A model generated the notes under the pieces. It was not told the origin of the DNA and searched no databases. It was given only the letters and a program-made list of their open reading frames with translations. Source: an uncultured Acidobacteriota bacterium (lineage in GTDB: Bacteria; Acidobacteriota; Vicinamibacteria; Vicinamibacterales; JAFNAJ01). From it: a DNA stretch of 64,000 nt. This document shows positions 1-64,000 of this stretch, one piece after another (the stretch's first letter is position 1; the number at the start of each line of letters is the position of its first letter). The stretch is from contig CAVONI010000001.1 in the NCBI GenBank assembly GCA_963697285.1, positions 320,812 through 384,811 of the forward strand, written 5' to 3'. The translations under genes and the position numbers were made by a program.

Positions 1-99
1 CGCCGCACGGCGGCCCCGCGGGCGGCCGCGAAGAAGAGGGCCGTCAAGAAGACCGGTGCGCCGAAGTCCACTGCGCGCGCAGCAGCGCGACGCAGGTGA
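1..99 (+). CDS. 3' end of a CDS that starts outside the window (basic Lys/Ala/Arg-rich tail; product not assignable)
   Basis: Frame 1 is open from base 1 and reads RRTAAPRAAAKKRAVKKTGAPKSTARAAARRR, ending at TGA 97-99. The AKK-type basic tail resembles nucleoid/histone-like protein tails. Confidence 0.3.
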   Translation, partial: RRTAAPRAAAKKRAVKKTGAPKSTARAAARRR

Positions 100-267
100 G
101 CGTAGAGGTGTGCTCGCCTGCAATTCGGGGGATGGGAGCGGGTGGATCGAATCCTGCTAGGAACATAGGCATGAGGTGAGCGCCGATCCGACCGACGCTC
201 ACGAAAGATGCGACGCACACTGTCGCGCCTTGTCGGGTGACTGGTGTAGTGCCGAGGAGGAAATGCC

Positions 268-414
268 ATGCTCGAGACCATCGTCGTATTGCTCGTCGTG
301 CTCTGGTTGCTGGGAATGGTCAGCTCGTACACGCTGGGTGGCTTCATCCACGTGTTGCTGGTGATCGCCGTGGTGGTGGTCATCCTGCGCCTGGTGTCGG
401 GGCGAAGAGTCTGA
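268..414 (+). CDS. small hydrophobic membrane protein (48 aa, lmo0937-like)
   Basis: ATG 268 is preceded by GAGGAGG at 254-260. Translation is MLETIVVLLVVLWLLGMVSSYTLGGFIHVLLVIAVVVVILRLVSGRRV, with two hydrophobic helices. It is below the 60-aa cut-off of the ORF track. Confidence 0.5.
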   Translation: MLETIVVLLVVLWLLGMVSSYTLGGFIHVLLVIAVVVVILRLVSGRRV

Positions 415-859
415 CGACGCCTCACCGGAGGAGAGTAGCGGTATCCGCTTCTGCGGCGTGCTCGCCGTCGCCGGCATGGCCGGCGACGCCCCGAGCCGGA
501 CACGGATCCGTCGACGCCTGGCACCAGCACGGCGCCGTGCATCACCGCTTCTTCGACGCTCGGCTCGCGCTGCGGGGCGGTACTTTCGCGCCCTTTTCCC
601 TCGCCTCGTTCAGTCCAATGGCGATGGCCTGCGCGCAACTCGTGACTTTCTTTCCGGAGCCGCTCTCGGCGCAAACGGCCAGGAAAGCTCCTCGCCAGCC
701 TTCACCTGAGTGGCAGCCTCGGCAGTGTTCGGTGGCACCCTCGTTGCACAAGCATGACGTAGGCACCCCAGTGGACGTCGTCGGGTCAACCGTTGCGTCG
801 TGTTCGCGCCCGGCGACCTGCATACCGACTTTCGCGCACCCATCACAAGGAGAGGCATC

Positions 860-1147
860 ATGGCAGAACAGAAGACGAGCTTGGCGGGCAACTGGATGGA
901 TGAAGACGACTACTGGCGCACGAACTACTCGACCCGGCCATATGCGACGGGCGGTTCGTACGACACCTACCAGCCGGGCTACCGCTACGGGTACGAATCG
1001 GCGTCCCGGTTCCGCGACCGCGACTGGAGCGACGTCGAGCGTGACCTCGAGCGAAACTGGGACACGTACGAGTACCGCGGCACGTCGACCTGGCAGCAGG
1101 TGAAGGATGCGGTCCGCGACGCGTGGAATCGCGTGACCGGTCACTGA
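860..1147 (+). CDS. conserved hypothetical protein (95 aa, Tyr/Trp/Asp/Arg-rich)
   Basis: ATG 860 follows AAGGAGAGG and lies inside ORF 800..1147. Translation is MAEQKTSLAGNWMDEDDYWRTNY...WQQVKDAVRDAWNRVTGH. No recognised catalytic motif. Confidence 0.5.
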   Translation: MAEQKTSLAGNWMDEDDYWRTNYSTRPYATGGSYDTYQPGYRYGYESASRFRDRDWSDVERDLERNWDTYEYRGTSTWQQVKDAVRDAWNRVTGH

Positions 1148-1314
1148 TCCGTTCAGCAGGCGGGGCGGCGCCAGAGGCGCCGTCCCCCATTCCGCCGCCG
1201 GGTGATGCACCTGCCGGGGCGCAATCGATTCAGACGTCGCGCGCACAGGCTGAAGCGAGTGCAGTAGGCCCGCAAGCGGCTCAACGATTTGGTGTGCTGT
1301 GTGCTGCCTGCCGC

Positions 1315-4143
1315 TCAGCGCCCGCCGATCACCCGCGTCAGGTCCTCGAGTTCCACTGGTTTCACGAAGTGATGCTCGAAGCCCGCCGCGGTTGACTGGT
1401 TCTTGTGTTCGGTCTGGCCGTACCCGGTGAGCGCGATGAGACGCGTGGAACGACACGTCTCCAGGGTTCGCAACTGCCGCGCGACCTCGAACCCGTCAAG
1501 GCCCGGCAGGCCGAGATCGAGTACGGCCACGTGGGGCTTGAATTCCCGGGCGACGGAAAGCGCCTCGGGGCCATTGAATGCCACGCGAACGTCGTGACCG
1601 AGCAGCGTCAGGCCCTTCGCGAGGACCTCCGCTGCGTCGACGTTGTCGTCGACGACGAGCACCCGCTGGCCGCTGTCGTCGTGCGCGTCTCCGGAGACGT
1701 CCGCCATGGGCCGCTCCACGTCCGCATGCTCCCTTCCTGGCGCAAGCGGCAGCCAGACGTCGAAGCGGCTGCCCTTGCCCCGCCCGTCGCTCGCAGCCGA
1801 GACGCTGCCGCCGTGCAATTCGGCGATGCGCTTCACGAGGGCGAGACCGATCCCGAGACCTCCCTCGGCGCGATCCAGCGTTTGCCCGCCCTGCGTGAAC
1901 AGATCGAAGATCCCCTCCATGACCTCGGGATCGATCCCGATGCCCGAATCGCGCACCGACACGCGAGCCTGGCCGTGGTCGGCCCGGGCTTCGATGGCGA
2001 CCGCACCCCTGTTGGGCGTGTACTTCGAGGCGTTGTTGAGCAGGTTACCCAGCGCCTGGACCAATCGGGTCAGGTCTGCGCTGACCCAGATTGGCGTGTC
2101 GGGCACCAGCACATCGAGGCGCTGACCGCGTTGCTCGAAGAGCGGCCGGTTGATCTCTGCGGCCTCCTCGACAGCCAGCCTGGCGTCGATCGATGCAAGG
2201 CGCAGCCTGATGCGCCCCGCCGTGATGCGCGAGACTTCGAGCAGATCGTCCAGCAGGCGGCTCATGTGGCGGGTCTGGCGTGAAATCACGTCAGCGAGCC
2301 GGATCAAGGTGGGATCGCCGCGCGTCACCAGTCGCAGCGTGTTCACCGAACTGACCACTGGCGCCAACGGATTCCTGAGTTCGTGCGCCAGCATCGCGAG
2401 GAACTCGTCCTTGCGCCGGTCGGCCTTCCGCAGTTCTTCTTGTGCGCGCTTCACGCTGTCGATGTCGCTGGCCACGCCGATCCATTTCGCCGGGTGGCCG
2501 CCGTCGGCCAGCGGCACCGCGTGCACCTTGAACCAGCGGGGCGTGCCGTCGCCGGCGCGGAAGCGCAGTTCGGCGCCGAATGCGGTGCCGGCGGCCACGG
2601 CCGCCTCCCACAGCGCCCGCGTCTGCGCACGGTCTCGCTGGTCAACCTTGTCGATCCAGTTGCCGAGGTCACGGCGATCCCCGACGTCGCCGCTGAATTC
2701 GTAGAACCAATGGTTCACGTAGTCGCACTCACCGCCTGGCGCACACGTGAAGAGCATGGCGGGCACCGCGGCCGTCAGCAGGGCGAGCGTGGCCTGGCTC
2801 TCGCGCAGGGCCGCGATCATCGTTTCACGTGCCGTGACGTCGACGGCCAGCCCGTGCAGGTACACGAGGCCGCCCTGGTCGTCGAACACCCCGCGCGCGG
2901 TCTCCTCGAGGGCGACGACACCCCCGTCGGGGCGCACCACGCGGTAGACCGTCGTGTAGTTCGCCTGGGAGGGGGTCAGCTTCTGCACCAATGAGGTGAG
3001 GCGACCACGATCGTCAGGGTGAACCACGTCGACGAACGCGGCCCCCCCGTGGTCGCCGCCGAGGCCGAGGATGGCCGTGCTCTCTTCCGAGTAGGTCGTG
3101 GCTCCGGTGCGGAGGTCGCGCTGGAACGAGAACATGCGCGCGGCGCGCATCGCCAGGTGCATCTGCTCGCGGCCACGGGCGAGTTCCGCCATGATCCGCT
3201 TCCGCTCGGTGACGTCCTCCGACACCTTGTTGATGGCCACCACGGATCCGGCGGCATCGGTGATCGGATAGTAGCTGGCGTTCCAGGTGCGAGCCTCGGT
3301 TGGCGCCGCGGGCGTGTTCCCCCCGATCTCGACGTCGAGCACGGTCTCGCCCTGCAGCACGCGGCGCAGGACAGGTTCGACCGAGTCGGCGAGCCCGGGC
3401 ACCACCTCGCGAATCGTGCGGCCGATGTGGTCCGACACGGCCACGCCGTGCATGGCCGCCAGGCGATCGTTCACGCGCACGAAGCGCAGGTCGCGATCGA
3501 GAACGCCGAGGCCGACCGGTGCACTTCGGTACACCGATTCGAGTTCCGCGAACCCGCGCTCGGCCATCGCCTCGCTGTCGCGCAGGCGCTCCCGGAGCTC
3601 GCGCTGCTCGGTGACGTCGATGATCGAGCCTGTCGCGCGCCTGGTCGTCCCGGCGCCGTCCGAACGGCTCGCGCGACCCCGCAGCCATCGGGCGGCACCG
3701 TCGGGGCGCACGACACGGAACTCGACATCGAGCGTCGTCCCGTGATCGCGGAGGTCGTCCCAGGCGGCTGCCACGCGTGCGCGATCGGCGGGGTGGGTCG
3801 CGGCCAGGAGCGCACTCACGGATGACACGCCCGCACGCGGCGCATGGCCGAGCATCTCCCACGTCGTGGCGTCGTGCTCCAGGCGACCGGCATCGAGATC
3901 GATCCGCCACGTCCCCACCCCGGTACCGTCAATTGACACAGGCATTCCGTTCTTGTGGAGTTGTCCGCGCCGTCGGAGGGACTCGCCTTCGGGATCGTCT
4001 GAAGTGACCGGCCGGTGCACTGGGCAGCTCGCTTCAGATGTGCTTATGCAGCCGCAATGCCAGCCGCTCGGCTGTCGGGACCCATGCAAGGCGCGGCCTG
4101 CACATTCGAGCGTCCAGCACGTCCGTGAGCGATCGAATTCCAC
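1315..4143 (-). CDS. hybrid sensor histidine kinase/response regulator with multiple PAS domains
   Basis: 942-aa ORF with several PAS-like segments, H-box FLAMLAHELRNPL and ATPase boxes LLNNASKYT, DSGIGI and GGLGIGLALV. The C-terminal receiver reads VLVVDDNVDAAE...LDLGLPGLDG. An alternative start is MPVSIDG at 3945. Confidence 0.9.
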   Translation of the reverse strand: MEFDRSRTCWTLECAGRALHGSRQPSGWHCGCISTSEASCPVHRPVTSDDPEGESLRRRGQLHKNGMPVSIDGTGVGTWRIDLDAGRLEHDATTWEMLGHAPRAGVSSVSALLAATHPADRARVAAAWDDLRDHGTTLDVEFRVVRPDGAARWLRGRASRSDGAGTTRRATGSIIDVTEQRELRERLRDSEAMAERGFAELESVYRSAPVGLGVLDRDLRFVRVNDRLAAMHGVAVSDHIGRTIREVVPGLADSVEPVLRRVLQGETVLDVEIGGNTPAAPTEARTWNASYYPITDAAGSVVAINKVSEDVTERKRIMAELARGREQMHLAMRAARMFSFQRDLRTGATTYSEESTAILGLGGDHGGAAFVDVVHPDDRGRLTSLVQKLTPSQANYTTVYRVVRPDGGVVALEETARGVFDDQGGLVYLHGLAVDVTARETMIAALRESQATLALLTAAVPAMLFTCAPGGECDYVNHWFYEFSGDVGDRRDLGNWIDKVDQRDRAQTRALWEAAVAAGTAFGAELRFRAGDGTPRWFKVHAVPLADGGHPAKWIGVASDIDSVKRAQEELRKADRRKDEFLAMLAHELRNPLAPVVSSVNTLRLVTRGDPTLIRLADVISRQTRHMSRLLDDLLEVSRITAGRIRLRLASIDARLAVEEAAEINRPLFEQRGQRLDVLVPDTPIWVSADLTRLVQALGNLLNNASKYTPNRGAVAIEARADHGQARVSVRDSGIGIDPEVMEGIFDLFTQGGQTLDRAEGGLGIGLALVKRIAELHGGSVSAASDGRGKGSRFDVWLPLAPGREHADVERPMADVSGDAHDDSGQRVLVVDDNVDAAEVLAKGLTLLGHDVRVAFNGPEALSVAREFKPHVAVLDLGLPGLDGFEVARQLRTLETCRSTRLIALTGYGQTEHKNQSTAAGFEHHFVKPVELEDLTRVIGGR

Positions 4144-4403
4144 CTACGGGGCGCCACAGGCCCTGCCGACCAGTCACGGGTTCGTAGCGGGTGGGCGCTC
4201 TCCGCGCGATCTGGTTCGTCGAGCAGGCCCGGAGGCTGTCGGCGAGCGGGCACGATGAATGGTGCCGGCACGAGCCGGTGTTCGCTTCGACGACGGCGAG
4301 TGTCGTGCTATCCGACAGGTGCGCGCAGCGCTGGCCGCGAGACGACAGGTACGCGGGTTGCTCATCGCCCCGACAACGCCGAGAGCGTTACAGCGACAGG
4401 TAC

Positions 4404-4709
4404 TCAGGCGTCGCGAGGGAGATTCAAGCCGGCTGGCCCGTTGAGCACCGACCCGTCGATGCCGAAACGCGACCCATGGCAGGGGCAGTCCCACGACGCC
4501 TCCACGGGATTCCAGCGCACGTGACACCCGATGTGCGTGCACGACGCCGACACGCGGTGCAGCGATCCCGAGGCATCGCGTGCCACGGCGATCGAGCGGG
4601 CACCTTCGGTGAACACGGCGCCTTCGCCTGGAGGAAGCGCGTCGTGCGAGGACCATGCCCGGTTCCTCGAGGTGACGCGGTCGAGCACGGCGATCGAGAC
4701 AGCCGTCAC
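4404..4709 (-). CDS. Rieske [2Fe-2S] domain protein (about 100 aa)
   Basis: The ORF carries the two Rieske boxes CTHIGCHV and CPCHGSRF, spaced 13 residues apart (box 1 end to box 2 start). Confidence 0.7.
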   Translation of the reverse strand: MTAVSIAVLDRVTSRNRAWSSHDALPPGEGAVFTEGARSIAVARDASGSLHRVSASCTHIGCHVRWNPVEASWDCPCHGSRFGIDGSVLNGPAGLNLPRDA

Positions 4710-4940
4710 GTTGCTGCTTCACGAACTCCGGCACCGTACCTGCAACGCGACTGTTTGTGCGTGTCGCCGATCGCAACGCCGGCGCGACGCGCCCGCGTCG
4801 GGAAGCCGGGATCGACAGTGCCTGTCCAGGGGTGAGTCGCGATCGACTGATGAGCCATCCGGCCCTGCTGCGACGACGACGGAGCAAGGCCAGTGCCCAT
4901 TTCTCGACTGCGAGCATCGCACTTGCAGTGGGCCGGCCGT

Positions 4941-5486
4941 ATGACCGAGCGCCGCCACGAAGCCGACTTCAGCCCGACAGATCGCCTGGCGAACAGCGTG
5001 AAGCAGCTGAGCGACCTCGAGGACGCCCTCGAACGCCAGGCCGGGCGTTCGGTTCGTATCGGGCATGCCGCGATACGGCTCATCGGCAGCCTCGGGTCGT
5101 CGTGTCGCAGCTGGGGCTGTGGGGTGCGTGGGTAGCCTGGAACCTTTGGGTGCCCGCCCACCTGAGGTTCGATCCGTTTCCGTTCGGCGTCCTGACGATG
5201 GCGGTGTCACTCGAGGGGGTTCTGCTGGCCGCGTTCATCCTGCTCGCGCAGAACCACATGCAGCCGTCAGTCGGAGCGCCGCGAGCGCCTCAACCTGCAC
5301 GTCGACATGCTGGCCGAGCAGCAGGTGACGATGCTGTTGCGCTACCTGCAGCGGGTGAGTGAGCACCTTGGCGTGAAACCGCACCCTGACGACGCGGCCC
5401 GCACGCACGCGTACGCGGCCGACACGGACGTCGAGCGCCTGGCGAGCGAGATTGACGAGACGATGAAGAGCCGATCGCAGCCGTGA
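4941..5486 (+). pseudogene. DUF1003-family membrane protein, reading frame broken twice
   Basis: MTERRHEADFSPTDRLANSV...AIRLIGSLG is in frame 0. The family core WGAWVAWNLWVPAHLRFDPFPFGVLTMAVSLEGVLLAAFILLAQN is in frame 2 (about 5095-5268). SERRERLNLHVDMLAEQQVTMLLRYLQRV...SRSQP is back in frame 0, ending at TGA 5484-5486. Confidence 0.6.
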
Positions 5487-5616
5487 GTCATGTCTGCACG
5501 ATGCGTCGCCGATTTCGCCCGTCGGTGTCGCCGCCGGAGACGCCAGCGACCCGTTTCTGGGGCTGCTGACGGAACAGGCCTTGCTACGCAGGGACCGCAG
5601 CAAAGGGAGGCAACTC

Positions 5617-6198
5617 ATGGCCGAGACAGCGACACTGCACGACGTATTCCTCGATGAACTGCGCGACATGTATCACGCAGAGAAGCAGCTCACGCAGGCC
5701 CTGCCGAAGATGGCGAAGGCCGCGAACAACCGGGAACTCATTGACGCCTTCGAGTCACATCTCACCGAGACGACTGTGCAGATCGAGCGCCTCGAGCAGG
5801 TGTTCGCGAGCCTTGGCGAGAGTCCGAGCGCGAAGACGTGCGACGGGATGATGGGCATCATCGAGGAAGCCACCTCGATGATGGGCGAGGATCTCGACCC
5901 CGATACGATGGACGCGGTCCTGATCGCCTCGGCGCAGCGGGCAGAGCACTACGAGATCGCGGCCTACGGCACGCTCGTCGCCTGGGCGCGCGCCATGGAA
6001 CACGACACCGCTGAGGACTTGCTGCAGCAGAATCTGGACGAGGAGAGCGCGACCGACGAGAAGCTCTCCAGCATCGCCGAGAGCGGTATCAACGACAGTG
6101 CCGCCAGCCGCGCCCACCCCGAACTGGAAGGGGATGACGACGACGAGGAGGAGGACGAAGACCAGGTCGAAGGTGGCATGTCAGGCGAGGAGCGCTGA
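5617..6198 (+). CDS. ferritin-like YciE/YciF (DUF892) family protein with acidic C-terminal tail
   Basis: ATG 5617 follows AAAGGGAGG. The N-terminus LHDVFLDELRDMYHAEKQLTQALPKMAKAA and the motif QRAEHYEIAAYGTL are typical of the family. The tail is GDDDDEEEDEDQ. Confidence 0.8.
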   Translation: MAETATLHDVFLDELRDMYHAEKQLTQALPKMAKAANNRELIDAFESHLTETTVQIERLEQVFASLGESPSAKTCDGMMGIIEEATSMMGEDLDPDTMDAVLIASAQRAEHYEIAAYGTLVAWARAMEHDTAEDLLQQNLDEESATDEKLSSIAESGINDSAASRAHPELEGDDDDEEEDEDQVEGGMSGEER

Positions 6199-6274
6199 CG
6201 CGCCAGCACGAGGTGCGGCGGCGCGACCGGCGAATGGTCGCGCTGTCGCACCGGTGCTCGGTGACATGCGATGT

Positions 6275-6403
6275 GTACGGCGTCTGCCCGCCGGTGGCCC
6301 CGTACACTTCACCGGTCACGAAGCGGGCCTCGTGTGACGCGAGGAAGACGAACATCGTGAGTCCGGCTGTTTGTTCCTGCCCACGACAGTGAGTGTCGCC
6401 GTT
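6275..6403 (-). pseudogene. remnant of the C-terminus of a short-chain dehydrogenase/reductase
   Basis: The minus frame reads ...QTAGLTMFVFLASHEARFVTGEVYGATGGQTPY, the FLAS-x-EA-x-FVTG-x-GG C-terminal signature of SDRs. An in-frame stop lies immediately upstream and no Rossmann or catalytic part is present. Confidence 0.3.
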
Positions 6404-6603
6404 TCACACAACGTCAAACCCGGCCAATGTTCACGGGCGAATATGCCCCACCACGCAACCCAGAGAAGTCGAGGAAAAGTGACATTCGACTACCTGGGGA
6501 AGTGGCATCCATAGTGCAACAGAAGCCGCCAGCACAGGGGCAGCGTCAGGTTCGCTCTTACTGCGCCTGGACGTCAGTGCCTTTGTCTGCTCATGAGGTT
6601 CCC

Positions 6604-6936
6604 ATGCTCAAGAACTGGTTGCTGTTGCACGCGTCGCGTTCTCCTGGCGATACGCCAGGGCGCGCATCGGCGCCGCCCCTTCGCCAAGAGTACGGCGGCC
6701 CGCGCCATGCGTCTGATGGCTCGCAGGTGTCACCCGATGGATCGGAGCCCGAACGTTCCGTAGACGCGCCTCCCACGCCGCACCAGGAGTCACCCGCAGG
6801 CAAGACGCCCCCGCTGCCGGTCCCGCCTACCGTGCCGCCCTCTGAGCCGCAGCCCGTGCCGGTCGACGACCCACCGCTGCCGCCAGACGTTCCATACACA
6901 GTTCGGAAAGACCACAACGCGGACGAGGACCGCTAG
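6604..6936 (+). CDS. proline-rich hypothetical protein
   Basis: ATG 6604 has GAGG 7 nt upstream, within ORF 6427..6936. The composition is low-complexity PPLPVPPTVPPSEPQPVPVDDPPLPP and coding status is uncertain. Confidence 0.3.
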   Translation: MLKNWLLLHASRSPGDTPGRASAPPLRQEYGGPRHASDGSQVSPDGSEPERSVDAPPTPHQESPAGKTPPLPVPPTVPPSEPQPVPVDDPPLPPDVPYTVRKDHNADEDR

Positions 6937-7005
6937 TTGTCGGCGCGTTGCCGCCCTGCGTGCTCGTGAGAGTGCGCCAGGCGGCGAAGCGCGAAAGGGG
7001 GAGCA

Positions 7006-8331
7006 ATGAGAGCTCGACCAGGGATGTTCACCGGGATGTTCATCGCGTTGTTCGCCGCGGCGATGGCACAGGCGCAGCCGCAGCCCACACCGGCACAGCC
7101 GCCGCCGGCGCCCGGCCAGACGCGACCGCAGTCACAGCCTCCCGCGACGGGTCAGGCGCAACCGCAGCCTGCCGCCCGGCAGGCGCGGCCGCGCACGACG
7201 GGCACCCAGTCGGCGACGGCCGCCGAGAGGGCAGCGCGTATCACACGCCTTGGCACGTCAGACGCGCTGTTCCGGCGCATGACGTCGTTCGACGATATGC
7301 GGCGCATGGCAGGCGACAAGGCCGCGCAGCGCCGGGTGTCGACGGCCATGGACGCCGCAGGACTCACCGGACTCACCAGCGAGGTGCTCGCCGTCCTCAG
7401 CGCGCCCGATACCCGGCGCGTGAGTGAGGTGCGGGTCGAGCCTGGTACCCGCCTCGAGTGGATGGCCTTCCGGCAGGGCACCCGCGGGCGCATCCAGCGC
7501 CCCGCGATCTGGGCAGGCCGCCAGCCGTTCGACGCGTGGCGCTTCACCGTCGAGAGCCAGGGCACCCGCTACCACTTCCTCCTCCCCAAGGCCTGCGGCA
7601 ACCTGAGTCTCGAGGGAACGGAAGCGGTGCCGCCACCGCCGCCCACCACCGTCGACGACTCCGCCGAGCGGCTGCGGCGTGAGCAGGAGGCTCGTGATCA
7701 GGCAGAACGCCAGCGCCTCGAACGCGAGCGCGCCGAGCGCGAGAAGGCGGAGGCCGATCGTCGTGCTGCCGAGGAAGCGCGGAAGGCGCAGGAGGCCGAG
7801 CAGGCGCGCCTCGCCGAGCAGCGTGAGCGCGAGCGGATCGAGCAGGAACGCCTGGCGCGCGAGCGCGTCGACTGGTTCGTCGCCGGTTACTTCGGCAAGG
7901 AGCGTCGCGTCAGGGAAGTGGACGTCAACGGTGCGAACGGACTCTTCGTCATCGAGACCGGCCAGTGCTCGCCACTCGTCGGGGCGAAAGCTGGTGCCGA
8001 CATCCGCCTGACGCCGACCTGGCGCATGGCCCCGGCCGTGGGCGTCGCCTTCAACACGGATGAGGGAGATGACTCGAGCCTCTTCGCCGAAGTGGAATTC
8101 AACCGCCACTGGGATCGCGGCTTCGTGGGCACCGGTATCGGCGTGTGGGACTTCACGCACTCCGACACGGTGGCGCCAACGTGGCTCATCCACTTCGGCC
8201 GCGAGATCCATCGCCAGGCCAACGAGAACCGGCTGTTCCTGGTCGCCGAGGGGCGCCTGTTCCTCAACGCGCTCGACGACATCGACAACAACTACCAGTT
8301 CTGGGGCGGCCTGCGATACGTCGTCCGCTGA
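7006..8331 (+). CDS. secreted modular protein, paralog A (conserved N-module, coiled coil, beta-rich C-module)
   Basis: 441-aa ORF with a signal-like MFIALFAAAMAQA and a Q/P-rich linker. The N-module is VEPGTRLEWMAF...IWAGRQPFDAWRFTVESQGTRYHFLLPKACGNLSL. An E/R/A coiled coil (RREQEARDQAERQRLERERAEREKAEADRRAAEEARKAQEAE...) follows. The C-module ends DNNYQFWGGLRYVVR. It is paralogous to 9615..11228. Confidence 0.75.
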   Translation: MRARPGMFTGMFIALFAAAMAQAQPQPTPAQPPPAPGQTRPQSQPPATGQAQPQPAARQARPRTTGTQSATAAERAARITRLGTSDALFRRMTSFDDMRRMAGDKAAQRRVSTAMDAAGLTGLTSEVLAVLSAPDTRRVSEVRVEPGTRLEWMAFRQGTRGRIQRPAIWAGRQPFDAWRFTVESQGTRYHFLLPKACGNLSLEGTEAVPPPPPTTVDDSAERLRREQEARDQAERQRLERERAEREKAEADRRAAEEARKAQEAEQARLAEQRERERIEQERLARERVDWFVAGYFGKERRVREVDVNGANGLFVIETGQCSPLVGAKAGADIRLTPTWRMAPAVGVAFNTDEGDDSSLFAEVEFNRHWDRGFVGTGIGVWDFTHSDTVAPTWLIHFGREIHRQANENRLFLVAEGRLFLNALDDIDNNYQFWGGLRYVVR

Positions 8332-8479
8332 GCAGGGCGCGTGACGGAGGCGGTCGCCCGACGACCGCCTCCGGGCGCACGTGTCTCGCACTTCATGCTT
8401 CGGTGTGGCCGGTCCTCCCGCGACCTCGCGTCGGGATGCGATGGGTGCTCACGAATGTCTCACGCGAAAGGGCGCGACC

Positions 8480-8791
8480 ATGCAAAGACGTGGACTGATG
8501 ATCGGAATCGGCGCATTCCTCGTGGTCGTGTCGTTGGCGGCTGTCGTGTCGTCGATGTCGCACGTCTGGGTGCAGAGCGCTGCGGTCGAGCGTTACAACG
8601 AGGAACCTGACACGTCACGTGCTCCATCGCTCCTCGCCGTGATCGGCGGCCTGGGACTCGCGGGCGGCTTCACCCTGATCGGCATCGGGATGGGACGATG
8701 GGGGCGGCCTCGTCGACCGCTCAACGAGGCCGACTACACCGGCCCGGGCACGTCGAACGACTCCCACGGGACGCCGCCGCGGGTGGTCTGA
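8480..8791 (+). CDS. small membrane protein (two predicted TM helices)
   Basis: ATG 8480 within ORF 8381..8791. Translation is MQRRGLMIGIGAFLVVVSLAAVVSS...LLAVIGGLGLAGGFTLIGIGMG. It sits between the two paralogs. Confidence 0.45.
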   Translation: MQRRGLMIGIGAFLVVVSLAAVVSSMSHVWVQSAAVERYNEEPDTSRAPSLLAVIGGLGLAGGFTLIGIGMGRWGRPRRPLNEADYTGPGTSNDSHGTPPRVV

Positions 8792-8871
8792 GCGGGCTTG
8801 TCTGGGGGCCCGCGGCGAATCATCTGCAGGTGCGGAACACCGGGTCGGGCTCGTCTCGTAGATCATCAGGC

Positions 8872-9444
8872 ATGGACCGGAAGAACAAGGTCGCTCCGAA
8901 GGCGGCACCCTCCACGCGAGCGGCACGCCCGGCACGCCGGGTCGGGTCGGCACGCCCCACGACGCCCCTTCACGCCATCATCGAGGGCACGTGCTCGTTG
9001 CGCATCCCCGACGTGCCGTCGCCGCCGCCACTCGACGGCTACGCCTTGCGGTGCAAGATCGAGTTCTCGGCCGACCGCAGGGTGGTCACGCTCCACGGCT
9101 TCGATCCGCTCTCGACACCGGAGTACGCCGCCACCGTGGGCTTCGTCACGGTGACGAACTCCACGACCGTGCACCTGCGGTCGGCCAGGCCTGGCACGGT
9201 GTCGCGTGATGGACACGTGGAGATCCCGATCGTGCTGCACTTCGATCACTCGGTGGATGCGCCGTTCGTCGAGGAAGACAGCGACATCGCCCTCACGCTG
9301 AGCACCCGTCGTCAGGGCGGGCGTCCCGTCGGCGCCGACGGCGCGGTGACGCTGGTGGGCGAGGGGACCTTCGACGGCGGGCACCTGGCCGGCAAGCGGT
9401 GCGTCCTCACCTACATCGCCACCGTCGCCCCGATGCCGTGGTAG
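8872..9444 (+). CDS. hypothetical protein (190 aa)
   Basis: ATG 8872 within ORF 8698..9444, with a basic N-terminus MDRKNKVAPKAAPSTRAARPARR. No recognised motif. A hairpin follows at about 9472-9500. Confidence 0.5.
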   Translation: MDRKNKVAPKAAPSTRAARPARRVGSARPTTPLHAIIEGTCSLRIPDVPSPPPLDGYALRCKIEFSADRRVVTLHGFDPLSTPEYAATVGFVTVTNSTTVHLRSARPGTVSRDGHVEIPIVLHFDHSVDAPFVEEDSDIALTLSTRRQGGRPVGADGAVTLVGEGTFDGGHLAGKRCVLTYIATVAPMPW

Positions 9445-9614
9445 GGGAGGCGTTCCCGGGCCGGAAACACCGACGGCGGCGTGCAACGACGCCCGCCGCC
9501 CGCGTCGGCTGCGCGAATGTTCGACCGTCCGGACGAGGAGCACGCGTGGCGTGAAGTGGATAGCGGCCACGGCCGGCCAACTGCTATCCTCCTCCCACTC
9601 ATGCGGAGGATTGA

Positions 9615-11228
9615 ATGACTGCTATCTGGAACAAGGCGAGCGCGGCACTGGTCGCGATGGCGGCCGTGGGGTTGCTCACGACCGCTGCCGACGCGGGCGC
9701 GCAGCAGCACAGGATGACGAGGCTGGGGAGCCCGGCAACACGGATCACCCCGCCAATCAAGGACACAGCCGGACTGCAGAAGACATTTGCCGTCCCGCGG
9801 AATCAGGCTGCCCTCAGCCGGGTGCTCGACAAGGCCGGGCTCACGAAGCTGACGCCGCAGGTGCTGTCGGCCATCACCGACGGCCGCGTCACCGAGACAT
9901 CGGTGGCGCCGGGCACCGCGATCCAGTGGATGGCGTTGCGACGCGCCGGCAAGGCCGACGTCGTCTCTGACGCCGTGTGGGCGGGCAAACAGCCGTTCGA
10001 GGCCTTCGCGTTCTCGGTGGATGACGGCGTGAAACGCTACAACTTCGTGGTGCCCAAGGCGTGCGGCAACCTCGCGCTGGTCTCGGTGACCGACGTGCCG
10101 TTGCCCGAGTGTGTTCACGTGGCGGTCAGCCGCTCGTGCGAGACCAAGCAGGCGACATTCACGGCCTCCGGCACCGCGATCTCGACGAAGCAGGCGACGA
10201 AGGTCACCGTGTTCCGCGATGCATCGAAGGTCGGCGAGATGCTGCCCGAGGGCTTCACGCTCACGCTGCCCGTGCAGGCTGGCCGCTACACGTTCATGGC
10301 GACCGACACCCACGGACGCGAGTACGGCACGTGCGAGCGCGACCTGACGGTCGAGGCCTGCGCGGCCCCGCCGCCAGTGGCCCCGCCGACTCCTCCCCCC
10401 GCGCCGACCTCATGCGGCGCGCTGCTCACCGCCACCCGCGTGTCGGGCGGCCTGAACATGGTCATCGACGGGTCGGCGAGTGCCGCGGGTGCATCACCGG
10501 CCGCGCGGGCCCATCTCACGCTGGTGGGGCCGGATGGCACCGTGCTGCCGTTCACGCACGACGGCACGCAGAAGTCCGAGCTCGAACTTGCGCCGCCCTT
10601 CCAGGCAACGCTGTTCGTGCAGAAGGCCAAGCCGGGGACCTACACGCTGCGCGCAAAGACGTCGAGCGCCGATCCCAGAGCCGAAGGGCGGTCGTGCGAG
10701 TCGACGGTGCTCGTGCCCGAGAACGACACGGTCGACTGGGTCACCGACGGGGCCTTCGGCAAGCAGCGTCGCCAGTACGAACTCGCGGCGATCGCGCCGG
10801 CCACGGGCACGATCGAGCCGGGGTTCTGCGACCCGATGCTGGGCGTCAAGACGGGCCCGTTGTTCTGGTTCAGTGATGAGCGGGCGAGCTTCGTGCCCTC
10901 CATCGGCGCCGCGTTCATGTTCGGCGACCTGGGACGCTTCGAAGGCAACGACAACGACTACAACAACATGTCGGTGTTCCTCGAAGGCGTCGTCAACTAC
11001 CACTTCAGCCCACGGGGCGCCTTCATCGGCACCGGGCTCGGCTGGTGGGACCTCTTCGACGGCGATCACGACACGGGCGCCTGGATCGTGAACTTCGGCG
11101 CTCCGCTGAAGAAGTCGGCGAAGGGCGACCTGCTCGTCATCGGCGAGGGGCGTGCGTTCTTCGATGCTCCCGACGGCGTCGACAACAACTACCAGATGTG
11201 GGGCGGCCTCCGCTACGTCTGGCGCTGA
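9615..11228 (+). CDS. secreted modular protein, paralog B (conserved N-module, Cys-containing Ig-like middle, beta-rich C-module)
   Basis: 537-aa ORF with signal-like ALVAMAAVGLLTTAADAGA. The N-module is VAPGTAIQWMAL...VWAGKQPFEAFAFSVDDGVKRYNFVVPKACGNLAL. The C-module is VDWVTDGAFGKQRR...DNNYQMWGGLRYVWR. Both modules align with 7006..8331. Confidence 0.75.
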   Translation: MTAIWNKASAALVAMAAVGLLTTAADAGAQQHRMTRLGSPATRITPPIKDTAGLQKTFAVPRNQAALSRVLDKAGLTKLTPQVLSAITDGRVTETSVAPGTAIQWMALRRAGKADVVSDAVWAGKQPFEAFAFSVDDGVKRYNFVVPKACGNLALVSVTDVPLPECVHVAVSRSCETKQATFTASGTAISTKQATKVTVFRDASKVGEMLPEGFTLTLPVQAGRYTFMATDTHGREYGTCERDLTVEACAAPPPVAPPTPPPAPTSCGALLTATRVSGGLNMVIDGSASAAGASPAARAHLTLVGPDGTVLPFTHDGTQKSELELAPPFQATLFVQKAKPGTYTLRAKTSSADPRAEGRSCESTVLVPENDTVDWVTDGAFGKQRRQYELAAIAPATGTIEPGFCDPMLGVKTGPLFWFSDERASFVPSIGAAFMFGDLGRFEGNDNDYNNMSVFLEGVVNYHFSPRGAFIGTGLGWWDLFDGDHDTGAWIVNFGAPLKKSAKGDLLVIGEGRAFFDAPDGVDNNYQMWGGLRYVWR

Positions 11229-11258
11229 CGACACGTACGCGGGTTGACGATCGATTGG

Positions 11259-11283
11259 CGGGGGCTGCAGTTGGCGGCCCCCG
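11259..11283 (+). terminator. candidate hairpin terminator after paralog B
   Basis: CGGGGGC (11259-11265) and GCCCCCG (11277-11283) form a 7-bp GC stem with an 11-nt loop, 30 nt after the stop. No U-tract. Confidence 0.35.
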
Positions 11284-11320
11284 TCAATGACACCTTGACG
11301 CGTGCAACGCTGCGGATGCA

Positions 11321-12274
11321 GTGTTGCACACCATGGAATCACGAGATCTTGGCCTCCTGGTGGCCCTCGACGCGCTGCTGCAGGAAGGCAGCGTGACACG
11401 GGCGGCGCTGCGCCTCGGCCTGAGCACGCCGGCGGCCAGCCACGCGCTGGCGCGCATCCGCGAGCGCCTGGGTGACCCACTGCTGGTCAGGTCGGGCCGG
11501 TCGATGTCACGCACCCCGCGTGCAGAGGCGCTCCGGCCGCTGGTGCGCAACCTGCTCGAAGACGCCTCGCTGGTGCTGTCACCTGCCGGGGCCTTCGACC
11601 CGCGAGCCCTCGAGCGCACGTTCACCATCTACGCCACCGACCACGCGCTCCTGGTGCTGGGCCCGGCGGTGATCCGCCTGGTCTCGGCCGAGGCGCCCGG
11701 TGCCGCGCTGCGGTTCCTTCCCAGCGTCGTCGACGACTGGGTGCCGTTGCGCGACGGCGCCGCCGACCTGTCAATCTGCCTGCCCGGGTCCTTTCCACCT
11801 GAGTTCCGCACGCGGCCGTTGCTGACCGAGCGCTTCGTGTGCATCGTCCGCCACGACCACCCGCGCGTCGGACGCCGCCTCACGCTCGACACCTTCCTCG
11901 CGCTCGATCACATCGTCGTCGCGCCGCTGGGCAAGCCGAGCCACGTCGACACGGTGCTCGCGGAGCGCGGCCTGAAGCGTCGCATCCAGTGCGCCGTCCC
12001 CTACTTCGCCGCCGCGCTCCACCTCGTGTCGGACAGCGATGCCGTGCTCACCGTGTCGGAGAGCGCTGCACGCGCGGTCGCGGCCACCTTGCCCCTTCGC
12101 GTGCTCGAGCCGCCGCTCCCGCTGCCCACGTACCCCGTCAACCTGCTCTGGCACCCCCGCCTCGAGAACGAGCCGGCGAACTGCTGGCTCCGCGAGGTGT
12201 TCGTGCGGGCCGCTGCCGGCAAGACCCACGCCCCCACCGCCCGGTCGTCGCGGCGGAGGACGCCGCCGCGATGA
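11321..12274 (+). CDS. LysR family transcriptional regulator
   Basis: The N-terminal wHTH reads LGLLVALDALLQEGSVTRAALRLGLSTPAASHALARIRERLGDPLLVR, followed by a substrate-binding domain of typical length. The start is GTG 11321 or ATG 11333. Confidence 0.85.
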   Translation: MLHTMESRDLGLLVALDALLQEGSVTRAALRLGLSTPAASHALARIRERLGDPLLVRSGRSMSRTPRAEALRPLVRNLLEDASLVLSPAGAFDPRALERTFTIYATDHALLVLGPAVIRLVSAEAPGAALRFLPSVVDDWVPLRDGAADLSICLPGSFPPEFRTRPLLTERFVCIVRHDHPRVGRRLTLDTFLALDHIVVAPLGKPSHVDTVLAERGLKRRIQCAVPYFAAALHLVSDSDAVLTVSESAARAVAATLPLRVLEPPLPLPTYPVNLLWHPRLENEPANCWLREVFVRAAAGKTHAPTARSSRRRTPPR

Positions 12275-12397
12275 GCGTCATCATCCGCCGTGCCCGGTGC
12301 GCTCCAGCGGCGGAGCGGACGCCCCCCGCCGTGATCGCATGCCTGAGATCGATGGCGGTGAATATTGCATGGCATGAAACACAGGCTTGCATGCCAG

Positions 12398-12414
12398 TGC
12401 ATTGATTGAATGCA
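12398..12414. promoter_or_regulatory. candidate LysR-type operator (T-N11-A dyad) upstream of the amidotransferase-like gene
   Basis: TGCATTGATTGAATGCA is a perfect dyad (TGCATT N5 AATGCA) in a locally AT-richer stretch. Two direct TTGCATG(G/C)CA copies lie at about 12365-12395. It sits between the LysR gene and the next operon. Confidence 0.3.
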
Positions 12415-12463
12415 TCCCGTCGCTCTACCGTGGCTGCGTCCGTTGTCACGAGGAGCACGTCCG

Positions 12464-13210
12464 ATGAGCGCGAACCTGAACCTGACCAATCCCGCCGCCC
12501 GCAGGCGCATCCTGCTGGTGGTTGCGAATCCCTCCACGTCCACGACCACCGGCTGGCCGGTCGGCTTCTGGTGGGCCGAACTCACGCACCCGTACTGGGT
12601 CTTCGTCGAAGCCGGCTACGAGGTCGACGTGCGCAGTCCGCTGGGCGGTGCACTTCAGGCCGACGGCTACAGCGATCCCGAAGACGCGAGCGGCTACTCA
12701 GCCCACGACATCCTCAGCCTCGGGTTCAAGAAGTCTCCAGGGCACGCGGCGCTGCTGGCGAACACGCCGAGCATCGCGGATGTCGATCCGGCTGCCTACG
12801 ACGGCATCTTCCTGGCCGGCGGGCAGTCGCCGATGTTCACCTTCCGTCGCAACACCGCACTCGAACGCCTCGTCGCCCGTTTCTACGAGGCCGGCAAGGT
12901 CACCGCCCTGGTGTGCCACGCGACGTGCCTGCTGCTCGACACGACGTTGTCGAACGGCGACCTCCTCGTGAAGGGCAAGACGTGGACGGGGTTCGCCAAC
13001 AGCGAGGAGCAGTTCGCCGACAGCGTCGTGGGCACGCGGATCCAGCCGTTCTGGATCGAAGACGAGGCGCGGAAGATCCCCGGCACCAACTTCATCGTCG
13101 ACCAGATGTTCAGGGAGTTCGCGGTGCGCGACGGCCGGTTGATTACCGGCCAGCAGCAGTACTCGGGTGCCGCTGCGGCCCGCCTTGTCGTGGAAGCGAT
13201 CGGCCGCTGA
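12464..13210 (+). CDS. type 1 glutamine amidotransferase-like (DJ-1/PfpI/ThiJ superfamily) protein
   Basis: ATG 12464 follows AGGAG. The sequence RRILLVVANPSTSTTTGWPVGFWWAELTHPY...YDGIFLAGGQSP...VTALVCHATCLL has the nucleophile-elbow Cys-His of the family. Confidence 0.8.
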   Translation: MSANLNLTNPAARRRILLVVANPSTSTTTGWPVGFWWAELTHPYWVFVEAGYEVDVRSPLGGALQADGYSDPEDASGYSAHDILSLGFKKSPGHAALLANTPSIADVDPAAYDGIFLAGGQSPMFTFRRNTALERLVARFYEAGKVTALVCHATCLLLDTTLSNGDLLVKGKTWTGFANSEEQFADSVVGTRIQPFWIEDEARKIPGTNFIVDQMFREFAVRDGRLITGQQQYSGAAAARLVVEAIGR

Positions 13211-13241
13211 CGAACCGGAGCAGGACGCGAGGACAACGATC

Positions 13242-13877
13242 ATGACCATTGCATTCATCGGATACGGCAACGTGGGCGGCGCGCTTGCCGACCGCCTTCA
13301 GCGCGCCGGGCACGACGTCACGCTGGCAGCGGCAGATCCGGCATCAGACAGCGTGACGAGGCTCCTGGCCAGGAACCCGCGGCTGCGGGTGTCGTCGCCA
13401 CGCGAGGCGGTGCAGGCGTCGGAGGTCGTGGTGCTCGCGACGCCGTTCCAGGCCAACGAGCAGGCCCTGGCGGCCGTCGCCGCAGAACTCGAGGCGAAGG
13501 TCCTCATCGACTGCACGAACCCCGTGGGGCCTGGCCTGGCGCACGGTCTCGGCAGCGCGCGATCGGGCACCGAGATGATCCAGGCGCTGCTGCCCGCCAC
13601 GAAGGTGGTCAAGGCGTTCAGCATCTACGGCTTCGAGAACTTCGAGGACTCAGCCTACCCCGGGTACGACGTCAAGCCCGTCATGATGTTCTGCGGCAAC
13701 GACCGACAGGCCAAGCAGACGGTGGCTGGATTGATCGCGCAACTGGGCTGGCAACCGCTCGACGTCGGCGGGGCCGAGCAGGCCCTGCACCTCGAGCACA
13801 TGACGCTGATGTGGGTGCGCATGGTGCGCGTGGGCGGGCATTCGCCACACGTGGTGTGGGCAGCGCTGACGCGCTGA
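13242..13877 (+). CDS. NAD(P)-binding oxidoreductase (NADPH-dependent F420 reductase / ProC-like fold)
   Basis: ATG 13242. The N-terminal Rossmann motif is MTIAFIGYGNVGGALADRLQRAGHDV, with family-typical VVVLATP and KAF blocks. Confidence 0.75.
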   Translation: MTIAFIGYGNVGGALADRLQRAGHDVTLAAADPASDSVTRLLARNPRLRVSSPREAVQASEVVVLATPFQANEQALAAVAAELEAKVLIDCTNPVGPGLAHGLGSARSGTEMIQALLPATKVVKAFSIYGFENFEDSAYPGYDVKPVMMFCGNDRQAKQTVAGLIAQLGWQPLDVGGAEQALHLEHMTLMWVRMVRVGGHSPHVVWAALTR

Positions 13878-13896
13878 GGCGCCGGTGAAAACACCA

Positions 13897-13926
13897 ACGG
13901 CGGCGTGCATCGAAGCACGCCGCCGT
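13897..13926. terminator. bidirectional hairpin terminator between convergent genes
   Basis: A perfect 12-bp stem ACGGCGGCGTGC / GCACGCCGCCGT with a 6-nt loop. It lies 20 nt after the stop at 13877 and 28 nt from the end of the minus-strand gene. Confidence 0.5.
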
Positions 13927-13953
13927 CGGTCGAGCACTCACATCACTTCAGCG

Positions 13954-16563
13954 CTACGGAAGCGCGCCCTGCAGATCCACGCGCCACGCGCTGCGACCGT
14001 GCGTGAACGCGTACAGCCGCTGCTGGCCCGTCTTGTTCAGGCGCAGTGACTCGGTCACCACGTTCGCGAAGCCGGTGACCTCCTTGTACCAGTTCAGCCC
14101 GCCATCGATTGACGTGAACACGCCCGCGTCGGTGCCGAGGTACAGCCGCTGGGTGTTCATCGGGTCGATCACGATCGTGTGGACCGGGATGTCGGGGATC
14201 CCTGTCACGCCGCTGCCGTCGATGCCGACCCAGGTTGCGCCCGCGTCGGTGCTCTTGTAGACGTGGCTCTGGCCGGCCACGGTGTTGAACGTCGCATACG
14301 TCGCGTACACGACGTTCATGTCGAAGGGATCGAACTCCACCGACGACACGTACCCGGTGCGCGGCCGAACGACGGGCCAGGCGGTTGCCGACGTCGCCGT
14401 GCCGGCGACGTTGGTGCGGTGGATGTATCCGTCGCTCATCCCCACGACGGCGTTGTTCTGGTTGACGGGAGAGACGGCGAGGGCCGACACGCTGCCGAGC
14501 CCGGCCGTGATGGTGCTCGCGCGGACCCAGGAGGCGGCCTGGTTGTTGGTCCGCCAGATGTACCAGCCGCCCGTCCACAATTGCTGCGCGTTCGCGTCGT
14601 TCATCGTGAAGGCGGTGATGAACGGGAAGCCACCGTCACCGGTGATGCCGGTGACCGCGTCGGCCCAGTTGAGGCCGCCGTCCGTGGACTTCTGGATGGA
14701 CAAGCCGGTGTACTCGGCGAACAGCACGTTGGTGTTGCCCGGGTCGACGGCGGTGTAACCGCCATCGCCGCCCTGGAGATCCTGCCAACTCTGGCTGGCG
14801 GTCGTGCCGCGCAGCGTGCCGTTGTCCTGCGTCCCGCCGAAGAACGTGTTGCCGTCCGGATACGCCGACCCGTGGTAGAACTGCGTCACCGCGTAACCGT
14901 TGTTGAGCGGCGTCCACGCAACCGCACCGGCCGTCGGGCTGCCGCACACTGCGTTCAGCGTGGTGCCCACGTTGGCGCGTGCGTCATCGGTTCGGTAGAT
15001 GCCGCCATCGCTGGCGACGAACATCTTCTTGTTCGTCACGCCGTCGTACTGCGGGTGGAACGCGATCACGTGGTTGTCGGCGTGGGCGTACTCCACATCG
15101 ACGCCCCTGGTGAACCACCAGTACGACGCCAGGCCCCAGTTTGCGCCACCGTCATCCGAGCGGAACAGGTCGATGCCGCCGGCCCACACCTTGTTGGGAT
15201 CCTTCGGATCGACCGCGATGACGTTGTCGTACCAGCCCTGGTTGTAGAACTGGTTGCTCGGGCCGTAGCCGCAATCCGCGAGGAAGGCGTAGACGGGGTT
15301 GCTGAGCAGCACTGTGTTCAGCTTGTTCGCGTCGGTGTTCCGCACCTGCGCCGTGAACGACCCGGCCGCGCCGCTCGTCGTCGAGCGGAAGACCGCCAGG
15401 AAGCCGTCCTGGTAGGCGTTGCCCGCGGTTGACGCCGTCAACGCGTAGAGGATGTTCTGGTTCGATGGCGCCAGCGCCAGCGACGTGCGGCCCATGGCCG
15501 GCTCCTGGGCCGGTCCCAGCACCTGCTGCCACGGCAGCGTGGTGCCGCCCTCGACGGTGCGCCAGATGCCGCTCGCGGCCTGTGTCACGAAGCTGCCGCA
15601 CGCGGCGAAGATGTAGCCGACCGTGCGATCGGTCTGCGTGACGAGGTCGGTGCAGCCTGCGACGCTGGGGCCGGTCAGCACGCGCGTCCACGTCGTGCCG
15701 CTGTCGAGACTCCTCCAGACACCGGTGCGGGTCGCGGCCCACAGGCGCGCCGAGTTGCGCGGGCTGACGATGATGTCGTTGACGTAGTAGAAGTTGCTGT
15801 TGGCCGTGCCGGCGACCTGCGACCAGGTGGCGCCGCCATCGGTCGTCTTGAAGATCCCCGCGCCACGCACGCCGTCGGCGTTGTAGAAGCCTTCGCCCGT
15901 GCCCGCGTACAGGATGTTCGCGTTCTTCGGGTCAATCGCCAGCGAGTTCACGGCGATGTTCGGCACCGCGAGGTCGGTCAACGGGGCCCAGGTCGCGCCG
16001 CCGTCGGTCGTCTTCCACACCCCGCCGGCCACGGCGGCCGTGTACATGATGTCGGGGTTCGTCGGGTTGAACACGATCTGCCGCGTGCGGCCACCGATGT
16101 TGCCCGGGCCCAGCGGGCTCCACGTCCCGAGGGTGGCGCCGGCAGCGGGTCCGGCTGCCGAGGCCATGACCTGCGGCCCGGCAGGCAGGATCTCGTTGGT
16201 CGCGCTCGAGTACTGCGGCATGCGATCGATGCGCGCCGCGGCCTGCAGATAGCGCTGCACCGGCAACTGCGGGAACGCCCGCGGCGTCTGCGCGCCATTG
16301 CGGGTCTCGATGCCCGTCGTGCGCTTGCGCGCCGCGAACATGTCGGCTTCGGCGGGCTGGTCGTAGCGCTTGAGGCCATCCTTGGCCGGCGGACGACGCG
16401 TCGTCGCGACCGACGGGGAGGGCGACTGCGCCTGCTCGGCACGGCCGACCGTGAACACGCCAACAGACACCGCGGCGACGAGCGCGGCGGTGGCATACGT
16501 ATTTGCTGAGAACTTCACAAGGGACCTCCAGGCAATGGGCCGGCGGGAGCGCGCGCGATCCAC
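13954..16563 (-). CDS. secreted BNR/Asp-box repeat protein (sortilin/VPS10- or GH74-like beta-propeller)
   Basis: 869-aa ORF with an N-terminal hydrophobic signal. At least seven S-x-D-x-G-x-T-W Asp-boxes are present (TTDGGATW twice, SLDSGTTW, SDDGGANW, STDGGLNW, STDAGATW, SIDGGLNW). Confidence 0.8.
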   Translation of the reverse strand: MDRARSRRPIAWRSLVKFSANTYATAALVAAVSVGVFTVGRAEQAQSPSPSVATTRRPPAKDGLKRYDQPAEADMFAARKRTTGIETRNGAQTPRAFPQLPVQRYLQAAARIDRMPQYSSATNEILPAGPQVMASAAGPAAGATLGTWSPLGPGNIGGRTRQIVFNPTNPDIMYTAAVAGGVWKTTDGGATWAPLTDLAVPNIAVNSLAIDPKNANILYAGTGEGFYNADGVRGAGIFKTTDGGATWSQVAGTANSNFYYVNDIIVSPRNSARLWAATRTGVWRSLDSGTTWTRVLTGPSVAGCTDLVTQTDRTVGYIFAACGSFVTQAASGIWRTVEGGTTLPWQQVLGPAQEPAMGRTSLALAPSNQNILYALTASTAGNAYQDGFLAVFRSTTSGAAGSFTAQVRNTDANKLNTVLLSNPVYAFLADCGYGPSNQFYNQGWYDNVIAVDPKDPNKVWAGGIDLFRSDDGGANWGLASYWWFTRGVDVEYAHADNHVIAFHPQYDGVTNKKMFVASDGGIYRTDDARANVGTTLNAVCGSPTAGAVAWTPLNNGYAVTQFYHGSAYPDGNTFFGGTQDNGTLRGTTASQSWQDLQGGDGGYTAVDPGNTNVLFAEYTGLSIQKSTDGGLNWADAVTGITGDGGFPFITAFTMNDANAQQLWTGGWYIWRTNNQAASWVRASTITAGLGSVSALAVSPVNQNNAVVGMSDGYIHRTNVAGTATSATAWPVVRPRTGYVSSVEFDPFDMNVVYATYATFNTVAGQSHVYKSTDAGATWVGIDGSGVTGIPDIPVHTIVIDPMNTQRLYLGTDAGVFTSIDGGLNWYKEVTGFANVVTESLRLNKTGQQRLYAFTHGRSAWRVDLQGALP

Positions 16564-16636
16564 GCGCCCTGACGACGAGGGTCTTCCGCGTCAAGCACGC
16601 GGACGACCCGTGACATGCGAGAGACGATGCGCGAGC

Positions 16637-17356
16637 TTATCGCGAAGAGACGCGCCGACGGAGGGCACCGCCGGCGAGGCCGAGGCCAACGAGCAGCAGC
16701 GTGACGGGTTCAGGCACTGACCCGCGTGGCGGGACCTGGACGAGAGGCTGGTTGATGGCGAAACCCGCGGGAGCATTCGGATCATCAGGGACGGCGTCGA
16801 ACGTCACCCGCGTGATGCCCGCGGCGCTGTCGGAGATCCCGATGAAGATCGCGGAGCCGTCCTGGTCGCCGGTGCTGTTGCCGTCGTTCCGTGTGAACGA
16901 GCCGAGCAGGACGTTGCCGGCGCCATACGCCGTGATGGTGGTCTGGAACGCGCCGAAGCCGAGGGTCTGTATCTGTGCGCCGACCGCCTTCACGGCGCTG
17001 CTGAAGTCGAGCGTCAGCAACCCGCCACCCACGGTGTTGAAGTTCTGGTCGAATCCGCCGCTCCAGAGGAGGGCTTCACCCAGGTTGAAATTCCCTCCCC
17101 AGAGTCCGCCCTCGTCGACACGCGTCTGCAGCGCGTTCTGATTGCTGAACGCGACCGTGCGAGTCAGATCACCGGTGAGCGTCACGGAGGCGCCCTGCGC
17201 GACGGGGACAAAATTCTCGACGCCAAGAAGAGCGAGGTTGGCCGACGCGTTTGCGCCAAGCGCGCCGGGAGTCGAGATGCCAATGACGGCAGCGGTTGAT
17301 GGCAGGGCAGTAATCGCCAGGATCGCCGCGACCGCGGCGCTTCGTACAAGCTTCAT
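16637..17356 (-). CDS. PEP-CTERM sorting domain-containing secreted protein
   Basis: ATG at 17356 follows GGAGGA. The signal peptide is MKLVRSAAVAAILAITALPSTAA. The C-terminus VPEPVTLLLVGLGLAGGALRRR is a PEP motif, TM helix and Arg cluster. Confidence 0.8.
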   Translation of the reverse strand: MKLVRSAAVAAILAITALPSTAAVIGISTPGALGANASANLALLGVENFVPVAQGASVTLTGDLTRTVAFSNQNALQTRVDEGGLWGGNFNLGEALLWSGGFDQNFNTVGGGLLTLDFSSAVKAVGAQIQTLGFGAFQTTITAYGAGNVLLGSFTRNDGNSTGDQDGSAIFIGISDSAAGITRVTFDAVPDDPNAPAGFAINQPLVQVPPRGSVPEPVTLLLVGLGLAGGALRRRVSSR

Positions 17357-17552
17357 TCGGAATCCTCCAAGAGGTAAGTAATCATTGGCACGCAGGTACT
17401 GTGCCAGCAGAGCTTGATGCCGATTACCTGAGATCGTGCCAGAGGTGGCCGAACTAGTTAGCTCGCAGGCTGACAAAAGCTCGTCGTTTCGAGCGCAGCG
17501 CCGCGTTCGGCATGAAGTACCATGGCCGCGGTTTCTCTCGTCCGGAGGCTCC

Positions 17553-19001
17553 ATGGAAGGCTGTCACTACATCGGCAACGCGTGGGTGCCGTCAACCGGG
17601 GGCGCGACGATCCCGGTCGTGGACCCGAGCGACGCGCAACCGTTCTCGACCATCGCGCGCGGGAACGCCGCCGACGTCGATCGCGCCGTTGCCTCGGCGC
17701 GCGCCGCCATCGGCGACACGTTCGACGGCCCGTGGGGACGCCTGACGGCGTTGCAGCGCGGTCGGCTCATGACGAAGCTGTCGAACGCCGTGCTGGCCCA
17801 TCACGAGGAACTGGCGCTGCTCGAGGCGCGCGACACGGGCAAGGCGCTCCGCGTGGCACGCAACGACGCCACCGCCCTGGCGCGGTACTTCGAGTACTAC
17901 GCCGGCGCGTGCGACAAACTGCACGGCGAGACGCTGCCCTACGAGGCCGGCTACACGGTGCTGACCATCCGCGAGCCGCACGGCGTCACGGGGCACATCA
18001 TCCCGTGGAACTACCCGATGCAGATTTTCGGGCGGACGGTCGGCGGCTCGCTCGCCGCGGGCAACGCGTGCGTGGTGAAGCCGGGCGAGGATGCCAGCCT
18101 CTCGTCGCTGCGGCTGGCCGAACTTGCCGCCGACGTCGGCTTCCCGGCCGGCGCCCTCAACATCGTCACGGGCTACGGCCCCGAGGCGGGCGCCGCGCTC
18201 TGCGCGCACCGTGGCATCGATCACATCTCGTTCACCGGTTCGGCCGTGACGGGCTCGGCGATTGCGCACGCCGCGGCGGAGCGTCACTGTCCCGTCACGC
18301 TCGAACTCGGCGGCAAGTCGCCGCAGATCCTCTTTGCTGACGCCGACCTCGACGCCGCCCTGCCCGTGGTCGTCAACGCCATCATCCAGAACTGCGGCCA
18401 GACGTGCTCGGCCGGCAGTCGCGTGCTCGTCGAGCGGAGCATCTACGAAGACGTGCTCGCCAGGCTCACGGCGAGATTCTCGACGCTCCGGTCGGGGCCG
18501 CCGGCGCTCGACCTCGACATGGGACCTCTCGTCAACGCCAGGCAGTTCGAGAAGGTGCGTGGCTTCCTCAGCCAGGCCGAACGCGAAGGCATCGCCGTTG
18601 CGGCGCGAGGCAGCGTGGCAGCCGAGGCGGCCTCCACCGGCTACTACCAGGAGGCGGTGCTGCTGCGTGACGTGCCGCCAGGCAGCAGCCTCGCGCAGCA
18701 GGAAGTGTTCGGCCCCGTCCTGGTCGTGATGCCGTTCGACGACGAGGCCGGCGCGATCGGGCTGGCGAATGGGACCGAATACGGACTGGTGGCGGGCGTG
18801 TGGACGCAGGATGGCGGTCGACAACTGCGCGTCGCGCGCAAGCTGCGCTGCGGCCAGGTGTTCGTCAACAACTACGGCGCCGGCGGCGGGGTCGAGCTGC
18901 CCTTCGGTGGCATGAAGGGGAGCGGCTACGGGCGCGAGAAGGGCTTCGAAGCGCTGCTCGGCTTCACGACGCTGAAGACCATCGCCATCAGGCACGGGTA
19001 G
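17553..19001 (+). CDS. NAD(P)-dependent aldehyde dehydrogenase family protein
   Basis: ATG 17553 follows GGAGG. Family blocks are LELGGKSP, the catalytic Cys block QNCGQTCSAGSR, and EVFGPV...NGTEYGL. Confidence 0.9.
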   Translation: MEGCHYIGNAWVPSTGGATIPVVDPSDAQPFSTIARGNAADVDRAVASARAAIGDTFDGPWGRLTALQRGRLMTKLSNAVLAHHEELALLEARDTGKALRVARNDATALARYFEYYAGACDKLHGETLPYEAGYTVLTIREPHGVTGHIIPWNYPMQIFGRTVGGSLAAGNACVVKPGEDASLSSLRLAELAADVGFPAGALNIVTGYGPEAGAALCAHRGIDHISFTGSAVTGSAIAHAAAERHCPVTLELGGKSPQILFADADLDAALPVVVNAIIQNCGQTCSAGSRVLVERSIYEDVLARLTARFSTLRSGPPALDLDMGPLVNARQFEKVRGFLSQAEREGIAVAARGSVAAEAASTGYYQEAVLLRDVPPGSSLAQQEVFGPVLVVMPFDDEAGAIGLANGTEYGLVAGVWTQDGGRQLRVARKLRCGQVFVNNYGAGGGVELPFGGMKGSGYGREKGFEALLGFTTLKTIAIRHG

Positions 19002-19012
19002 CAGAGAGAATC

Positions 19013-19057
19013 ACTCCCGGAGTGTTTGTCGGTGGGCGGCGGAATCACTCCGGGAGT
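19013..19057. repeat. paired ACTCC(C/G)GGAGT repeat, copy 1
   Basis: ACTCCCGGAGT (19013-19023) and its exact reverse complement ACTCCGGGAGT (19047-19057), each followed by a T-rich tail. Same architecture as 51799-51840 and 52518-52560. Confidence 0.6.
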
Positions 19058-19067
19058 CTCTTTCGGT

Positions 19068-19583
19068 CTACCGCGGCGTCGCCATCAGCTGATCGGCGTG
19101 CCTGAGCGACACGCTGAACACCTTCGACGACCGTGTCGCGCCTTCGACGAAGTTGACCGTGTTCACCTGGTCGGCGAACAGGTCGACGAGGAGGACATTG
19201 GTCATCGCCGATTTCGCGAGCGCCTGCGCCCAGTCGGCCTCGACGTAGATCCAGGCGGTCTTCACCGTCACTTCGGCGCCGACGTACTTGAACACCGTGC
19301 GCTTCCCGCCAGACTCGAGGGCGAACGCCGCGTTGAGCCAGGGCTCGAACGCCGCGGCGAACGCCTTCGTGTCTTCGACCACCACGCGTCGCCCCGCCGC
19401 CCGGCCCAGCGCGGCTTCCAGGTCGTCGGGGAAGAACCGCAGGGCGACCTCGAGGCGACCGTCGGGCGTGCGCTCGACCTGCGCGAGCGTCGCGTGAAAG
19501 TCGTGGGCCGCCAGCGTAGCCACCGACGCCACGACGAACGCGAGTGCCGCGACGAAGCGCGCGCGGTGAGCCACCAGGGTCAC
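19068..19583 (-). CDS. DUF6702-like secreted protein, translationally coupled to the M1 peptidase
   Basis: It has a signal peptide, then [33 protein letters not shown], which matches the H-x-F/Y...F-x-DDLE-x-AL N-terminal pattern I associate with DUF6702. Its GTG start overlaps the upstream TGA (GTGA at 19583-19580). Confidence 0.55.
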
Positions 19584-22013
19584 GGCTGCGTGCCCGGCTT
19601 CTTCTCGAGTTGCTGCATCGGATTGCGCTGGCGCTCCTGCCTGAACAGCTGGAACCGCGACTTCACCGGTTGCGCGGGCCAGGTGTTGTTCGAGAGATCC
19701 ACGTCGGCGATCTCGAGGTGCGGATCGAGCGTCAGGCTCTTGATTTCCTTGCCCGTCACGATCATCTTCTCGACCGACACGGCGTTCCTCCGCCAGATCT
19801 CCGCCGGGATCCGAAGCTCCTCCGACGTCCCGTCGGCGTAGTCGATCTTCAGGATCACCGGCATCACGAGGCCACCGATGTTGCGGAGGCCGACCAGGTA
19901 GAAGTTCGCGGTGGTCCCGAGCAGTTCCTTCTCTTTCGGTTCGAGCTTCGCGACGAGATCGGCGAACGCCTTGCGGTCGGCGTCCGTCACGTCGAGCTCG
20001 TCGTAGCTGTTGTAGAAGTCCTTGAGGTCGGGCTGTGCGTCGACCAGCTTCGCCAGCGGTGCGTTGCGCTGCTGCGAGAGCGAGTCGGGCATGGCGTCAC
20101 GCGTGGTCTTCTGGATGGCCTTCTCGGTCTCGGGGTTGCGCGTGTCGACGGTGTAGAGCTTGACGCCGTCGATGGCCTGGTCGGCGTGGTCGGTCGAATA
20201 GAACCACCCCCGCCAGAACCAGTCGAGATCGACGCCCGAGGCATCTTCCATGGTCCTGAAGAAATCGGCCGGCTCGGGCCGCTTGAACTTCCAGCGCGTC
20301 GAGTACTCCTTGAACGCGACGTCGAACAACCCCCGGCCGAGGATGGTCTCGCGCAGGATGTTCAGGCCCGTGGCCGGCTTGCTGTAGGCGTTGGGGCCGA
20401 GCTGCTGCACCGACTCGGAGTTCGTCATGATCGGGTCCTGCGTCGACGCCTGCATGTACTCGACGATGGCGCGCGGTTCGCCCCGCGACGAGGGGTAGTC
20501 TTTCTCCCACTCGTTCTCGGCGAGGATCTGCAGGAAGGAGTTCAGCCCTTCGTCCATCCACGTCCACTGCCGCTCGTCGGAGTTCACGATCATCGGGAAG
20601 TAGTTGTGTCCGACCTCGTGGATCACGACCGAGATCAGGCCGTACTTCGTCCGCTCGGCATACGTGCCATCCGGCTCGGGCCGCGGGCCGTTGAAGCAGA
20701 TCATCGGGTACTCCATCCCGCCGACCGGACCGTTCACCGAGATCGCCACTGGATAGGGGTAGGCGAAGCTGAACTTCGAGTAGACGTTCAGCGTGTGGAT
20801 CACGGCGGCGGTCGAGTACTTCTCCCACAGGGGGTTGCCCTCGTTCGGGTAGTACAGACATCGCCATCACGCGGTTCGGGTTGCCGTCGACCATGTGGCC
20901 CTGGGCGTCCCAGATGAACTTGCGCGACGAGGCGAACGCGAAGTCACGGACGTTGTCTGCCTTGAAGACCCACGTCTTCTTGCCGGTCGACTTCTCACTC
21001 TCGTTGGCTTTCGCCTCGGCGGGCGTCACCACCAGCACGGGCCGCGTGGCGGTTGTCGCCTGGGCAAGCCGGTCTCGCTGCGCGGGTGTCAGGACCTGTG
21101 CCGCGTTCTGCAGGACGCCCGATGCGCCGACCACGTGGTCGTCTGGCGCGGTGATGCGCACGAGGTAGTCGCCGAACTCGAGGGTGAACTCGCCCGAGCC
21201 CAGGAACTGCTTGTGGTGCCAGCCGTTGACGTCGGTGTAGGCGGCAAGCCGCGGGAACCACTGCGCGATCTCGAAGATGTCGTTCCCGTCGGCGGGGAAG
21301 TGCTCGTAGCCGCTGCGGCCGCGAATCCGCTTCGCGTCGTTGATGTTGTAGTTCCACCCGACGTTGAAAACGAAGACGCCCTGGGGCGCGAGCGGCTGCT
21401 GCAGATCGATCCGCATCATCGTCTTGACGATGGTGTGGGGGAGTGGCGCGCCCTTGGCGTCGGTGACCGACGTGATGTTGTGGCCGCCGTCGAACGCCAT
21501 CGACGCAAGGAGGCTCTCGAGGCTGTCGTACGACATCCGCGGCCCGCGCGGAGTGCCTTCGGCCGCCTCGGCGGCGCCGCCCCCGCCGCCCCGTCCGCCC
21601 ATCCCCGTGAACGACGGGGCGGTCTGCGTCAGGGCCGTGTCGGAGTCCTTCCTGAAGATGTTCTGGTCGAGTTGCAGCCAGAGATACGTCAGGGGCTCGG
21701 GCGAGTTGTTCCTGTAGGTGATCGTCTCGCGGCCGGTGATGCGCCGGTTCACCTCGTCGAGTTCGACGTCGATGACGTAGTCGGCACGCTGCTGCCAGTA
21801 GCGGTAGCCGGGTGCTCCGGAAGCGGTCCGGTAGTCGTTGGGCGTCGGCAGGATCTCTTCGAGCTGCCTGAACTTGTCGACGGGGTTGACCAGCGTCGTC
21901 TGGGCACCGGCGCCTGTCGGGACGGCAAGAAGAGCGAGGACCAGGGCGGTCCCGCACCGGAGCGGTGCAGGGGATGAGAAGGTCACGCGGGAGACTCCTT
22001 GAGAGGAGGCCAC
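19580..22013 (-). CDS. M1 family zinc metallopeptidase (aminopeptidase N-like), interrupted by one frameshift near 20855
   Basis: The N-part is in ORF 20097..22013 and the C-part in ORF 19580..20803. Motifs are HEXXH ([10 protein letters not shown]) and WMDEGLNSF. Removing one base near 20855 restores [30 protein letters not shown]. Confidence 0.85.
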
Positions 22014-22250
22014 GAGGAAGCGGCCGCGCGTAGTCTAACCGCAACGCGGGTCATTCCTCGTCCCGGGCGTCGTGCGTGGGTGGACCGAGCGGCCCCGCCG
22101 CGCGGACGGTGCGCCGTCGGCCTGTGCCTGCGCAACCTCGCCGCGACAGCGAGGGGCTCTGCGAATCGACGATAATCGGCACGCACGAGGTGGCCCGCGG
22201 GGCGACCGCGCCACACGCGTGCGGGCGAGCTGTTCACCGGGAGTACGGAC

Positions 22251-23742
22251 ATGCGGAAGTGGTTCATGCGGCTGGTCGGGCTTGTGCTGCTTCGTGGCCG
22301 CGACCCTCGTAATCGGCGGCGGCGTCCAGGCGGTCATGGCCGTGCCCGAGTTGCAGGCATGGCACCGTTTCGTGCCCCAGGCGGAACTGCGCGCGACTGA
22401 CATCGACGCATCGTTCACGCTGGCTCAGTACCTCGAGCGCGAGGCGACGGTGTTCGCGCAGGTGCACGACAACGTCGAGGCGCCCACCGTCGCGACCGCC
22501 GGCGCGATCGTCGTCGGCAGCCGGTACGATCCGTCGAGCATGAGCTCGCCGCGGCACGCCGACCGCGATTGGAACCGCACGTTCGAGATGGTGCCCGCCG
22601 ACATTCGCGGCGGCGTCCTGCTCGTGCACGGCCTCACCGACTCGCCGTACAGCATGCGGACGATTGCGGGCCTGCTGAAAGCGAAGGGCTACTACGCGCT
22701 GGCGCTGCGGATGCCCGGCCACGGGACGGTGCCGGCGGGCCTGGTACACGCGCAGGGCGAGGATTGGCTCGCCGCCGTCCGCATGGGCGTGCGCCACGTG
22801 CGGCGCACGATCGGCCCCGATCGCCCGCTGATGCTCGTCGGATACTCCAACGGCGGCGCGCAGGTGATGCGCTATGCGCTCGAAGCCACCCTCGATGCCA
22901 CGTTGCCGGCGCCGTCACGCATCGTGTTGATCTCGCCGATGATCGGCGTGAGTCCGCTGGCGCGGCTCGCGCGCATCATCAGCGCGCTCGGTCCGTTCCC
23001 CGGTTTCGAGAAGGCACGGTGGCTCGACGTCATCCCCGAATACAACCCGTTCAAGTACAACTCGTTTCCCGCAAACGCCGGGCTCCAGAGCTTCCGTGTG
23101 TCGTCGAGCCTCCAGGACGAGATCGCGGCCGCCGTCGAGAGCGGTGCGATCGAACGCCTGCCGCCGATCCTGACGTTCGTGTCGGTGGTCGATTCGACCG
23201 TCAGCACGCCGGCCGTGGTCGAGGTCCTTTACAACCAGCTACGCGGGCGCGGCCACGAGCTCGTCGCCTTCGACATCAACCGCTTGTCGGGGCTCGAGCC
23301 GTTCATCCGTCCGTCAGACGCGGCGATGGTGGCCAGGCTGGCCGCCGGCGGCGCGCGCACGTATGGGCGCACGCTGATCACGAACGTCACCGCCGAGACG
23401 CTCGGCGTGAAGGCGCGGTCGGTGGCCCCGGGATCGACGAACGTCGAGGATGTGCCGTTGGAGCTCGCGTGGCCAGCCGCCATCTTCTCGCTGTCACACG
23501 TCGCGCTGCCGTTTCCGCCCGACGACCCCATCTACGGGCCCGGGCCTGGAACGGGCGCGCCGCGCTCGCTCACGCTGGGCCGGCTGGCGCCGCGCGGAGA
23601 GAAGGCGGTGCTCACCGTGCCCATCGAGACACTGATGCGAGTCAGCTGGAACCCGTTCTTCCCTTACATGGCGCAACGGATCGAGGCATGGGCCGATGAG
23701 GCCGTCGCGTCGGCGCCGGTCGCGGGTGCGGTCAAGCCGTAG
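22251..23742 (+). CDS. alpha/beta hydrolase (lysophospholipase / serine aminopeptidase S33-like), membrane-anchored
   Basis: Motifs are LLVHGLTDSPYS (oxyanion HG) and LVGYSNGG (GxSxG). ATG 22251 gives MRKWFMRLVGLVLL in frame 0, which continues as VAATLVIGGGVQAV in frame 1. This implies a 1-nt insertion near 22292. The alternative is an in-frame GTG start at 22294. Confidence 0.75.
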
Positions 23743-23750
23743 CCAGCGCG

Positions 23751-25946
23751 TCAGTACGCCAGCAACCGTCGCAGCGCCGCCGCCACCTTGTCTGCCGTTG
23801 GCAGGTGCGCCGCTTCCAGCACCGGTGAAAACGGGACCGGGGTGTCGGCCGCCGCCACGAGGCCGACGGGCGCGTCGAGGTCGTCGAAGCAGTGCGTGAC
23901 GATCTCGGTGACCACGGTCGCCCCGAACGATCCCCTGCGGGGCGCCTCGCAGGTCACGAGCACCCGCGACGTCTTCGCGACCGAACGGCGGATGGTGTCG
24001 ATGTCGAGCGGGATCAGCGATCGCAGGTCGATGACCTCGATCGACACGCCCTCCTCGCGCGCAAGCAGCGCCGCGGCCTCGAGCGCGCGGAAGACCTGCG
24101 AGCCGTACGTCACCAACGTCGCATCACGACCCTCACGGATCACCCGTGCGCACCCGAGCGGTACGACGTAGTCGTCGGGTGGCACCGGCAGGTTCATCCC
24201 CGCGGGCAGCCGATCGGGGACGACGCGGTAGTGCTGTTTGTACTCGAGGAACAGGACCGGGTTGCCATCGCGAACCGCGGCCTTGAGCAGGCCCTTCGCG
24301 TCGAACGCCGTGATGGGCGCGACGATCTTCAGTCCCGGCGTCGAGGCGAACCACGACTCCGGGTTCACCGAGTGGTAGAGCGAGGTGCCGTGCGCCCAGC
24401 CCGACGGCATCCGGAACACGATGGGCACCGGCCCCATGCCGCGGACCTGCTGCGTCGCGGCATAGTTGACGATCATCTTGAACGCCTCGGAGGCGAAGTC
24501 GGCGTACTGGAACTCCACCACCGCGCGCAGGCCGAGCAGGACGGCGCCTGCGGCGAGGCCGCAGAATCCCGCCTCGGCAATCGGCGCGTCGACGACGCGC
24601 CGCTGAGCCGGCGGCCGCTCGGCGTTCCAGTCGGTCTTCCACTCCAGCCCGTCGAACTGGCGCGAGAAGCCCTCGGTGATCTTGAACGCGCCGTTCGAGA
24701 TTCCGATGTCCTCGCCCACCAGGAAGAGCGACGGATCGCGCTCGAGCTCTTCGCGCAGCGCGTCGTGGATGGCGCGGTGATACGTGACGTGCGCGCCCGC
24801 GTGCGGCGCGGCGGCGAGCGACGTCCCGAACACCGCCGACGGCGCGAACACGCGCCGCTCGATGTCGCCGGCGTCTGGCTGCGGACAACGCTCGGCCGCG
24901 ATTGCCGCGGCGAGCACCTCGGCGGCGATCCGCTCGTCGACAACGGCGAGCGTCGCCTCGTCGGCGAGGCCCTCTGCGAGCAGGCGGCGGCGGAATCCCG
25001 CGACCGGGTCCTTGCCCTCCCACTGCGACAACTGACCGGCGGGCACGTAGGTACCGAAGGGGTCCGCCAGCGAGTGGCCTTCGAGCCGCATCGTCATGGC
25101 CTCGATGATCGTGACCGCCCGCTCGGTGCGCGCCCGTGCGAGCGCGGTCCGCACGGTGTCGTACACCGTGGTCACGTTCGTGCCGTCGATGAGGTACCCC
25201 TCGGTCGCGCTGCCGTACGCCAGCGCGCGCAGCGCCAGCGTCGGCGCCGCGTACTGCAGCGTCCGGGGGGTGCCGAATGCCCACTGGTTGTTCTCGATCA
25301 CGAGGACGAGCGGCAGGCGCATCACCGTGGCGATGTTGAGTGCCTCGTGCACGTCGCCCGTGCTCGTCGACCCCTCGCCGATGAAGGCGAGCACCGCGTT
25401 GTCGGTGTCGCGGTACCGCTCGGCAAACGCGCAGCCCGCGCCCACGGCGACGAGGGTGCCGAGATGGCTCACGAGGCCGGCGATCCGCGCCGCACGGCTG
25501 CCCATGTGCAGGCTGCCGTCCCAGCCGTGCGTCAGGCCCGGGGTGCGTCCGCAGACCTGCGCGAGGATGTCGACGATCGGCACGCCGCGCACGATGTAGG
25601 CGCCCAGATCGCGGATCGCCAGCGTCGTCCACTCCTCGGGGCGCAGCGCGGCCGTTGCCCCGACGGCCGTGGCCTCGTTGCCTGTGCACGTGAGGTGCTT
25701 GCCGAAGCCGAGTCCCTTCCGCAGCAGCTTCACGATCTCGCGATCGACGGCGCGGGTCAGCGCCATCAGCCGGTAGAGATCGACCTGGTCGGGCGCTGGG
25801 AGCGGTGACGCGGGGACGTCGTGCCACGACATGCCGTCGGCCGTGACGTGGAGCACGCGGTGCTCGAGATCGGCAGCCGGGTCGAGGCGCTCGAGGTCGC
25901 GATAGGTGACAGAAGGCGCAGGGGCGCCGGCGTGGAGTCGGGTCAT
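23751..25946 (-). CDS. 2-oxoacid dehydrogenase E1 component, fused alpha/beta subunits (TPP-dependent)
   Basis: 731-aa ORF. The N-half is alpha-like (TGNEATAVG, IGEGSTSTGDVHEALN). The C-half is beta-like (PIAEAGFCGLAAGA, VFRMPSGW, VEVIDLRSLIPLD). Confidence 0.85.
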   Translation of the reverse strand: MTRLHAGAPAPSVTYRDLERLDPAADLEHRVLHVTADGMSWHDVPASPLPAPDQVDLYRLMALTRAVDREIVKLLRKGLGFGKHLTCTGNEATAVGATAALRPEEWTTLAIRDLGAYIVRGVPIVDILAQVCGRTPGLTHGWDGSLHMGSRAARIAGLVSHLGTLVAVGAGCAFAERYRDTDNAVLAFIGEGSTSTGDVHEALNIATVMRLPLVLVIENNQWAFGTPRTLQYAAPTLALRALAYGSATEGYLIDGTNVTTVYDTVRTALARARTERAVTIIEAMTMRLEGHSLADPFGTYVPAGQLSQWEGKDPVAGFRRRLLAEGLADEATLAVVDERIAAEVLAAAIAAERCPQPDAGDIERRVFAPSAVFGTSLAAAPHAGAHVTYHRAIHDALREELERDPSLFLVGEDIGISNGAFKITEGFSRQFDGLEWKTDWNAERPPAQRRVVDAPIAEAGFCGLAAGAVLLGLRAVVEFQYADFASEAFKMIVNYAATQQVRGMGPVPIVFRMPSGWAHGTSLYHSVNPESWFASTPGLKIVAPITAFDAKGLLKAAVRDGNPVLFLEYKQHYRVVPDRLPAGMNLPVPPDDYVVPLGCARVIREGRDATLVTYGSQVFRALEAAALLAREEGVSIEVIDLRSLIPLDIDTIRRSVAKTSRVLVTCEAPRRGSFGATVVTEIVTHCFDDLDAPVGLVAAADTPVPFSPVLEAAHLPTADKVAAALRRLLAY

Positions 25947-26039
25947 GGGGGCAACGATCCGATGCTACCCCTCCTCGCAGGAAATCGGATTCCGTTTCTT
26001 GCTCGAGGTCAGCTGTTTCACGGACGCGTGTCCTGCGCG

Positions 26040-26927
26040 CTATTCCTCGTGACGCTGCCGGCGCGAGCGCGAACGGCTCCCCGGCGGGCGGACGGCCGCT
26101 TCCAGCCGCGCCGCGTGCGCCGCAAACGCGGGCGTCGGCCCCGTCCAGCGCAACCCGTCCACGTCGTCGAACAGGGCGATGTCGGTGCGCAGCGTCGCCA
26201 GAGTCCGGAACAGCAAGGCGCGGTCACGCTGGTCGACGAGCGTGCGCGCGAGGTTGTCGGCACCGGTGACGTTGACGTGCCAGTCGCGCGGCGAGGGCGG
26301 GATGTCCTCCAGGTGGCCGAACCTGGCGAGGACCGCCGCAGTCGATTTCGCGCCCCAGCCTGGCAGGCCGGGGTACCCGTCGGCCGCGTCGCCCACCAGC
26401 GCGAGGTAGTCGGGAATGGATGCCGGCGCGACGCCGAACTTCTTCACGACCGCTGCTTCGTCGTACGTGACGCGCGTGCGGCGGTTCTGCTGCACGACGC
26501 GCGTTCCGCGCACGCACTGCGCGAGGTCCTTGTCGGGTGAGCAGATGACGACCTGCCCGACGCGCGCATCGCGCGCGGCCGCCACCGCCGCGGCCGCGAG
26601 CGCGTCATCGGCCTCGAACGCCACCATCGGCCAGACCACGAACCCCGCCGCGCCGAGGACCTCCTCGAGCAGCGGGAACTGCGAGAGCAGGTCAGGGTCG
26701 ATGCCGTCGCCGGTCTTGTAGCCCGCCCAGAGGTCGTTGCGGAACGACTCGATCACGTGATCGGTCGCGATGGCGACGTGCGTGGCGCCGGCGCTGACCA
26801 TGCCCAGCATCGACGACACGACCGCGCGCACCGCGCCCACCTCGCGCCCGTCGGCATCACGTGCTGAAGGCACGGCGAAGTAGTGGCGGAACAACTCGTA
26901 GGTGCCGTCGACGACGTGTACATCCAT
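26040..26927 (-). CDS. 5'-3' exonuclease / flap endonuclease (PIN-like plus H3TH domains)
   Basis: ATG at 26927. Blocks are MDVHVVDGTYELFRHYF, FEADDALAAAA, IPDYLALVGDAADGYPGLPGWGAKSTAAVL and an H3TH region. The longer ORF extension to 27284 has a non-protein-like composition. Confidence 0.8.
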   Translation of the reverse strand: MDVHVVDGTYELFRHYFAVPSARDADGREVGAVRAVVSSMLGMVSAGATHVAIATDHVIESFRNDLWAGYKTGDGIDPDLLSQFPLLEEVLGAAGFVVWPMVAFEADDALAAAAVAAARDARVGQVVICSPDKDLAQCVRGTRVVQQNRRTRVTYDEAAVVKKFGVAPASIPDYLALVGDAADGYPGLPGWGAKSTAAVLARFGHLEDIPPSPRDWHVNVTGADNLARTLVDQRDRALLFRTLATLRTDIALFDDVDGLRWTGPTPAFAAHAARLEAAVRPPGSRSRSRRQRHEE

Positions 26928-27066
26928 GCGTATCGTTGCTTTCCTCAGCGCGCCGGCCGTTCGGGACCGCGCCCTCCAGCATGCCTTGGAAACGGCCGGA
27001 CGGCAGATCCGCGACGCGGCGCCCCTGCGTTCGACGCCGCGCGGTTTCGTGGCATGATGACCGCTT

Positions 27067-28263
27067 ATGTCTACCGCGATCTCATCCCCTTCACGTTTCG
27101 ACTGGAGCGACCCGTTCCTCCTCGACCAGCAACTGACCCCTGACGAGCGCATGGTGCGCGACACCGCGCGCGCGTACTGCCGCGACAAGCTGGCGCCGCG
27201 CGTGCTCGAGGCCTTCCGCAACGAGCACACCGACCCCGCGATCTTCCGCGAGCTCGGTGCCCTCGACATGCTCGGGATCGTCATCCCCGAGGAGTACGGC
27301 GGCTCGGGGCTCGGCTACGTCGCCTATGGCCTGGTGGCCCGTGAGGTCGAACGGATCGACTCCGGTTTCCGCTCGATGATGAGCGTGCAGGGGTCGCTGG
27401 TCATGGTGCCGATCAACGAGTTCGGCACCGAGGCGCAGAAGCGGAAGTACCTGCCCAGGCTCGCCACGGGCGAGTGGGTCGGCTGCTTCGGCCTCACCGA
27501 GCCCAACGCGGGATCGGATCCCGGCAGCATGACGACGCGCGCGCGCCGCGTGGACGGGGGCTTCGCGCTCACCGGCACCAAGTCGTGGATCACGAACAGC
27601 CCGATCGCCGACGTGTTCGTCGTCTGGGCGAAGGATGACGAGGATGTCATCCGGGGATTCGTGCTCGAGAAGGGCTGGAAGGGCCTGACGGCGCCGGCGA
27701 TTCACGGCAAGGTGGGGCTCCGGACGAGCATCACCGGCGAGATCGTGATGGACGAGGTGTTCTGTCCCGACGAGAACGCGTTCCCCGAGGTGCGGGGACT
27801 GCGGGGGCCGTTCACCTGCCTGAACAGCGCCCGGTACGGCATCGCGTGGGGCGCGCTCGGCGCGGCCGAGGATTGCTGGCTGCGCGCGCGATCCTACGTG
27901 CTCGAGCGCAAGCAGTTCGGCCGGCCGCTGGCGGCCAACCAGTTGATCCAGAAGAAGCTCGCCGACATGCAGACCGAGATCGCGCTGGGCCTGCAGGGCT
28001 GCCTCCGCCTCGGGCGCATGAAAGACGAGGGCGGGGCGCCGGTCGAGATCACGTCGCTGCTCAAGCGCAACTCGTGCGGCAAGGCGCTCGACATCGCGCG
28101 GATGGCGCGCGACATGATGGGCGGCAACGGCATCACCGACGAGTTCGGCGTGATCCGCCACCTCGTGAACCTCGAGGTCGTGAACACGTACGAGGGCACG
28201 CACGACATCCACGCGCTCATCCTCGGGCGCGCGCAGACGGGCATCCAGGCCTTCTCGAACTGA
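27067..28263 (+). CDS. gcdH: glutaryl-CoA dehydrogenase (acyl-CoA dehydrogenase family)
   Basis: 398 aa. The sequence [28 protein letters not shown]...[16 protein letters not shown]...[15 protein letters not shown] is the characteristic GcdH pattern. Confidence 0.9.
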
Positions 28264-28271
28264 CGCCGACA

Positions 28272-29285
28272 ATGATGAGCCTTTTGCCGTCGTCCCCCTG
28301 CTGTCGTTCCCTGTCCGAACCGAATCCGCGCAACGATGCCCGGGCGCTCCCGTGCCTCTCGCGAAGGCTGAGACCCTCGCGGGTCGCCCGGCTACTCGCG
28401 GTCGCACTCGCCGTCCTGATCACTGCTGCGACGGCAGACGCGCAGCCGGCGCCGCCGAGCGACGGATCCCCGGCTGTGGAGATGCGCGACCCGACCTGGA
28501 CCAGCAAGGCCGGCACGAAACTCACGCTCTTGCCGGCGGGCAACGTGTTCCCCGTGTATGTCGCCGATCCCCATCGGCCGACCAACTCGATCCAGGAGCG
28601 GTTCTACACGCGCACCGACATCCCGGACTCCATGAGCCCGCGAACCGGACTGAGCGGCGGAGGGAGCTTCGGCCTGCTGCGCCTCGACTCCGGGGGCACG
28701 TCGGGTCGCAGCTGGCAGGTCAGCCTCGACGCGGGGCTCGATGCGCTGTTCGATTCGATGCACAAGCTGGATGCCATCGGGTGGGATGGCAACTACGGCC
28801 TGACGTTCGAGACGGCGTCGCGTGGTCCGCTGGCGCTGCGGCTGGCGCTGTTCCACATCTCGGCACACCTCGGCGACGAGTACGCGATTCGCACCGGCGC
28901 CACGCGCTTCAACTACACGCGCGAGGAAGTGGCCATCGGGGCGCGCTGGCGCTTCTCGAATGCCTGGGGCGCGTATGCGGAGACCGGTGTCGCCTGGACG
29001 ATGCGCAGTGAGCAACAGGAACCCTGGCGCGTCCAGGGGGGCCTCGAGTGGGAGGGCGGGCGCGTCATGGGCGGGCGCTTCGCATGGTACGGTGCGACAG
29101 ACCTCGCGGCGATGCAGGAGCGTGGATGGCGCCTCGATGCCGCCCTCCAGGGGGGCCTCGTCGCGCGAACCAACGGACGTGCCTACAGGCTGTATCTCGA
29201 GTACCTCGATGGACGGCCCACGCTCGGCGAGTTCTACCAGTACCACGAAGCCCACCTGACACTGGGCTTCAAGATGGACCTGTAG
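28272..29285 (+). CDS. DUF1207 domain-containing secreted/outer-membrane protein
   Basis: ATG 28272 is in frame with ORF 27846..29285. It has a signal-like ARLLAVALAVLITAATADA, then LLPAGNVFPVYVADPHRP and LFHISAHLGDEY, typical of DUF1207. Confidence 0.7.
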   Translation: MMSLLPSSPCCRSLSEPNPRNDARALPCLSRRLRPSRVARLLAVALAVLITAATADAQPAPPSDGSPAVEMRDPTWTSKAGTKLTLLPAGNVFPVYVADPHRPTNSIQERFYTRTDIPDSMSPRTGLSGGGSFGLLRLDSGGTSGRSWQVSLDAGLDALFDSMHKLDAIGWDGNYGLTFETASRGPLALRLALFHISAHLGDEYAIRTGATRFNYTREEVAIGARWRFSNAWGAYAETGVAWTMRSEQQEPWRVQGGLEWEGGRVMGGRFAWYGATDLAAMQERGWRLDAALQGGLVARTNGRAYRLYLEYLDGRPTLGEFYQYHEAHLTLGFKMDL

Positions 29286-29401
29286 GCCACCGCGCCCAGC
29301 CTGCGTGTGGCGCTCACGCGCAGCCGGTCAACCCGCGGCGTCGTGCCGGTGATCGAAATGGGCAACATGACCATGGTCTCTGACCATGGTAATATCCGGC
29401 G

Positions 29402-29641
29402 ATGGACACGATGGCGATCTCGACGTTCAAGGCCACCTGCCTGGCCGCGCTGGAGCGCGTCCGCCGGACGGGGCGGCCGCTGCGCGTCACGCGGTTCGGC
29501 AAGCCCGTGGCCGACATCGTCCCCCCAATGCCGGACCCCGCGCCGCGCGAGTGGCTGGGGACGCTGCGGGGGACACTCGACATCCAGGCCGACGTGACGG
29601 TGCCGTCAGGCGAACTCGTCACGTGGGACGCCCTCAAGTGA
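29402..29641 (+). CDS. type II antitoxin, Phd/YefM family
   Basis: 79 aa. MDTMAISTFKATCLAALERVRRTGRPLRVTRFGKPVADIVP matches the Phd/YefM N-terminal fold signature. Its stop overlaps the toxin start. Confidence 0.8.
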   Translation: MDTMAISTFKATCLAALERVRRTGRPLRVTRFGKPVADIVPPMPDPAPREWLGTLRGTLDIQADVTVPSGELVTWDALK

Positions 29642-30039
29642 AGCTGCTGCTCGACACCCACATCTGGCTCTGGAGCCACGTCGCGCCCGAGCGGCTCACG
29701 AAACGCGTCGCCGCTGCGCTCGCGCGCGAGGGCAATGAACTGTGGCTGTCACCGATCAGCGTCTGGGAGTTCCTGCTGCTCGCCGAGCGCGGACGTGTGC
29801 GGGTCAGAAACGGCATGGCCCCGCGCGACTGGGTGGAGTTGGCCCTCACTACGGCGCCCATGCACGATGCGCCATTGAGCCGCGAGGTGGCGATTCGCAG
29901 CCGGGCGCTGCGCGTCGACCACGACGATCCAGCCGATCGGTTCCTTGCGGCAACGGCAGACGTCTACGACCTGACGCTCGTGACGGCCGACGAACACCTG
30001 TTGCGAGGCAAGGGCTTCCGCACGCTCGCCAATCGCTGA
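29638..30039 (+). CDS. vapC: type II toxin VapC (PIN domain ribonuclease)
   Basis: GTG 29638 overlaps the antitoxin TGA (GTGA). The sequence VKLLLDTHIWLW...SPISVWEF...DPADRFLAATA...TLVTADEHL carries the PIN acidic residues. Confidence 0.85.
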   Translation: MKLLLDTHIWLWSHVAPERLTKRVAAALAREGNELWLSPISVWEFLLLAERGRVRVRNGMAPRDWVELALTTAPMHDAPLSREVAIRSRALRVDHDDPADRFLAATADVYDLTLVTADEHLLRGKGFRTLANR

Positions 30040-30085
30040 GGGTGTCGGTCGCCGCCCTGCACGCGCCCGGGATCTGCCATCGGCG

Positions 30086-30778
30086 CTAGCGCGGCGATGT
30101 CTTGCAGGTGATCGAAATCCCCGACCAGCTCGCACGGTTGATCGTCGTCCGCCCGTCGGTGAGGCGGTCGAGCGCGGCGAGGAAATCCCTGGCTCCGCCG
30201 CCGCGCATCGCGACATTGTGCGCCGTGAAGCAGCCGCCGGGGGCGACCTTGGGCCACACGGCCGCAAGGTAGTTCGGGTACCACTCCTTGTCGGCATCCG
30301 AGAACACGAAGTCCCATGGGCCCTGCAGGGTGCGCGTCAGCTCGTGGGCATCGCCCAGGCGGGCGTCGATGTAGCGCTCGAGGCCCGCGGCCTTGAAGTG
30401 CGCCACCGCCTCGCGGTGACGCTGCGGATCGATCTCGAGCGTGGTCAGGCGCCCGCCCGTCTTGCTCAGGGCCCACGCGATCCAGATGCCGGAGTGCCCC
30501 GTGGACGTGCCGATCTCGAGCGCCCGCGTGAACCGGTGCTCGAGGATGAGGTCGTGCAACGTCTGACCATCGACGGCATCGACGTTCATGTCACGCCACG
30601 TTCCCCGGCGCGCATCGAGATAGGCCCGCACGCGCGCGTCGAGATCCGGCGTCGCCGTGGCCTGGTCGCCGGCAGCGCCGGCGCTGCCCCGGGCAGCGTG
30701 ATGCGGCGGGCCTGCCGTGATCAGCACCGCGATTGCGAGCGATAGGCCCAGGACGAATGAGTTCGCATGGAACCGCAT
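30086..30778 (-). CDS. class I SAM-dependent O-methyltransferase (caffeoyl-CoA OMT-like) with signal peptide
   Basis: ATG at 30778. The sequence is MRFHANSFVLGLSLAIAVLITA, then ALEIGTSTGHSGIWIAWAL...LTTLEID...DFVFSDADKEWY. Confidence 0.8.
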   Translation of the reverse strand: MRFHANSFVLGLSLAIAVLITAGPPHHAARGSAGAAGDQATATPDLDARVRAYLDARRGTWRDMNVDAVDGQTLHDLILEHRFTRALEIGTSTGHSGIWIAWALSKTGGRLTTLEIDPQRHREAVAHFKAAGLERYIDARLGDAHELTRTLQGPWDFVFSDADKEWYPNYLAAVWPKVAPGGCFTAHNVAMRGGGARDFLAALDRLTDGRTTINRASWSGISITCKTSPR

Positions 30779-31076
30779 GGACGCTCCTCCGAACGCGATC
30801 GTGTCGCGTCGCGCTAGTCTAGCGCGCCACCAGGCGCATGGCGTCGCGGCGGCCGGCCCGACGCTCGTCATCCGGCGTGCCGGGCGCAGCCGGAGCGGTC
30901 GTCATGCCCAGGGGGCAACGGCGCGGGCCGACTTTCGTCCACATACCCATTCTGGTAGGTTCACCCGTGCGGACCGCCGGCCGGGCGCTCACCCACGCGG
31001 GTGGCATGACTCTTCACGCCCTGGCCGCCGAGGGCGCGGCGTGTGCCGCAGGCGGTCTGAGAGGCCTGCCGTGACC

Positions 31077-33925
<2,849 letters not shown>

Positions 33926-33928
33926 TCA

Positions 33929-34102
33929 GTGATCGCGCGGTGCTTCCTGACCGAGGCGCAACTCGTGTCGGAACTCGGCGCCGCCGGGTTCGCACCCGAC
34001 CCTGCCGTGCCCCTCAGGGAACTCAACCTGCCGCGTCCGGGCACGCTGCGTTCGGGAGGCGCGCCGGTCATCTTCGAGGGCGCTTTCCGCCTTGGCGACT
34101 GA
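33929..34102 (+). pseudogene. possible remnant of a methyltransferase C-terminus
   Basis: The frame right after the ATPase stop reads VIARCFLTEAQLVSELGAAGFAPDP...VIFEGAFRLGD. This resembles the F-T-x-x-EL-x-x-L-x-x-AGF tail of class I methyltransferases. No upstream domain is present. Confidence 0.2.
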
Positions 34103-34256
34103 CCTCACGAGAGCGCCGCGTCGCTGCGGGCTCGACGGCGCCATCGAGGCGACGGAACTCAGGCTGCAGAGCTGAGAAAGGTATAAACTCGTGAGGCTGA
34201 ACGGGTGTCCACCCGTTCTGCGCGACGACCGAGTTCCCGTAACGGAGGAACAACCA

Positions 34257-34769
34257 ATGTCTGACACGATGACCCTTCCACGCCGCCGGGCGGCCCTCGG
34301 CATGGCCCTCGGGCTGATCGCTGCGGCGACGCCGCTTCGCGCCCAGGGGGCGAAGCCGAGCCCCGAGGTGGAAGCGTTGAAGGCGCTGCTCGACGCGCAC
34401 GACAAGGCGTTCACGGCGCACGATATGAAGGGCGTGCTCGCGCTGTTTGCGCCCAATGCGACCATCCTGGGCACGGGCCCGGGCGAGATTTGGGGTGGCC
34501 ACGAGGAGATTGCGGTCGCCTACAGCCACTTCTTCGAGGACTTCGATCCCGGCAAGCAGACGGTCGAAGCGCTGTGGCGCGACGGTCACGTGCTCGGCGA
34601 CATGGCCTGGCTGATGACGTCCACCAAGGTCACCATGACGAAGGGGGCGACGGTCGTCGAGGTCGGGCTCAACCTTTCGGTCACGTTCGAGAAGATCGCG
34701 GGCAAGTGGCTCGTCCGCACCATGCACTTCTCGAACCTCACCGGCGGCGCGCCGCCAGAGAAGAAGTAG
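34257..34769 (+). CDS. SnoaL-like / NTF2-fold (DUF4440-like) protein with twin-arginine signal
   Basis: ATG 34257 follows GGAGGA. The Tat-like signal is MSDTMTLPRRRAALGMALGLIAAATPLRAQG. The NTF2-like body is ALLDAHDKAFTAHDMKGVLALFAPNA...KWLVRTMHFS. The gene ends 7 nt before the precursor gene. Confidence 0.7.
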   Translation: MSDTMTLPRRRAALGMALGLIAAATPLRAQGAKPSPEVEALKALLDAHDKAFTAHDMKGVLALFAPNATILGTGPGEIWGGHEEIAVAYSHFFEDFDPGKQTVEALWRDGHVLGDMAWLMTSTKVTMTKGATVVEVGLNLSVTFEKIAGKWLVRTMHFSNLTGGAPPEKK

Positions 34770-34776
34770 GACCGTC

Positions 34777-35151
34777 ATGGACGACACGCGCGACGACTTC
34801 CTTCCCGAGCCGGTCGACGAGGCCCGGCGCGAGTTCCTGCAAGGCGTCAAGTCCTGGTCGGCGGCCGTCGCCACGCTCGCGCTCGGCGGCTCGTTCGTGG
34901 CCGTGAGCACGCGGCCGGCTTCCGCGTGGGTCAACAGCAGCGCCACGTGGGTCAACACGCGAGGCGGCTGGATCAACAAGGCCGGGGCGTGGGTCAACAA
35001 GGCCGGCGCGTGGGTCAACGGCGCCGGCGGTTGGGTGAACAGGGCCGGCGGCGGCGGTTCCGCCGGCTGGGTGAACAAGGCCGGTGGCGGCAGCACTGCC
35101 GGCTGGGTGAACAAGCGTGGCGGCGGCGGCGCTGCCTGGGTGAACCGATAG
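34777..35151 (+). CDS. RiPP precursor candidate: Tat-leader peptide with nine W-[V/I]-N motifs in a Gly-rich repeat (GRRM/triceptide-like)
   Basis: 124 aa. The leader MDDTRDDFLPEPVDEARREFLQGVKSWSAAVATLALGGSFVAVSTRPASA has an RREFL twin-arginine motif and an A-S-A cleavage site. The core is WVNSSATWVNTRGGWINKAGAWVNKAGAWVNGAGGWVNRAGGGGSAGWVNKAGGGSTAGWVNKRGGGGAAWVNR. A radical SAM/SPASM gene lies 0.8 kb downstream. Confidence 0.75.
   Translation: MDDTRDDFLPEPVDEARREFLQGVKSWSAAVATLALGGSFVAVSTRPASAWVNSSATWVNTRGGWINKAGAWVNKAGAWVNGAGGWVNRAGGGGSAGWVNKAGGGSTAGWVNKRGGGGAAWVNR
34927..35148 (+). repeat. coding repeat: nine TGGGT(C/G)AAC / TGGATCAAC (W-V/I-N) units with 21-39 nt spacing
   Basis: Direct reading of the core region. 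Spacers lengthen and become Gly-rich towards the 3' end. Confidence 0.9.
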
Positions 35152-35186
35152 CTCCGGACGACGAGCCGTTCTCAACAGTCGTCAGC

Positions 35187-35947
35187 GTGCCAGTGGTGTG
35201 CGCGGCAGACCATGGACAGGGCGCGCTCATCCTGCGCGTCACGAATCCCGGGGATGTGCCTCGCGTTGCGGATGTCGATCCGCGGCGCGTCGTCTGGGTC
35301 GAGACCCCAGTTGGGCTTGCCGGCAGTGACTGGCCGCCCGGCATCGGGCTCGACCTGCGCGTGGTGGAGCCCGGGACAGAGGCCGCGTTGCTCTACGCGG
35401 TCGCGCACGTCGCGAACGAGCGCCCGCTTCGCGTGACGATTCCGGTCGAGCGCGGAGTGGCGAAGGCTGCCCGCGTGGCGATGGCCCTCCACCTGCCTGT
35501 GCGCCTGGCGGCGCAGCAACCAACGCCTGCGGCAGTCGCCGAACTCGCGTCCGTCCTCGAGGCGTACCTGCACGACTCACAGGCGACCGAGCCGGTCGAG
35601 TTCTTCCACTCGGCCCTCGCCCACGACGTCCACGGCGTGCCCACGACGCTGTGGATGGCCGTGGAGCGTGACCCGGCGTTCCACCAGAGGATGGCAGAGG
35701 ACGGGACTGCCGACCCGCGGGAACCCCCGCCAGACGAGGGCTTCGTTGCCGCGCACCTCTCCGGCGTTGACCGCGGCCGGGGCGGCGTGCGCGACGTGCC
35801 GTTTTCGCGACTTCTGTAGCGGGTTACTTCAAGTGGCCGGATCCCGCGTACGATTGCGGGCCGGTCATCGAACTGCTCGAGCAACTCCGGGCCGCCTCGG
35901 GTCAGCTCGCGCGCGACCTCGACGAAGCAGGGCCGGTGCAGACGTGA
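35187..35947 (+). CDS. rSAM-partner protein with C-terminal CxxCx5C Cys cluster (frame broken about twice)
   Basis: Frame 0 runs from GTG 35187/35193/35196 (VPVVCAADHGQGALILRVTNPG...EGFVAAHLSGVD). Frame 1 then reads AAGAACATCRFRDFCSG. Frame 2 then reads YFKWPDPAYDCGPVIELLEQLRAASGQLARDLDEAGPVQT. The frame-2 stop overlaps the rSAM GTG (GTGA at 35944-35947). Frame 2 has no start codon of its own. Confidence 0.5.
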
Positions 35948-37078
35948 CCGGGCCGCCGCTCAGCCTCATCCTGCTGCCGACGCTCGACTGCAACGTCGCC
36001 TGCGACTACTGCTTCGAGGAGAAGGCGCGCATCTCGCTGTCGCACGATGCAGCTGTCGCAGCTCACCGGCAGGATCCTCGATTACATGGCCGAGCGCGGG
36101 ACGACGCGGGCGGAGCTGTACTGGCAGGGCGGCGAGGCGCTGCTGATGGGCCACGCGTGGTTCGAGCGCGCCTTCGAGACGATGGGGCAGGCCGCGGCGC
36201 AGCGCGGCCTCGTGTTCCATCACTCGCTGCAGACCAACCTGATCGGCTACGGGCCGCACTGGAACGCGATCCTGCGCACGATGTTCGACGGCTCGGTCGG
36301 CACGTCGATGGACGTTCCGAATCGTCACCGCCGGCTGAAGAACGGGAGCACCGAACGCTACACCGAGGTGTGGCTCCGATCGGTGCGACAGGCCCGCGAG
36401 GCCGGGCTGAAGGTCGGCGTGATCGCGGTGCTCCACGCGGGCAGCCTCGACATCGGGGCGCGCGAGTTCCTGTCGTTCTTCACGCAGCAGGCCGGCATCG
36501 ACGACCTCCAGGTGAACCTGCCCTTCCCGGGCGGGCCGGGGCAGGGGGGCGACACGCTGGCGCCCGAGGCGCTGACCCGTTTCCTGATCGAACTCCTGGA
36601 CGCCTGGATGGAGACCGGCGCCGACCGTGGCGTCCGCCTCGGTCCGTTCGACGCGCTCCTCGACGCGTTCTCGGGCCGCCAGGCGCAACTGCCCTGCATC
36701 TGGCAGCCGAACTGTGCGAACGAGTTCGCGGCGATCGATGCGCGCGGCTCGGTGGCGCTCTGCGACTGCTGGGTCACCAGCTATCCCGAGCACCGCTTCG
36801 GCAATGTCTTCGGCACATCGAGCCTCTCCGAAATGCTGGGCGCGAGCCCCGCGCGCCAGGCATTCCTCGATCGGCCGGCGCACCTCGTGGATCACGACGA
36901 CTGCGGATCCTGCGCGCACCTGTCGCTGTGTCATGGCGGTTGTCCGGTTCGCACCTTCGCGGCCACCGGCACGATCCTCGCGAAGGACCCTTATTGCGAG
37001 GTCTACAAGGCGCTCTTCACGGAGTGCCGCGAGCGAGCGGCGGCGACCGTGCGGCGGCGCCATGCCGCCCTGTCATGA
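35944..37078 (+). CDS. radical SAM/SPASM domain peptide-modifying enzyme, interrupted by one frameshift near 36046
   Basis: The CX3CX2C motif LDCNVACDYCFEE (35989-36012) is in frame 1. The remainder (MQLSQLTGRILDYMAERG...YWQGGEALL...) is in frame 2 (ORF 36047..37078). It carries the SPASM motif CGSCAHLSLCHGGC plus upstream and downstream Cys residues. Confidence 0.85.
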
Positions 37079-37117
37079 GCTGATAGCCAGTCCCGATACG
37101 GGCGTTTCACGATACTG

Positions 37118-37861
37118 TTGCGCCAGACAGCAGGGAGGTTCGCCATCGGCCAGCGCTTCGAGACCACCCACTGGAGCGTCGTGCGGGCAGCGCAGACCGC
37201 TGACACGCAGCGGCGTCGCGACGCGCTCGGGGTGTTGTGCGATGCCTACTGGCCGCCCATCTACGCCTTCCTCAGGCGGCGGGGCCTGTCACCGGAGGAC
37301 GCGGCCGACCTCACGCAGGCCTTCTTCCTCCACCTCGTCGAATCGCAGCGGCTCGCGAACGTCGATCCGGCACTCGGCCGATTCCGCTCGTTCCTGCTCG
37401 CCTCGGTGAAGAACTTCGTCGCCAACGAGTGGGATCGCGAGCGCGCGCAGAAGCGCGGTGGACACATGGCCCGCGTGGCCTTCGACCCCGACGCGCTCGA
37501 ACGCCGCTACAAGGCACTGCACCGTGACGATCTCGACCCCGAGCGCCTGTTCGACCGGCATTGGGCGCACATCGTCCTGGAGCGCGCCGTCGATCGCCTC
37601 CGCGCCCAGCAGGAACGCGCCGGCAAGGAACGCGAGTTCGCGCTGCTGCGCACGTTCCTGACGTCGGACGCGGGTGGGGAGCGTGCCTACCGCGAGGTGG
37701 CCGCGGAACTCGGCGCGACCGAACCGGCGGTGCGGACCGCCGTGCACCGCTTGCGGTTGAAGTACGGGACGTGCCTGCGCGAGGAGATCGCCGAGACGGT
37801 CAGCGATGCCGTCGCTGCCGACGCGGAACTCCGTCACGTCCTGATCGTGGCCGCCGCGTGA
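37118..37861 (+). CDS. ECF-type RNA polymerase sigma factor
   Basis: The N-terminus is FETTHWSVVRAAQ. Region 2 reads LCDAYWPPIYAFLRRRGLSPEDAADLTQAFF. Region 4 reads YREVAAELGATEPAVRTAVHRLRLKY. The start codon is uncertain (TTG 37118; a GGAGG lies at 37134-37138). The gene is convergent with the Ser/Thr kinase gene. Confidence 0.8.
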   Translation: MRQTAGRFAIGQRFETTHWSVVRAAQTADTQRRRDALGVLCDAYWPPIYAFLRRRGLSPEDAADLTQAFFLHLVESQRLANVDPALGRFRSFLLASVKNFVANEWDRERAQKRGGHMARVAFDPDALERRYKALHRDDLDPERLFDRHWAHIVLERAVDRLRAQQERAGKEREFALLRTFLTSDAGGERAYREVAAELGATEPAVRTAVHRLRLKYGTCLREEIAETVSDAVAADAELRHVLIVAAA

Positions 37862-37954
37862 CGCGGGGGAGCCGCGCCCGGCTCACCCTTCGACTCAGTC
37901 TTGTTGAGTGCAGGTCGGTGTCGGTACGGCATCAACACACGTGCGCTCAGGGTT

Positions 37955-40741
37955 TCAGGCGGCGATGGCCCGCGTGAAGCGCTCGAGGAACTCGTGCGCC
38001 GACTGCGGCCGGCTGGCCACGTCGTCGGCGAGGGCGGCAGCGACAAAGACCGCGAGCGCCGCACTGAGCCGCCGTGGCGTGTGCACCACCGGATAGGTCC
38101 CTGTGGTGAGCTCCGCGTCGCGCTGGTGGTTGGCCAGACCGCGCGGTCGCGAGCCCGTCAGCATCTCGGCCGTCATCACCCCGAGCGCCCAGAGGTCCCA
38201 CAACGGCGATGTCTCCTCGCCGGCCAGTTGCTCGGGCGACATGTACGCCAGCGAGCCGACGATCACATCGGCGTGTGTGCGCGGCGTGGTCACCGACGAT
38301 GACCCCGCAAGGACCTTGGCGATGCCGAAGTCGAGCAGTTTCGTCACCTCGTGATCGGTCGAACGCGCGAGGAAGACATTCTCGGGCTTCAGGTCGCGGT
38401 GCACGAGGCGTCGGCTGTGGGCCTCCTCCAGGACGTGGCAGATGTCACTGACCACGCGCGAGGCACGCGGCACGTCGAGCGCGCCGTCGCGGGAAATGGC
38501 GTCGCGCAACGTGCGGCCTTCAAGGCATTCCATCAGCAGGAACGCGCGCCCGCTGCGCGTGACGCCGACGTCGTAGACCGTCACGACGTTGGGATGCGTG
38601 AAGCTCGCCGCCACCTGCGCCTCGCGCCTGAATCGCTCGGCGGCGTCGCTGCTGCCCACGAGGTGATCCCCGATCACCTTCACCGCCACCTGGCGGACGA
38701 GGGCCTCGTCGCGTGCGCGGTAGACGCGCCCCATGCCGCCGGCGCCGATGCGGGCTTCGAACCGATACCGCCCCGCGAGTACCGGCGGCAGATCGTTGAC
38801 CATCAGCAGCACGCCGTCGTGCGGGCACCGCGCGAGGGTGGTATCGAAACAGGCGCCGCAGTCAGGACACTCGGCCAGCGACGCGTCACCTTCGTCCGGC
38901 ATCGACGTCGGCGTCGCCGACACCGCGCGATCGAGCAGGAGGCCAAGGCTCGCGGCGATCGCCTCGAGCAGCGCGATGTCGTCGCGCGTGTAGGGCTCCT
39001 CTGACCGCTTCGGCCCGAGCGCCAGCAGCACCTCGCGCCCGGCCTCGACCGTCACGGGGACGACCAGTTCCACCTCGGCGTCGAACACGGCGTGTGACTC
39101 GTCGGCGGTCAGGTGCTGCGTAATCCACGTGTCGTGATCGGGCGATAGCTGGAGGGCCGATCCCGTGGCACGCGCAAGTCCGACCAGCGTCCAGCCCGGC
39201 GCCGGGGCGAACTGCCGGGGAAACGATGGCGTCGCCGCGAGGATGGCAAAGGGACCGGTGTCACCACGGTGCGCGAGCGCACCGACGAACGCCGGTTGCA
39301 GGGCGGCAGCCACTTCATCGACCACGTGCGCGGCGGCGCCGGCAGGATCAGTGGCCGTGCGCAGCCGGGCGGCCACGCTGTGCAGGACCTGCTCGGCCCG
39401 GTGACGTTCGCGGAAGAAGCGGCGATCGAGCTCGTCGAGCCATCGGCGCCGGTTGACGAGCGTCACCCCGAGCGCTCCCGCGAGCAATGCGTAGAGCCAT
39501 CCCCGTGCCTGCAGCAGTGGGCCGATCGGCTGGTCGTGGCGCAGCAGGATGTCGGCCATCAGCGCGACCGCCAGCACGGGCACGAGGCCGATCAGGAGCC
39601 GTCGCGCCAGCGCGTAGCGCACGCCCTGGCGCAGGATCGACCCGACATCGAACACGCGTTGCCGCAGCACCACGTACGCCACAGAAAGCGGGAAGGGCAG
39701 CAACATCAACACGCCCGCCAGCGTCAGCGGCGAGTGGAACAGGCCGCTCGTCACCTGCGATGAGCTGCCGAGCCAGAATTCCGTTTCGACCAGGGCGGCC
39801 GCCAACGCGCCAATGGTTGCGCCTGCCAGGAGCAGGCGCAGGCGGCGCACCTCGGCAGGCTCGTGCAGTCGGCGGTACTGGGCGACCAGCATCACCAATC
39901 CGCCGGCCGAATAGGCAGTCGTGAGCGCGACCATGTGCGGCATCCAGTCGCGGCCCGTGAGGGTGCGCGCCTCGAGCTGCACGGCGATGTACCCGAACGC
40001 GACGTGCCAGGCCAGGATGATCGCCCCGGGGACGCACAGGAGGGGCACGGCCCACGGGCGGTCGCGCAGGAGCGGCTGCGGAAACCGGGCACTGAACAGG
40101 AAGAAGAGCATCGGGCCTGCCATGCTGCACAGGAAGGGCAGCCACATGGCCCACTCGAGCGGTGCGGGAAGGCTCCGCCAGTAGCGGGCGAAGCCGAAGG
40201 GCAGGACGATGGTGAAGACCGCGAGGCTGCCGAGCAACAGCGCCGCGAGTCCCGCAAGCCAGTTGCCGGGGCGCCTGACCGCGACCATCACGCCGAGGGC
40301 GAGACACAGCGCCTGCACGAGCCGGGCGAACCAGAGGGCGAGGCTCTTGCTCTCGAGCGACTCCCAGCGACGTTGCACCGCCGACTCGATGCGCGTCGAG
40401 AACACGGCGCCGTCGCGCGTCACGTCGATTGCGATGGGACCGCCCGTGAGGTTCGCGTCCACCGCCATCCAGTCGAGGCGCGTCATCACGCGACGCTCCG
40501 CGTACGACCGCACGCGGTCGCCCGGCTTGATGCCCGCCTGCGCGGCGGGAGAGCCGGCCGTCACGCCGGCAACCAGCACGCCCGCCTCGTCGAAGGCGAT
40601 GTGCAGTCCGGTGGGGGTGCGCTGGAAGAGGTCGGCGTAGAGGAGGACGCCGAAGTAGAGCAGGAACGCGCCGATGACGGCGTAGACCCATGCAGCTGGA
40701 CGTGGCCGCCTGGTGCCGCGGGGGCGTGGTCGCTCAGGCAT
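37955..40741 (-). CDS. membrane Ser/Thr protein kinase with PDZ, polytopic TM, GAF-like and zinc-ribbon-like regions
   Basis: 928 aa. It has a PDZ-like AGSPAAQAGIKPGDRV, about 8 hydrophobic segments, a GAF-like region and CPDCGACFDTTLARCPHDG. The C-terminal kinase has GAGGMGRVYRA, VAVKVI, HRDLKPENVF, DFGIAK and YMSPEQ. Confidence 0.9.
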   Translation of the reverse strand: MPERPRPRGTRRPRPAAWVYAVIGAFLLYFGVLLYADLFQRTPTGLHIAFDEAGVLVAGVTAGSPAAQAGIKPGDRVRSYAERRVMTRLDWMAVDANLTGGPIAIDVTRDGAVFSTRIESAVQRRWESLESKSLALWFARLVQALCLALGVMVAVRRPGNWLAGLAALLLGSLAVFTIVLPFGFARYWRSLPAPLEWAMWLPFLCSMAGPMLFFLFSARFPQPLLRDRPWAVPLLCVPGAIILAWHVAFGYIAVQLEARTLTGRDWMPHMVALTTAYSAGGLVMLVAQYRRLHEPAEVRRLRLLLAGATIGALAAALVETEFWLGSSSQVTSGLFHSPLTLAGVLMLLPFPLSVAYVVLRQRVFDVGSILRQGVRYALARRLLIGLVPVLAVALMADILLRHDQPIGPLLQARGWLYALLAGALGVTLVNRRRWLDELDRRFFRERHRAEQVLHSVAARLRTATDPAGAAAHVVDEVAAALQPAFVGALAHRGDTGPFAILAATPSFPRQFAPAPGWTLVGLARATGSALQLSPDHDTWITQHLTADESHAVFDAEVELVVPVTVEAGREVLLALGPKRSEEPYTRDDIALLEAIAASLGLLLDRAVSATPTSMPDEGDASLAECPDCGACFDTTLARCPHDGVLLMVNDLPPVLAGRYRFEARIGAGGMGRVYRARDEALVRQVAVKVIGDHLVGSSDAAERFRREAQVAASFTHPNVVTVYDVGVTRSGRAFLLMECLEGRTLRDAISRDGALDVPRASRVVSDICHVLEEAHSRRLVHRDLKPENVFLARSTDHEVTKLLDFGIAKVLAGSSSVTTPRTHADVIVGSLAYMSPEQLAGEETSPLWDLWALGVMTAEMLTGSRPRGLANHQRDAELTTGTYPVVHTPRRLSAALAVFVAAALADDVASRPQSAHEFLERFTRAIAA

Positions 40742-40841
40742 GGTCCACCGGCATCACGGGCCGCACCTCCAGCAGAAGCGTGCGGCCCAATCATACCGGA
40801 GTCTGTCGGCGGCAACGCGGCGTGCGCGTTCGCGTCGCGGC

Positions 40842-41774
40842 CTACCTGTTGCCGAAGGTCCACATGAAGTTGACCATGGGGAAGACGAACGTCTCGTCGC
40901 CATCGACCGGCACTGCGAGCGCGAGGTCGGCCGAGAGTCGGTCGCCGATGAACCGGACGCCCAGGCTCAGGATGCCGCCATGCTCGAACAGGTAGTTCTC
41001 GGTGATGACCTTCAGGCGGCGGCTCACCCGGTGCTCGCCTCCCACCATCCCGACTGCGGCGCCGCCGCTGTCGCCTTCCTCGTAGGTGTACCCCCAGCCG
41101 GCCCCGACCGTGATTGAGCGGTCAGTCGTGCCGAACGTCGACACGCCGTACGCAATCCCCACGCTGCCATCCTCATCGTCGTCGAACGCCGTGATGTGCA
41201 TCACACCCACCGCGGCCTCGGCCGACTTGCCCTTGTAGACCTGCACCTTGGGTGTGAACCAGAACGGGTGCGACGTGTCGGCGCCGAAGAACAGGGGGGT
41301 GCCGCCGCCAACCGAGATGCGATCGGTGACGCCGACCTGCACGAACGGCATGAAGAACTCGTAGACGCCCACGTAGCCGCTGCCGGCAGGCAGCCCGCGG
41401 CCGGTCGGGCCGAAGAACAGACGCGTCGCGTTCGGATCCGCCGGAATGAACTCGGCGTTCTCATCGACACGTCCACGCGCGCGGCGCAGCACGACGATGT
41501 CTGCGCGCGACACGGTGACGCGCGCGCCTCCCACGGTCAGGAACACGATCGTGTCATCGGCGACCGATTCCACCCTGCCGTAGAACCTGGACCCATCGTG
41601 GAGTTCCAGTTCCATGGTTTCGCCGGGCGCCGAGACGACGATGGTCGCCGGCACGCGCGGTTGATCGGCGACCGCGGCCGACGCGAGGCCGGGGAGGGAG
41701 AGGAGCGCGACGAACGACACCGCGACCAGGGTGCGGTGCGTGAAGGCAAGGCGGCGATGTGCATGGCGTGACAT
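40842..41774 (-). CDS. secreted hypothetical protein (beta-rich, possible outer-membrane protein)
   Basis: 310-aa ORF with signal LVAVSFVALLSLPGLASAAVA. A Gly/aromatic-rich alternating pattern ends in FVFPMVNFMWTFGNR. Confidence 0.65.
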   Translation of the reverse strand: MSRHAHRRLAFTHRTLVAVSFVALLSLPGLASAAVADQPRVPATIVVSAPGETMELELHDGSRFYGRVESVADDTIVFLTVGGARVTVSRADIVVLRRARGRVDENAEFIPADPNATRLFFGPTGRGLPAGSGYVGVYEFFMPFVQVGVTDRISVGGGTPLFFGADTSHPFWFTPKVQVYKGKSAEAAVGVMHITAFDDDEDGSVGIAYGVSTFGTTDRSITVGAGWGYTYEEGDSGGAAVGMVGGEHRVSRRLKVITENYLFEHGGILSLGVRFIGDRLSADLALAVPVDGDETFVFPMVNFMWTFGNR

Positions 41775-41844
41775 GGCTGACTCCGTGAGAGAGGTTCCAC
41801 ACGGGAGAACAGCAGGCGGCCGGAAACGTGACAGCCGGCCGCCC

Positions 41845-41912
41845 GTAGGGGCCGCGCCCCCGCGCGGCCCGCCCCGCGCCCCTGCGCGGCCCGCCCCGCC
41901 CCCGCGCGGCCC
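41845..41912. repeat. GC-rich REP-like element (GGGCCGCGC-N4-GCGCGGCCC hairpin plus two degenerate tandem units)
   Basis: GTAGGGGCCGCGCCCCCGCGCGGCCC is identical to the right arm at 48168-48193. It is followed by GCCCCGCGCCCCTGCGCGGCCC and GCCCCGCCCCCGCGCGGCCC. It lies in a divergent intergenic region. Confidence 0.6.
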
Positions 41913-42070
41913 GCCAAGGTTCCAAGGTCAGCGCTGTGACATGTACTTCCGCCCCGGCGACACGACGAAGTATCCTCTCGCGACCCACACAGGGCCCCAG
42001 GGCGACGAGAGGCCGCACGGTGCGCAGCACCGTTCGGCGTGTGACGGGCGGTGACGCCCGGAGGGACGAC

Positions 42071-43528
42071 ATGACGGAGCAGGTGCGCGCCACGCGGGCG
42101 GTCGTGGACTTCATCACCCGTGCGCGGTGGGACGACTTCGGGGCTGACGTGGTGGCGATGGGCAAGCGGTGCGTCATCGACGGCCTCGGCGTGACGCTGG
42201 CCGGGTCGACGACGGCCGGCAGCGGCATGCTGCGCGACTACATCTCGGCCTCGGGCGCGACAGCCGAGGCGACGGTCGTGGCGCCCGCACCCTTCGGCAC
42301 GACCGCCTCCCTCACGGCCCTGGCGAACGGCGCCAGCGGGCACGCCCTCGACTTCGATGACACGCAGCTCTCGTCGAGCCCTGATCGCATCTTCGGCCTG
42401 ATGACCCACCCCACCATCCCGCCGCTGGCGGCCGCGCTGGCGCTCGGCGAACGGCACCACGTGTCGGGCGCGCGCTTCCTCGAGGCGTTCCTCACCGGCT
42501 TCGAGGTCGAGTGCAAGATCGCCGAGGCGATTCACCCCTTCCACTACAAGAAGGGCTTCCACTCGTCGGGCACGGTCGGCACGTTCGGCGCCGCCGCCGC
42601 GGCGGCGAAGCTGCTGGGACTCGACGCGGCGGCGACGGCCCACGCCATCGCGATTGCGGCGAGCCTGGCTGGCGGCATCCGCGTGAACTTCGGCACGATG
42701 ACCAAGCCCCTCCACGTGGGACGCGCGGCACAGAACGGCGTGATCGCCGCGGAGTTGGCGTCTCGCGGTTTCACCGGGGGCGCCGACGCGCTCGACGGGC
42801 CGTGGGGATTCTTCGAGGTCTTCAGCTTCAGCGGGGGCTTCGATCCGGCGGTGATCGTCGGGACGCTCGGCCAGCCGCACAGCATCGTCACGCCCGGCAT
42901 CTCGATCAAGCCCTACCCGTGCGGCGTGCTCGGGCATCCCAGCATGGATGCCATGCTGAAGCTCGTGATCACGCACGACGTCAGCCCCGATCAGATCACG
43001 GCGATCCGGTTGCGCGCCGGGTCGAACATCCTCAACCCGTTGCGCTACGCCATCGCGCACAGCGAGCTCGAGGCGAAGTTCTGCCCGGCGTTCATGCTGT
43101 CGAGCATCGCGATCCGCCGCAAGGCGGGCATCCGCGAGTTCACCGACGAGTTCGTGTGCAGCGCGCCGGTGCAGGAGATGATGGCGCGGGTCCAGACCAT
43201 CCTCGACCCGGTCATCGAGGCTCGTGGCTTCGATCGCATCCGCAGCACCGTGGAGGTCGATCTCGCCGACGGGCGGCGCCTCGTCCAGGAGGCCGACGAG
43301 CGCTATCGCGGTGGTCCCGATCATCCCTTCACGCGCGAGGACCTGCACGGCAAGTTCTCGGACTGCGCGTCGCTCGTGCTGTCGCCAGCCACGATCACCG
43401 AAGCGCTCGCGATGCTCGAGACGCTCGAGACCGTGAACGACATCGGGCAACTGGTGCAGGTGGTGACCCCCCGGTCGGCCGTGGCGTCAGGCTCGCACGC
43501 GACCAGCGCGGCGAAGGAGACCGCATGA
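42071..43528 (+). CDS. MmgE/PrpD family protein (2-methylcitrate dehydratase-like)
   Basis: ATG 42071. Blocks are VVDFITRARWDDFGADVVAMGKRCVIDGLGVTLAG, HALDFDDT, and GFHSSGTVGTFGAAAAAAKLLGL...KPLHVGRAAQNGV. Confidence 0.85.
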   Translation: MTEQVRATRAVVDFITRARWDDFGADVVAMGKRCVIDGLGVTLAGSTTAGSGMLRDYISASGATAEATVVAPAPFGTTASLTALANGASGHALDFDDTQLSSSPDRIFGLMTHPTIPPLAAALALGERHHVSGARFLEAFLTGFEVECKIAEAIHPFHYKKGFHSSGTVGTFGAAAAAAKLLGLDAAATAHAIAIAASLAGGIRVNFGTMTKPLHVGRAAQNGVIAAELASRGFTGGADALDGPWGFFEVFSFSGGFDPAVIVGTLGQPHSIVTPGISIKPYPCGVLGHPSMDAMLKLVITHDVSPDQITAIRLRAGSNILNPLRYAIAHSELEAKFCPAFMLSSIAIRRKAGIREFTDEFVCSAPVQEMMARVQTILDPVIEARGFDRIRSTVEVDLADGRRLVQEADERYRGGPDHPFTREDLHGKFSDCASLVLSPATITEALAMLETLETVNDIGQLVQVVTPRSAVASGSHATSAAKETA

Positions 43529-44766
43529 GCCTGGCCTGGGTGTCGGTGGCCGCGCTCGTGATCGCGGTCGCCCTCAGCTGCACCACGGCGGTCAACGTGG
43601 GCGTCGTGTCGCTCGTGCTCGCGTGGACCGTGGGCGTGTACCTCGGCGGCATGTCGGTCAACGCCGTGCTCGAGGGTTTTCCGACGCCGCTGCTCGTCAC
43701 GCTCGTGGGCGTGACCCTGCTGTTCAGTGGTTCGGAGGCCAACGGGACGCTCTCGCGGGTGACCGGCCGAGCCGTGCGCTTGTGCCGCGGTCATGCCGGC
43801 GTGCTGCCGATCATGTTCTTCGTGCTGGGCCTCGTGATCTCGACGATCGGCCCGGGCGGCACACCGACGGCCGCGCTGCTGGCGCCGCCCGCCATGGCCG
43901 TGGCGGCCAGGGCCGGCATCTCGCCGCTCCTCATGATCATCATGGCGGGCAACGGCGCGCTCGCCGGCACGCTGTCGCCGTTCGCCCCGACGGGGATCGT
44001 CGCCAACGGCGTCATGGGCCGCATCGGGCTCGGCGGCGTCGAGTGGCAGACATATGCCTACAACGCGCTCGCCCACTCGATTGTCGGGTTCGGCGGGTTT
44101 GCGCTGCTCGGCGGGCTGACGCTGTTCAGGCGACGGGATGCCGGCGTGGTCACCGCGGAGCCGGAGACGGGTGCCATGCAGCGCGCCCACTGGCTGACGC
44201 TGGCCGGGATCCTCGTCCTCATCGTGGCGGTCGCGGGCTTCGACATGCACGTCGGCATGATGGCCCTGGCGATCGCCGCCATCCTGACGCTGCTCGGTGC
44301 CGTGGACGAGAAGCAGGCCATCCGGGGTATGCCGTGGGGCGTGATCCTCATGGTGACGGGTGTGACGGTGCTGGTGTCGATCCTCGAGAAGACCGAAGGC
44401 CTCGACCTGTTCACCGCCGCCATGGCGAACGTCGCCTCACCGGCGACCATCAACCCGATCGTCGCGTTCGGTACTGGCCTTGTTTCGGTTTACAGCAGCA
44501 CGTCAGGTGTGGTGCTGCCGGCGTTTCTCCCGATCGTGCCCGGGATCGCGGAGCGCCTCGGCGGGCTGCCGCCGCTGCCCATCGCGTGGTCGATGAATGT
44601 CGGGTCGAGCCTCGTTGACCTGTCGTCGCTGTCCACGGTGGGTGCACTGTTCCTGGCCGCGACCCCACCGCCGACCGACGCTCGCGCCCTGTTCAACAAG
44701 TTGCTGGCGTGGGGGTTCTCGATGGCGTTCGTCGGCGCCGCGCTGTCCTGGATTCTCTTCCGGTAA
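43525..44766 (+). CDS. anion permease (ArsB/NhaD-CitMHS/DASS-type organic-acid transporter)
   Basis: ATG 43525 overlaps the PrpD-family stop (ATGA). About 413 aa, polytopic, with two homologous hydrophobic halves around a central loop (RRRDAGVVTAEPETGAMQRAHW). Confidence 0.7.
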   Translation: MSLAWVSVAALVIAVALSCTTAVNVGVVSLVLAWTVGVYLGGMSVNAVLEGFPTPLLVTLVGVTLLFSGSEANGTLSRVTGRAVRLCRGHAGVLPIMFFVLGLVISTIGPGGTPTAALLAPPAMAVAARAGISPLLMIIMAGNGALAGTLSPFAPTGIVANGVMGRIGLGGVEWQTYAYNALAHSIVGFGGFALLGGLTLFRRRDAGVVTAEPETGAMQRAHWLTLAGILVLIVAVAGFDMHVGMMALAIAAILTLLGAVDEKQAIRGMPWGVILMVTGVTVLVSILEKTEGLDLFTAAMANVASPATINPIVAFGTGLVSVYSSTSGVVLPAFLPIVPGIAERLGGLPPLPIAWSMNVGSSLVDLSSLSTVGALFLAATPPPTDARALFNKLLAWGFSMAFVGAALSWILFR

Positions 44767-44773
44767 GGCGCGC

Positions 44774-45715
44774 GTGCGAGTCGCGATCCTCGACGACGTG
44801 CACCATGCGTACGACGGCACAACCGGCGTGCAGCGGTTGCGTGAGCGCGCCGAGGTGCACATCTTCACCGGCCCGATTGGCAACGCCGCGGCGCTGCGCG
44901 GGTTCGACGCGCTCGTGGCGAACCGCGAGCGGACGCGGTTCACGCGTGCCTTCCTCGAGCAGCTCATCGACGTCCGGATCATCGCCCAGACCGGCAATCA
45001 CGCGCATCACATCGACCTGCAGGCAGCGGCCCAACTCGGCATCGTCGTCGCCAGGGCCAGCGGGGGCTACTCGATCGGCGCGGCCGAACTCGCCATGGGG
45101 CTCGCGTTGGCCGTCATGCGCCAGATCCCCGTGCAGCACGAGGCGGTCAGGCGCGGCGAGTGGCGCACGCCCTCGACGCCGGTGCTCCACGGCAAGACCC
45201 TGGGAATCGTCGGGCTCGGCCGCGTGGGTCAGCACGTGGCGCGGCTCGGGACGGCGTTCGGCATGCGCACGCTGGCATGGAGCCCGCGGCTTACCGATGC
45301 TGCCGCCGCGGCAGCAGGTACCGGCAGGTGTTCGCTCGAAGACCTCCTCTCGCAGTCTGACCTCGTGTCGCTGCACGCCTCCCTGACGCCCGTCTCGCGC
45401 GGGATGATCGGCGCACCACAGTTCGACCGGATGAAGCGCACCGCGTTCCTCGTGAACACCGCGCGGGGCGGCCTCGTCGACGAAGCCGCCCTCGTCGAGG
45501 CGCTGCGCACTCGGCAGATTGCGGGCGCCGGGCTGGACGTGTTCGCCGAGGAGCCACTGCGGACGGCGCATCCGCTGACCACGCTGGACAACGTGGTGCT
45601 CACGCCGCATCTCGGCTGGCCGACAGATGACGGCTACCGCCGCTTTGCTGCCGCGGCGTGCGACGCCCTGCTGGCGTACCTCGAGGGGCGCGAGGTGGAG
45701 CGGTTTTCCGAGTGA
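44774..45715 (+). CDS. D-isomer-specific 2-hydroxyacid dehydrogenase family protein
   Basis: GTG 44774. The NAD motif is LGIVGLGRVGQHVAR, then LVNTARGGLVDEAAL, GAGLDVFAEEP and LTPHLGW. Confidence 0.85.
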   Translation: MRVAILDDVHHAYDGTTGVQRLRERAEVHIFTGPIGNAAALRGFDALVANRERTRFTRAFLEQLIDVRIIAQTGNHAHHIDLQAAAQLGIVVARASGGYSIGAAELAMGLALAVMRQIPVQHEAVRRGEWRTPSTPVLHGKTLGIVGLGRVGQHVARLGTAFGMRTLAWSPRLTDAAAAAAGTGRCSLEDLLSQSDLVSLHASLTPVSRGMIGAPQFDRMKRTAFLVNTARGGLVDEAALVEALRTRQIAGAGLDVFAEEPLRTAHPLTTLDNVVLTPHLGWPTDDGYRRFAAAACDALLAYLEGREVERFSE

Positions 45716-45738
45716 GTGTGGCGAGGGTGAAAGGCGGA

Positions 45739-45763
45739 GAGGCGTCGTCGGCGACGACGCCTC
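45739..45763. terminator. bidirectional hairpin terminator between convergent genes
   Basis: A perfect 11-bp stem GAGGCGTCGTC / GACGACGCCTC with a 3-nt loop. It lies midway between the stops at 45715 (+) and 45780 (-). Confidence 0.55.
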
Positions 45764-45779
45764 CCTGTGGACTGCGCGT

Positions 45780-47609
45780 CTACAAGCGGCAGATGAGCAA
45801 CTCGCGCTCGTAGATCATTTCCTTGGGCAAGTGGTCGTGCAGTTGCAGGAAGAGTTCCTCGTGCTCGATGACCTCGCGGCGCCACTGCGCCCGGTCGACG
45901 ACCTGCAGTTCCTCGAATTGCTCGCGTGACATCGGCATGCCCGTCCAGTCGATGTCCTCGTAGCGGGGCATCCAGCCGAGTGGTGACTCGCGCGTGGGCA
46001 CGCGGCCGCGCACGCGATCGACGATCCACCTGAGCACGCGCATGTTCTCGCGGAAGCCCGGCCACAGGAACTTGCCGTTGGCGTCCTTGCGGAACCAGTT
46101 GACGCTGAAGATCTTCGGCGACTGGGGGAGCGACCGCTGCATCGTGATCCAGTGCCGGAAGTAATCGCCCATGTGGTAGCCGCAGAACGGCAGCATGGCC
46201 ATCGGATCGCGCCTGACCGTGCCCACGGTGCCCACGGCGGCGGCGGTCATCTCAGATCCCATGGTTGCGCCCAGGTAGACGCCTGCCGACCAGTTGAACG
46301 CCTGGTGCACGAGGGGCATCGTCGTCGCGCGGCGGCCACCGAAGATGATCGCGCTGATGGGCACCCCTTCCGGATCCTCGAATGCCGGATCGATGATGGG
46401 GCACTGCGAGATGGGCGCGGTGAAGCGGGCGTTCGGATGCGCGGCCAGGGCGCCCGTCTCCTTCGCGATCGCCGGCGTCCACACCTGCCCCTTCCAGTCG
46501 GTGCACTCCTGCGGCGGCTCGTCGGTCATGCCCTCCCACCAGACGCCGCCTTCGGGCGTCAGCCCGACGTTGGTGAAGATGGCGTTGCGCGAGATGGTGG
46601 CCATCGCGTTCGGGTTCGTCTTGTACGACGTGCCGGGCGCCACGCCGAACACCCCCGCTTCCGGATTGATCGCGCGCAGGCGCCCATGGCTGTCGGGCTT
46701 GATCCACGCGATGTCGTCACCGACGATGGTCACCTTCCAGCCCTTCATGCTGTCGGGCGGTATCAGCATCGCGAGGTTCGTCTTCCCGCACGCGCTCGGG
46801 AACGCCGCGGCGAGGTAGGTCTTCTCGCCGTGGGGATCCTCGATGCCGACGATCAGCATGTGTTCGGCGAGCCAGCCCTCATCGCGCGCGATCGCCGAGG
46901 CGATCCGGAGGCCGAAGCACTTCTTGCCCAGCAAGGCGTTGCCGCCGTAGCCGGAACCGTATGACCAGACCTCGCGCGTTTCGGGGAAGTGGACGATGTA
47001 CTTCTCCGGGTTGCAGGGCCAGGGCACATCAGGCTGGCCGGGGGCGAGGGGCGCGCCGACGCTGTGCATGCACGGGACGACGCGCTTCACGTCGCGCTCG
47101 ATCTCGCGCAGGACCGGCACACCGATGCGGGCCATGATGCGCGTGTTGACGACCACGTAGGGCGAGTCGGTCAGTTGCACGCCGATCTGCGACATCGGCG
47201 AGCCCACGGCCCCCATGCTGTAGGCCATGACGTACATCGTCCGGCCGGCCATGGAGCCGTTGAACAGGTCCTTGAGCTTGTGGCGCATCTCGACCGGGTT
47301 GACCCAGTTGTTCGTGGGGCCCGCACTGTCCTTCGACAGCGAACAGACAAAGGTGCGCTGCTCGACGCGGGCGACATCGCTGGCGTCAGACCTGGCGTAA
47401 TAGCAGCCGGGCCAGAGGTCCTCGTTCAGCTTGATGAACGTCCCCGCCTGCACCATCTGTGCACAGAGCAGGTCGTATTCCTCCTGCGACCCGTCGACCC
47501 AGTGCACCGTGGCGGGCTGTGTCAGCCGGCGCATCTTCTCGACCCACTTGATCAGGGGGGCATTGGTGGTGATGGGGATGGACGGATCACGGGATGGCAG
47601 GTTGGCCAT
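45780..47609 (-). CDS. pckG: phosphoenolpyruvate carboxykinase (GTP)
   Basis: 609 aa, with [15 protein letters not shown] (kinase-1a), GDDIAWI and the typical GTP-PEPCK N- and C-termini. Confidence 0.95.
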
Positions 47610-47861
47610 CTACAGACTCCTCGGCGAGCGCCTCGCGGCGAGTTACGTACCAGCGTAGGTCAGATGCCCTCACGGCATCGCGCTGGATGATCGTAACGCA
47701 TCGCGCAACCGAGCGGGTCCATATGACGTGCGGACGCTGGCGGTGCGACAAATCGCGACGAGCGTGGGGGAGCGAGGGGCCCGCAGCAGGGCAACTCGCG
47801 GCTGCCCTCGCCTGAGCGGGGTCGGGTGGGTGTTCGCAGACCGATCAGGCCGCGGCGTTCC

Positions 47862-48065
47862 TCAGCGGCGACTGTCCTGGATGCTCTCGCTCATGGTCTT
47901 GTCGGGAGCATTCCAGAAGTGCCACATGACGAGCGGTGGGAGGACCGCCAGCGCAGCCATCACCAACAGGCTGCTTCCCGAAGTGACGTCGAGGGCAAAG
48001 CCGACGACGACGGCTGCGACGAGCCACACCGTAGCGATGCTGGTCTTGATGGCATTGGTTCCCAT
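47862..48065 (-). CDS. small membrane protein (67 aa, two TM helices)
   Basis: ATG at 48065 within ORF 47862..48116. Translation is MGTNAIKTSIATVWLVAAVVVGFALDV...LLVMAALAVLPPLVMWHFW. Confidence 0.4.
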   Translation of the reverse strand: MGTNAIKTSIATVWLVAAVVVGFALDVTSGSSLLVMAALAVLPPLVMWHFWNAPDKTMSESIQDSRR

Positions 48066-48133
48066 GGCTTGAGCGTACGCCCCTTCGCCTGTCCTCCGCT
48101 GTTCAATAGTGCACACGCCTGTTCCGGTGTTCC

Positions 48134-48220
48134 GGGCCGCGCGGGGGCGCGGCCCCTACACCCCCCCGTAGGGGCCGCGCCCCCGCGCGGCCCGACGCCC
48201 CCGCGCGGCCCGACGCCCCC
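48134..48220. repeat. GC-rich REP-like cruciform element plus tandem units
   Basis: GGGCCGCGCGGGGGCGCGGCCCCTAC (48134-48159) and its exact reverse complement (48168-48193) flank the loop ACCCCCCC. Each arm is itself a 9-bp hairpin. A direct GACGCCCCCGCGCGGCCC unit and then a partial unit (GACGCCCCC) follow. Confidence 0.7.
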
Positions 48221-48361
48221 GTGGCACCGCGGCACCCCTGTGCCTTGACACCTCGGGAACCGACGCGCTAGCGTTCATGGCGCAGGGCGGCGGTCTACCC
48301 GCTCTCGACGGACTCCCCACCGTAGTCGTCTGTTCTCCTCAGCCGAAGTCAGGCCGGAACC

Positions 48362-49546
48362 ATGAACGTCCTCGTGCTCAACTGTGGATCCTCGTCCGCG
48401 AAGTTCGCGGTGATCGATCCGTCGACCTCTCACCAGGCCATCGCCGGGATTGCACAGCGCCTCGGATCGCCGGACGCCACGTGCGACTGGGTGGTCGATG
48501 GCACGAGGCAGTCGCGACCCATCCCTGGCGCCGCTCACGAAGAGGCGCTGCGCGCCGTCGTGGCACTGCTCCGCGAGATGGGCCTCGCCGACTCGATTGT
48601 CGGCGTGGGTCACCGCGTCGTCCACGGCGGCGCGCGCTTCGCCAGCTCGATGCGGCTCACCCCCGAGGTGATCGCCAAGGTCGAGGAGTGCGTGCCGCTG
48701 AGCCCGCTGCACAACCCGCCCAACCTGCTCGGCATCCGCATCGCGCAGGAGCTCTTCCCCGGGCTGCCGCAGATCGGCGTGTTCGACACCGCGTTCCACC
48801 AGACCATGCCGGCGGTGGCCTACACCTACCCGGTGCCGCACCACTGGCTCGACACGCACGGCGTCCGCCGCTACGGCTTCCACGGCACGAGCCATCGCTT
48901 CGTCGCGCGCCAGGCCGTCATCCAGGCGGGCCTCGACCCCCACGACCACGCGCTGGTGACGGCACATCTCGGAAACGGGTCGTCGTGCACCGCGGTCCGC
49001 AACGGGCGGAGCGTCGACACGACGATGGGCATGACGCCGCTCGAGGGCGTGATGATGGGCACGCGGTCGGGATCGATCGACCCGGCCATCATCGGCTACA
49101 TGGCCACGGCCACGAACCAGAGCGAGTCGGCCATTCTCGACGCGCTCAACAAGAAGTCTGGACTGCTCGGTGTGTCTGGCGTGTCGAACGACATGCGGGC
49201 GCTCGAGCAGGCCGCCGCCGCCGGCGACGTGCGCTCACAACTCGCCATCGAGATCTTCTGCTACCTGCTGGCGAAGTCGATCGCGGCGCTCGTCGTGCCG
49301 CTCGGCCGTCTCGACGCCCTCGTGTTCACCGGCGGCATCGGCGAGAACTCGGTGCCGACGCGCGCGAAGGTCGTCGGCCTGTTGCCGTTCCTGGGATTGA
49401 CGCTCGACCCCGCATCGAACGACACGCATGGCCGCGATCGCGCGGGATGCATCACCACTCTCACGCGCCCGCAAGCCATGGTCGTCAGGACGAACGAGGA
49501 ACTGATGATCGCCATGGATACGGCCGAGATCGTGCAAGGCGGCTGA
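48362..49546 (+). CDS. ackA: acetate kinase
   Basis: 394 aa, with MNVLVLNCGSSSAKFAV, GHRVVHGG, PLHNPPNL, FDTAFHQTMP, RYGFHGTSH and TGGIGENS. Confidence 0.95.
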   Translation: MNVLVLNCGSSSAKFAVIDPSTSHQAIAGIAQRLGSPDATCDWVVDGTRQSRPIPGAAHEEALRAVVALLREMGLADSIVGVGHRVVHGGARFASSMRLTPEVIAKVEECVPLSPLHNPPNLLGIRIAQELFPGLPQIGVFDTAFHQTMPAVAYTYPVPHHWLDTHGVRRYGFHGTSHRFVARQAVIQAGLDPHDHALVTAHLGNGSSCTAVRNGRSVDTTMGMTPLEGVMMGTRSGSIDPAIIGYMATATNQSESAILDALNKKSGLLGVSGVSNDMRALEQAAAAGDVRSQLAIEIFCYLLAKSIAALVVPLGRLDALVFTGGIGENSVPTRAKVVGLLPFLGLTLDPASNDTHGRDRAGCITTLTRPQAMVVRTNEELMIAMDTAEIVQGG

Positions 49547-49571
49547 CACCACGCCGCGAAGGAGTTTCGTC

Positions 49572-51759
49572 GTGCTTACCACCATTCTCGTCGCCCCTGC
49601 CGGCCACGGCGTTGGCCTGACCAGCGCGTGTCTCGGCATCATCCGCGCCCTCGATCGCCAGGGCCTGCGCGTCGGCTTCATCAAGCCCATCGCCAACCGC
49701 CGCCAGATCCAGACCTCGACGCTGCTGGCGCTCGCGGGCCACTCGTCGGAACCGTCCATCGATCGCGATCTCGCCGACGAACTGCTCGCCTCGGGCGACG
49801 ACCAGTTGCTGATGGAGCACGTCGTCGAGGTCGCCGGTCGCGCGGGCGCCGAGGCCGACGTCCTGGTCGTCGAGGCCCTCGCGCTCGAGCCCGGCGTCGT
49901 GTTTGCCACGCGCGTGAACGCGCTGATGCTCAAGGCGCTCGACGCCGAACTCGTGCTCGTCGCGTCGGCGCGTCGCCAGGAACCCGACCCACGTGGCCGA
50001 GATGCTGGCCATTGCCGCGCGCGGGTACGGCATGATCGGCGAGGAACAGACCGTCGGCTGCATCCTGAACCGGGTCTGCGGCGGCGCCGGTGCTCCGCAC
50101 ACCGCGAGCAGCGAGGCGCTGGGGTCCGCGTGTGCCGAGTGCCAGAAGTGCGACGGCGCAACAGAACAGGCCGCGCTCGAAGCCGCGCACCGCGTCGCGC
50201 TCGAGGCCGAGCACCTGCGCGCGATCGCCATCGTGCCCTGCAACACCGACCTGGCGGCGCCACGCGTGCTCGACATCGCGCGCGTGCTGGGCGCCAAGAT
50301 GCTGTCGGTCGGCCGGGCCGCGACCCAGCGCGTCCGCGACGTCGCCGTCTGCGCCGGCACCGTGCCGACCGCGCTCACCGTCATGAAGCCGGGGACGCTG
50401 ATCATCACGCCGGGCGACCGAAACGACGTGCTGCTGAGCGCCGCCGTGACCGTGCAGGACGGGGTGCCGCTCGCCGGTGTCCTGCTCACCGCGGGCCTCG
50501 AGCCCCATCCCAGCGTCGTCGCCTTGTGCAAGAAGGCCGTGCAGGCCGGCATGCCCCTGATGACGGTGCCCGTCGGCACGTACCGCGCGGTCACCAACAT
50601 CGCCGCCATGGATCCGGGCATCCCGATCGACGACGCCGACCGTGTGGAGCGGACGATGAACGCCATCGCCGATCGCGTAGATGTCGCCTGGGCCGGGAAG
50701 TTCTCGCAGGCGACGCGTGTCGCGCGCCTCTCGCCGCCCGCCTTCAGGCACCGTCTCGTCGAGGCCGCCCGCGCCGACGTGCAGCGCATCGTGCTGCCCG
50801 AGGGCTCCGAGCCGCGCACCGTCGAAGCCGCCTCGATCGTGGCGTCGCGTGGCATCGCGCGCTGCGTCCTGCTCGGCAACCCCGAGGAGATCCACGACGT
50901 CGCCGAGAAGCAGGGCGTGAAGCTGCCGTCGAGCGTCGAGATCGTCGATGTCATGGACGCGATCCCGCGTTACGTGGATGCCCTCGTCGATCGGCGCAAG
51001 GCGAAGGGCATGACGCCCGAGCGTGCGCTCATCGAGCTGCAGGATCCCATCATGCTGGGGACGATGATGCTGGCGCTCGACGAGGCCGACGGCCTCGTGT
51101 CGGGTGCGATCCACAGCACGGCGCACACCATCCGCCCGGCGCTGCAGATCATCAAGACGCTGCCCGGCTGCAACCTCGTGTCGAGCATCTTCTTCATGTG
51201 CCTGCCCGACCAGGTGCTGGTGTTCGGCGATTGCGCGGTGGTGCCGAATCCCACGGCGCCTGAACTGGCCGACATCGCGATCCAGAGTGCCGACTCGGCC
51301 ATCGCCTTCGGCATCCCGGCGCGCGTCGCCATGCTGTCGTACTCGACCGGCACGAGCGGCACGGGCGAAGACGTCGAGAAGGTCAAGGAGGCGACGCGGA
51401 TCGCGCGCGAACGCCGGCCCGACCTGCTGCTCGACGGACCGCTGCAGTACGACGCGGCCGTGATGCCCGATGTGGCGCGACTCAAGGCCCCGAAGTCGCC
51501 TGTCGCCGGGCAGGCCACGGTGCTCGTCTTCCCCGACCTGAACTCCGGCAACATGACCTACAAGGCCGTGCAGCGTTCGGCCAACGTGGTGAGCATGGGC
51601 CCGATGCTCCAGGGCCTCGCGAAGCCGGTCAACGACCTCTCGCGCGGATGCCTCGTCGAAGACGTCGTCTTCACGATCAACCTGACGGCCATCCAGGCCC
51701 AGCAGTCGGCGCGCCGGAGCCAGAAGGTGGCGGCGCCCGCCGGCGTCGTCCTGGCGTAG
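49572..51759 (+). CDS. pta: phosphate acetyltransferase, long form (N-terminal P-loop-like/DRTGG region plus PTA domain), one frameshift near 49980
   Basis: The N-part MLTTILVAPAGHGVGLTSACLGIIRAL... is in frame 0 (ORF 49572..). The rest is in frame 1 (ORF 49993..51759), with IVLPEGSEPR, GLVSGAIHSTAHTIRPALQ, VFGDCAVVPNP and PDLNSGNMTYK. The junction reads ...ASARRQ/NPTHVAEML. Confidence 0.9.
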
Positions 51760-51798
51760 GCGCGTCGTCGCGTGCGCCGGCCGTGAGCGTGGCAAGTG

Positions 51799-51840
51799 AC
51801 TCCCGGAGTGATTTCGCAGCGTCGAAATGACTCCGGGAGC
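51799..51840. repeat. paired ACTCC(C/G)GGAG(T/C) repeat, copy 2
   Basis: ACTCCCGGAGT (51799-51809) and ACTCCGGGAGC (51830-51840), followed by GTTTTC. It lies between convergent pta and the DJ-1/PfpI gene. Confidence 0.6.
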
Positions 51841-51870
51841 GTTTTCTGACCCGCCTCACTCCACCCCAGG

Positions 51871-52452
51871 TCAGAGGCGGATGTCTGCGCCCAGCACTTT
51901 CAGGAACTGCGCCATCCACGCGGGATGCGCCGGCCACGCGGGCGCCGTCACGAGCTTCCCGTCGGTGACCGCCCCCGCGATGGGAATCTCGGCGTACCGC
52001 GCGCCGGCGCCCTCGACATCAGGGCGGCAGGCCGGATACGCCGACACGTGCCGGTCCTTCAGCAGGCCAGCCGCGGCCAGCACCTGCGGGCCGTGGCAGA
52101 TCGACGCGATCGGCTTGTCCTGCGCCGCGAAGTCGCGCACCAGCGCAATCACCTTCGGATCCAGCCGCAAGTACTCGGGCGCTCGTCCGCCGGGGATGAC
52201 CAGCGCGTCGTACTGTGCGGCGGTGGTCGTGGCGAAGTCGGCCGTGATGCCGAAGTTGTGCCCGCGTTTCTCGCTGTAGGTCTGTGCGCCCTCGAAGTCG
52301 TGGATCGCCGTGGCGACGTGGTCGCCCGCAGCCTTCCCGGGACACACGGCCTGCACGTCGTAGCCGACGGCCGCCAACGTCTGGAACGGCACCATCACCT
52401 CGTAGTCTTCGACGTAGTCGCCGACCAGGAACAGGATTCTCTTCGTTGCCAT
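51871..52452 (-). CDS. DJ-1/PfpI family protein (PfpI/YhbO-type)
   Basis: ATG at 52452. Blocks are [24 protein letters not shown], the nucleophile elbow [12 protein letters not shown] and [11 protein letters not shown]. Confidence 0.85.
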
Positions 52453-52517
52453 GACAGCTGTCCTTTCGCGCAGGCGCCACCGGGGCGGGGCGCTCACACA
52501 CTGTAACGCGCCACATG

Positions 52518-52560
52518 ACTCCCGGAGTTGTTTTCGCGCCCGTCACATGACTCCGGGAGT
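52518..52560. repeat. paired ACTCC(C/G)GGAGT repeat, copy 3
   Basis: ACATGACTCCCGGAGT (to 52528) and ACATGACTCCGGGAGT (to 52560), each followed by GTTTTC. It lies in the divergent region between the DJ-1/PfpI gene and 52612. Confidence 0.6.
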
Positions 52561-52611
52561 GTTTTCCTCCTGACGACAGCAACTGCGTCGCGCGCGATCT
52601 ACAATGCGCCA

Positions 52612-53163
52612 ATGGCCCGCTGCATCCTTGTCGCGACGCTGCTGATCGCCACGCTGCTGACGTCTGCGCCCGTGGCCCAGGCTCCGAACCAGTCGGTGCG
52701 CGTCGTCACCGCGACCCTCACCGTCGAGGCGATTCACCGGTCCACCCGCGGTCTCGTCTGCCGCGGCCAGGACGGCATCTCCCACGCCATCACCGTCGAC
52801 CCGAAGGTGACGCTGTACGACGAACTGGCCGAAGGCGACGTCGTCGTCATCGACTACATCGACGCGACCGTCGTCACGCTCAAGCCCGGTGCCGCGCTGA
52901 CGGTCATGTCCGACACCACCAGCGAGGCCAGGGCCAAGGTCACCGATCCGATGGTGAAGGTCGATCAGCAGGTGAGCGCCATCGTCACGATTGACGAGAT
53001 CGACCTCGACGCGCGCACTGTCGTCTACCACGGCAAGGACACGCGTCGGGTGCAGCGCGCGGTGCAGGACATGAACCTGCTCCGCGGCCTGAAGGCTGGC
53101 GACGTGGTCGAGGTCATGTTGACCCGCGAGCGCGCCATCAGCATGAGGCGCCCGGGGGCCTGA
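52612..53163 (+). CDS. secreted hypothetical protein (183 aa)
   Basis: ATG 52612 with signal MARCILVATLLIATLLTSAPVAQA. It contains two similar halves (…VTLYDELAEGDVVVIDY… and …LLRGLKAGDVVEVML…). Confidence 0.55.
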   Translation: MARCILVATLLIATLLTSAPVAQAPNQSVRVVTATLTVEAIHRSTRGLVCRGQDGISHAITVDPKVTLYDELAEGDVVVIDYIDATVVTLKPGAALTVMSDTTSEARAKVTDPMVKVDQQVSAIVTIDEIDLDARTVVYHGKDTRRVQRAVQDMNLLRGLKAGDVVEVMLTRERAISMRRPGA

Positions 53164-53192
53164 GGCCAGGCGTCCTGAACCCTGAGCTCACA

Positions 53193-53264
53193 TGTGTTGA
53201 GGGCGAATCGAATCGAACCCTCAGGTCTGGCGGGGTGATTCGCACGCGCCCCGCCCTCAACACA
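53193..53264. terminator. long imperfect hairpin between convergent genes
   Basis: TGTGTTGAGGGCG (53193-53205) pairs with CGCCCTCAACACA (53252-53264). An inner GCGAATC/GATTCGC pairing is also possible. The right arm overlaps the stop of the aminotransferase gene. Confidence 0.35.
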
Positions 53265-54447
53265 ACTGAGTCGAAGCGTAGTCTGCCAGCGCGTCCGCCG
53301 CCGCCGCCGATCCCGCGCCGGGCGGGCAGCGATGACCCGCGACCCGCAGGCCGTGCTCGAGCGCCGTGAGGAACAGCAGCACGAGCGACGGCGTCGAGCT
53401 CGCGCCCATCAGGCCGACGCGCCAGATCTTCCCGGCCAGTGGTCCGAGTCCCGCACCGATCTCCATCGAGAACGTCGAGAGCAGCGTGCGCCGCACCAAC
53501 GCCTCGTCTACGCCGGCGGGGACGCGCACCGCGTTCAGCGTCCACAGGCGCTCGCCCTCGGGTGGCAGCAGCCCCAGGCCCATGGCCTCGAGGCCCGCGG
53601 CCAGGGCGCGATGGTGCCGTTCGTGGCGCTGCCACCGCTGCGCGAGGCCCTCTTCCTCGACCGCGACCAGCGCTTCCTGGAGTGCGTAGATCAAGGTCGA
53701 CGACAGGGTGTGGTGGTACTTGCGCCTCGCCCAGTAGTCCTCGAGCAGGCCGATGTCGAAGTAGAAACTCCGGCACGGCACCCGCCGCGCGTCGGCCGTC
53801 GGCGTCCACGCCACCGGCGCCATCCCCGACGGTGCGCCGATGCACTTCTGGGTGCAGCTGTAGACGGCATCGAGACCCCATCCCGCGACGTCGAGAGGAT
53901 GGCCCCCGAACGACGTCACCGCATCCACGAGGATGAGCGCGCCGTGCTCGTGCGCGAGCCGGGCGACCTCCCGGACGGGGTTCAGCACGCCCGTCGAGGT
54001 CTCGGCGTGCACGCACGCGACAACCGCGAACGGGCGGGTGCCTGCGCCCGCGAGGGCGGCCCTGACGGCCTCCGGATCGACGGCGCGTCCCCACTCGACG
54101 TCGAGGCGTGTCACGTCTGCACCGTAGCGTCGGCACATCTCGGCGAGGCGGTCGCCGAAGTAACCCGAGACGACGGCGAGCACGCGCGTGCCGTCGGCAA
54201 CGAGGTTGGCCACCGTCGTCTCCATCCCCGAGGTGCCGGTACCCGACACGGCGAAGGTGAACGCGCCCTCGGGGGCCTGGAACACGCGGGCAAGCCTCGC
54301 CCGCACGTCGTCCAGCAGCACGACCAGTTCGCCGTCGAGATGGCTGAGGACGGGGGCAGCCATCGCGCGCATGACGCGCGGGGCGATCGTGCTGGGACCG
54401 GGGCCGAGCAGGAGGCGTTCGGTGGTGGGCAAGGGCAGTCGGGTCAT
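53257..54447 (-). CDS. class V aminotransferase (alanine-glyoxylate / serine-pyruvate aminotransferase-like)
   Basis: ATG at 54447. Blocks are LLLGPGPSTIAPRV, FAVSGTGTSGMET, LVDAVTSFGG and YSCTQKCIGAPSG (PLP lysine). Confidence 0.85.
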   Translation of the reverse strand: MTRLPLPTTERLLLGPGPSTIAPRVMRAMAAPVLSHLDGELVVLLDDVRARLARVFQAPEGAFTFAVSGTGTSGMETTVANLVADGTRVLAVVSGYFGDRLAEMCRRYGADVTRLDVEWGRAVDPEAVRAALAGAGTRPFAVVACVHAETSTGVLNPVREVARLAHEHGALILVDAVTSFGGHPLDVAGWGLDAVYSCTQKCIGAPSGMAPVAWTPTADARRVPCRSFYFDIGLLEDYWARRKYHHTLSSTLIYALQEALVAVEEEGLAQRWQRHERHHRALAAGLEAMGLGLLPPEGERLWTLNAVRVPAGVDEALVRRTLLSTFSMEIGAGLGPLAGKIWRVGLMGASSTPSLVLLFLTALEHGLRVAGHRCPPGAGSAAAADALADYASTQLC

Positions 54448-54536
54448 GGCGAGCCGATTATCGCCGTGGCCGGTCGGCGACGCCAGCACGTGGCCCTGAT
54501 CCTCGCCGGCATGACACAGGCGTTACACTCTCGACC

Positions 54537-55793
54537 GTGTCCCACCCCGTCGACGGTTTCCCGCCAGCGTCCGACCGCCGTACGGCCGCGCAGCACGAGC
54601 GCTGGCAGGTGGGGCTCGCCTCGGTGGCGTACTGCCTCCTGCTGTGCAGCTACTACATCCTGCGTCCCGTGCGCGACGAGATGGGCGTGCAGAACGGCGT
54701 CAACCGCCTGCAGTGGCTCTTCAGCGGAACGCTGGTGCTCACGCTGGTCACCGTCCCCGTCGTGGGCTGGGTCGTGAAGCGGATGCCGCGCGCGCGCATC
54801 GTGCCCGTGGTGTACGTGTTCATGATCGCCAACCTCGTCGCGTTCTACCTGGCGTTCGCCAGGGGGATCGGCGTGACGGGGGCTGCGGCGTTCTTCATGT
54901 GGCTCAGCGTGTTCAACCTGCTGGTCGTGTCGCTGTTCTGGAGCGATGTCAGCGACGCGTTCTCCACCGAGCAGTCGCACCGCGTCTACGGCTACGTCGC
55001 CGGCGGAGGGACTGCGGGAGCGCTGGCTGGCCCGGCGCTCACCACCTGGCTGGCGCCGCGCGTCGCGACCTCGTCGCTGCTGGCGCTGTCGGCCATCCTG
55101 CTCGCCATTGCCGGCCTCGCGCTGGTCGTGCTTCGCCGGCTCGGCTCGCGGCACGTGGAGGCCGATGCCCGGGCTATCGGCGGGTCGGTCATCGCGGGCA
55201 TCTGGCTCACGGTGCAGTCGAGCCGACTCCGCGGCGTGGCGCTGCTGATCATCTGCTACACGGCGGTCTCGACGGTGCTCTACGTCGAGATGATCGACAT
55301 CGTCGGGGCGACCTACTCGGATTCCGGCCGCCGGACGGCGTTCTTCGCGTCGATGGACTTCGCCGTCAACGGGCTCGCCCTGGCGATGCAGATGATGGGC
55401 ACCCGGCAGATCGTGCAGCGTGCGGGACTGCGCAAGGCCCTGGCCGTCGTGCCCCTCGTCGTCACGGGCGGGCTCGTCGCCATCGGGTTCTGGCGCACCG
55501 CGTTCATGTTTGCCGCCGTGCAGGTGGTGCACCGCGCCGGGGAGTTCTCGCTCGTGCGCCCCGGCCGCGAGATGATCTACACGACGGTCGACGCCGAGGC
55601 CCGGTACAAGGCCAAGAGCTTCATCGACACGACCGTCTATCGCGCCAACGACGCCGCGTCGGCGTGGCTGGTGGCGGGCTTGCGCTCGGCCGGGCTCAAC
55701 ACCATCCTGTGGTTCGGGATTCCCGCCGCGATCGCGTGGATGGCCACCGGTGCGAGAATCGGGGCGCGACATGATCGCGAGCAGCCGTCGTGA
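54537..55793 (+). CDS. MFS-type transporter of the Npt1/TLC (ATP:ADP antiporter-like) family
   Basis: 418 aa with about 11-12 TM segments. Blocks are YYILRPVRDEMG, LFWSDVSDAFSTEQSHRVYGYVAGGGTAGALAGP and RAGEFSLVRPGREMIYT. Confidence 0.7.
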   Translation: MSHPVDGFPPASDRRTAAQHERWQVGLASVAYCLLLCSYYILRPVRDEMGVQNGVNRLQWLFSGTLVLTLVTVPVVGWVVKRMPRARIVPVVYVFMIANLVAFYLAFARGIGVTGAAAFFMWLSVFNLLVVSLFWSDVSDAFSTEQSHRVYGYVAGGGTAGALAGPALTTWLAPRVATSSLLALSAILLAIAGLALVVLRRLGSRHVEADARAIGGSVIAGIWLTVQSSRLRGVALLIICYTAVSTVLYVEMIDIVGATYSDSGRRTAFFASMDFAVNGLALAMQMMGTRQIVQRAGLRKALAVVPLVVTGGLVAIGFWRTAFMFAAVQVVHRAGEFSLVRPGREMIYTTVDAEARYKAKSFIDTTVYRANDAASAWLVAGLRSAGLNTILWFGIPAAIAWMATGARIGARHDREQPS

Positions 55794-55930
55794 CGTCCTT
55801 TGCGACTTCGCGGTGGGGCTCCGGCAACGTCACGACCATCGGGCAACAACGGCCTCATCCTCGCGCGGCCATCTGAATCTCGCGAAGGCCGTGGCTCGCG
55901 GCAGGCGGGCGGATTTCGGAAGGGATAGCA

Positions 55931-56758
55931 GTGGACACACAGTCGATCCAGACGCGTCGCCTCGGGACGAACGACATTCCGGTGATCGGGCTTGGCACGT
56001 GGCAGACGTTCGACGTCGGGCGCGGCGCTGCCGAGCGGCTTCCGCTCGAAGAGGTGCTACGGGTGTTCGTGGTGCTCGGCGGGTCGCTGATTGACACGTC
56101 GCCGATGTACGGGTCGTCAGAGGAAGTGGTCGGCGACCTCGCCTCGCGCCTGTCGGTGCACCCGAAGCTGTTCTTCGCCGGCAAGGTCTGGACGGCGGGG
56201 AAGGCGGCCGGCATCAAGCAGATGGACCTGTCGAAGCAGCACCTGCACGTGAAGCGGATCGACCTGATGCAGGTCCACAACCTCGTGGACGTCACCACGC
56301 ACCTCGACACCCTGACGCTGTGGAAGCGCGAGGGCTACGTGCGCTACATCGGCGTCACGCACTACGCGGCCGGGTACCACGACGCGGTGATGCGGGTCAT
56401 GCGGTCGCATCCACTCGACGTCGTGCAGATCAACTACTCGGCCGGCGAGCGCGAGGCCGAGGAGCGGCTGCTGCCAATGGCGCTCGAGCGTGGGATCGCC
56501 GTCATCGCGAACCGGCCGTTTGCCGGTGGCGACCTCCTCAGCCGGATGCGCGGCACGCCGCTGCCGGCGTGGGCCGCGGAGATCGACTGCACGTCGTGGG
56601 CACAGATCCTGTTGAAGTTCGTCGTGTCGCACCCCGCCATCACGTGCGCGATTCCTGCGACGGCCAACGTGTCGCACCTGCGCGACAACATGCAGGCCGG
56701 CCGGGGACGGATGCCAGACGAGGCACTGCGCCGCCGCATCAGCGACGCCGTGGGATAG
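55931..56758 (+). CDS. aldo/keto reductase
   Basis: GTG 55931. Blocks are RRLGTNDIPVIGLGTW, IDTSPMYG, IDLMQVHN and IGVTHY. Confidence 0.85.
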   Translation: MDTQSIQTRRLGTNDIPVIGLGTWQTFDVGRGAAERLPLEEVLRVFVVLGGSLIDTSPMYGSSEEVVGDLASRLSVHPKLFFAGKVWTAGKAAGIKQMDLSKQHLHVKRIDLMQVHNLVDVTTHLDTLTLWKREGYVRYIGVTHYAAGYHDAVMRVMRSHPLDVVQINYSAGEREAEERLLPMALERGIAVIANRPFAGGDLLSRMRGTPLPAWAAEIDCTSWAQILLKFVVSHPAITCAIPATANVSHLRDNMQAGRGRMPDEALRRRISDAVG

Positions 56759-58702
56759 ATGTCGGCGTCGCTCGAAACCCTGTACGCGGCACGACGCATC
56801 GCGAGCCTCGCCGAGCGCGATCGCCGCGATCGGCAGTCGCTCATCTTCTCGGCGGCCAGGTTCCTCATCTTCGCGTGTGCCGTTGCCCTCGTGTACGCCG
56901 CCACGCGGGCCGCATCGATCCCCGCCGTCGTCGCGTGGCCGATCGGCGCCGTGCTCGTCGCCTCGTTCCTCGTCGTGATGGCGCGCCACGAGCACGTCGA
57001 ACGCGCGAAGCAGGCGGCCGCCGCGCGCGCGCAACTCTGCGACGAGGCCGTGGCCCGCATCGCGCGCCGGTGGGACGAGATGCCCCCGGCGCGGGCCGCA
57101 CTGGGGTGCGGCCCCTACACCTCTCCCCCCCACAGCTCTCCCCGCTCCACGTCTCCCGGCACCCAGGGCCGGGCTGTACTGGCGGCAAGCCTCCAGCTCG
57201 CGCATGATGTCGACCTGCTCGCGCACGATCTCGACCTGCTCGGCCATGCGTCGCTCGGGCACCTGCTCGGCCGCACCGCCACGCCAGGCGGGGCCGAGCG
57301 GCTCGCGAGCTGGATGCAGGCGGCCACCACAGGTCACGTCGAACCGACCGAGATCGCGGCGCGCCAGGCGGCGATACGCGAGCTTGCGCCGCTGCTCGAC
57401 TTCCGCCTCGCCCTGGTGTCTGACGCCATGGTGGGCGATCCCCTCGCCCCACACGCCACGGGCATTGTCGACGGCTGGATTGCCGCGCCCCCTTCTCCCG
57501 CGTCGCGCCCGTGGATGGTGCTGGTGGCCCTGGCCATCCCGCTGGCGTCGGTCGCAGTGGCCGCGGGGATGGTGCCGCAGGCCGGGTCGCTGGCGGCGAC
57601 GTTGTCGATTCCGCTCGTGGCCTGGGGCGTGCGCTACGCGCTGGCCACGCCCATCGGTCGCGCGTTCGCCGCTGCCGACGCGCTGTCGGGCGAGGGACGC
57701 CGGTACCTCGCGATGATCCGCGCGTGGGAGGCGTTCGAGCCGACGACCCCCCGCCTGGTGGCGCTGCGCGCACGTCTCAGGCGCTCGCCACGCACCGCGT
57801 CGGCCGAGTTCGCGCGCCTGAAGCGGCTGATCGATCTCGCCGACCTGCGGTGGTCGCACCTCCCGCACTTCTTCATCCACTCGGCGACGGGTTGGGACCT
57901 GCACGTGGCGGCCGCGCTCGAGCGCTGGAAGCGATCGGCCGGACCGCACGTCGCCGAATGGTTCGACGCGCTCGCCGAACTCGACGCGCTGGCGACGCTG
58001 GCGGGGCTTGCGCACGACGAGCCGGGGTGGAGCGATCCGGTCATCGACGCGGCGCGCGATCGCGTCGCGGCGTCGGCGATCGGGCACCCGCTGCTGGCGA
58101 GCGCGGTGCGGGTGGCCAACGACGTCGAGGTCGGGCCGGCTGGCACGTCGCTGGTGGTCACCGGATCGAACATGTCGGGCAAGAGCACGCTGCTGCGGGC
58201 GCTGGGCCTGAACGTCGTGCTGGCCCAGATGGGTGCGCCGGTCTGTGCCACGTCACTGCACCTGCCGCCGCTTCAGCTCGAGACGAGCATCCGCATCACC
58301 GACTCGTTGTCGGACGGCGTGTCGTATTTCATGTCGGCGCTGCTGCGGCTCAAGGCCATCGTGTCGGCGGCCGACGCGATGCAGCACAGGCAGGGCCCGG
58401 TGGTGTGCTACCTGCTCGATGAAGTGCTGCAGGGCACCAACAGCGAGGAGCGGCAGATCGCCGTGCGGCGGATCTTCGCGCACCTCGTGGCCACCCGTGC
58501 GATCGGGGCGATGACCACGCACGACCTCCACCTCGTGCACGCGCCGGAATTCGTCGCCCACGCGCGGCACGTGCACTTCACCGAGCACGTGACCGAGGGC
58601 GCGGGCTCACCGACGATCACGTTCGACTATCGGCTGCGTCCTGGGCCCGCGACGTCGCGCAACGCGCTCGCGCTGATGCGCATGGTCGGCCTGGACGCCT
58701 GA
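56759..58702 (+). CDS. MutS-related protein (MutS domain V ATPase, N-terminal TM segments, no Smr domain seen)
   Basis: Walker A is GSNMSGKSTLLRALG, with SYFMSALLRLKAIV, LLDEVLQGTNSEER and MTTHD. It starts 1 nt after the stop of the upstream gene. A REP-like sequence lies in frame at 57093-57131. Confidence 0.8.
   Translation: MSASLETLYAARRIASLAERDRRDRQSLIFSAARFLIFACAVALVYAATRAASIPAVVAWPIGAVLVASFLVVMARHEHVERAKQAAAARAQLCDEAVARIARRWDEMPPARAALGCGPYTSPPHSSPRSTSPGTQGRAVLAASLQLAHDVDLLAHDLDLLGHASLGHLLGRTATPGGAERLASWMQAATTGHVEPTEIAARQAAIRELAPLLDFRLALVSDAMVGDPLAPHATGIVDGWIAAPPSPASRPWMVLVALAIPLASVAVAAGMVPQAGSLAATLSIPLVAWGVRYALATPIGRAFAAADALSGEGRRYLAMIRAWEAFEPTTPRLVALRARLRRSPRTASAEFARLKRLIDLADLRWSHLPHFFIHSATGWDLHVAAALERWKRSAGPHVAEWFDALAELDALATLAGLAHDEPGWSDPVIDAARDRVAASAIGHPLLASAVRVANDVEVGPAGTSLVVTGSNMSGKSTLLRALGLNVVLAQMGAPVCATSLHLPPLQLETSIRITDSLSDGVSYFMSALLRLKAIVSAADAMQHRQGPVVCYLLDEVLQGTNSEERQIAVRRIFAHLVATRAIGAMTTHDLHLVHAPEFVAHARHVHFTEHVTEGAGSPTITFDYRLRPGPATSRNALALMRMVGLDA
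57093..57131. repeat. REP-like hairpin (GGGCCGCAC-TGGG-GTGCGGCCC-CTACACC...) embedded in coding sequence
   Basis: It matches the left arm of the 48134 element, with compensated substitutions that keep the 9-bp stem, plus the same CTACACC-C-rich tail. Confidence 0.5.
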
Positions 58703-58985
58703 TGGCCTCATTTGTCAACGGATTCCGCTGAGGGAACACAGAGGGGGCGCGCGACGAGATGTTGGCGAGCAGCGATCCCTTAAGTCTTCCGAATGGACGA
58801 CAAGTCGGAGTGGCCACGTCAAGAGTCGGCGGTTCTGGCCGCATTTCCTCGGAATTGCGCTCGCTGACTCGACTGGCGCGGATCTTGTGTAAGGCTGCGG
58901 CACTGGCGTCGCCCCCGTGGTGCGGTCCGTTCGTGGGCACCGCCACCGATCGCCTGGCGTAGGACGGTTTCCTGGAGTGGATGCG

Positions 58986-59477
58986 ATGAAGCGTTGCGTG
59001 CAGGTCTGGCTGATCGTTGTTGCCCTCGTCGTTGCGGTTGGCCAGGCGTCGGCAGCCACCATCGCCGACTTCCAATGGACCGAAGACGCCGCGTTCACGG
59101 GCGACGTCGAGTTCAGGCTCACCAATCAGGACATCCTGGGCCGACCTATTACCGCCGTGGAACTGTACGTCGATAGCGCCCGCCTGGCCGATGCGGAGCT
59201 CTCGGCCATCACGCTCGGCGGCCTTGGCGTCGCTGCGTTCAACGTGAACCCGGCGGCGTTCATCCCTGACGTCGTCCAGACGGCGATGTTCTCGTTCGTG
59301 TTCGAGGGCCTGACCTACTCGGGCACGCTGACGCGAGCCGACCTGGCGCCGGATGCCCTGTATAGCGCCTACGGATACAAGACGTTCGACTATTCCGTTC
59401 CCTCCATTCCCGAGCCGGCGGTCCTGTCGCTGCTGGCGTGTGCCGCAGGCGTGCTCGTTCGTCGTCGTCTCAACTGA
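58986..59477 (+). CDS. PEP-CTERM sorting domain-containing secreted protein
   Basis: ATG 58986 with signal MKRCVQVWLIVVALVVAVGQASA. The C-terminus is IPEPAVLSLLACAAGVLVRRRLN. Confidence 0.75.
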   Translation: MKRCVQVWLIVVALVVAVGQASAATIADFQWTEDAAFTGDVEFRLTNQDILGRPITAVELYVDSARLADAELSAITLGGLGVAAFNVNPAAFIPDVVQTAMFSFVFEGLTYSGTLTRADLAPDALYSAYGYKTFDYSVPSIPEPAVLSLLACAAGVLVRRRLN

Positions 59478-59520
59478 GCGTTTCGCGCACACGCGCGACC
59501 ATTCGTCAGCACCCCGATAC

Positions 59521-59566
59521 GACCCGGGCAACTTTTTTCACCAGGGGTGAGGGAGTTGCCCGGGTC
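59521..59566 (+). terminator. hairpin (13-bp perfect stem) downstream of the PEP-CTERM gene
   Basis: GACCCGGGCAACT (59521-59533) pairs with AGTTGCCCGGGTC (59554-59566). The 20-nt loop begins TTTTTC. Confidence 0.45.
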
Positions 59567-59722
59567 GAGTCGTCTTACCTCTCGCAATCATTCGTCGTGT
59601 TTCCCCTCGTCGCGCGTCCCGCCAGCAGCCCCCAGGCTGGGTGCGGACGAGGTGTATGCAGTCCAGGTTCTGCCCGTCGCGCACCCTCCGTGCGCTGACG
59701 CTGAAGCACATCGGTTGGCGAC

Positions 59723-62700
59723 ATGACCATGACGTCCCCCCAGAAGTCACCAGCGAGCCGACCCGGTTTCCTGCGCACATCGATGCGGCATGCGGTCGCC
59801 ACCTTCGCGTCGGGCGTGGTGCTCGCGACGGCCGTTACCCTTGCCGGGCAGGTCGTCTCGGTCGAGACCACCGGCGTCACGCCCGGGGCAATCTTCTCGG
59901 TGACGGCGACGGGGCTCGATGCCACCGCCGCGAACAACCGCATCACGTTCACGCCGGTCTCCGGCGCGCCGGTCACCGTGGCAGCAGCGTCGAGCGCCCT
60001 GGTCGATGCGACGAAGGGCACCCGCCGCGTCGCTGTCAGGGTGCCTGGCGGACTCGAGACCGGGACCGCCACCGTCTCCATCCTCAACACGGTCACGAAT
60101 GACTCGACGAGCGTCGGCACGATCAATATCCTCAGCCTCTCGTTGCCCGAGGTGCGGAGCGGCGCGCCGGGGGCGACCGGGGTCGATGTCCTGGTGCGGG
60201 CGGGCGGCGCGGCCAACTTCGTCGCCGGCCAGACGCGCGTCACGTTCGGCGCGGGCCTGACGGTGCGCAGCGTCTCGGTGATCTCGGCGACCGAGTTGCG
60301 TGCCTCGGTCGACATCGCCTCGACCGCCGCCGAGGGCCCGCGCGCCGTGTCGGTCACGGTGCCCCGCCAGAGCCTCGTGCTCGCCAACGCGTTCAGCGTC
60401 TCGACCGCGTCCCCCGTGAACCAGGATCCAGTTGCGCGCTTCACGATCACGCCGGCGTCGGCGCAGACGGGGCAGTCGGTGGCGTTCGACGGCACGACCT
60501 CGTCTGATCCGGACGGCGACGCCCTGACGTACGAGTGGGCGTTTGGTGACGGCACCTCGGCCACGGGCGCGAACGCCGCGCATGCCTACCTCGCCGCCAC
60601 CACCGTCTCGGTGACGCTCACCGTTCGTGACGGACGCGGAGGTGTCGGCACGGCCACCCAGTCGCTCGTCATCACGGCGCCCCCGCCGACGAACCACGAT
60701 CCGGTCGCGGACTTCACGTTCCAGCCGGCGTCACCGCAGACGAACCAGGCGGTGAGCTTCGACGCCAGCGGCTCGACAGACCAGGATGGCGATCCGCTCA
60801 CGTTCGAGTGGGCCTTCGGCGACGGCGGCACGGCGGCCGGCGCCCAGACCTCACACACGTTCGCCACGCCGAACACCTTCACCGTGTCGCTCACGGTGCG
60901 TGACGGCCGCGGTGGTGCGAACACGACCACGCGCCCGGTCGTGGTCACCGCGCCGCCTCCCGGCAATCGTCCGCCCACGGCAGCGTTCTCGGCGTCGTCG
61001 CTCAGCGTGTTCACGGGACAGGACGTGACGGTCGACGCCGCCACCTCGACGGATCCCGACGGCGACGTGCTGACGTATGGCTGGACGTTCGGAGACGGCA
61101 CTGCGGCGTCGGGTCTCCAGGCGGCACATGCCTACGCCACGGCCGGAAGCTTCACGGTGACGCTCACGGTCAACGACGGCAAGGGCGGAACCGACAGCAC
61201 GTCGAAATCCGTCACGGTGACGACACCAACGCAGGAGAACCGCCAACCGACGGCCGTGATCACCTCGTTCACGAGCGGACTCGTGAATCAGCCGTTCGCG
61301 TTCGACGGCGGCAGTTCGACCGACCCCGACGGCGACGCGCTCACGTACGCCTGGCAGTTCGGCGATGGCGCCGTGGCGGCCGGCGTGGGTGTGACACGCA
61401 CCTACACCGCGACGGGATCCTTCACGGTGACGCTGACCGTCAGCGACGGACGCGGCGGCTCGAGCACAGCGACGCGCCCGATCACGATCAACGCGCCCGA
61501 CCCGTCGAACCAGGCGCCCACCGCGCGCATCGCGGCCCCTGCGTCGGCCGACGAAGACACGCCCGTCGCGATGAATGGCCTGGGCTCGTCCGATCCCGAC
61601 GGCGACGTGCTGTCGTATGTCTGGGACTTCGGCGACACGACCAGCGGCACCGGTGCATCGGTGACGAAGACCTATGCCGAAGCCGGGCCGTTCACCATCT
61701 CGCTCACCGTCAGCGACGGCAAGGGCGGCACGCACACCGCCACGCAGGCGATCACCATCAGTCGCGTCGTGACGCAGAACGCAGACCCCACCGCGGTGAT
61801 CACTGCGGGCGACACGGGAGCAGTGAACCAGCCCGTGCTGTTCAACGCCGGCGCATCGAGCGATCCGGATGGCGACCCGCTGAGCTACGCGTGGACGTTC
61901 GGCGACAGCACGAACGCGACGGGCAAGGACACGTCGCATGCCTACGCGACCGAGGGCACGTTCACGGTCACGCTCACGGTGAGCGATGGCCGGGGCGGCA
62001 CGGGCACGGCGACGAAGGCGGTGCGGATCAGTGCGGTGTCACAGCAGAATCAGCCACCGACGGCCGTGATCAGCGGTGCCGCCTCGGGCGTCGCCGGCGT
62101 CGAGTTGCAGTTCGACGGCCGCGGGTCGAGCGACCCCGACGGCGACGTGCTCACCTACGCGTGGTCGTTCGGCGTCACGGGCGCGACGAGCGCGAGCGAT
62201 GCGCCCGCGTTCATCTATCCCGACGCCGGGACGTTCGTGGTGACGCTCACGGTCACCGACACCGCCGCCAACAGCGATTCGACGACACGCACGATGACGA
62301 TCAGCGCGCCGACCGACCGCGCTCCGCCCGTCGTGGGCCTCGACGGCCCGACCGAGGCCTTGCCGGGCACGATGGTGACGTTTGCCGCGTCGGCCACCGA
62401 CAATGTCGGCGTCACGAACGTGCGCTTCGAGGTCACGGGCATCGACGGCGTGCCGCCGACCGACCTCCCGGCCGCCCCCTACTCGCGCGACATCACGCTG
62501 CCTGCCGTGGTGGCACCCGGACAGCAGGTCACGATCACGGCCATTGCCAGCGACGCCGCCGGCAACACCGGCCGCGCCACCGCACCGCTCACGATCACGA
62601 CGCAGCAGGACTCGACCGAGCCATCGGTGACGCTGGTGGCGCCACCGCGCACGTCACCCGGTGCCTCGATGCTGCTCGTCGCGCGCGCGTCAGACAACCG

Positions 62701-64000
62701 GGGCGTCACGCGCGTCGTGTTCTTCGTCGACGACGTCGAGGTCGGCACCGACACGACCGCGCCCTACGAGGTGACGACGAGCGTGAGCGCGGCGGCGACG
62801 AGCGGGCAGACCCTCACGGCCCTCGCGCGGGCCTTCGATGCCGCAGGCAACAGTGCAGAAAGCGCAGCGGCCATCCCCGTCGTCGCGACCGCCGACACGA
62901 CGGATCCGTCGGTGACGCTGCAGGCGCCGGCCGACGCGCTCCCCGGCGCCCGCATCGACATCGTGGCGACCGCGCAAGACGACACGGGCGTCGCGACGGT
63001 CACGTTCGCGGTTGACGAGGCGCAGTTGCCGGCCGTGTCGGAAGCGCCCTACGCCACGACATACGTGGTGCCGCCGACCGCGCTTCCGGGCTCGACCATC
63101 GCGCTGAGAGCGGTGGCACGCGACTTCGCCGGCAACTCGGGCCAAGCCACGGGCAGCGTCAAGGTCATGGCCCCGCCGGCCTCGTCGCGCGGCGTCGTGT
63201 TGGGCGAGGTCTACAGTGACGCCACCGGGCTGCCGCTGGCCGACGCGCTCGTGACCCTGGTCGGGACCGACGCGCTCGGCAAGCCCTACGCCGAGGCGGC
63301 ATTCTCGGATGCCCGGGGGCGCTACGTGCTCCGCGCCGCCGGCGGCGATGGGAGGCTGGTCGTCACGCTTCAGAACCACACGCGCGTCGATCGCGCCGTG
63401 ACCATCCGTGGCGGACAGGCCACCGAGGCCTTCGACGCGCGGCTCACGCCGCTCGTGGGATCCAACATCATCGTCTCGGCCGTGCTCGGCGGGACGCTGG
63501 ATGCCGCGGGTGTGGCCCTCACGCTTCCGGCCGGATCGCTGTCCACCGATCGCGCGTTCCGCGTGGCGGGGATTGGCCAGCAGGGACTCGCGAACCGCCT
63601 GCCGGCCGGATGGTCGCCCGTGGCGGCCGCCGAGATCCTGCCTCACGACGCGGTGTTCTCCGGCGCGGCGATGCTGCGCGTGTCGAACGCATTCGGGGTG
63701 CCCGCCGCAACGCCGCTTGCGCTCGTGCGCTACGACGAGGACGCAGGTATCTGGCGCGTCGTGCGGTCGCTGACCGTTCCGAGCGGCGGCACGGTGGTGG
63801 AGGCCGAGGTGCCGGGCGGCGGCCAGTACGCGTTCCTCCTCGCTGACACGTCGCCCGTTGCACCGGTTGTGCCCTCCGATGGCGCCGAACTCACCGGCGT
63901 CACTGCCGCCGTGCTTCCGACATCGCTCGACACCACGGTCGCACCGCAGCCGAAGGTCGTCTTCTACTCGCCGGGCGTGCGTTCGCTCGTGACGTCGACC
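59723..64000 (+). CDS. giant secreted repeat protein (IPT/TIG-like, 7 PKD domains, 3 Ig-like domains, carboxypeptidase-regulatory-like domain); 3' end outside window
   Basis: Frame 2 is open from ATG 59723 to the window end. It is absent from the ORF track because it has no stop. The N-terminus is MTMTSPQKSPASRPGFLRTSMRHAVATFASGVVLATAVTLAG. Seven x-DPDGD-x-L-x-Y-x-W-x-FGDG PKD signatures recur every 270-273 nt. DN(V/R)GV Ig-like repeats follow, then GVVLGEVYSDATGLPLADALVTLVG. Confidence 0.85.
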   Translation, partial: MTMTSPQKSPASRPGFLRTSMRHAVATFASGVVLATAVTLAGQVVSVETTGVTPGAIFSVTATGLDATAANNRITFTPVSGAPVTVAAASSALVDATKGTRRVAVRVPGGLETGTATVSILNTVTNDSTSVGTINILSLSLPEVRSGAPGATGVDVLVRAGGAANFVAGQTRVTFGAGLTVRSVSVISATELRASVDIASTAAEGPRAVSVTVPRQSLVLANAFSVSTASPVNQDPVARFTITPASAQTGQSVAFDGTTSSDPDGDALTYEWAFGDGTSATGANAAHAYLAATTVSVTLTVRDGRGGVGTATQSLVITAPPPTNHDPVADFTFQPASPQTNQAVSFDASGSTDQDGDPLTFEWAFGDGGTAAGAQTSHTFATPNTFTVSLTVRDGRGGANTTTRPVVVTAPPPGNRPPTAAFSASSLSVFTGQDVTVDAATSTDPDGDVLTYGWTFGDGTAASGLQAAHAYATAGSFTVTLTVNDGKGGTDSTSKSVTVTTPTQENRQPTAVITSFTSGLVNQPFAFDGGSSTDPDGDALTYAWQFGDGAVAAGVGVTRTYTATGSFTVTLTVSDGRGGSSTATRPITINAPDPSNQAPTARIAAPASADEDTPVAMNGLGSSDPDGDVLSYVWDFGDTTSGTGASVTKTYAEAGPFTISLTVSDGKGGTHTATQAITISRVVTQNADPTAVITAGDTGAVNQPVLFNAGASSDPDGDPLSYAWTFGDSTNATGKDTSHAYATEGTFTVTLTVSDGRGGTGTATKAVRISAVSQQNQPPTAVISGAASGVAGVELQFDGRGSSDPDGDVLTYAWSFGVTGATSASDAPAFIYPDAGTFVVTLTVTDTAANSDSTTRTMTISAPTDRAPPVVGLDGPTEALPGTMVTFAASATDNVGVTNVRFEVTGIDGVPPTDLPAAPYSRDITLPAVVAPGQQVTITAIASDAAGNTGRATAPLTITTQQDSTEPSVTLVAPPRTSPGASMLLVARASDNRGVTRVVFFVDDVEVGTDTTAPYEVTTSVSAAATSGQTLTALARAFDAAGNSAESAAAIPVVATADTTDPSVTLQAPADALPGARIDIVATAQDDTGVATVTFAVDEAQLPAVSEAPYATTYVVPPTALPGSTIALRAVARDFAGNSGQATGSVKVMAPPASSRGVVLGEVYSDATGLPLADALVTLVGTDALGKPYAEAAFSDARGRYVLRAAGGDGRLVVTLQNHTRVDRAVTIRGGQATEAFDARLTPLVGSNIIVSAVLGGTLDAAGVALTLPAGSLSTDRAFRVAGIGQQGLANRLPAGWSPVAAAEILPHDAVFSGAAMLRVSNAFGVPAATPLALVRYDEDAGIWRVVRSLTVPSGGTVVEAEVPGGGQYAFLLADTSPVAPVVPSDGAELTGVTAAVLPTSLDTTVAPQPKVVFYSPGVRSLVTST
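60424..62300 (+). repeat. seven tandem PKD-domain coding repeats (270-273 nt period)
   Basis: The DPDGD codon blocks start at 60506, 60779, 61052, 61322, 61592, 61862 and 62132. Confidence 0.85.

Follow-up and report, generated by a model that had tools for sequence, protein, structure and literature searches.

The 64,000-nt stretch of Acidobacteriota DNA analysed here (the window) carries four co-directional genes on the + strand at 34257-37078, and the question that they raise is whether they constitute an undescribed RiPP system. A first-pass annotation had interpreted them as a probably undescribed RiPP operon of GRRM/triceptide-like type to which three extra elements are added, and this hedged reading is supported and survived every test that we ran. 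Inspection of open reading frames and motifs placed all four genes where they had been claimed to be, in the order SnoaL/NTF2-like protein, precursor peptide, partner protein and radical SAM (rSAM)/SPASM enzyme. The predicted features are as follows:

34257..34769, + strand: exported SnoaL/NTF2-like protein, 170 aa, first gene of the cassette (SnoaL_3, DUF4440, TIGR02246)
34777..35151, + strand: precursor, whole, 124 aa, starting 7 nt after the SnoaL stop
34777..34926, + strand: precursor leader, residues 1-50, with acidic N-region, RREFL, hydrophobic stretch and an ASA cleavage-type site
34927..35151, + strand: precursor core, residues 51-124 plus stop, with exactly nine W-[V/I]-N in Gly-rich spacers
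35136..35947, + strand: partner protein, about 255-270 aa, unnamed family; start CTG 35136 or GTG 35187/35193, stop 35945-35947
35788..35857, + strand: partner Cys motif CxxCx5C-x12-C, CATCRFRDFC[S/A]GYFKWPDPAYDC
35944..37078, + strand: rSAM/SPASM enzyme, about 377-378 aa after repair, without RRE domain; GTG start 35944-35946 (overlapping the partner gene as GTGA), stop 37076-37078
35989-36012, + strand: rSAM CxxxCxxC motif (CNVACDYC)
36902-36943, + strand: SPASM motif CxxCx5Cx3C (CGSCAHLSLCHGGC)

On balance, we lean towards the view that the locus forms a self-contained cassette by which a ribosomal Gly-rich poly-cyclophane peptide is matured and exported. What the sequences show directly is the order of the genes, their motifs and conservation, the family placement, and that no other neighbour is conserved; the cross-link chemistry, the Tat route, the cleavage site and what the partner and the NTF2-like protein do are inferred. 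As such the cassette seems to be related to the known triceptides, and to be both widespread and uncharacterised.

Distribution and integrity of the cassette

Of 84 related loci, representing at least five phyla, 74 have the SnoaL, precursor, partner and rSAM genes in that order. Conservation of the four-gene block among relatives, which the first-pass annotation had proposed as a check, is thereby borne out, and the finding that would have refuted it, a 124-aa reading frame not conserved next to the enzyme, was not made: a W-x-N reading frame adjoins the enzyme in the same 74 loci across phyla. Among the ten loci without precursor, six are cut by a contig end and four have the partner and rSAM genes with no adjacent precursor, which speaks against the cassette view. 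The hosts are Verrucomicrobiota, Acidobacteriota, Armatimonadota, Vulcanimicrobiota/Xenobia and some Proteobacteria, and include the cultured Verrucomicrobiota Chthoniobacter flavus Ellin428 and Verrucomicrobium sp. BvORR034. With Verrucomicrobiota and Acidobacteriota as the main hosts, the mainly cyanobacterial distribution of the GRRM family is not matched. Relatives of the enzyme are encoded in 276 species genomes, and the precursors form at least 1,300 clusters at 90% identity. No other gene family is common to more than 15 of the 84 loci, which implies that there is no dedicated protease or exporter; sulfatase is not among the conserved neighbours of these loci. In the divergent relative L087 the same rSAM clade is paired with cores rich in aromatic-x-x motifs, and the L087 precursor at 1552-1890 has no clear A-x-A site.

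The three elements singled out as additions to known systems, i.e. the export-type leader, the partner and the NTF2-fold protein, are all conserved parts of the cassette. The last of these belongs to Pfam SnoaL_3 (PF13474; 48.3 bits, cut-off 22) and to NCBIfam TIGR02246 (SgcJ/EcaC family; 35.7 bits, cut-off 33.95), with 39.1 bits to DUF4440. Its gene was found in 71 of the 84 related loci, in every case with an N-terminal export signal, and residues H48, D49, E77, D97, N139, H157 and S159 are each kept by at least 90% of the orthologues. It had been described as carrying a Tat signal; an export signal containing RRR is indeed present in the window protein, but the orthologues have NRR, TRK or lipobox signals and the route is not fixed.

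Two of the genes can be read through only after repair: the partner frame needs two 1-nt corrections near 35765 and 35818, and the rSAM frame needs one near 36048. The cassette might for this reason be a decaying pseudogene cluster in this genome, with all three frameshifts real, and it is true that the shifts stand in the deposited assembly, in which the affected ORFs have annotated lengths of 208 aa and 343 aa, and that they are not in long homopolymers. We give this little credence, however. Each shift is a single-base insertion, and removal of the three bases restores every conserved motif. The indels occur in this assembly alone: in the sister contig L004, which is 90% identical, the same genes carry two different ones, and L001 is intact; moreover, the adjacent P-type ATPase gene is fragmented in both the window and the sister contig. 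Values of dN/dS range between 0.18 and 0.34 (0.19-0.26 downstream of the shifts). The private indels, the different indels in the sister contig and the dN/dS values suggest that the frameshifts are most likely assembly errors and hence that the locus is probably functional; this is a judgement from sequence comparison, and recent pseudogenisation is not excluded.

The repeat core and its radical SAM/SPASM enzyme

Nine W-[V/I]-N triplets were reached by none of 100,000 composition-preserving shuffles, and the core repeats are visible at the DNA level as periods of 21 and 36 nt. The family core motif is G-G-G-W-[I/V/L]-N-[R/G]-[R/G/W]-G in 4-10 copies, and Asp, Glu and Cys are lacking in the family cores. 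Over 72 precursors, 437 of 506 core Trp residues (86%) are part of W-x-N, where X is I, V or L in 96%; the following residue is Arg in 65%, and Gly occupies position +3 in 26%. A W-x-N precursor with an rSAM/SPASM gene in the same operon, here approximately 0.8 kb downstream, meets the gene criterion for a triceptide. Thioether and formylglycine chemistry were considered and excluded for a core without Cys and with few Ser.

Membership of the Radical SAM/SPASM subgroup is met by the CxxxCxxC motif together with both SPASM models (TIGR04085, 46.3 bits, cut-off 27; PF13186, 22.5 bits, cut-off 21.5), and the score against PF04055 is borderline (29.4 bits, cut-off 29.5). All SPASM cysteines are invariant among 39 homologues, and intact orthologues are up to 84% identical. 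The enzyme aligns end to end with anSMEcpe (4K36; E 2e-20) and with ChlB (9GM3; E 9e-12), and Foldseek gave TM values of 0.79 to anSMEcpe and 0.79-0.81 to ChlB. It has an anSME/ChlB-type architecture with the full set of SPASM cysteines. None of the NCBIfam equivalog cut-offs was met by the repaired protein: the best model was TIGR03942 for anSME (130.3 bits, cut-off 349) followed by NF041298 for DynA (126.7 bits, cut-off 450), the score against TIGR04261 for GrrM/OscB was 69.3 bits (E 2.9e-19, cut-off 310), and those against XyeB (53), YhhB (58), AmcB (67) and FxsB (54 bits) were all far under their cut-offs.

The proposed kinship with GRRM is therefore one of likeness and not of family membership by NCBIfam thresholds. 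Like GrrA-GrrM (OscA-OscB; TIGR04260 and TIGR04261, mainly cyanobacterial), the cassette pairs a Gly-rich precursor of about 110-125 aa, with many aromatic-x-Asn motifs, with an adjoining SPASM rSAM, and the window repeat region aligns to the repeat end of the GrrA/OscA1 model. The match to TIGR04260 is sub-threshold (23.4 of 31 bits, E 7e-5) and covers only precursor residues 49-89, corresponding to profile positions 78-117 of 118, so that the leader is unmatched; 8 of 37 precursor family members reach E <= 0.01, none above the score of the window precursor. Further differences are the enzyme score (69 of 310 bits), the four-Cys partner and the exported NTF2-like protein, and hosts among Verrucomicrobiota, Acidobacteriota and others.

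Known enzymes provide precedents for linkage at this motif: OscB links Trp C7 to Asn/Asp Cβ at W-x-N, XncB links Trp C6 to Arg/Asn Cβ with W-x-N as a documented motif, and DynA joins Trp C6 to Asn Cβ (PMC11002830). ChlB and other triceptide synthases of anSME architecture (XncB/XyeB, YhhB, HaaB, HtkB) share with the window enzyme the single-polypeptide fold, the absence of an RRE and the full SPASM cysteines, and act on aromatic-X-X motifs as the window enzyme would; ChlB is however only about 20% identical to it, and the characterised enzymes work without a partner protein of this type. The dynobactin and darobactin maturases DynA/DarE resemble it in that DynA, the second-best NCBIfam model, makes the Trp to Asn Cβ bond, whereas the dynobactin system combines one short core with a dedicated exporter and is without repeats, signal-type leader or partner.

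Leader, putative export signal and partner protein

The window precursor meets the motif criteria for a Tat signal, with an RRxFL-type motif (RREFL, residues 17-21), an uncharged h-region and small residues at -3/-1 (ASA|W directly before the core). Among 72 complete orthologous precursors RR.F[LF] is present in 70 and the remaining two have KR; RR and the first W-x-N are separated by 32-37 aa, the uncharged stretch has a median length of 19 aa, and an A-x-A lies at most 8 aa from the core in 51. The h-region is moderately hydrophobic and Gly/Ala-rich, and basic c-region residues occur in 28 of the 72. A 'GKWS' element is conserved in the leaders and, unusually for a signal peptide, the n-region has an acidic composition, with a median net charge of -3 over 15 aa. 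The TIGR01409 Tat model scored the window precursor below its cut-off (15.2 bits, E 0.021, cut-off 16.7), and only one of 37 family members reached E <= 0.01.

Where the partner gene begins is uncertain: in relatives the start codon is a GTG or TTG lying 16 nt within the 3' end of the precursor gene, at which point the window has CTG (35136), and the next candidates are GTG at 35187 and 35193. The partner is present in 82 of the 84 related loci. Its gene shares a 4-nt start/stop overlap with the rSAM gene in most loci and is fused with it into a single ORF in L032; elsewhere the domain is fused to other rSAM families. Searches of Pfam and NCBIfam gave no match for any of 57 family members. An alignment of 57 homologues shows no variation at C218, C227 and C240 and almost none at C221, and the motif is kept also in distant fused forms. 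The AF2 model (pLDDT 91.6) has an alpha/beta fold for which a fold search found no PDB neighbour better than E 0.03. The partner had been called SPASM-like, and what stands of this is the alignment of its C-terminal Cys motif: in hhalign against the rSAM profile only CxxCx5C...C of SPASM aligns, and the similarity is weak (E 0.0015, probability 17%). The domain also co-occurs with the "RRxFLxxxGKWS" leader on different, unrelated cores. If the model below holds, the partner is a new accessory domain, possibly a new kind of leader-recognition or Fe-S module.

Some parts of this arrangement have counterparts in other systems. Bufferins are RiPPs whose long precursors use general (Sec) signal peptides as 'leaders', with an enzyme and a partner protein, a periplasmic product and no dedicated protease or exporter (PMC11626156); they differ in that MNIO and DUF2063 proteins act on Cys, in the Sec instead of twin-arginine type signal and in an unrelated core. 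The rSAM Trp-Arg cross-linker WprB also acts on a repeat-motif precursor and requires a small non-RRE chaperone, WprC, unrelated to PqqD-type RREs (PMC11851443), but WprC has 97-103 aa and no Cys motif, and enzyme clade and motif (WPR) are different.

Proposed maturation route and competing readings

We propose that the N-terminal leader of the newly made 124-aa precursor doubles as a twin-arginine-type signal peptide, and that the translationally coupled partner and rSAM/SPASM enzyme would work on it in the cytoplasm. Keeping hold of the RRxFLxxxGKWS leader would probably fall to the partner, in which the four conserved Cys may be ligands of an Fe-S cluster or of a metal. The 5'-deoxyadenosyl radical would take the Asn Cβ hydrogen at each W-[V/I]-N and the resulting carbon radical would attack the Trp indole, after which the auxiliary cluster and a base would re-aromatise the ring to give a three-residue cyclophane; nine rings, i.e. 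-18 Da, are predicted in this genome. The rigidified product would then leave post-translationally via the general Tat pathway, signal peptidase I would cleave after A-x-A (ASA|WVN), and a cationic, Trp/Arg(Lys)/Gly-rich product of 74 aa would be released in the periplasm, where the exported NTF2-like protein may bind or further process it. General Tat export and signal peptidase, as proposed here, would explain why the cassette has neither protease nor transporter. By analogy with the known enzymes a Trp-to-Asn-Cβ cyclophane is the most likely cross-link, with no chemical evidence for any cross-link in this family; the Tat route and the cleavage site are likewise inferred.

The identity of the reaction can be questioned at two levels. 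If the enzyme were of the anaerobic sulfatase-maturating type and acted on an unlinked protein, the W-x-N peptide would be an unrelated neighbour, and both the best NCBIfam model (TIGR03942, 130 bits) and the best PDB match by sequence and fold (anSMEcpe) are anSMEs, cytoplasmic SPASM enzymes. Sulfatase-maturating enzymes modify a signal-peptide-bearing substrate before export. Very little room is left for this disfavoured reading, since 130 bits is far under 349 and equals the DynA and TIGR04083 scores, the triceptide synthase ChlB is an equally good structural match, the window substrate lacks the Cys/Ser-x-P-x-R motif, no sulfatase neighbour is conserved, and the W-x-N reading frame, partner and SnoaL genes co-occur across five phyla. 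Grouping with anSMEs, named beforehand as an outcome that would overturn the RiPP interpretation, was not seen (130 of 349 bits, with DynA at 127 and ChlB structurally as close). An rSAM acting on the repeat peptide by other chemistry, such as a Trp-Arg link at W-x-N-R, a C-O or C-N link, epimerisation or β-hydroxylation, is harder to dismiss and still rather improbable: the enzyme is in no characterised family, Arg follows the motif in 65%, and neighbouring rSAM/SPASM clades form ether, C-N and Trp-Arg links, but x-Asn follows 86% of the core Trp, Gly is at +3 in 26%, and OscB and XncB perform Trp(i)-to-Asn(i+2) Cβ linkage on the same motif in the same Gly-rich setting.

Alternatively, the modification could be as we propose and the N-terminal region a Sec signal, an uncleaved membrane anchor or a pure RiPP leader that resembles a Tat signal, in which case the product would be Sec-exported, membrane-tethered or otherwise released. 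The poor TIGR01409 scores agree with this, the acidic n-region and over-conserved 'GKWS' resemble an enzyme-recognition leader more than a generic signal, in other clusters, too, this leader is found with the partner domain, the L087 precursor is without a clear A-x-A, and bufferins use Sec (PMC11626156). We nevertheless regard it as unlikely, given that RR.F[LF], the Tat hallmark, is nearly invariant (70/72), that the h-region is only moderately hydrophobic and Gly/Ala-rich with a basic c-region in 28/72, and that no alternative exporter or protease is conserved; by inference, 4-10 strained rings made by an oxygen-sensitive cytoplasmic enzyme suit post-translational Tat export better than Sec threading.

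The cyclophane and Tat reading can be extended further, to a possibility that the evidence does not exclude and that we put forward only tentatively. The cassette may represent an undescribed RiPP/mini-protein class in which the Tat signal doubles as leader and the four-Cys, possibly Fe-S, partner is a Tat 'proofreading' chaperone that recognises the conserved RRxFLxxxGKWS leader, keeps the precursor available to the rSAM(s) and hands it over to the Tat translocon only once every cyclophane is in place. Leader and partner would be a portable module used with other cores and rSAMs, as in L087-type clusters and partner::rSAM fusions, and the resulting poly-cationic poly-cyclophanes would have a function in the envelope, being located in the periplasm and served by the exported NTF2-like protein.

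If the proposed model holds, the cassette would add to the cyclophane peptides a large branch with a broad phylogenetic spread, located in phyla that have been little mined (Verrucomicrobiota, Acidobacteriota) and with cultured hosts at hand for testing. General Tat export and signal peptidase would stand in for the dedicated protease and transporter of classical RiPP clusters, and the Tat route would account for the exit of a heavily cross-linked peptide from the cytoplasm. The partner domain, being tied to a specific leader and repeatedly fused to rSAM enzymes, would provide a handle for genome mining, and the uniform, repeated W-x-N substrate a convenient scaffold on which to study processive cyclophane installation.

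Gene order and integrity of the reading frames

Four closely packed genes, all in the same direction, occupy positions 34257 to 37078 and constitute the cassette listed below together with other predicted features. This four-gene locus had been described accurately in the first-pass annotation, made from the sequence alone; all genes, their motifs and the overlap of genes 3 and 4 were recovered.

Predicted features of the cassette and its surroundings
29393-29638, +, Phd/YefM-type antitoxin
29644-30039, +, PIN-domain (VapC-like) toxin, directly after the antitoxin
30717-33925, +, P-type cation ATPase
34257-34769, +, gene 1, SnoaL/NTF2-like protein, 170 aa (PF13474, TIGR02246, N-terminal export signal)
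34777-35151, +, gene 2, precursor, 124 aa, starting 7 nt past gene 1
stop at 35945-35947, +, gene 3, partner, C-terminal CATCRFRDFC.GYFKWPDPAYDC
GTG start at 35944, stop at 37076-37078, +, gene 4, radical SAM/SPASM enzyme (rSAM), CNVACDYC and SPASM motif CGSCAHLSLCHGGC; overlap with gene 3, GTGA
37118-37861, +, ECF-type sigma factor (Sigma70_r2), immediately downstream of the cassette
37955-40741, -, membrane Ser/Thr kinase, 928 aa, N-terminal PDZ, convergent with the sigma factor
40842-41774, -, ORF of 310 aa without a Pfam match, N-terminus signal-like, between the kinase gene and an MmgE/PrpD-family gene
41936-43528, MmgE/PrpD-family gene
59705-64000, +, repeat protein of >1,424 aa (PKD, Big and cadherin-like repeats), continuing past the window end

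The antitoxin and toxin genes form a type II pair approximately 4 kb upstream of the cassette on the same strand. The sigma factor and kinase genes are also present beside the cassette in the sister contig L004 but not in distant relatives, and the pair is therefore probably outside the system. No Rfam RNA family and no second W-x-N ORF were found in the window, and a scan of it for promoters and terminators was uninformative.

The partner start codon sits within the last codons of the precursor (window 35136-35193), and is GTG in L004, TTG in L001 (an intact relative) and CTG in the window; in the precursor frame the difference merely exchanges one Ala codon for another. Since the window has CTG where the relatives have GTG or TTG, its partner gene uses either this CTG or else a GTG located ≈50 nt downstream.

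Gene 3 required two frame corrections and gene 4 one, and truncated ORFs of these genes exist in the public deposit. A three-way alignment of the window with L004 (90% identical) and the more distant L001 (rSAM 84% identical) identified the three as 1-base insertions near 35765, 35818 and 36048 that are private to the window; in these genes L004 has two indels of its own, which differ from those of the window. Deleting the three bases regains full-length proteins with every conserved motif, and all four genes have dN/dS values of 0.18-0.34 relative to L001, also in the segments that follow the shifts. Moreover, the P-type ATPase gene (E1-E2_ATPase, Cation_ATPase_N and Cation_ATPase_C domains), which adjoins the cassette in both contigs, is broken in the window into five or more ORFs that lie in different frames, and in L004 (446-3116) at other positions, which points to indel-rich assemblies and not to biology. 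Hence, the three frameshifts are most probably assembly errors, and recent pseudogenisation cannot be ruled out for this particular genome.

The precursor, the NTF2-like protein and the radical SAM enzyme

The precursor begins with an acidic segment, which is followed by RREFL, hydrophobic residues and ASA; its 74-residue core has exactly nine W-[V/I]-N triplets within Gly-rich spacers. None of 100,000 core shuffles reached nine triplets, and the repeats are visible at the DNA level as 21- and 36-nt periods. A profile search returned at least 1,307 precursor clusters at 90% identity, every one annotated as "hypothetical" and none with a Pfam domain. Among 72 complete precursors, RR.F[LF] is present in 70 (KR in the other two) and is followed by "GKWS", with 32-37 residues between RR and the first W-x-N; the leader further carries an uncharged stretch (median 19 residues) and, in 51 of the 72, A-x-A at most 8 residues from the core. 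The cores contain 4-10 copies of W-x-N, where X is I (49%), V (41%) or L (6%) and the next residue is R (65%) or G (26%), and 437 of 506 core Trp residues lie inside the motif. Their composition is 38% G, 14.5% R, 13.6% W and 12.1% N, without Asp, Glu or Cys.

Arg/Pro-rich spacers (WINRWGPRRGG...) replace the Gly ones in a Verrucomicrobiota sub-family (loci L041, L043, L046, L050, L051, L053, L055-L058, L062 and L079), which also has an extra second Trp per repeat, outside W-x-N. The Candidatus Contendobacter precursor (L076, 6925-7233) has W-Y-N and W-G-N instead of W-[I/V]-N.

The leader had been read as a Tat signal in the first-pass annotation, and its motif anatomy agrees with this; the Tat model TIGR01409 does not, with 15.2 bits on the window peptide (just under the 16.7 cut-off) and only rare matches in the family, leaving the putative assignment to rest on motif anatomy without support from a curated model. 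The precursor n-region is unusually acidic.

The NTF2-like protein matches PF13474 (48.3 bits) and, barely over the cut-off, TIGR02246 (35.7 bits). All 69 aligned orthologues have an export signal, the types including NRR (many Verrucomicrobiota), TRK variants and lipoboxes (Pyrinomonadaceae), and the protein is thus predicted to be always extracytoplasmic with a variable export route. Seven polar residues (H48, D49, E77, D97, N139, H157 and S159) are kept in ≥90% of the orthologues, suggesting a defined pocket that may be catalytic or ligand-binding.

The rSAM reached no NCBIfam equivalog cut-off (bits/cut-off: anSME 130/349, DynA 127/450, TIGR04083 124/300, GrrM/OscB 69/310; other scores DarW 103, DarE 81, AmcB 67, YhhB 58, FxsB 54 and XyeB 53). 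Full-length alignments were obtained with anSMEcpe (E 2e-20) and with ChlB, a triceptide synthase (E 9e-12), and an AlphaFold model of an 84%-identical orthologue (pLDDT 87.5) superposes equally well on these two (TM about 0.79-0.81) and better than on CteB and SuiB. No RRE domain is present. Thus, the rSAM represents a distinct clade among the anSME-architecture SPASM enzymes, the group with the three-residue-cyclophane synthases; given its score against the anSME model we rejected that it is itself an anSME, i.e. a sulfatase maturase. Known enzymes, as reviewed in PMC11002830, form links from Trp C7 to the Cβ of Asn or Asp (OscB of the GRRM system), or from Trp C6 to the Cβ of Arg or Asn (XncB) or of an Asn (the dynobactin enzyme). 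By analogy, one Trp-to-Asn-Cβ cyclophane per W-x-N motif would be the most economical prediction.

The partner protein and the distribution of the cassette

Neither the window partner nor any of 57 homologues matched Pfam or NCBIfam, and a profile search against PDB sequences found nothing. The family is compact, with 423 representatives at 50% identity among 1.84 billion proteins, and has the pattern CxxCx5Cx12C, in which three Cys are invariant and the fourth nearly so. The AlphaFold model (alpha/beta, pLDDT 91.6) has no significant structural neighbour in the PDB. The first-pass annotation had called the partner SPASM-like. In a profile-profile comparison with the rSAM the Cys motif does align with SPASM CxxCx5C...C, weakly (E 0.0015, probability 17%), but the rest of the protein has no SPASM resemblance, and a degenerate rSAM paralogue was rejected on this ground. 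In anSME, auxiliary cluster II is bound by the four aligned positions; this correspondence makes a single [4Fe-4S] site on the partner plausible, albeit unproven.

The partner stop and rSAM start overlap by 4 nt in most loci. A single 732-aa ORF comprises both in a Verrucomicrobiae MAG (L032, 3999-6197), and may be a true fusion or the product of an assembly error that removed the stop codon. Fusions to other rSAM families also occur: P0417, P0419 and P0480 carry the partner domain N-terminal to a CxxxCxxC enzyme, and P0399 carries it C-terminal on a HemN-like enzyme. A set of related but more elaborate clusters (L085, L087 and L088; proteins P0399, P0417, P0419, P0423, P0439 and P0480) includes proteins in which the partner domain is joined to a different rSAM or a methyltransferase-containing region.

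Two precursors of the P0399 cluster (L087/L088) combine the leader of the W-x-N family, RRxF[LF]NGLGKWS, with different, aromatic-x-x-rich cores and adjoin two homologues of the SPASM enzyme. The L087 cluster (1552-8361) has HYK, WVN, YPK and YAK motifs in non-repeat cores, two SPASM rSAM paralogues, a HemN-like rSAM::partner fusion and one further rSAM. Leader and partner domain hence co-travel outside the W-x-N family, and this is the main ground for our proposal of leader recognition by the partner. WprC sets a precedent, in that an rSAM cross-linker depends on this small chaperone of non-RRE type (PMC11851443).

The rSAM has >1,100 close homologues, all intact and about 380 aa. When each species was represented by one genome, a scan detected relatives in 276 genomes; the 80 best of these are mostly Verrucomicrobiota, followed by Acidobacteriota (Blastocatellia/Pyrinomonadaceae) and a few Armatimonadota, Vulcanimicrobiota/Xenobia and Proteobacteria. 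Verrucomicrobiota hosts include the cultured Chthoniobacter flavus Ellin428, Verrucomicrobium sp. BvORR034 and a Prosthecobacter MAG.

Of 84 loci, 82 encode the partner, 74 have a W-x-N ORF and 71 have SnoaL; a contig end truncates six of the ten that lack a precursor. The usual order is SnoaL, precursor, partner, rSAM, rearranged in two loci, L071 and L076 (the latter rSAM, SnoaL, precursor). Four loci (L005, L006, L049 and L065; an Armatimonadetes MAG, a Xenobia MAG and two Verrucomicrobiota MAGs) have only partner and rSAM, with no W-x-N precursor or SnoaL gene adjoining; L049 may hold a frame-shifted remnant (1538-1873). All-against-all clustering of the flanking ORFs gave no other family in >15 loci; therefore, the cassette is self-contained, without a dedicated protease or exporter.

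Relation to known systems and a possible pathway

The GRRM/triceptide-like reading was borne out with corrections: the nine triplets and SPASM enzyme are there, and the cassette recurs among the 84 loci. It would resemble GRRM/triceptide systems in how it works, yet by curated thresholds membership of the GRRM family fails for the enzyme and for the precursor, whose repeat region gives a sub-threshold hit to the GrrA/OscA1 model (23.4 of 31 bits). It differs in its own enzyme clade, twin-arginine-type leader and taxonomic range, and in adding an obligate four-Cys partner (a portable module) and an exported NTF2-like protein. In the literature searched, which did not include two central triceptide surveys, no paper described a SPASM-modified peptide that has a twin-arginine leader, and nothing relevant combined Chthoniobacter, radical SAM and cyclophane. 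The family may already be an unnamed cluster in the similarity networks of published triceptide surveys.

We envisage that the precursor, whose sequence is established, is synthesised and that a partner-rSAM complex would introduce a cyclophane at each W-x-N in the cytoplasm, as inferred from analogy and synteny. The cross-linked product would leave via Tat and signal peptidase I would cut after A-x-A, inferred because of the leader anatomy and the lack of a dedicated protease or exporter. Bufferins are an example of bacterial RiPP precursors with a general signal peptide, in their case of Sec type, a use that is regarded as rare (PMC11626156). Finally, and speculatively, the exported NTF2-like protein may bind or act on the 74-aa cationic product. 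As a lead for genome mining the cassette is well supported, widespread and open to test, and cultured hosts exist.

Follow-up and report, generated by a model that had tools for sequence, protein, structure and literature searches.

What is made from a short open reading frame whose predicted product joins an export-signal-like leader to an array of W-x-N motifs, and how would such a product leave the cell? The frame lies in a 64,000-nucleotide stretch of DNA from an uncultured Acidobacteriota bacterium (hereafter the window), at 34777..35151 on the + strand, and its translation is the 124-residue sequence, plus stop codon, given in the initial annotation. Judged by its sequence, the frame is a genuine gene. 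An AGGA Shine-Dalgarno element lies 8 nt 5' of its start, GC at third codon positions is 0.84-0.92, and there are 80 homologues at E ≤ 1e-3, within a family of 278 representatives (50%-identity clusters) that ranges over Verrucomicrobiota, Acidobacteriota, Armatimonadota, several Proteobacteria and other phyla. No Pfam family matched the precursor, a scan of the whole window against Rfam found nothing, and a scan for promoters and terminators found nothing exceeding background. The source DNA is 69% GC and shares 91% identity with a Microflora-Danica-type contig (L077). In the public record of the source contig the precursor carries no gene call, and such loci are therefore easily overlooked by annotation-based mining.

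The core of the predicted peptide (residues 51-124; 34927..35148, + strand) comprises nine W-[V/I]-N motifs set between Gly-rich spacers and ends in WVNR. All nine Trp and all nine Asn residues of these 74 amino acids fall inside W-x-N motifs, and when the core was shuffled with its composition preserved, four or more such motifs arose in just 225 of 100,000 shuffles. The motif is conserved in the 80 homologues; its W and N are invariant, and the spacers differ even from the window to its close relative L077. The spacers read SSAT, TRGG, KAGA, KAGA, GAGG, RAGGGGSAG, KAGGGSTAG and KRGGGGAA, as listed in the initial annotation, and six of the nine motifs have K or R next after Asn, in line with its remark that this residue is mostly basic. 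The annotation had also taken the lengths (4, 4, 4, 4, 4, 9, 9 and 8) for a graded series built into the design of the peptide. That idea did not survive. In the DNA, the core holds two tandem-repeat blocks found by Tandem Repeats Finder, the first (34946-35053, +; TGGGTCAAC type) repeating 5.1 times with a period of 21 and the second (35019-35136, +; TGGGTGAAC type) 3.3 times with a period of 36, or, in protein terms, five 7-residue units and then three units of 11-12 residues. Growth of the spacers along the peptide is seen in the closest relatives only (Spearman rho 0.8-0.9); the family-wide median rho is 0.21, with 40% of values negative, and spacer lengths in the family have two modes, 4 (n=174) and 8 (n=120). 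The two repeat blocks and the family-wide correlation rule out graded spacers as a design principle, and the pattern is specific to a clade rather than a trait of the family.

The precursor gene is the second of four, in the order exported SnoaL/DUF4440 protein, precursor, partner and anSME-like radical SAM/SPASM enzyme, an operon that is kept across at least six phyla and was seen in contigs L001, L002 and L077 as well as in JGI contigs. The first gene (34257..34769, +) encodes an NTF2-like exported protein (Pfam SnoaL_3, 2.2e-12; DUF4440, 1.6e-9); its frame opens at 34191, and the likely start is the ATG at 34257 (MSDTMTLPRRRAALGMALGLIAAATPLRAQG...), as fixed by a 170-aa call in L077. Acidobacteriota members of this protein family begin with a lipoprotein signal, those of Verrucomicrobiota with a signal of MNRRxxI type. 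The genes are tightly coupled: 7 nt separate the SnoaL stop codon from the precursor start, the partner gene (35136..35947, +) overlaps the precursor end by 16 nt, and the GTG start of the maturase gene (35944..37078, +; ~378 aa, delimited by tblastn) overlaps the partner's TGA as GTGA. The partner, ~260-265 aa in a three-frame reading guided by tblastn with intact homologues, starts with CTG in the window as against GTG, TTG or ATG in homologues.

We counted linkage in 73 species-level genomes that carry the partner, using loci with enough flanking sequence. Two genes downstream of the precursor, the radical SAM/SPASM gene follows the partner immediately in 65 of 68 loci, which bears out the original suggestion that the frame encodes a RiPP-type precursor. 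The precursor lies upstream of the partner in 55 of 62 loci, with three further copies degraded or frameshifted, and in 49 of 60 a SnoaL homologue immediately precedes the precursor; precursor, partner and radical SAM gene are linked in ~60 species. Such linkage, across at least six phyla and with start and stop codons overlapping, speaks against the precursor being simply an unmodified secreted Gly/Trp-rich repeat protein whose neighbouring radical SAM enzyme acts elsewhere.

In the window, both the partner and the maturase genes are frameshifted. Extra bases at ~35765 and ~35818 distribute the partner over three frames, and an extra T at 36048 shifts the frame of the maturase, placing its CX3CX2C motif and its SPASM domain in different frames, with the remainder of the gene appearing as the ORF 36047..37078. 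A reading of these genes as pseudogenes was ruled out, since a housekeeping-type P-type ATPase in the window is itself split over at least five frames, L077 lacks the window's three extra bases but has other indels of its own, and Illumina-based JGI contigs carry intact genes encoding 269 aa and 400-414 aa. We attribute the frameshifts to probable assembly errors.

The enzyme belongs to the radical SAM/SPASM superfamily by its CX3CX2C motif (LDCNVACDYC; 35989-36012, +) and its C-terminal SPASM domain (TIGR04085, 46.5 against a cutoff of 27). It matches the models for DynA, DarE/DarW, GrrM/OscB, AmcB, YhhB, XyeB and FxsB, all far below their cutoffs, and anSME equally well. The best single NCBIfam match of the window enzyme is the anaerobic sulfatase maturase (113, cutoff 349), and the nearest solved structure is anSMEcpe (PDB 4K36/4K37; E 1.5e-15 over the full length), whose SPASM cysteines C317, C320, C326, C330 and C348 all align with those of a homologue's enzyme. 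Taken at face value, a best match to a sulfatase maturase would suit an enzyme that acts elsewhere and leaves the repeat protein as it is. However, anSME makes formylglycine from a Cys or Ser in a sulfatase, and the conserved cassette encodes no sulfatase, nor a protease or transporter; the scores of the enzymes on the anSME family (113-143) miss its cutoff; and every Trp and Asn of the core sits in W-x-N, the substrate motif of OscB. We regard an unmodified product as highly improbable, and it is very likely that the product is a radical-SAM-modified RiPP.

The closest known system is that of the GrrA/OscA1-GrrM/OscB triceptides (TIGR04260/TIGR04261). Like GrrA/OscA1, the precursor is ~120 aa long, with a Gly-rich W-x-N array in its C-terminal half, and like GrrM/OscB, the adjacent anSME-like radical SAM/SPASM enzyme is without an N-terminal RRE domain; the aromatic-X-X motif that defines triceptides occurs in the core as the nine W-[V/I]-N. 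TIGR04260 is the sole family model to match the core repeats, the repeat part of the precursor alone aligning, to model positions 78-117. The window precursor scores 23.4 bits on this model, under the cutoff of 31; a homologue, P0061, passes with 35.1, and 39 of 81 homologues match at E<0.1. Ten KGWS-type variants tried as classical GrrA all failed to reach the TIGR04260 cutoff. For the enzyme, the GrrM/OscB model TIGR04261 (cutoff 310) gave 54.2 with the window fragment and 93.4 and 62.4 with intact homologues. The cassette differs from Grr/Osc, as that system is defined to our knowledge, in two further genes that are conserved, one for the partner and one for the exported SnoaL-like protein.

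Among named families, DynA scores highest with the enzyme of an intact homologue, at 158.8 bits with the cutoff of 450 far off, and it too connects a Trp ring carbon to the beta-carbon of Asn. Specifically, OscB joins Trp-C7 to Asn/Asp-Cβ in W-x-N, and DynA joins Trp-C6 to Asn-Cβ (PMC11002830). The precursors of dynobactin and darobactin, unlike those of the present family, contain one short core each instead of a repeat array, and the products are antibiotics of 7-10 residues that are released by proteolysis and use dedicated transporters rather than a signal peptide. The crosslink chemistry should be predictable by analogy with OscB and DynA; as the precursor and the enzyme fall below every curated family cutoff, this is an extrapolation from distant relatives.

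The leader (residues 1-50; 34777..34926, +) shows the whole succession of elements first described for it: an acidic n-region (residues 1-16; 34777-34824, +) with seven D/E against one K/R, the twin-arginine motif RREFLQG, which opens with R17-R18 (34825-34845, +), a hydrophobic stretch, and PASA followed at once by W-V-N. An invariant K-S-W-S (34849-34860, +) follows the twin-arginine motif; the Gly/Ala-rich stretch at residues 27-44 is uncharged, the h-region extends to ~34908 (+), and a 20-residue uncharged stretch is followed by the signal-peptidase-type site P47-A-S-A50 (34915-34926, +), which directly precedes W51-V-N. In a leader profile anchored on RR, conservation reached 100% at R0/R1, 96% at F+3, 100% at L+4, 98% at [KR]+9 and 100% at both W+10 and S+11, and an unbiased alignment (A2) returned R17, R18, L21, W27 and S28 as invariant columns. 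Homologues retain both RR and the W-x-N periodicity, the two features by which the earlier proposal was to be judged. RR is kept in 81 of 81 first-round homologues, among which KK or KR was never seen; in ~8 of ~140 family representatives one Arg is swapped for K, H, G, C or Q.

These features can be read as a signal for Tat or as something else carried on a Sec signal. The TatP expression RR.[FGAVML][LITMVF], taken from PMC1182353, is matched by 134 of 138 family sequences, in the window by RREFL; by itself, the expression also picks up 4-7% of Sec proteins as false positives (PMC1182353). On the NCBIfam Tat model TIGR01409, the window precursor scores 15.2, just under the cutoff of 16.7; the cutoff is passed by P0061 (18.0), P0152 (19.3), P0186 (22.9) and P0192 (18.2), and 19 of 81 homologues match at E<0.1. 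The Tat-like signal originally proposed is supported by the RR pair, the TatP expression and the Gly-rich h-region, but not by the score of the window precursor on the Tat model. That score and the false-positive rate would suit an alternative in which the same RiPP is made by the same enzyme and leaves by Sec, with RR-x-F-L...[K/R]-W-S serving mainly for recognition by the partner and the radical SAM enzyme rather than as a Tat determinant. The alternative also accommodates the invariance of W+10, S+11 and I+15 in the leader, none of which Tat needs; small three-residue crosslinks in an otherwise flexible peptide could thread SecYEG; and bufferin precursors, which are modified in the cytoplasm, do leave through Sec signal peptides (PMC11626156).

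Several other properties of the leader fit poorly with Sec. At the basic position +9, K (66%) and R (32%) exchange freely, while R0R1 shows no such exchange. Compared with the Sec/lipoprotein signals of adjacent genes in the same genomes, the h-region is richer in Gly, poor in Leu and significantly less hydrophobic (2.32 versus 2.76, p=0.009); in a heuristic check, the longest uncharged stretch had a family median of 18 residues. The signal is also long, Met and the first Trp being a median of 56 aa apart in the family, and Tat signals, at a mean of 37 aa, are longer than Sec signals (PMC1182353). We infer that the leader matches a Tat-type signal, Tat and Sec being inseparable by sequence alone; on balance we incline towards Tat rather than Sec, and export by Sec with the motif given over to recognition seems to us rather improbable.

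Export is probably only one of two uses of the leader, since [K/R]-W-S at +9 to +11 is invariant though Tat targeting requires neither this motif nor, within and beyond it, W+10, S+11 and I+15. The n-region of the family has a median net charge of -4, which is atypical of signal peptides. Together, [K/R]-W-S and the acidic N-region suggest that the maturation proteins recognise the leader as well.

Some Tat substrates, such as Rieske proteins, retain uncleaved signal anchors, and with this precedent the leader might stay in place as an N-terminal membrane anchor, with the array exposed on the periplasmic side of the inner membrane, or might be a cytoplasmic RiPP leader served by an unlinked protease and transporter. 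For a signal that is to be discarded, the leader shows uncommonly strong conservation, and a cassette without protease or transporter is what an anchor would have as well. Yet across phyla the first motif is immediately preceded by conserved small residues at -3 (Ala in 70% of sequences) and -1 (Gly or Ala in 86%), the first Trp follows RR at a constant 32-37 residues throughout the family, and the co-conserved SnoaL-like neighbour is itself exported. Nor does the lack of a dedicated protease or ABC exporter favour retention, as it is expected where general machinery serves, as in bufferins. Verrucomicrobiota often have the first Trp at +2 rather than +1 of the predicted cut (A-G-[I/V]-W). Characterised triceptides are cleaved just ahead of the first cyclophane motif (PMC12912966). 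We consider an uncleaved leader unlikely, and export via a cleaved signal peptide probable.

The use of an export signal as leader had been called unusual for RiPPs, a fair description that nonetheless has a precedent: bufferins are modified in the cytoplasm by an enzyme and a partner protein, exported through Sec signal peptides, and accumulate in the periplasm after the signal-peptidase cut (PMC11626156). In both cases a general-secretion signal replaces the classical leader and the cassette is without its own protease or exporter. Bufferins differ in that an MNIO and a DUF2063 protein rather than a radical SAM enzyme are involved, Cys is converted to thiooxazole, the signal is of Sec type, and the core is a folded, Cys-containing mini-protein as opposed to the Gly-rich repeat here. 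No MNIO (DUF692) or DUF2063 gene was found in the cassette, and Cys is absent from the core; the two systems resemble each other in export logic only.

What the partner might contribute is suggested by its sequence and predicted fold. Its 37 homologues, of 252-286 aa, share an invariant motif, C-x2-C-x5-C-x-G-Y-F-K-W-P-D-x2-Y-x-C (35788-35857, +; alignment A1), and neither the window fragment nor an intact homologue matched a family in Pfam or NCBIfam. An AlphaFold2 model (pLDDT 91.5) has a beta/alpha barrel-like fold with the Cys4 motif. No meaningful match came from comparing a profile of the partner with all PDB sequences (best E 0.49), and Foldseek of the model against the PDB returned weak TIM-barrel-like matches only (E ≥ 0.018), of which anSMEcpe has the best TM-score (TMq 0.52), a suggestive rather than conclusive value. 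Profile-profile comparison of the partner with the radical SAM enzyme gave no global alignment; locally, a C-terminal half-SPASM segment alone aligns (E 1.2e-3, probability 19%). As a working analogy we note the Tat signal-binding chaperones (REMPs such as TorD and DmsD), which bind the twin-arginine signal in the cytoplasm and hold the substrate until it is mature (PMC3316669, PMC3712460); the partner has no sequence or fold similarity to these proteins (TorD is all-helical). A speculative and, in our estimation, doubtful extension is that the Tat signal is itself the RiPP leader and that the partner is a radical-SAM-derived pseudo-enzyme that has kept only the four Cys equivalent to those of the second SPASM auxiliary Fe-S cluster. 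It might bind the leader via [K/R]-W-S, present the array to the radical SAM enzyme and, like a proofreading chaperone, withhold the peptide from Tat until every motif is crosslinked, the product being a cyclophane-braced periplasmic 'mini-protein' received by a dedicated NTF2-like protein.

Leaving that extension aside, our main reading is that the frame encodes the precursor of a ribosomal, enzyme-crosslinked peptide of triceptide type, and we put the probability of the whole chain of steps at roughly 0.6. In the cytoplasm, the radical SAM/SPASM enzyme and the partner would, in every motif, link the Trp indole to the beta-carbon of Asn at position i+2, a step suggested by the chemistry of OscB and DynA and by the strict gene linkage, which would yield nine three-residue cyclophanes with a loss of 18 Da. 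Because its conservation exceeds what export needs, the 50-residue leader would have two roles, RR-x-F-L and the h-region directing twin-arginine export, and [K/R]-W-S with the acidic N-region providing a handle for the partner and the enzyme. The modified peptide would then be exported, most likely by Tat, which tolerates unstructured hydrophilic cargo up to ~100-120 aa (PMC6708511). Signal peptidase I, following the -3/-1 rule, would cut after A-S-A50 and free a 74-residue, basic, Gly-rich array that begins with the first crosslinked Trp. In the periplasm, the SnoaL-like protein may bind or further process the product, a weaker suggestion that draws on its co-conservation and its own export signals.

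As a rule, each RiPP pathway has a leader, a protease and an exporter of its own. Bufferins, which rely on a Sec signal peptide, were presented in 2024 as rare departures from this rule, and the present family would carry their export logic to radical-SAM cyclophane peptides, and probably to Tat. In the open-access full text we found no Tat signal tied to RiPP, radical-SAM or cyclophane precursors, and an earlier mention may exist in the primary triceptide papers (Nat Chem 2020, JACS 2022) or in Haft & Basu 2011. The family appears to be a widespread, uncharacterised branch of a known peptide class, offering a compact three-gene route to peptides with up to 10-14 crosslinked W-x-N units and bringing with it two protein families of no assigned function, the partner and the periplasmic SnoaL-like protein. 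The Tat pathway exports its substrates only once they have matured, and the system would thus be a simple, testable case of coupling between maturation and export. If the partner is indeed a pseudo-enzyme that acts on a Tat signal serving as RiPP leader, the pathway would be the first among RiPPs to depend on Tat and would couple maturation to export in a new way.

The open reading frame at window positions 34777..35151 (+) was confirmed, and its 124-aa translation is exactly that of the initial annotation. The leader runs from a 16-residue acidic N-region through RREFLQG, K-S-W-S, which is conserved, and a Gly/Ala-rich stretch without charged residues to P-A-S-A, and the first Trp is, as had been proposed, the very next residue. 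The 74-residue core is made up of nine W-[V/I]-N motifs and, between them, Gly-rich spacers that are 4, 4, 4, 4, 4, 9, 9 and 8 residues long. These motifs hold 9/9 of its Trp and 9/9 of its Asn residues, and only 225 of 100,000 composition-preserving shuffles of the core yielded four or more of them. Third-position GC in this frame is 0.84-0.92, and an AGGA lies 8 nt 5' of the ATG. A search of ~5.8 billion proteins returned 80 homologues, every one labelled hypothetical or unnamed and every one built on the same plan, and a precursor profile matched 278 of 1.84 billion cluster representatives at E<=1e-3 (128 at E<=1e-10). An unbiased alignment of 81 sequences is invariant at R17, R18, L21, W27 and S28 and at the repeat Trp and Asn; the twin arginines and the W-x-N repeats, which the initial annotation had singled out for checking in homologues, are thus both kept. 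As judged by sequence conservation, the precursor is a real gene. Its exact sequence was not found in a 15-billion-protein collection in which neighbours from the same 527-kb contig (the sigma factor and a truncated partner protein) are present, so it has evidently gone uncalled in the public record. Two long proteins that also matched the profile, P0219 (649 aa) and P0255 (696 aa), carry G-Y-V-N-E-S or L-V-N-K-Q repeat arrays and are probably unrelated repeat proteins with composition-driven matches.

In the window and in every informative homologous locus, the genes are closely packed into a cassette with the precursor in second place, between a SnoaL_3/DUF4440 protein gene and that of a partner protein of 250-290 aa with no Pfam or NCBIfam family, which is followed by a radical SAM/SPASM enzyme of ~370-420 aa. 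The partner start overlaps the precursor end by 16 nt, and the enzyme start overlaps the partner stop in a GTGA. Using the partner as a specific marker and scanning one genome per species, we found relatives in 73 genomes, mostly Verrucomicrobiota and Acidobacteriota (Pyrinomonadaceae, Blastocatellia), the remaining taxa being Armatimonadota, Competibacteraceae, Accumulibacter, Syntrophobacteraceae, Desulfobacteraceae, Hydrogenedentes and UASB14. Where a locus had sufficient flanking sequence, the radical SAM enzyme lies directly downstream of the partner in 65/68, a recognisable precursor directly upstream in 55/62 (plus three degraded or frameshifted copies), and a SnoaL-like gene upstream in 49/60. 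The loci L004 (Armatimonadetes), L058 and L071 have partner and enzyme with no W-x-N precursor directly upstream, the partner of L071 being directly abutted by the SnoaL gene; their precursor may be encoded at another site or belong to another type. We also note a DUF2490 gene near the cassette, on opposite sides, in the acidobacterial-type loci L001 (11217-11936) and L002 (6028-6768), a possible envelope link; none was seen in the window. Directly downstream of the window cassette is an ECF-type sigma factor (37118..37861 (+)), adjoined by a Ser/Thr kinase of 928 aa that has PDZ and GAF domains (37955..40741 (-)), an arrangement kept in the homologous locus L077 and not in more distant loci.

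The coding sequence of the window partner falls in three frames, and the CX3CX2C motif of the enzyme lies in another frame than the rest of that protein. A P-type Ca-ATPase at 30717..33925 (+) is broken up among five or more ORFs that differ in frame and that carry Cation_ATPase_N/E1-E2, Cation_ATPase, Hydrolase (twice) and Cation_ATPase_C, which points to single-base indel errors throughout the window. Compared with L077, which is 91% identical, the window carries three extra single bases, at 35765, 35818 and 36048, that break the partner and radical SAM genes; L077 has different indels of its own, corresponding to window positions 35732 and 35932, and one of these falsely joins the partner C-terminus to the radical SAM enzyme (called as 439 aa). 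None of the indel sites in either is a long homopolymer, and short-read JGI contigs have both genes intact, at 269 aa and 400-414 aa. By these sequence comparisons the frameshifts in partner and enzyme are assembly errors, and on the basis of the split Ca-ATPase, the comparison with L077 and the intact JGI genes, we take the cassette to be functional in the organism. The L077 precursor has the same nine motifs and spacer lengths, with substitutions concentrated in the spacers. The partner start at 35136 is CTG where homologues have GTG, TTG or ATG; translation may begin non-canonically here, or the codon may be one more sequence error. Further along in the same frame there are GTG codons at 35187, 35193 and 35196.

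The enzyme, a radical SAM/SPASM protein of anSME-like character, lacks a peptide-binding domain at its N-terminus. Among solved structures anSMEcpe is the nearest (E 1.5e-15), and all auxiliary-cluster cysteines align between the two. The top named families are DynA (158.8 bits), anSME, DarW/DarE, GrrM/OscB (93.4), AmcB, XyeB, YhhB and FxsB, the enzyme coming near the curated cutoff of none of them; most of these relatives produce aromatic-to-Cbeta crosslinks. In W-x-N motifs, OscB joins Trp-C7 to Asn/Asp-Cbeta; the link formed by the dynobactin enzyme is between Trp-C6 and an Asn-Cbeta (PMC11002830). The only family model matching the precursor is GrrA/OscA1 (TIGR04260), at 23.4 for the window against a cutoff of 31, which the homologue P0061 passes with 35.1. 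Given this match and the chemistry of the enzyme's distant relatives, the modification would most likely be one Trp-Asn cyclophane per motif.

The partner ends in an invariant motif, C-x2-C-x5-C-x-G-[Y/F]-F-K-W-P-D-x2-Y-x-C (29 homologues aligned). Its AlphaFold2 model is confident (pLDDT 91.5, pTM 0.88) and shows six strands alternating with helices and a long helix at the end; Foldseek gave only weak TIM-barrel-type matches, the top TM-score (0.52) being to anSMEcpe. In a profile-profile comparison the C-terminal 65 residues align to the terminal portion of the SPASM domain in the enzyme (E 1.2e-3, probability 19%). The four cysteines fall at positions matching anSMEcpe C317, C320, C326 and C348, which we take to be ligands of auxiliary cluster II, and an equivalent of C330, presumably of cluster I, is missing. 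Our hypothesis is that the partner derives from a radical SAM protein that lost the SAM cluster and kept one Fe-S site, and that it probably acts as a peptide-handling or electron-relay subunit.

The spacers had been described as growing along the peptide, an apparent gradient that resolves into two tandem DNA repeat blocks (period 21 with 5.1 copies and period 36 with 3.3 copies) with different Val codons. Family-wide, spacer lengths are bimodal, with peaks at 4 and 8 and no conserved order along the peptide, and the peptides carry between 3 and at least 10 motifs, with up to 14 in some representatives. Repeat units vary by lineage, being WINRWGPRRGG in Verrucomicrobiota and WANRGG in Accumulibacter and Competibacteraceae. 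The former unit (L010, L012, L015, L016, L020-L022, L026-L029 and L057) has two Trp, one Pro and many Arg, and because A-G-[I/V] precedes the first Trp in these loci, cleavage at the predicted site would leave that Trp preceded by one additional residue. W-A-N-R-G-G-type units, with up to 13 motifs, occur in L046, L063, L065, L069 and L014 (Accumulibacter/Competibacteraceae/Contendobacter), all without a SnoaL-like gene upstream; the core of L014 is aberrant and Trp/Gly/Pro/Tyr-rich, and no radical SAM gene was detected downstream of it. L032 (Bacterium UASB14 scaffold DF820459.1, ~2199-3990) has four tandem precursor genes with a common leader and divergent cores. The central position of W-x-N is occupied in them by V, I, G, S, A, T, H or R, and one of the cores finishes with a tail rich in Ser and Arg.

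Among 138 unique family leaders anchored on RR, 57 of them locus-derived and picked by a pattern containing RR, R0 and R1 are present in 100%, F at +3 in 96% and L at +4 in 100%; the unbiased figure for RR is 81/81 homologues. The default TatP expression, RR.[FGAVML][LITMVF] (PMC1182353, with a mean Tat signal length of 37 aa), matches 134/138 of the anchored leaders and 129/146 cluster representatives, an unbiased set in which ~8 full-length members have one Arg of the pair replaced. In the anchored set, the longest uncharged stretch after RR has a median of 18 residues, the first Trp lies 32-37 residues from RR, position -3 is Ala in 70% and position -1 is Gly or Ala in 86%. An internal control is provided by position +9, where 98% of sequences have a basic residue, with free exchange between K (66%) and R (32%), an exchange not seen at R0R1. 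In nine acidobacterial loci whose SnoaL-like neighbour has a lipoprotein (Sec-type) signal, the precursor h-region is less hydrophobic than that signal (best 10-mer Kyte-Doolittle 2.32 vs 2.76; Mann-Whitney p=0.009), Gly-rich and Leu-poor, the direction expected for Tat signals (PMC1182353). Since Tat tolerates unstructured hydrophilic cargo up to ~100-120 residues (PMC6708511), the 74-aa Gly-rich core is compatible with this route. The Tat-type leader of the initial annotation is supported by motif-level and comparative features, but the window precursor scores 15.2 bits with the curated Tat model TIGR01409, under the cutoff of 16.7, which several homologues pass. Overall, the putative export signal appears to be of the twin-arginine type, with the Sec route as the alternative. 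The invariant [K/R]-W-S at +9 to +11 and the acidic N-region (median net charge -4) are unexplained by Tat targeting needs, and we read them as the part of the leader that maturation proteins would recognise.

In predicted chemistry and overall precursor shape the system resembles the triceptides, whose characterised members are cut immediately ahead of their first cyclophane motif (PMC12912966), matching the position of the A-x-A site here. The nearest are Grr/Osc; however, the cassette has two extra conserved genes, and by curated cutoffs precursor and enzyme are not members of GrrA/OscA1 and GrrM/OscB. The likeness to bufferins is in export logic, whereas their enzyme class differs and their signal is Sec rather than putatively twin-arginine. 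Export by signal peptide had been called unusual for RiPPs; the bufferin authors do describe RiPPs with Sec signal peptides as rare, although bufferins themselves are a precedent (PMC11626156). Among open-access papers, searched in full text, none drew a link between Tat signals and precursors of the RiPP, radical-SAM or cyclophane kind.

The SnoaL-like protein always has an export signal of its own, of the lipoprotein type (L-x-x-C) in Acidobacteriota, of the MNRR[E/N]xI type in Verrucomicrobiota, and PRRRAALGMALGLIAAATPLRAQG in the window. We infer the roles of this protein and of the partner from sequence, predicted fold and gene linkage, and the co-conservation of an extracytoplasmic SnoaL-like protein supports a predicted extracytoplasmic destination of the peptide.

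Follow-up and report, generated by a model that had tools for sequence, protein, structure and literature searches.

A partner gene beside an rSAM/SPASM maturase gene: probable assembly errors in the reading frame and a putative accessory protein with a four-cysteine tail

The maturases DynA, DarE and DarW form Trp cross-links. In other systems a small separate protein, such as an RRE/PqqD partner or a Tat chaperone, holds the leader or signal until maturation in the cytoplasm is complete. At the SPASM site of anSMEcpe the ligands of Aux II are C317, C320, C326 and C348, whereas the X3C cysteine, C330, is a ligand of Aux I (PMC5715301). The Twitch domain keeps the Aux I half and is without CX2CX5CX3C (PMC5715301). 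Triceptide maturases such as OscB act on Gly-rich precursors, according to the reference list of PMC11851443. The locus studied here lies in a window of 64,000 nucleotides, by which we mean the whole stretch of DNA analysed (contig CAVONI010000001.1, positions 320,812 to 384,811; coordinates below are those of the window), with a G+C content of ~69%. It encodes a SnoaL_3/DUF4440 protein, a precursor, a partner protein and an rSAM/SPASM maturase, in this order, and as deposited the partner is read only through changes of frame. We find that these frame changes are an ordinary artefact, and that the underlying gene is a member of an undescribed accessory family in an undescribed variant of an rSAM cyclophane-type cassette.

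Frame breaks in the partner gene and in other genes of the window

As deposited, the partner gene (35187..35947, forward strand) needs frames 0, 1 and 2, and its repaired product is 252 aa. Frame 0 runs from a GTG at 35187 (35193 and 35196 are further start candidates, and the choice is uncertain) to ...EGFVAAHLSGVD and on to the TAG at 35817-19, frame 1 carries ...AAGAACATCRFRDFCSG, and frame 2 carries YFKWPDPAYDCGPVIELL...PVQT followed by the stop codon, the frame-2 stretch in full being YFKWPDPAYDCGPVIELLEQLRAASGQLARDLDEAGPVQT. An earlier, sequence-only reading of this DNA had described a protein whose reading has to pass through frames 0, 1 and 2, and our three-frame translation of 35100-37100 reproduces all three of its readings. 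It had also remarked that frame 2 is without a start, and indeed no ATG, GTG or TTG is present from the stop at 35768-70 to YFKWP; the GTGA overlap with the rSAM start was likewise found at 35944-47, where the partner TGA of frame 2 (35945-35947) overlaps the rSAM GTG at 35944. When the intact homologue L001 was used as a tblastn query, HSPs were obtained on the window in frames 3, 1 and 2, and the repaired protein matched 105 homologues (the intact ones cover 99–100% of it, with E 1e-104 to 1e-109). Thus, judged by these matches, the three-frame reading is far beyond chance, and the proposal that the three pieces are one gene holds. Close homologues other than P0001, the product of frame 0, are 250–290 aa long, are at most 72% identical to the repaired partner and carry the Cys motif; homologues ending at the frame-0 stop without this motif, which had been named as evidence against a single gene, were not what the search returned. 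Removing one base per site, at 35765 and 35818, gave a single partner ORF of 252 codons, and the product counted from GTG 35187 is 252 aa rather than the 253 aa given before.

We then placed the breaks by comparison with L086, a Logan contig of 2,021 nt that was assembled independently from run ERR12036777 and was located via the exact precursor protein. L086 is 99.75% identical to window 33819-35841, with zero differences over the first 1,542 nt (33819-35360) and five in total. Two of the five are gaps, exactly at a G of the GG at 35763-64 and at A 35818; mismatches at 35361, 35802 and 35821 make up the rest. The one amino-acid difference (V/M) is at 35361, and G35821 of the window is C in L086. 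The L086 ORF is uninterrupted up to the contig end (AAHLSALTAAGAACATCRFRDFCAGYFKWP, also given as ...HLSALTAAGAACATCRFRDFCAGYFKWP and ...FVAAHLSALTAAGAACATCRFRDFCAGYFKWP). The contig L085 (ENA ERZ25039459), which is 89–91% identical, has one base fewer at 35765, 35818 and 36048. At the first break (35763..35764, forward strand) one G of the GG is extra; our first deletion had been made at 35765, and the L086 comparison puts this break at G 35763/64, so that the true reading is TCC GCG TTG (S-A-L), or HLSALTAAG across the break. At the second break (35818..35818, forward strand) the extra base is an A that is absent in L086 and L085, and the true reading is TGT GCC GGT TAC (C-A-G-Y), or FCAGYFKWP across the break, where the family consensus is C-A-G-Y-F-K-W-P. 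Because L086 reads through at both partner sites, the second break is the A that makes the frame-0 TAG at 35817-19, and the GGG run at which the repair had earlier been proposed was slightly off.

A third +1 break, overlooked in the sequence-only reading, is present inside the rSAM gene (36048..36048, forward strand). Its extra T is absent in L085; deletion of T 36048 gives CAC GAG CAG (H-E-Q) and an uninterrupted rSAM ORF of 377 codons, and L001 has S-R-E-Q-L at this position.

Three same-direction shifts within 290 nt of one operon could be taken as programmed, with +1 ribosomal frameshifting or transcriptional slippage regulating production of the Cys tail, and a tail-less frame-0 product is plausible as a truncated isoform. 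However, the break sites (TCC[G]GCG, TGT[A]GCG and CGA[T]GCA) show no slippery or homopolymeric sequence, homologues from various phyla are as a rule intact and encoded in a single frame, the near-identical contig is without the bases, and like breaks occur in unrelated genes. Programmed frameshifting is thus hardly credible, and we reject it as effectively refuted by the intact homologues, the intact L086 and the nature of the sites. The biological meaning that had been considered for the frame changes could therefore not be upheld, because an independent contig of 99.75% identity has neither of the two extra bases. In principle, L086 could derive from a near-identical strain instead of the same genome. 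The two partner breaks are almost certainly single extra bases, that is, assembly errors in an otherwise normal gene.

The window holds at least 12 frame breaks, of which two are in the partner gene, one in the rSAM gene, seven in a P-type ATPase gene (~31080-33925) and two in a DUF1003 gene (~4.98-5.49 kb); the remaining long genes that we inspected are intact. The stitched ATPase aligns in one stretch with LMCA1, the Listeria Ca-ATPase (residues 32-925 against 19-870, E 3e-164), and the stitched DUF1003 product matches positions 2-97 of the 103 of PF06210. We count 10 extra bases among the 12 breaks, and most of these lie outside homopolymers; the breaks cluster at 31.95-36.05 kb and at 5.1-5.3 kb. 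If the frameshifts were real, the partner, rSAM, ATPase and DUF1003 genes would be recent pseudogenes of this strain. This is consistent with the deposited sequence, which has the shifts and from which the 208-aa frame-0 product is called in NCBI/ENA (P0001, on the 527-kb contig), and with L085, whose copies of the same genes are also broken, one of them near the same ATPase position. Against it, L086 shows neither of the two partner breaks, the 12 indels are accompanied by zero nonsense codons and zero large deletions, and the breaks are clustered and mostly extra bases; natural bacterial gene decay is biased toward deletions. Moreover, no in-frame stops were found in the repaired frames of ATPase, rSAM and partner compared with L085, and dN/dS in these frames (0.17-0.40; ATPase 0.165, rSAM 0.18, partner 0.40) is like that of the intact control neighbours (0.15-0.20). 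Relative rates with L001 as outgroup showed a ~2:1 excess of changes on the window branch, alike in broken and unbroken genes.

The breaks of L085 are scattered along its full length and lie elsewhere except near 32617, which fits a noisy assembly. Near 32617 both L085 and the window change frame in the ATPase, and because low dN/dS indicates strong purifying selection, we read this shared break as probably a recurrent technical error and not an ancestral mutation. Real pseudogenes are thus disfavoured by L086, dN/dS, the missing stop codons and the clustering, and we regard them as improbable. As one part of a joint explanation that we consider likely to be correct as a whole, the breaks would be assembly consensus errors, neither recoding nor gene decay. 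For annotation purposes, what looks like recoding or a pseudogene is an artefact of the assembly, and since the deposited window has at least 12 breaks, truncated protein calls such as the 208-aa P0001 are untrustworthy.

The partner family, its cysteine tail and its N-terminal domain

When 1.84 billion representatives were searched with the profile, 423 clusters were obtained at E ≤ 1e-3, 297 of them at E ≤ 1e-10, and the proteins are mostly 255–290 aa; as the clusters are at 50% identity, the family has at least this size. Genome loci come from Verrucomicrobiota, Acidobacteriota (Pyrinomonadaceae), Desulfobacterota, Competibacteraceae, Accumulibacter, Armatimonadota and Planctomycetales. Neither the window partner nor any of 81 family members matched a Pfam or NCBIfam model at threshold, PDB sequence searches with the family profile and with the tail profile gave nothing relevant, the RRE/PqqD (PF05402) winged helix had no profile match among the 81 members, and no catalytic motif was recognised in the partner. 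A literature search returned no description of the partner family or of the cassette, the rSAM-RiPP compendium does not have it, and searches for a twin-arginine leader combined with rSAM cyclophanes, for the repeat strings and for GrrA/GrrM terms found nothing. On the basis of its homologues, the partner is thus placed in a widespread, unnamed family for which the literature searched holds no description.

The Cys motif (35788..35857, forward strand) reads C201-x2-C204-x5-C210-x-G-Y-F-K-W-P-D-P-x-Y-x-C223 and is kept in all fused forms; its codons are at 35788-90 (C201), 35797-99 (C204), 35815-17 (C210) and 35855-57 (C223), on the same strand. The motif C-x2-C-x5-C-x12-C that had been noticed from the sequence is therefore located at these residues and is conserved: among 81 family sequences C201, C210 and C223 are invariant, C204 is present in at least 90%, and no other Cys of the partner is conserved. 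The protein search for intact homologues that had been suggested as a check found them, with the pieces joined in one protein and the Cys tail present, and close homologues share GAECAxCRFRxxCAGYFKWPDPAYxC. When the tail was aligned with the cognate rSAM by hhalign (Prob 58%, P 9.7e-5), its four Cys paired with rSAM C320, C323, C329 and C351, and GYFKWP paired with HGGCPV. Because of their position in the seven-Cys motif and the numbering of anSMEcpe (PMC5715301), the four Cys of the partner correspond, as far as the alignment tells, to the Aux II ligand set, and the Aux I half is absent. The SPASM pattern CX2CX5CX3C is represented by a conserved CX2CX5C and a distal Cys, and the X3C cysteine is absent, as are the CX9-15GX4C half (Aux I) and attachment to an rSAM core. 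The SPASM model TIGR04085 matched one of the 81 members, at E 0.14 and below the cutoff, and Pfam matches numbered zero. Further NCBIfam matches to the tail, each insignificant with E > 0.01, were to HxsC (22 of 81), DynA (10 of 81), TIGR04053, AhbC, QhpD and XyeB; as weaker support they agree in direction with a SPASM-like tail. The SPASM-like tail proposed earlier is thus retained on its alignment and Aux II pairing, and membership of the SPASM family is not, since no model matches at threshold.

The rest of the protein could, in another explanation, be a degenerate rSAM/SPASM paralogue (a pseudo-rSAM), which would serve only as a scaffold and whose Cys would be structural or zinc-binding. 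Such families exist, and TIGR04347 and PsgB are among the NCBIfam matches; moreover, hhalign of the whole family against the cognate rSAM alignment is colinear with the rSAM C-terminal half (E 0.0024), and the partner has alternating beta/alpha elements with weak TIM-barrel matches in Foldseek. However, this whole-protein alignment is weak (Prob 12%) with its signal entirely in the tail, the N-terminal 185 aa alone showed no similarity to rSAM (Prob 0.1%), and neither a CX3CX2C motif nor a match to Pfam PF04055 was found in the partner. The AF2 model of the repaired partner is confident (pLDDT 94.8, pTM 0.90), and Foldseek against the PDB with this full model gave only weak transaldolase/TIM-barrel-like matches (E ~0.03, TM 0.27-0.30), with no rSAM structure among the best 50; a model of the tail only (pLDDT 83.6) had no Foldseek match. 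In addition, the four Cys match the Aux II ligands in full, and this favours a cluster over a relic. The pseudo-rSAM reading is thus not sustained, a pseudo-rSAM origin of the N-terminal domain having no support from hhalign, and we consider this explanation unlikely, though less so than real gene decay. Within the same joint explanation, the N-terminal ~185 aa probably form a novel alpha/beta domain, which is followed by a short C-terminal Cys4 module.

The cassette and the place of the partner in it

The order of SnoaL_3/DUF4440 protein, precursor, partner and rSAM/SPASM maturase recurs in L001, L003, L004 and L085 and in most of 80 genome loci; the SnoaL-like gene lies upstream of the precursor in these four and in most genome loci. 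In the window this gene (34257..34769, forward strand) encodes a protein with a signal-like N-terminus (MSDTMTLPRRRAALGMALGLIAAATPLRAQG...) and Pfam matches to SnoaL_3 (1.6e-12) and DUF4440 (1.1e-9). The precursor (34777..35151, forward strand) is 124 aa long, with a Tat-like leader (ARREFLQGVKSWSAAVATLALGG...PASA) that has a hydrophobic stretch, nine Gly-rich W-[VI]-N repeats and the end WVNR. It scores 23.4 bits against TIGR04260 (GrrA/OscA; cutoff 31), in the repeat region only, and 15.2 bits against the Tat signal model TIGR01409 (cutoff 16.7). At 79 of 85 loci the partner is directly preceded by an ORF that has three or more WxN motifs (range 3-18). Of these 79 ORFs, 72 contain RRxF[LIVM], after which there are usually GKWS, a hydrophobic segment and an AxA-like site. 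The rSAM/SPASM maturase (35944..37078, forward strand) starts with GTG, is 377 aa when repaired and has the full seven-Cys SPASM motif. Because its CX3CX2C is at residues 16-23, it has no N-terminal RRE. Its best NCBIfam matches are all under cutoff (anSME 134 bits, TIGR04083 127, DynA 126, DarW 106, GrrM/OscB 70), DarE is also among these sub-cutoff matches, and the score against TIGR04261 (GrrM/OscB) is 69.6 bits where 310 is required; SPASM TIGR04085 gave 46 (cutoff 27).

The rSAM gene is directly downstream of the partner in ~65 of 85 loci, and partner stop and rSAM start often overlap; in the window and several relatives they overlap or abut. Fusions were also found: in P0177, P0180 and P0240 (588–621 aa) the partner is followed by an HxsC/HxsC4-like rSAM, and in P0160 (669 aa) it follows a HemN-like rSAM. 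Since the tail has Aux II ligands without Aux I or an rSAM core and the domain is fused to rSAM, the partner is, as a putative assignment, most likely a one-cluster accessory subunit. A strict role as rSAM subunit is not valid everywhere, because ten Competibacteraceae loci and the Acidobacteriota locus L052 have no rSAM within 8 kb of the partner, and most of these 11 loci have the precursor upstream of it.

These rSAM-less loci bear on a further explanation, in which the partner serves mainly the precursor, as a proofreading chaperone of the Tat signal or as a peptide-modifying enzyme, and the link to rSAM is secondary. The W-x-N ORF directly upstream at 79 of 85 loci agrees with this, as do the conserved leader motif RRxFL..KWS, the Competibacteraceae loci, which keep the partner and usually the precursor, and two proteins that join the domain to non-rSAM sequence: in P0183 the partner is followed by a region with no assigned family and then by a methyltransferase-like domain, and in P0202 by the same region as in P0183, with no NCBIfam match. 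On the other hand, rSAM directly follows the partner at most loci, four independent fusions join it to rSAM domains, no catalytic motif is recognised, and Pfam and NCBIfam show no similarity of the partner to TorD, DmsD, NapD or PqqD. We therefore hold a role mainly for the precursor to be doubtful, although it is the most serious of the competing explanations.

The explanation that we prefer, and hold with good though not complete confidence, is that the partner is a single-frame gene with spurious bases, whose product consists of an N-terminal domain and an Aux II-type module and acts as an accessory of the cassette. Judging from its Cys set and neighbours, the partner would bind one [4Fe-4S] cluster and form a complex with the RRE-less maturase. 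Because this maturase has no RRE, the partner would probably hold the conserved leader (RRxFL...KWS) and/or lengthen the route that electrons take from the SPASM clusters. The rSAM may meanwhile cross-link the Trp and the Asn of every W-x-N unit, by analogy with OscB, DynA and DarE, to give triceptide-type cyclophanes, and the modified peptide would be exported via the Tat-like signal. More tentatively, the partner may represent a new class of rSAM accessory, made of a detachable half-SPASM module with Aux II only and a novel leader-binding domain, which would act in trans or fused to several unrelated kinds of rSAM (SPASM-type, HxsC-like, HemN-like) and in this cassette would link Tat-type export to the formation of cyclophanes in the cytoplasm on a peptide with many W-x-N units; we consider this wider proposal possible, with the balance against it.

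The repaired gene leads to a large family without a name, which has at least 423 clusters at 50% identity in several phyla and goes together with a so far undescribed relative of the triceptide, darobactin and dynobactin maturation systems. A free-standing module with Aux II only bears on the roles of SPASM auxiliary clusters, and the partner bears on substrate recognition by RRE-less maturases. Moreover, the presence of Tat-like leaders points to a way of export that has so far not been reported for peptides modified by rSAM enzymes.

Comparison with known systems

RRE/PqqD partners and the Tat chaperones TorD, DmsD and NapD differ from the partner in sequence and fold, with no similarity in either, and the likeness is one of possible function by analogy only. 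Twitch domains (BtrN, MoaA, SkfB) differ in that the partner keeps the opposite half, and the Twitch pattern is not found in it.

The precursor and maturase resemble the GrrA/GrrM, or OscA/OscB, triceptide pair (TIGR04260, TIGR04261), in which Gly-rich aromatic-x-Asn repeats in the precursor adjoin an RRE-less rSAM/SPASM protein, but the window scores lie under the cutoffs of both models (23.4 against 31 for the precursor and 69.6 against 310 for the rSAM). To our knowledge, neither a partner protein nor a SnoaL-like gene belongs to the described GrrA/GrrM systems, and a Tat-like leader is not part of them either; the literature search agrees. DynA, DarE and DarW of the dynobactin and darobactin systems and anSME, which are RRE-less rSAM/SPASM proteins, are the best relatives of the window rSAM (106–134 bits), although it is far under their family cutoffs; dynobactin and darobactin systems have short single-core precursors and no such partner.

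The closest comparison is with the SPASM Aux II site (anSMEcpe C317/C320/C326/C348; PF13186, TIGR04085). The partner differs from SPASM proteins in being free-standing and not attached C-terminally to an rSAM core, in its lack of the CX9-15GX4C half and of the X3C cysteine, and in having GYFKWP in place of HGGCP; it could hold one cluster at most, and no model matches it at threshold. It shares with the Aux II site the CX2CX5C, the glycine, the distal Cys and the C-terminal helix, as well as the association with a peptide-modifying rSAM, and its tail aligns residue for residue with the corresponding segment of the rSAM encoded next to it.

Frame breaks in the window and the quality of the nearest relative

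The radical SAM maturase (rSAM) gene at 35944-37078 carries a third +1 frame break inside the gene, an extra T at 36048, and when this T is left out the residues H-E-Q are regained and the product is a 377-aa rSAM/SPASM protein. This break is additional to those that the sequence-only reading had described in the gene of the four-Cys partner protein. Other genes of the window are broken as well. Seven frame changes split a P-type IIA (Ca-ATPase-like) gene at ∼31080-33925, which despite these breaks is colinear with the Listeria Ca-ATPase LMCA1 (E 3e-164), and two breaks (∼5095 and ∼5268) lie in a DUF1003 gene at ∼4980-5486, whose stitched product covers positions 2-97 of the 103 of PF06210. 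The nearest long relative of the window is L085 (ENA ERZ25039459 contig_37846), and measured against it the ATPase has a dN/dS of 0.165, with the break at ∼32617 common to both sequences. L085 is a noisy assembly: single-base indels relative to the window are many and spread over its entire length, and its Ser/Thr kinase is cut by indels to 701 aa, compared with 928 aa in the window.

Precursor leaders and cassette composition

In most lineages the conserved opening gene of the cassette encodes a SnoaL_3/DUF4440 protein (34257-34769 in the window), which has its own signal-like N-terminus. The precursor leaders, in the window (34777-35151) as in L001-L085, resemble twin-arginine signals, with RRxFL, KWS, a hydrophobic region and AxA. 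Such a leader is kept in 72 of 79 loci and suggests putative Tat export of the rSAM-modified repeat peptide. The W-x-N units number from 3 to 18 per precursor across the loci. Neither an rSAM nor a SnoaL-like gene was found within 8 kb of the partner in ten Competibacteraceae loci (L006, L012, L024, L030, L038, L041, L057, L058, L060 and L064) or in L052, and in most of these loci a precursor was detected upstream. Those of the Competibacteraceae carry WYN/WYD repeats and are rich in Pro/Arg, not in Gly.

Neighbouring genes and partner-domain fusions

After the cassette come an ECF-type sigma factor (37118-37861, + strand) and a membrane Ser/Thr kinase of 928 aa (37955-40741, − strand), and homologous DNA also follows the cassette in L085. 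More distant loci have no such genes behind the cassette, and the two are thus probably outside the system. Elsewhere in the window, at ∼29307-30039, a small antitoxin-like ORF precedes a PIN-domain (VapC-like) ORF.

Among proteins from the profile search with the partner family, P0183 and P0202 have the partner domain joined to a further, unassigned region, which in P0183 is followed by a methyltransferase-like domain. Moreover, the partner domain is joined to a HemN-like rSAM in P0160, and to HxsC-like rSAMs in P0177, P0180 and P0240.
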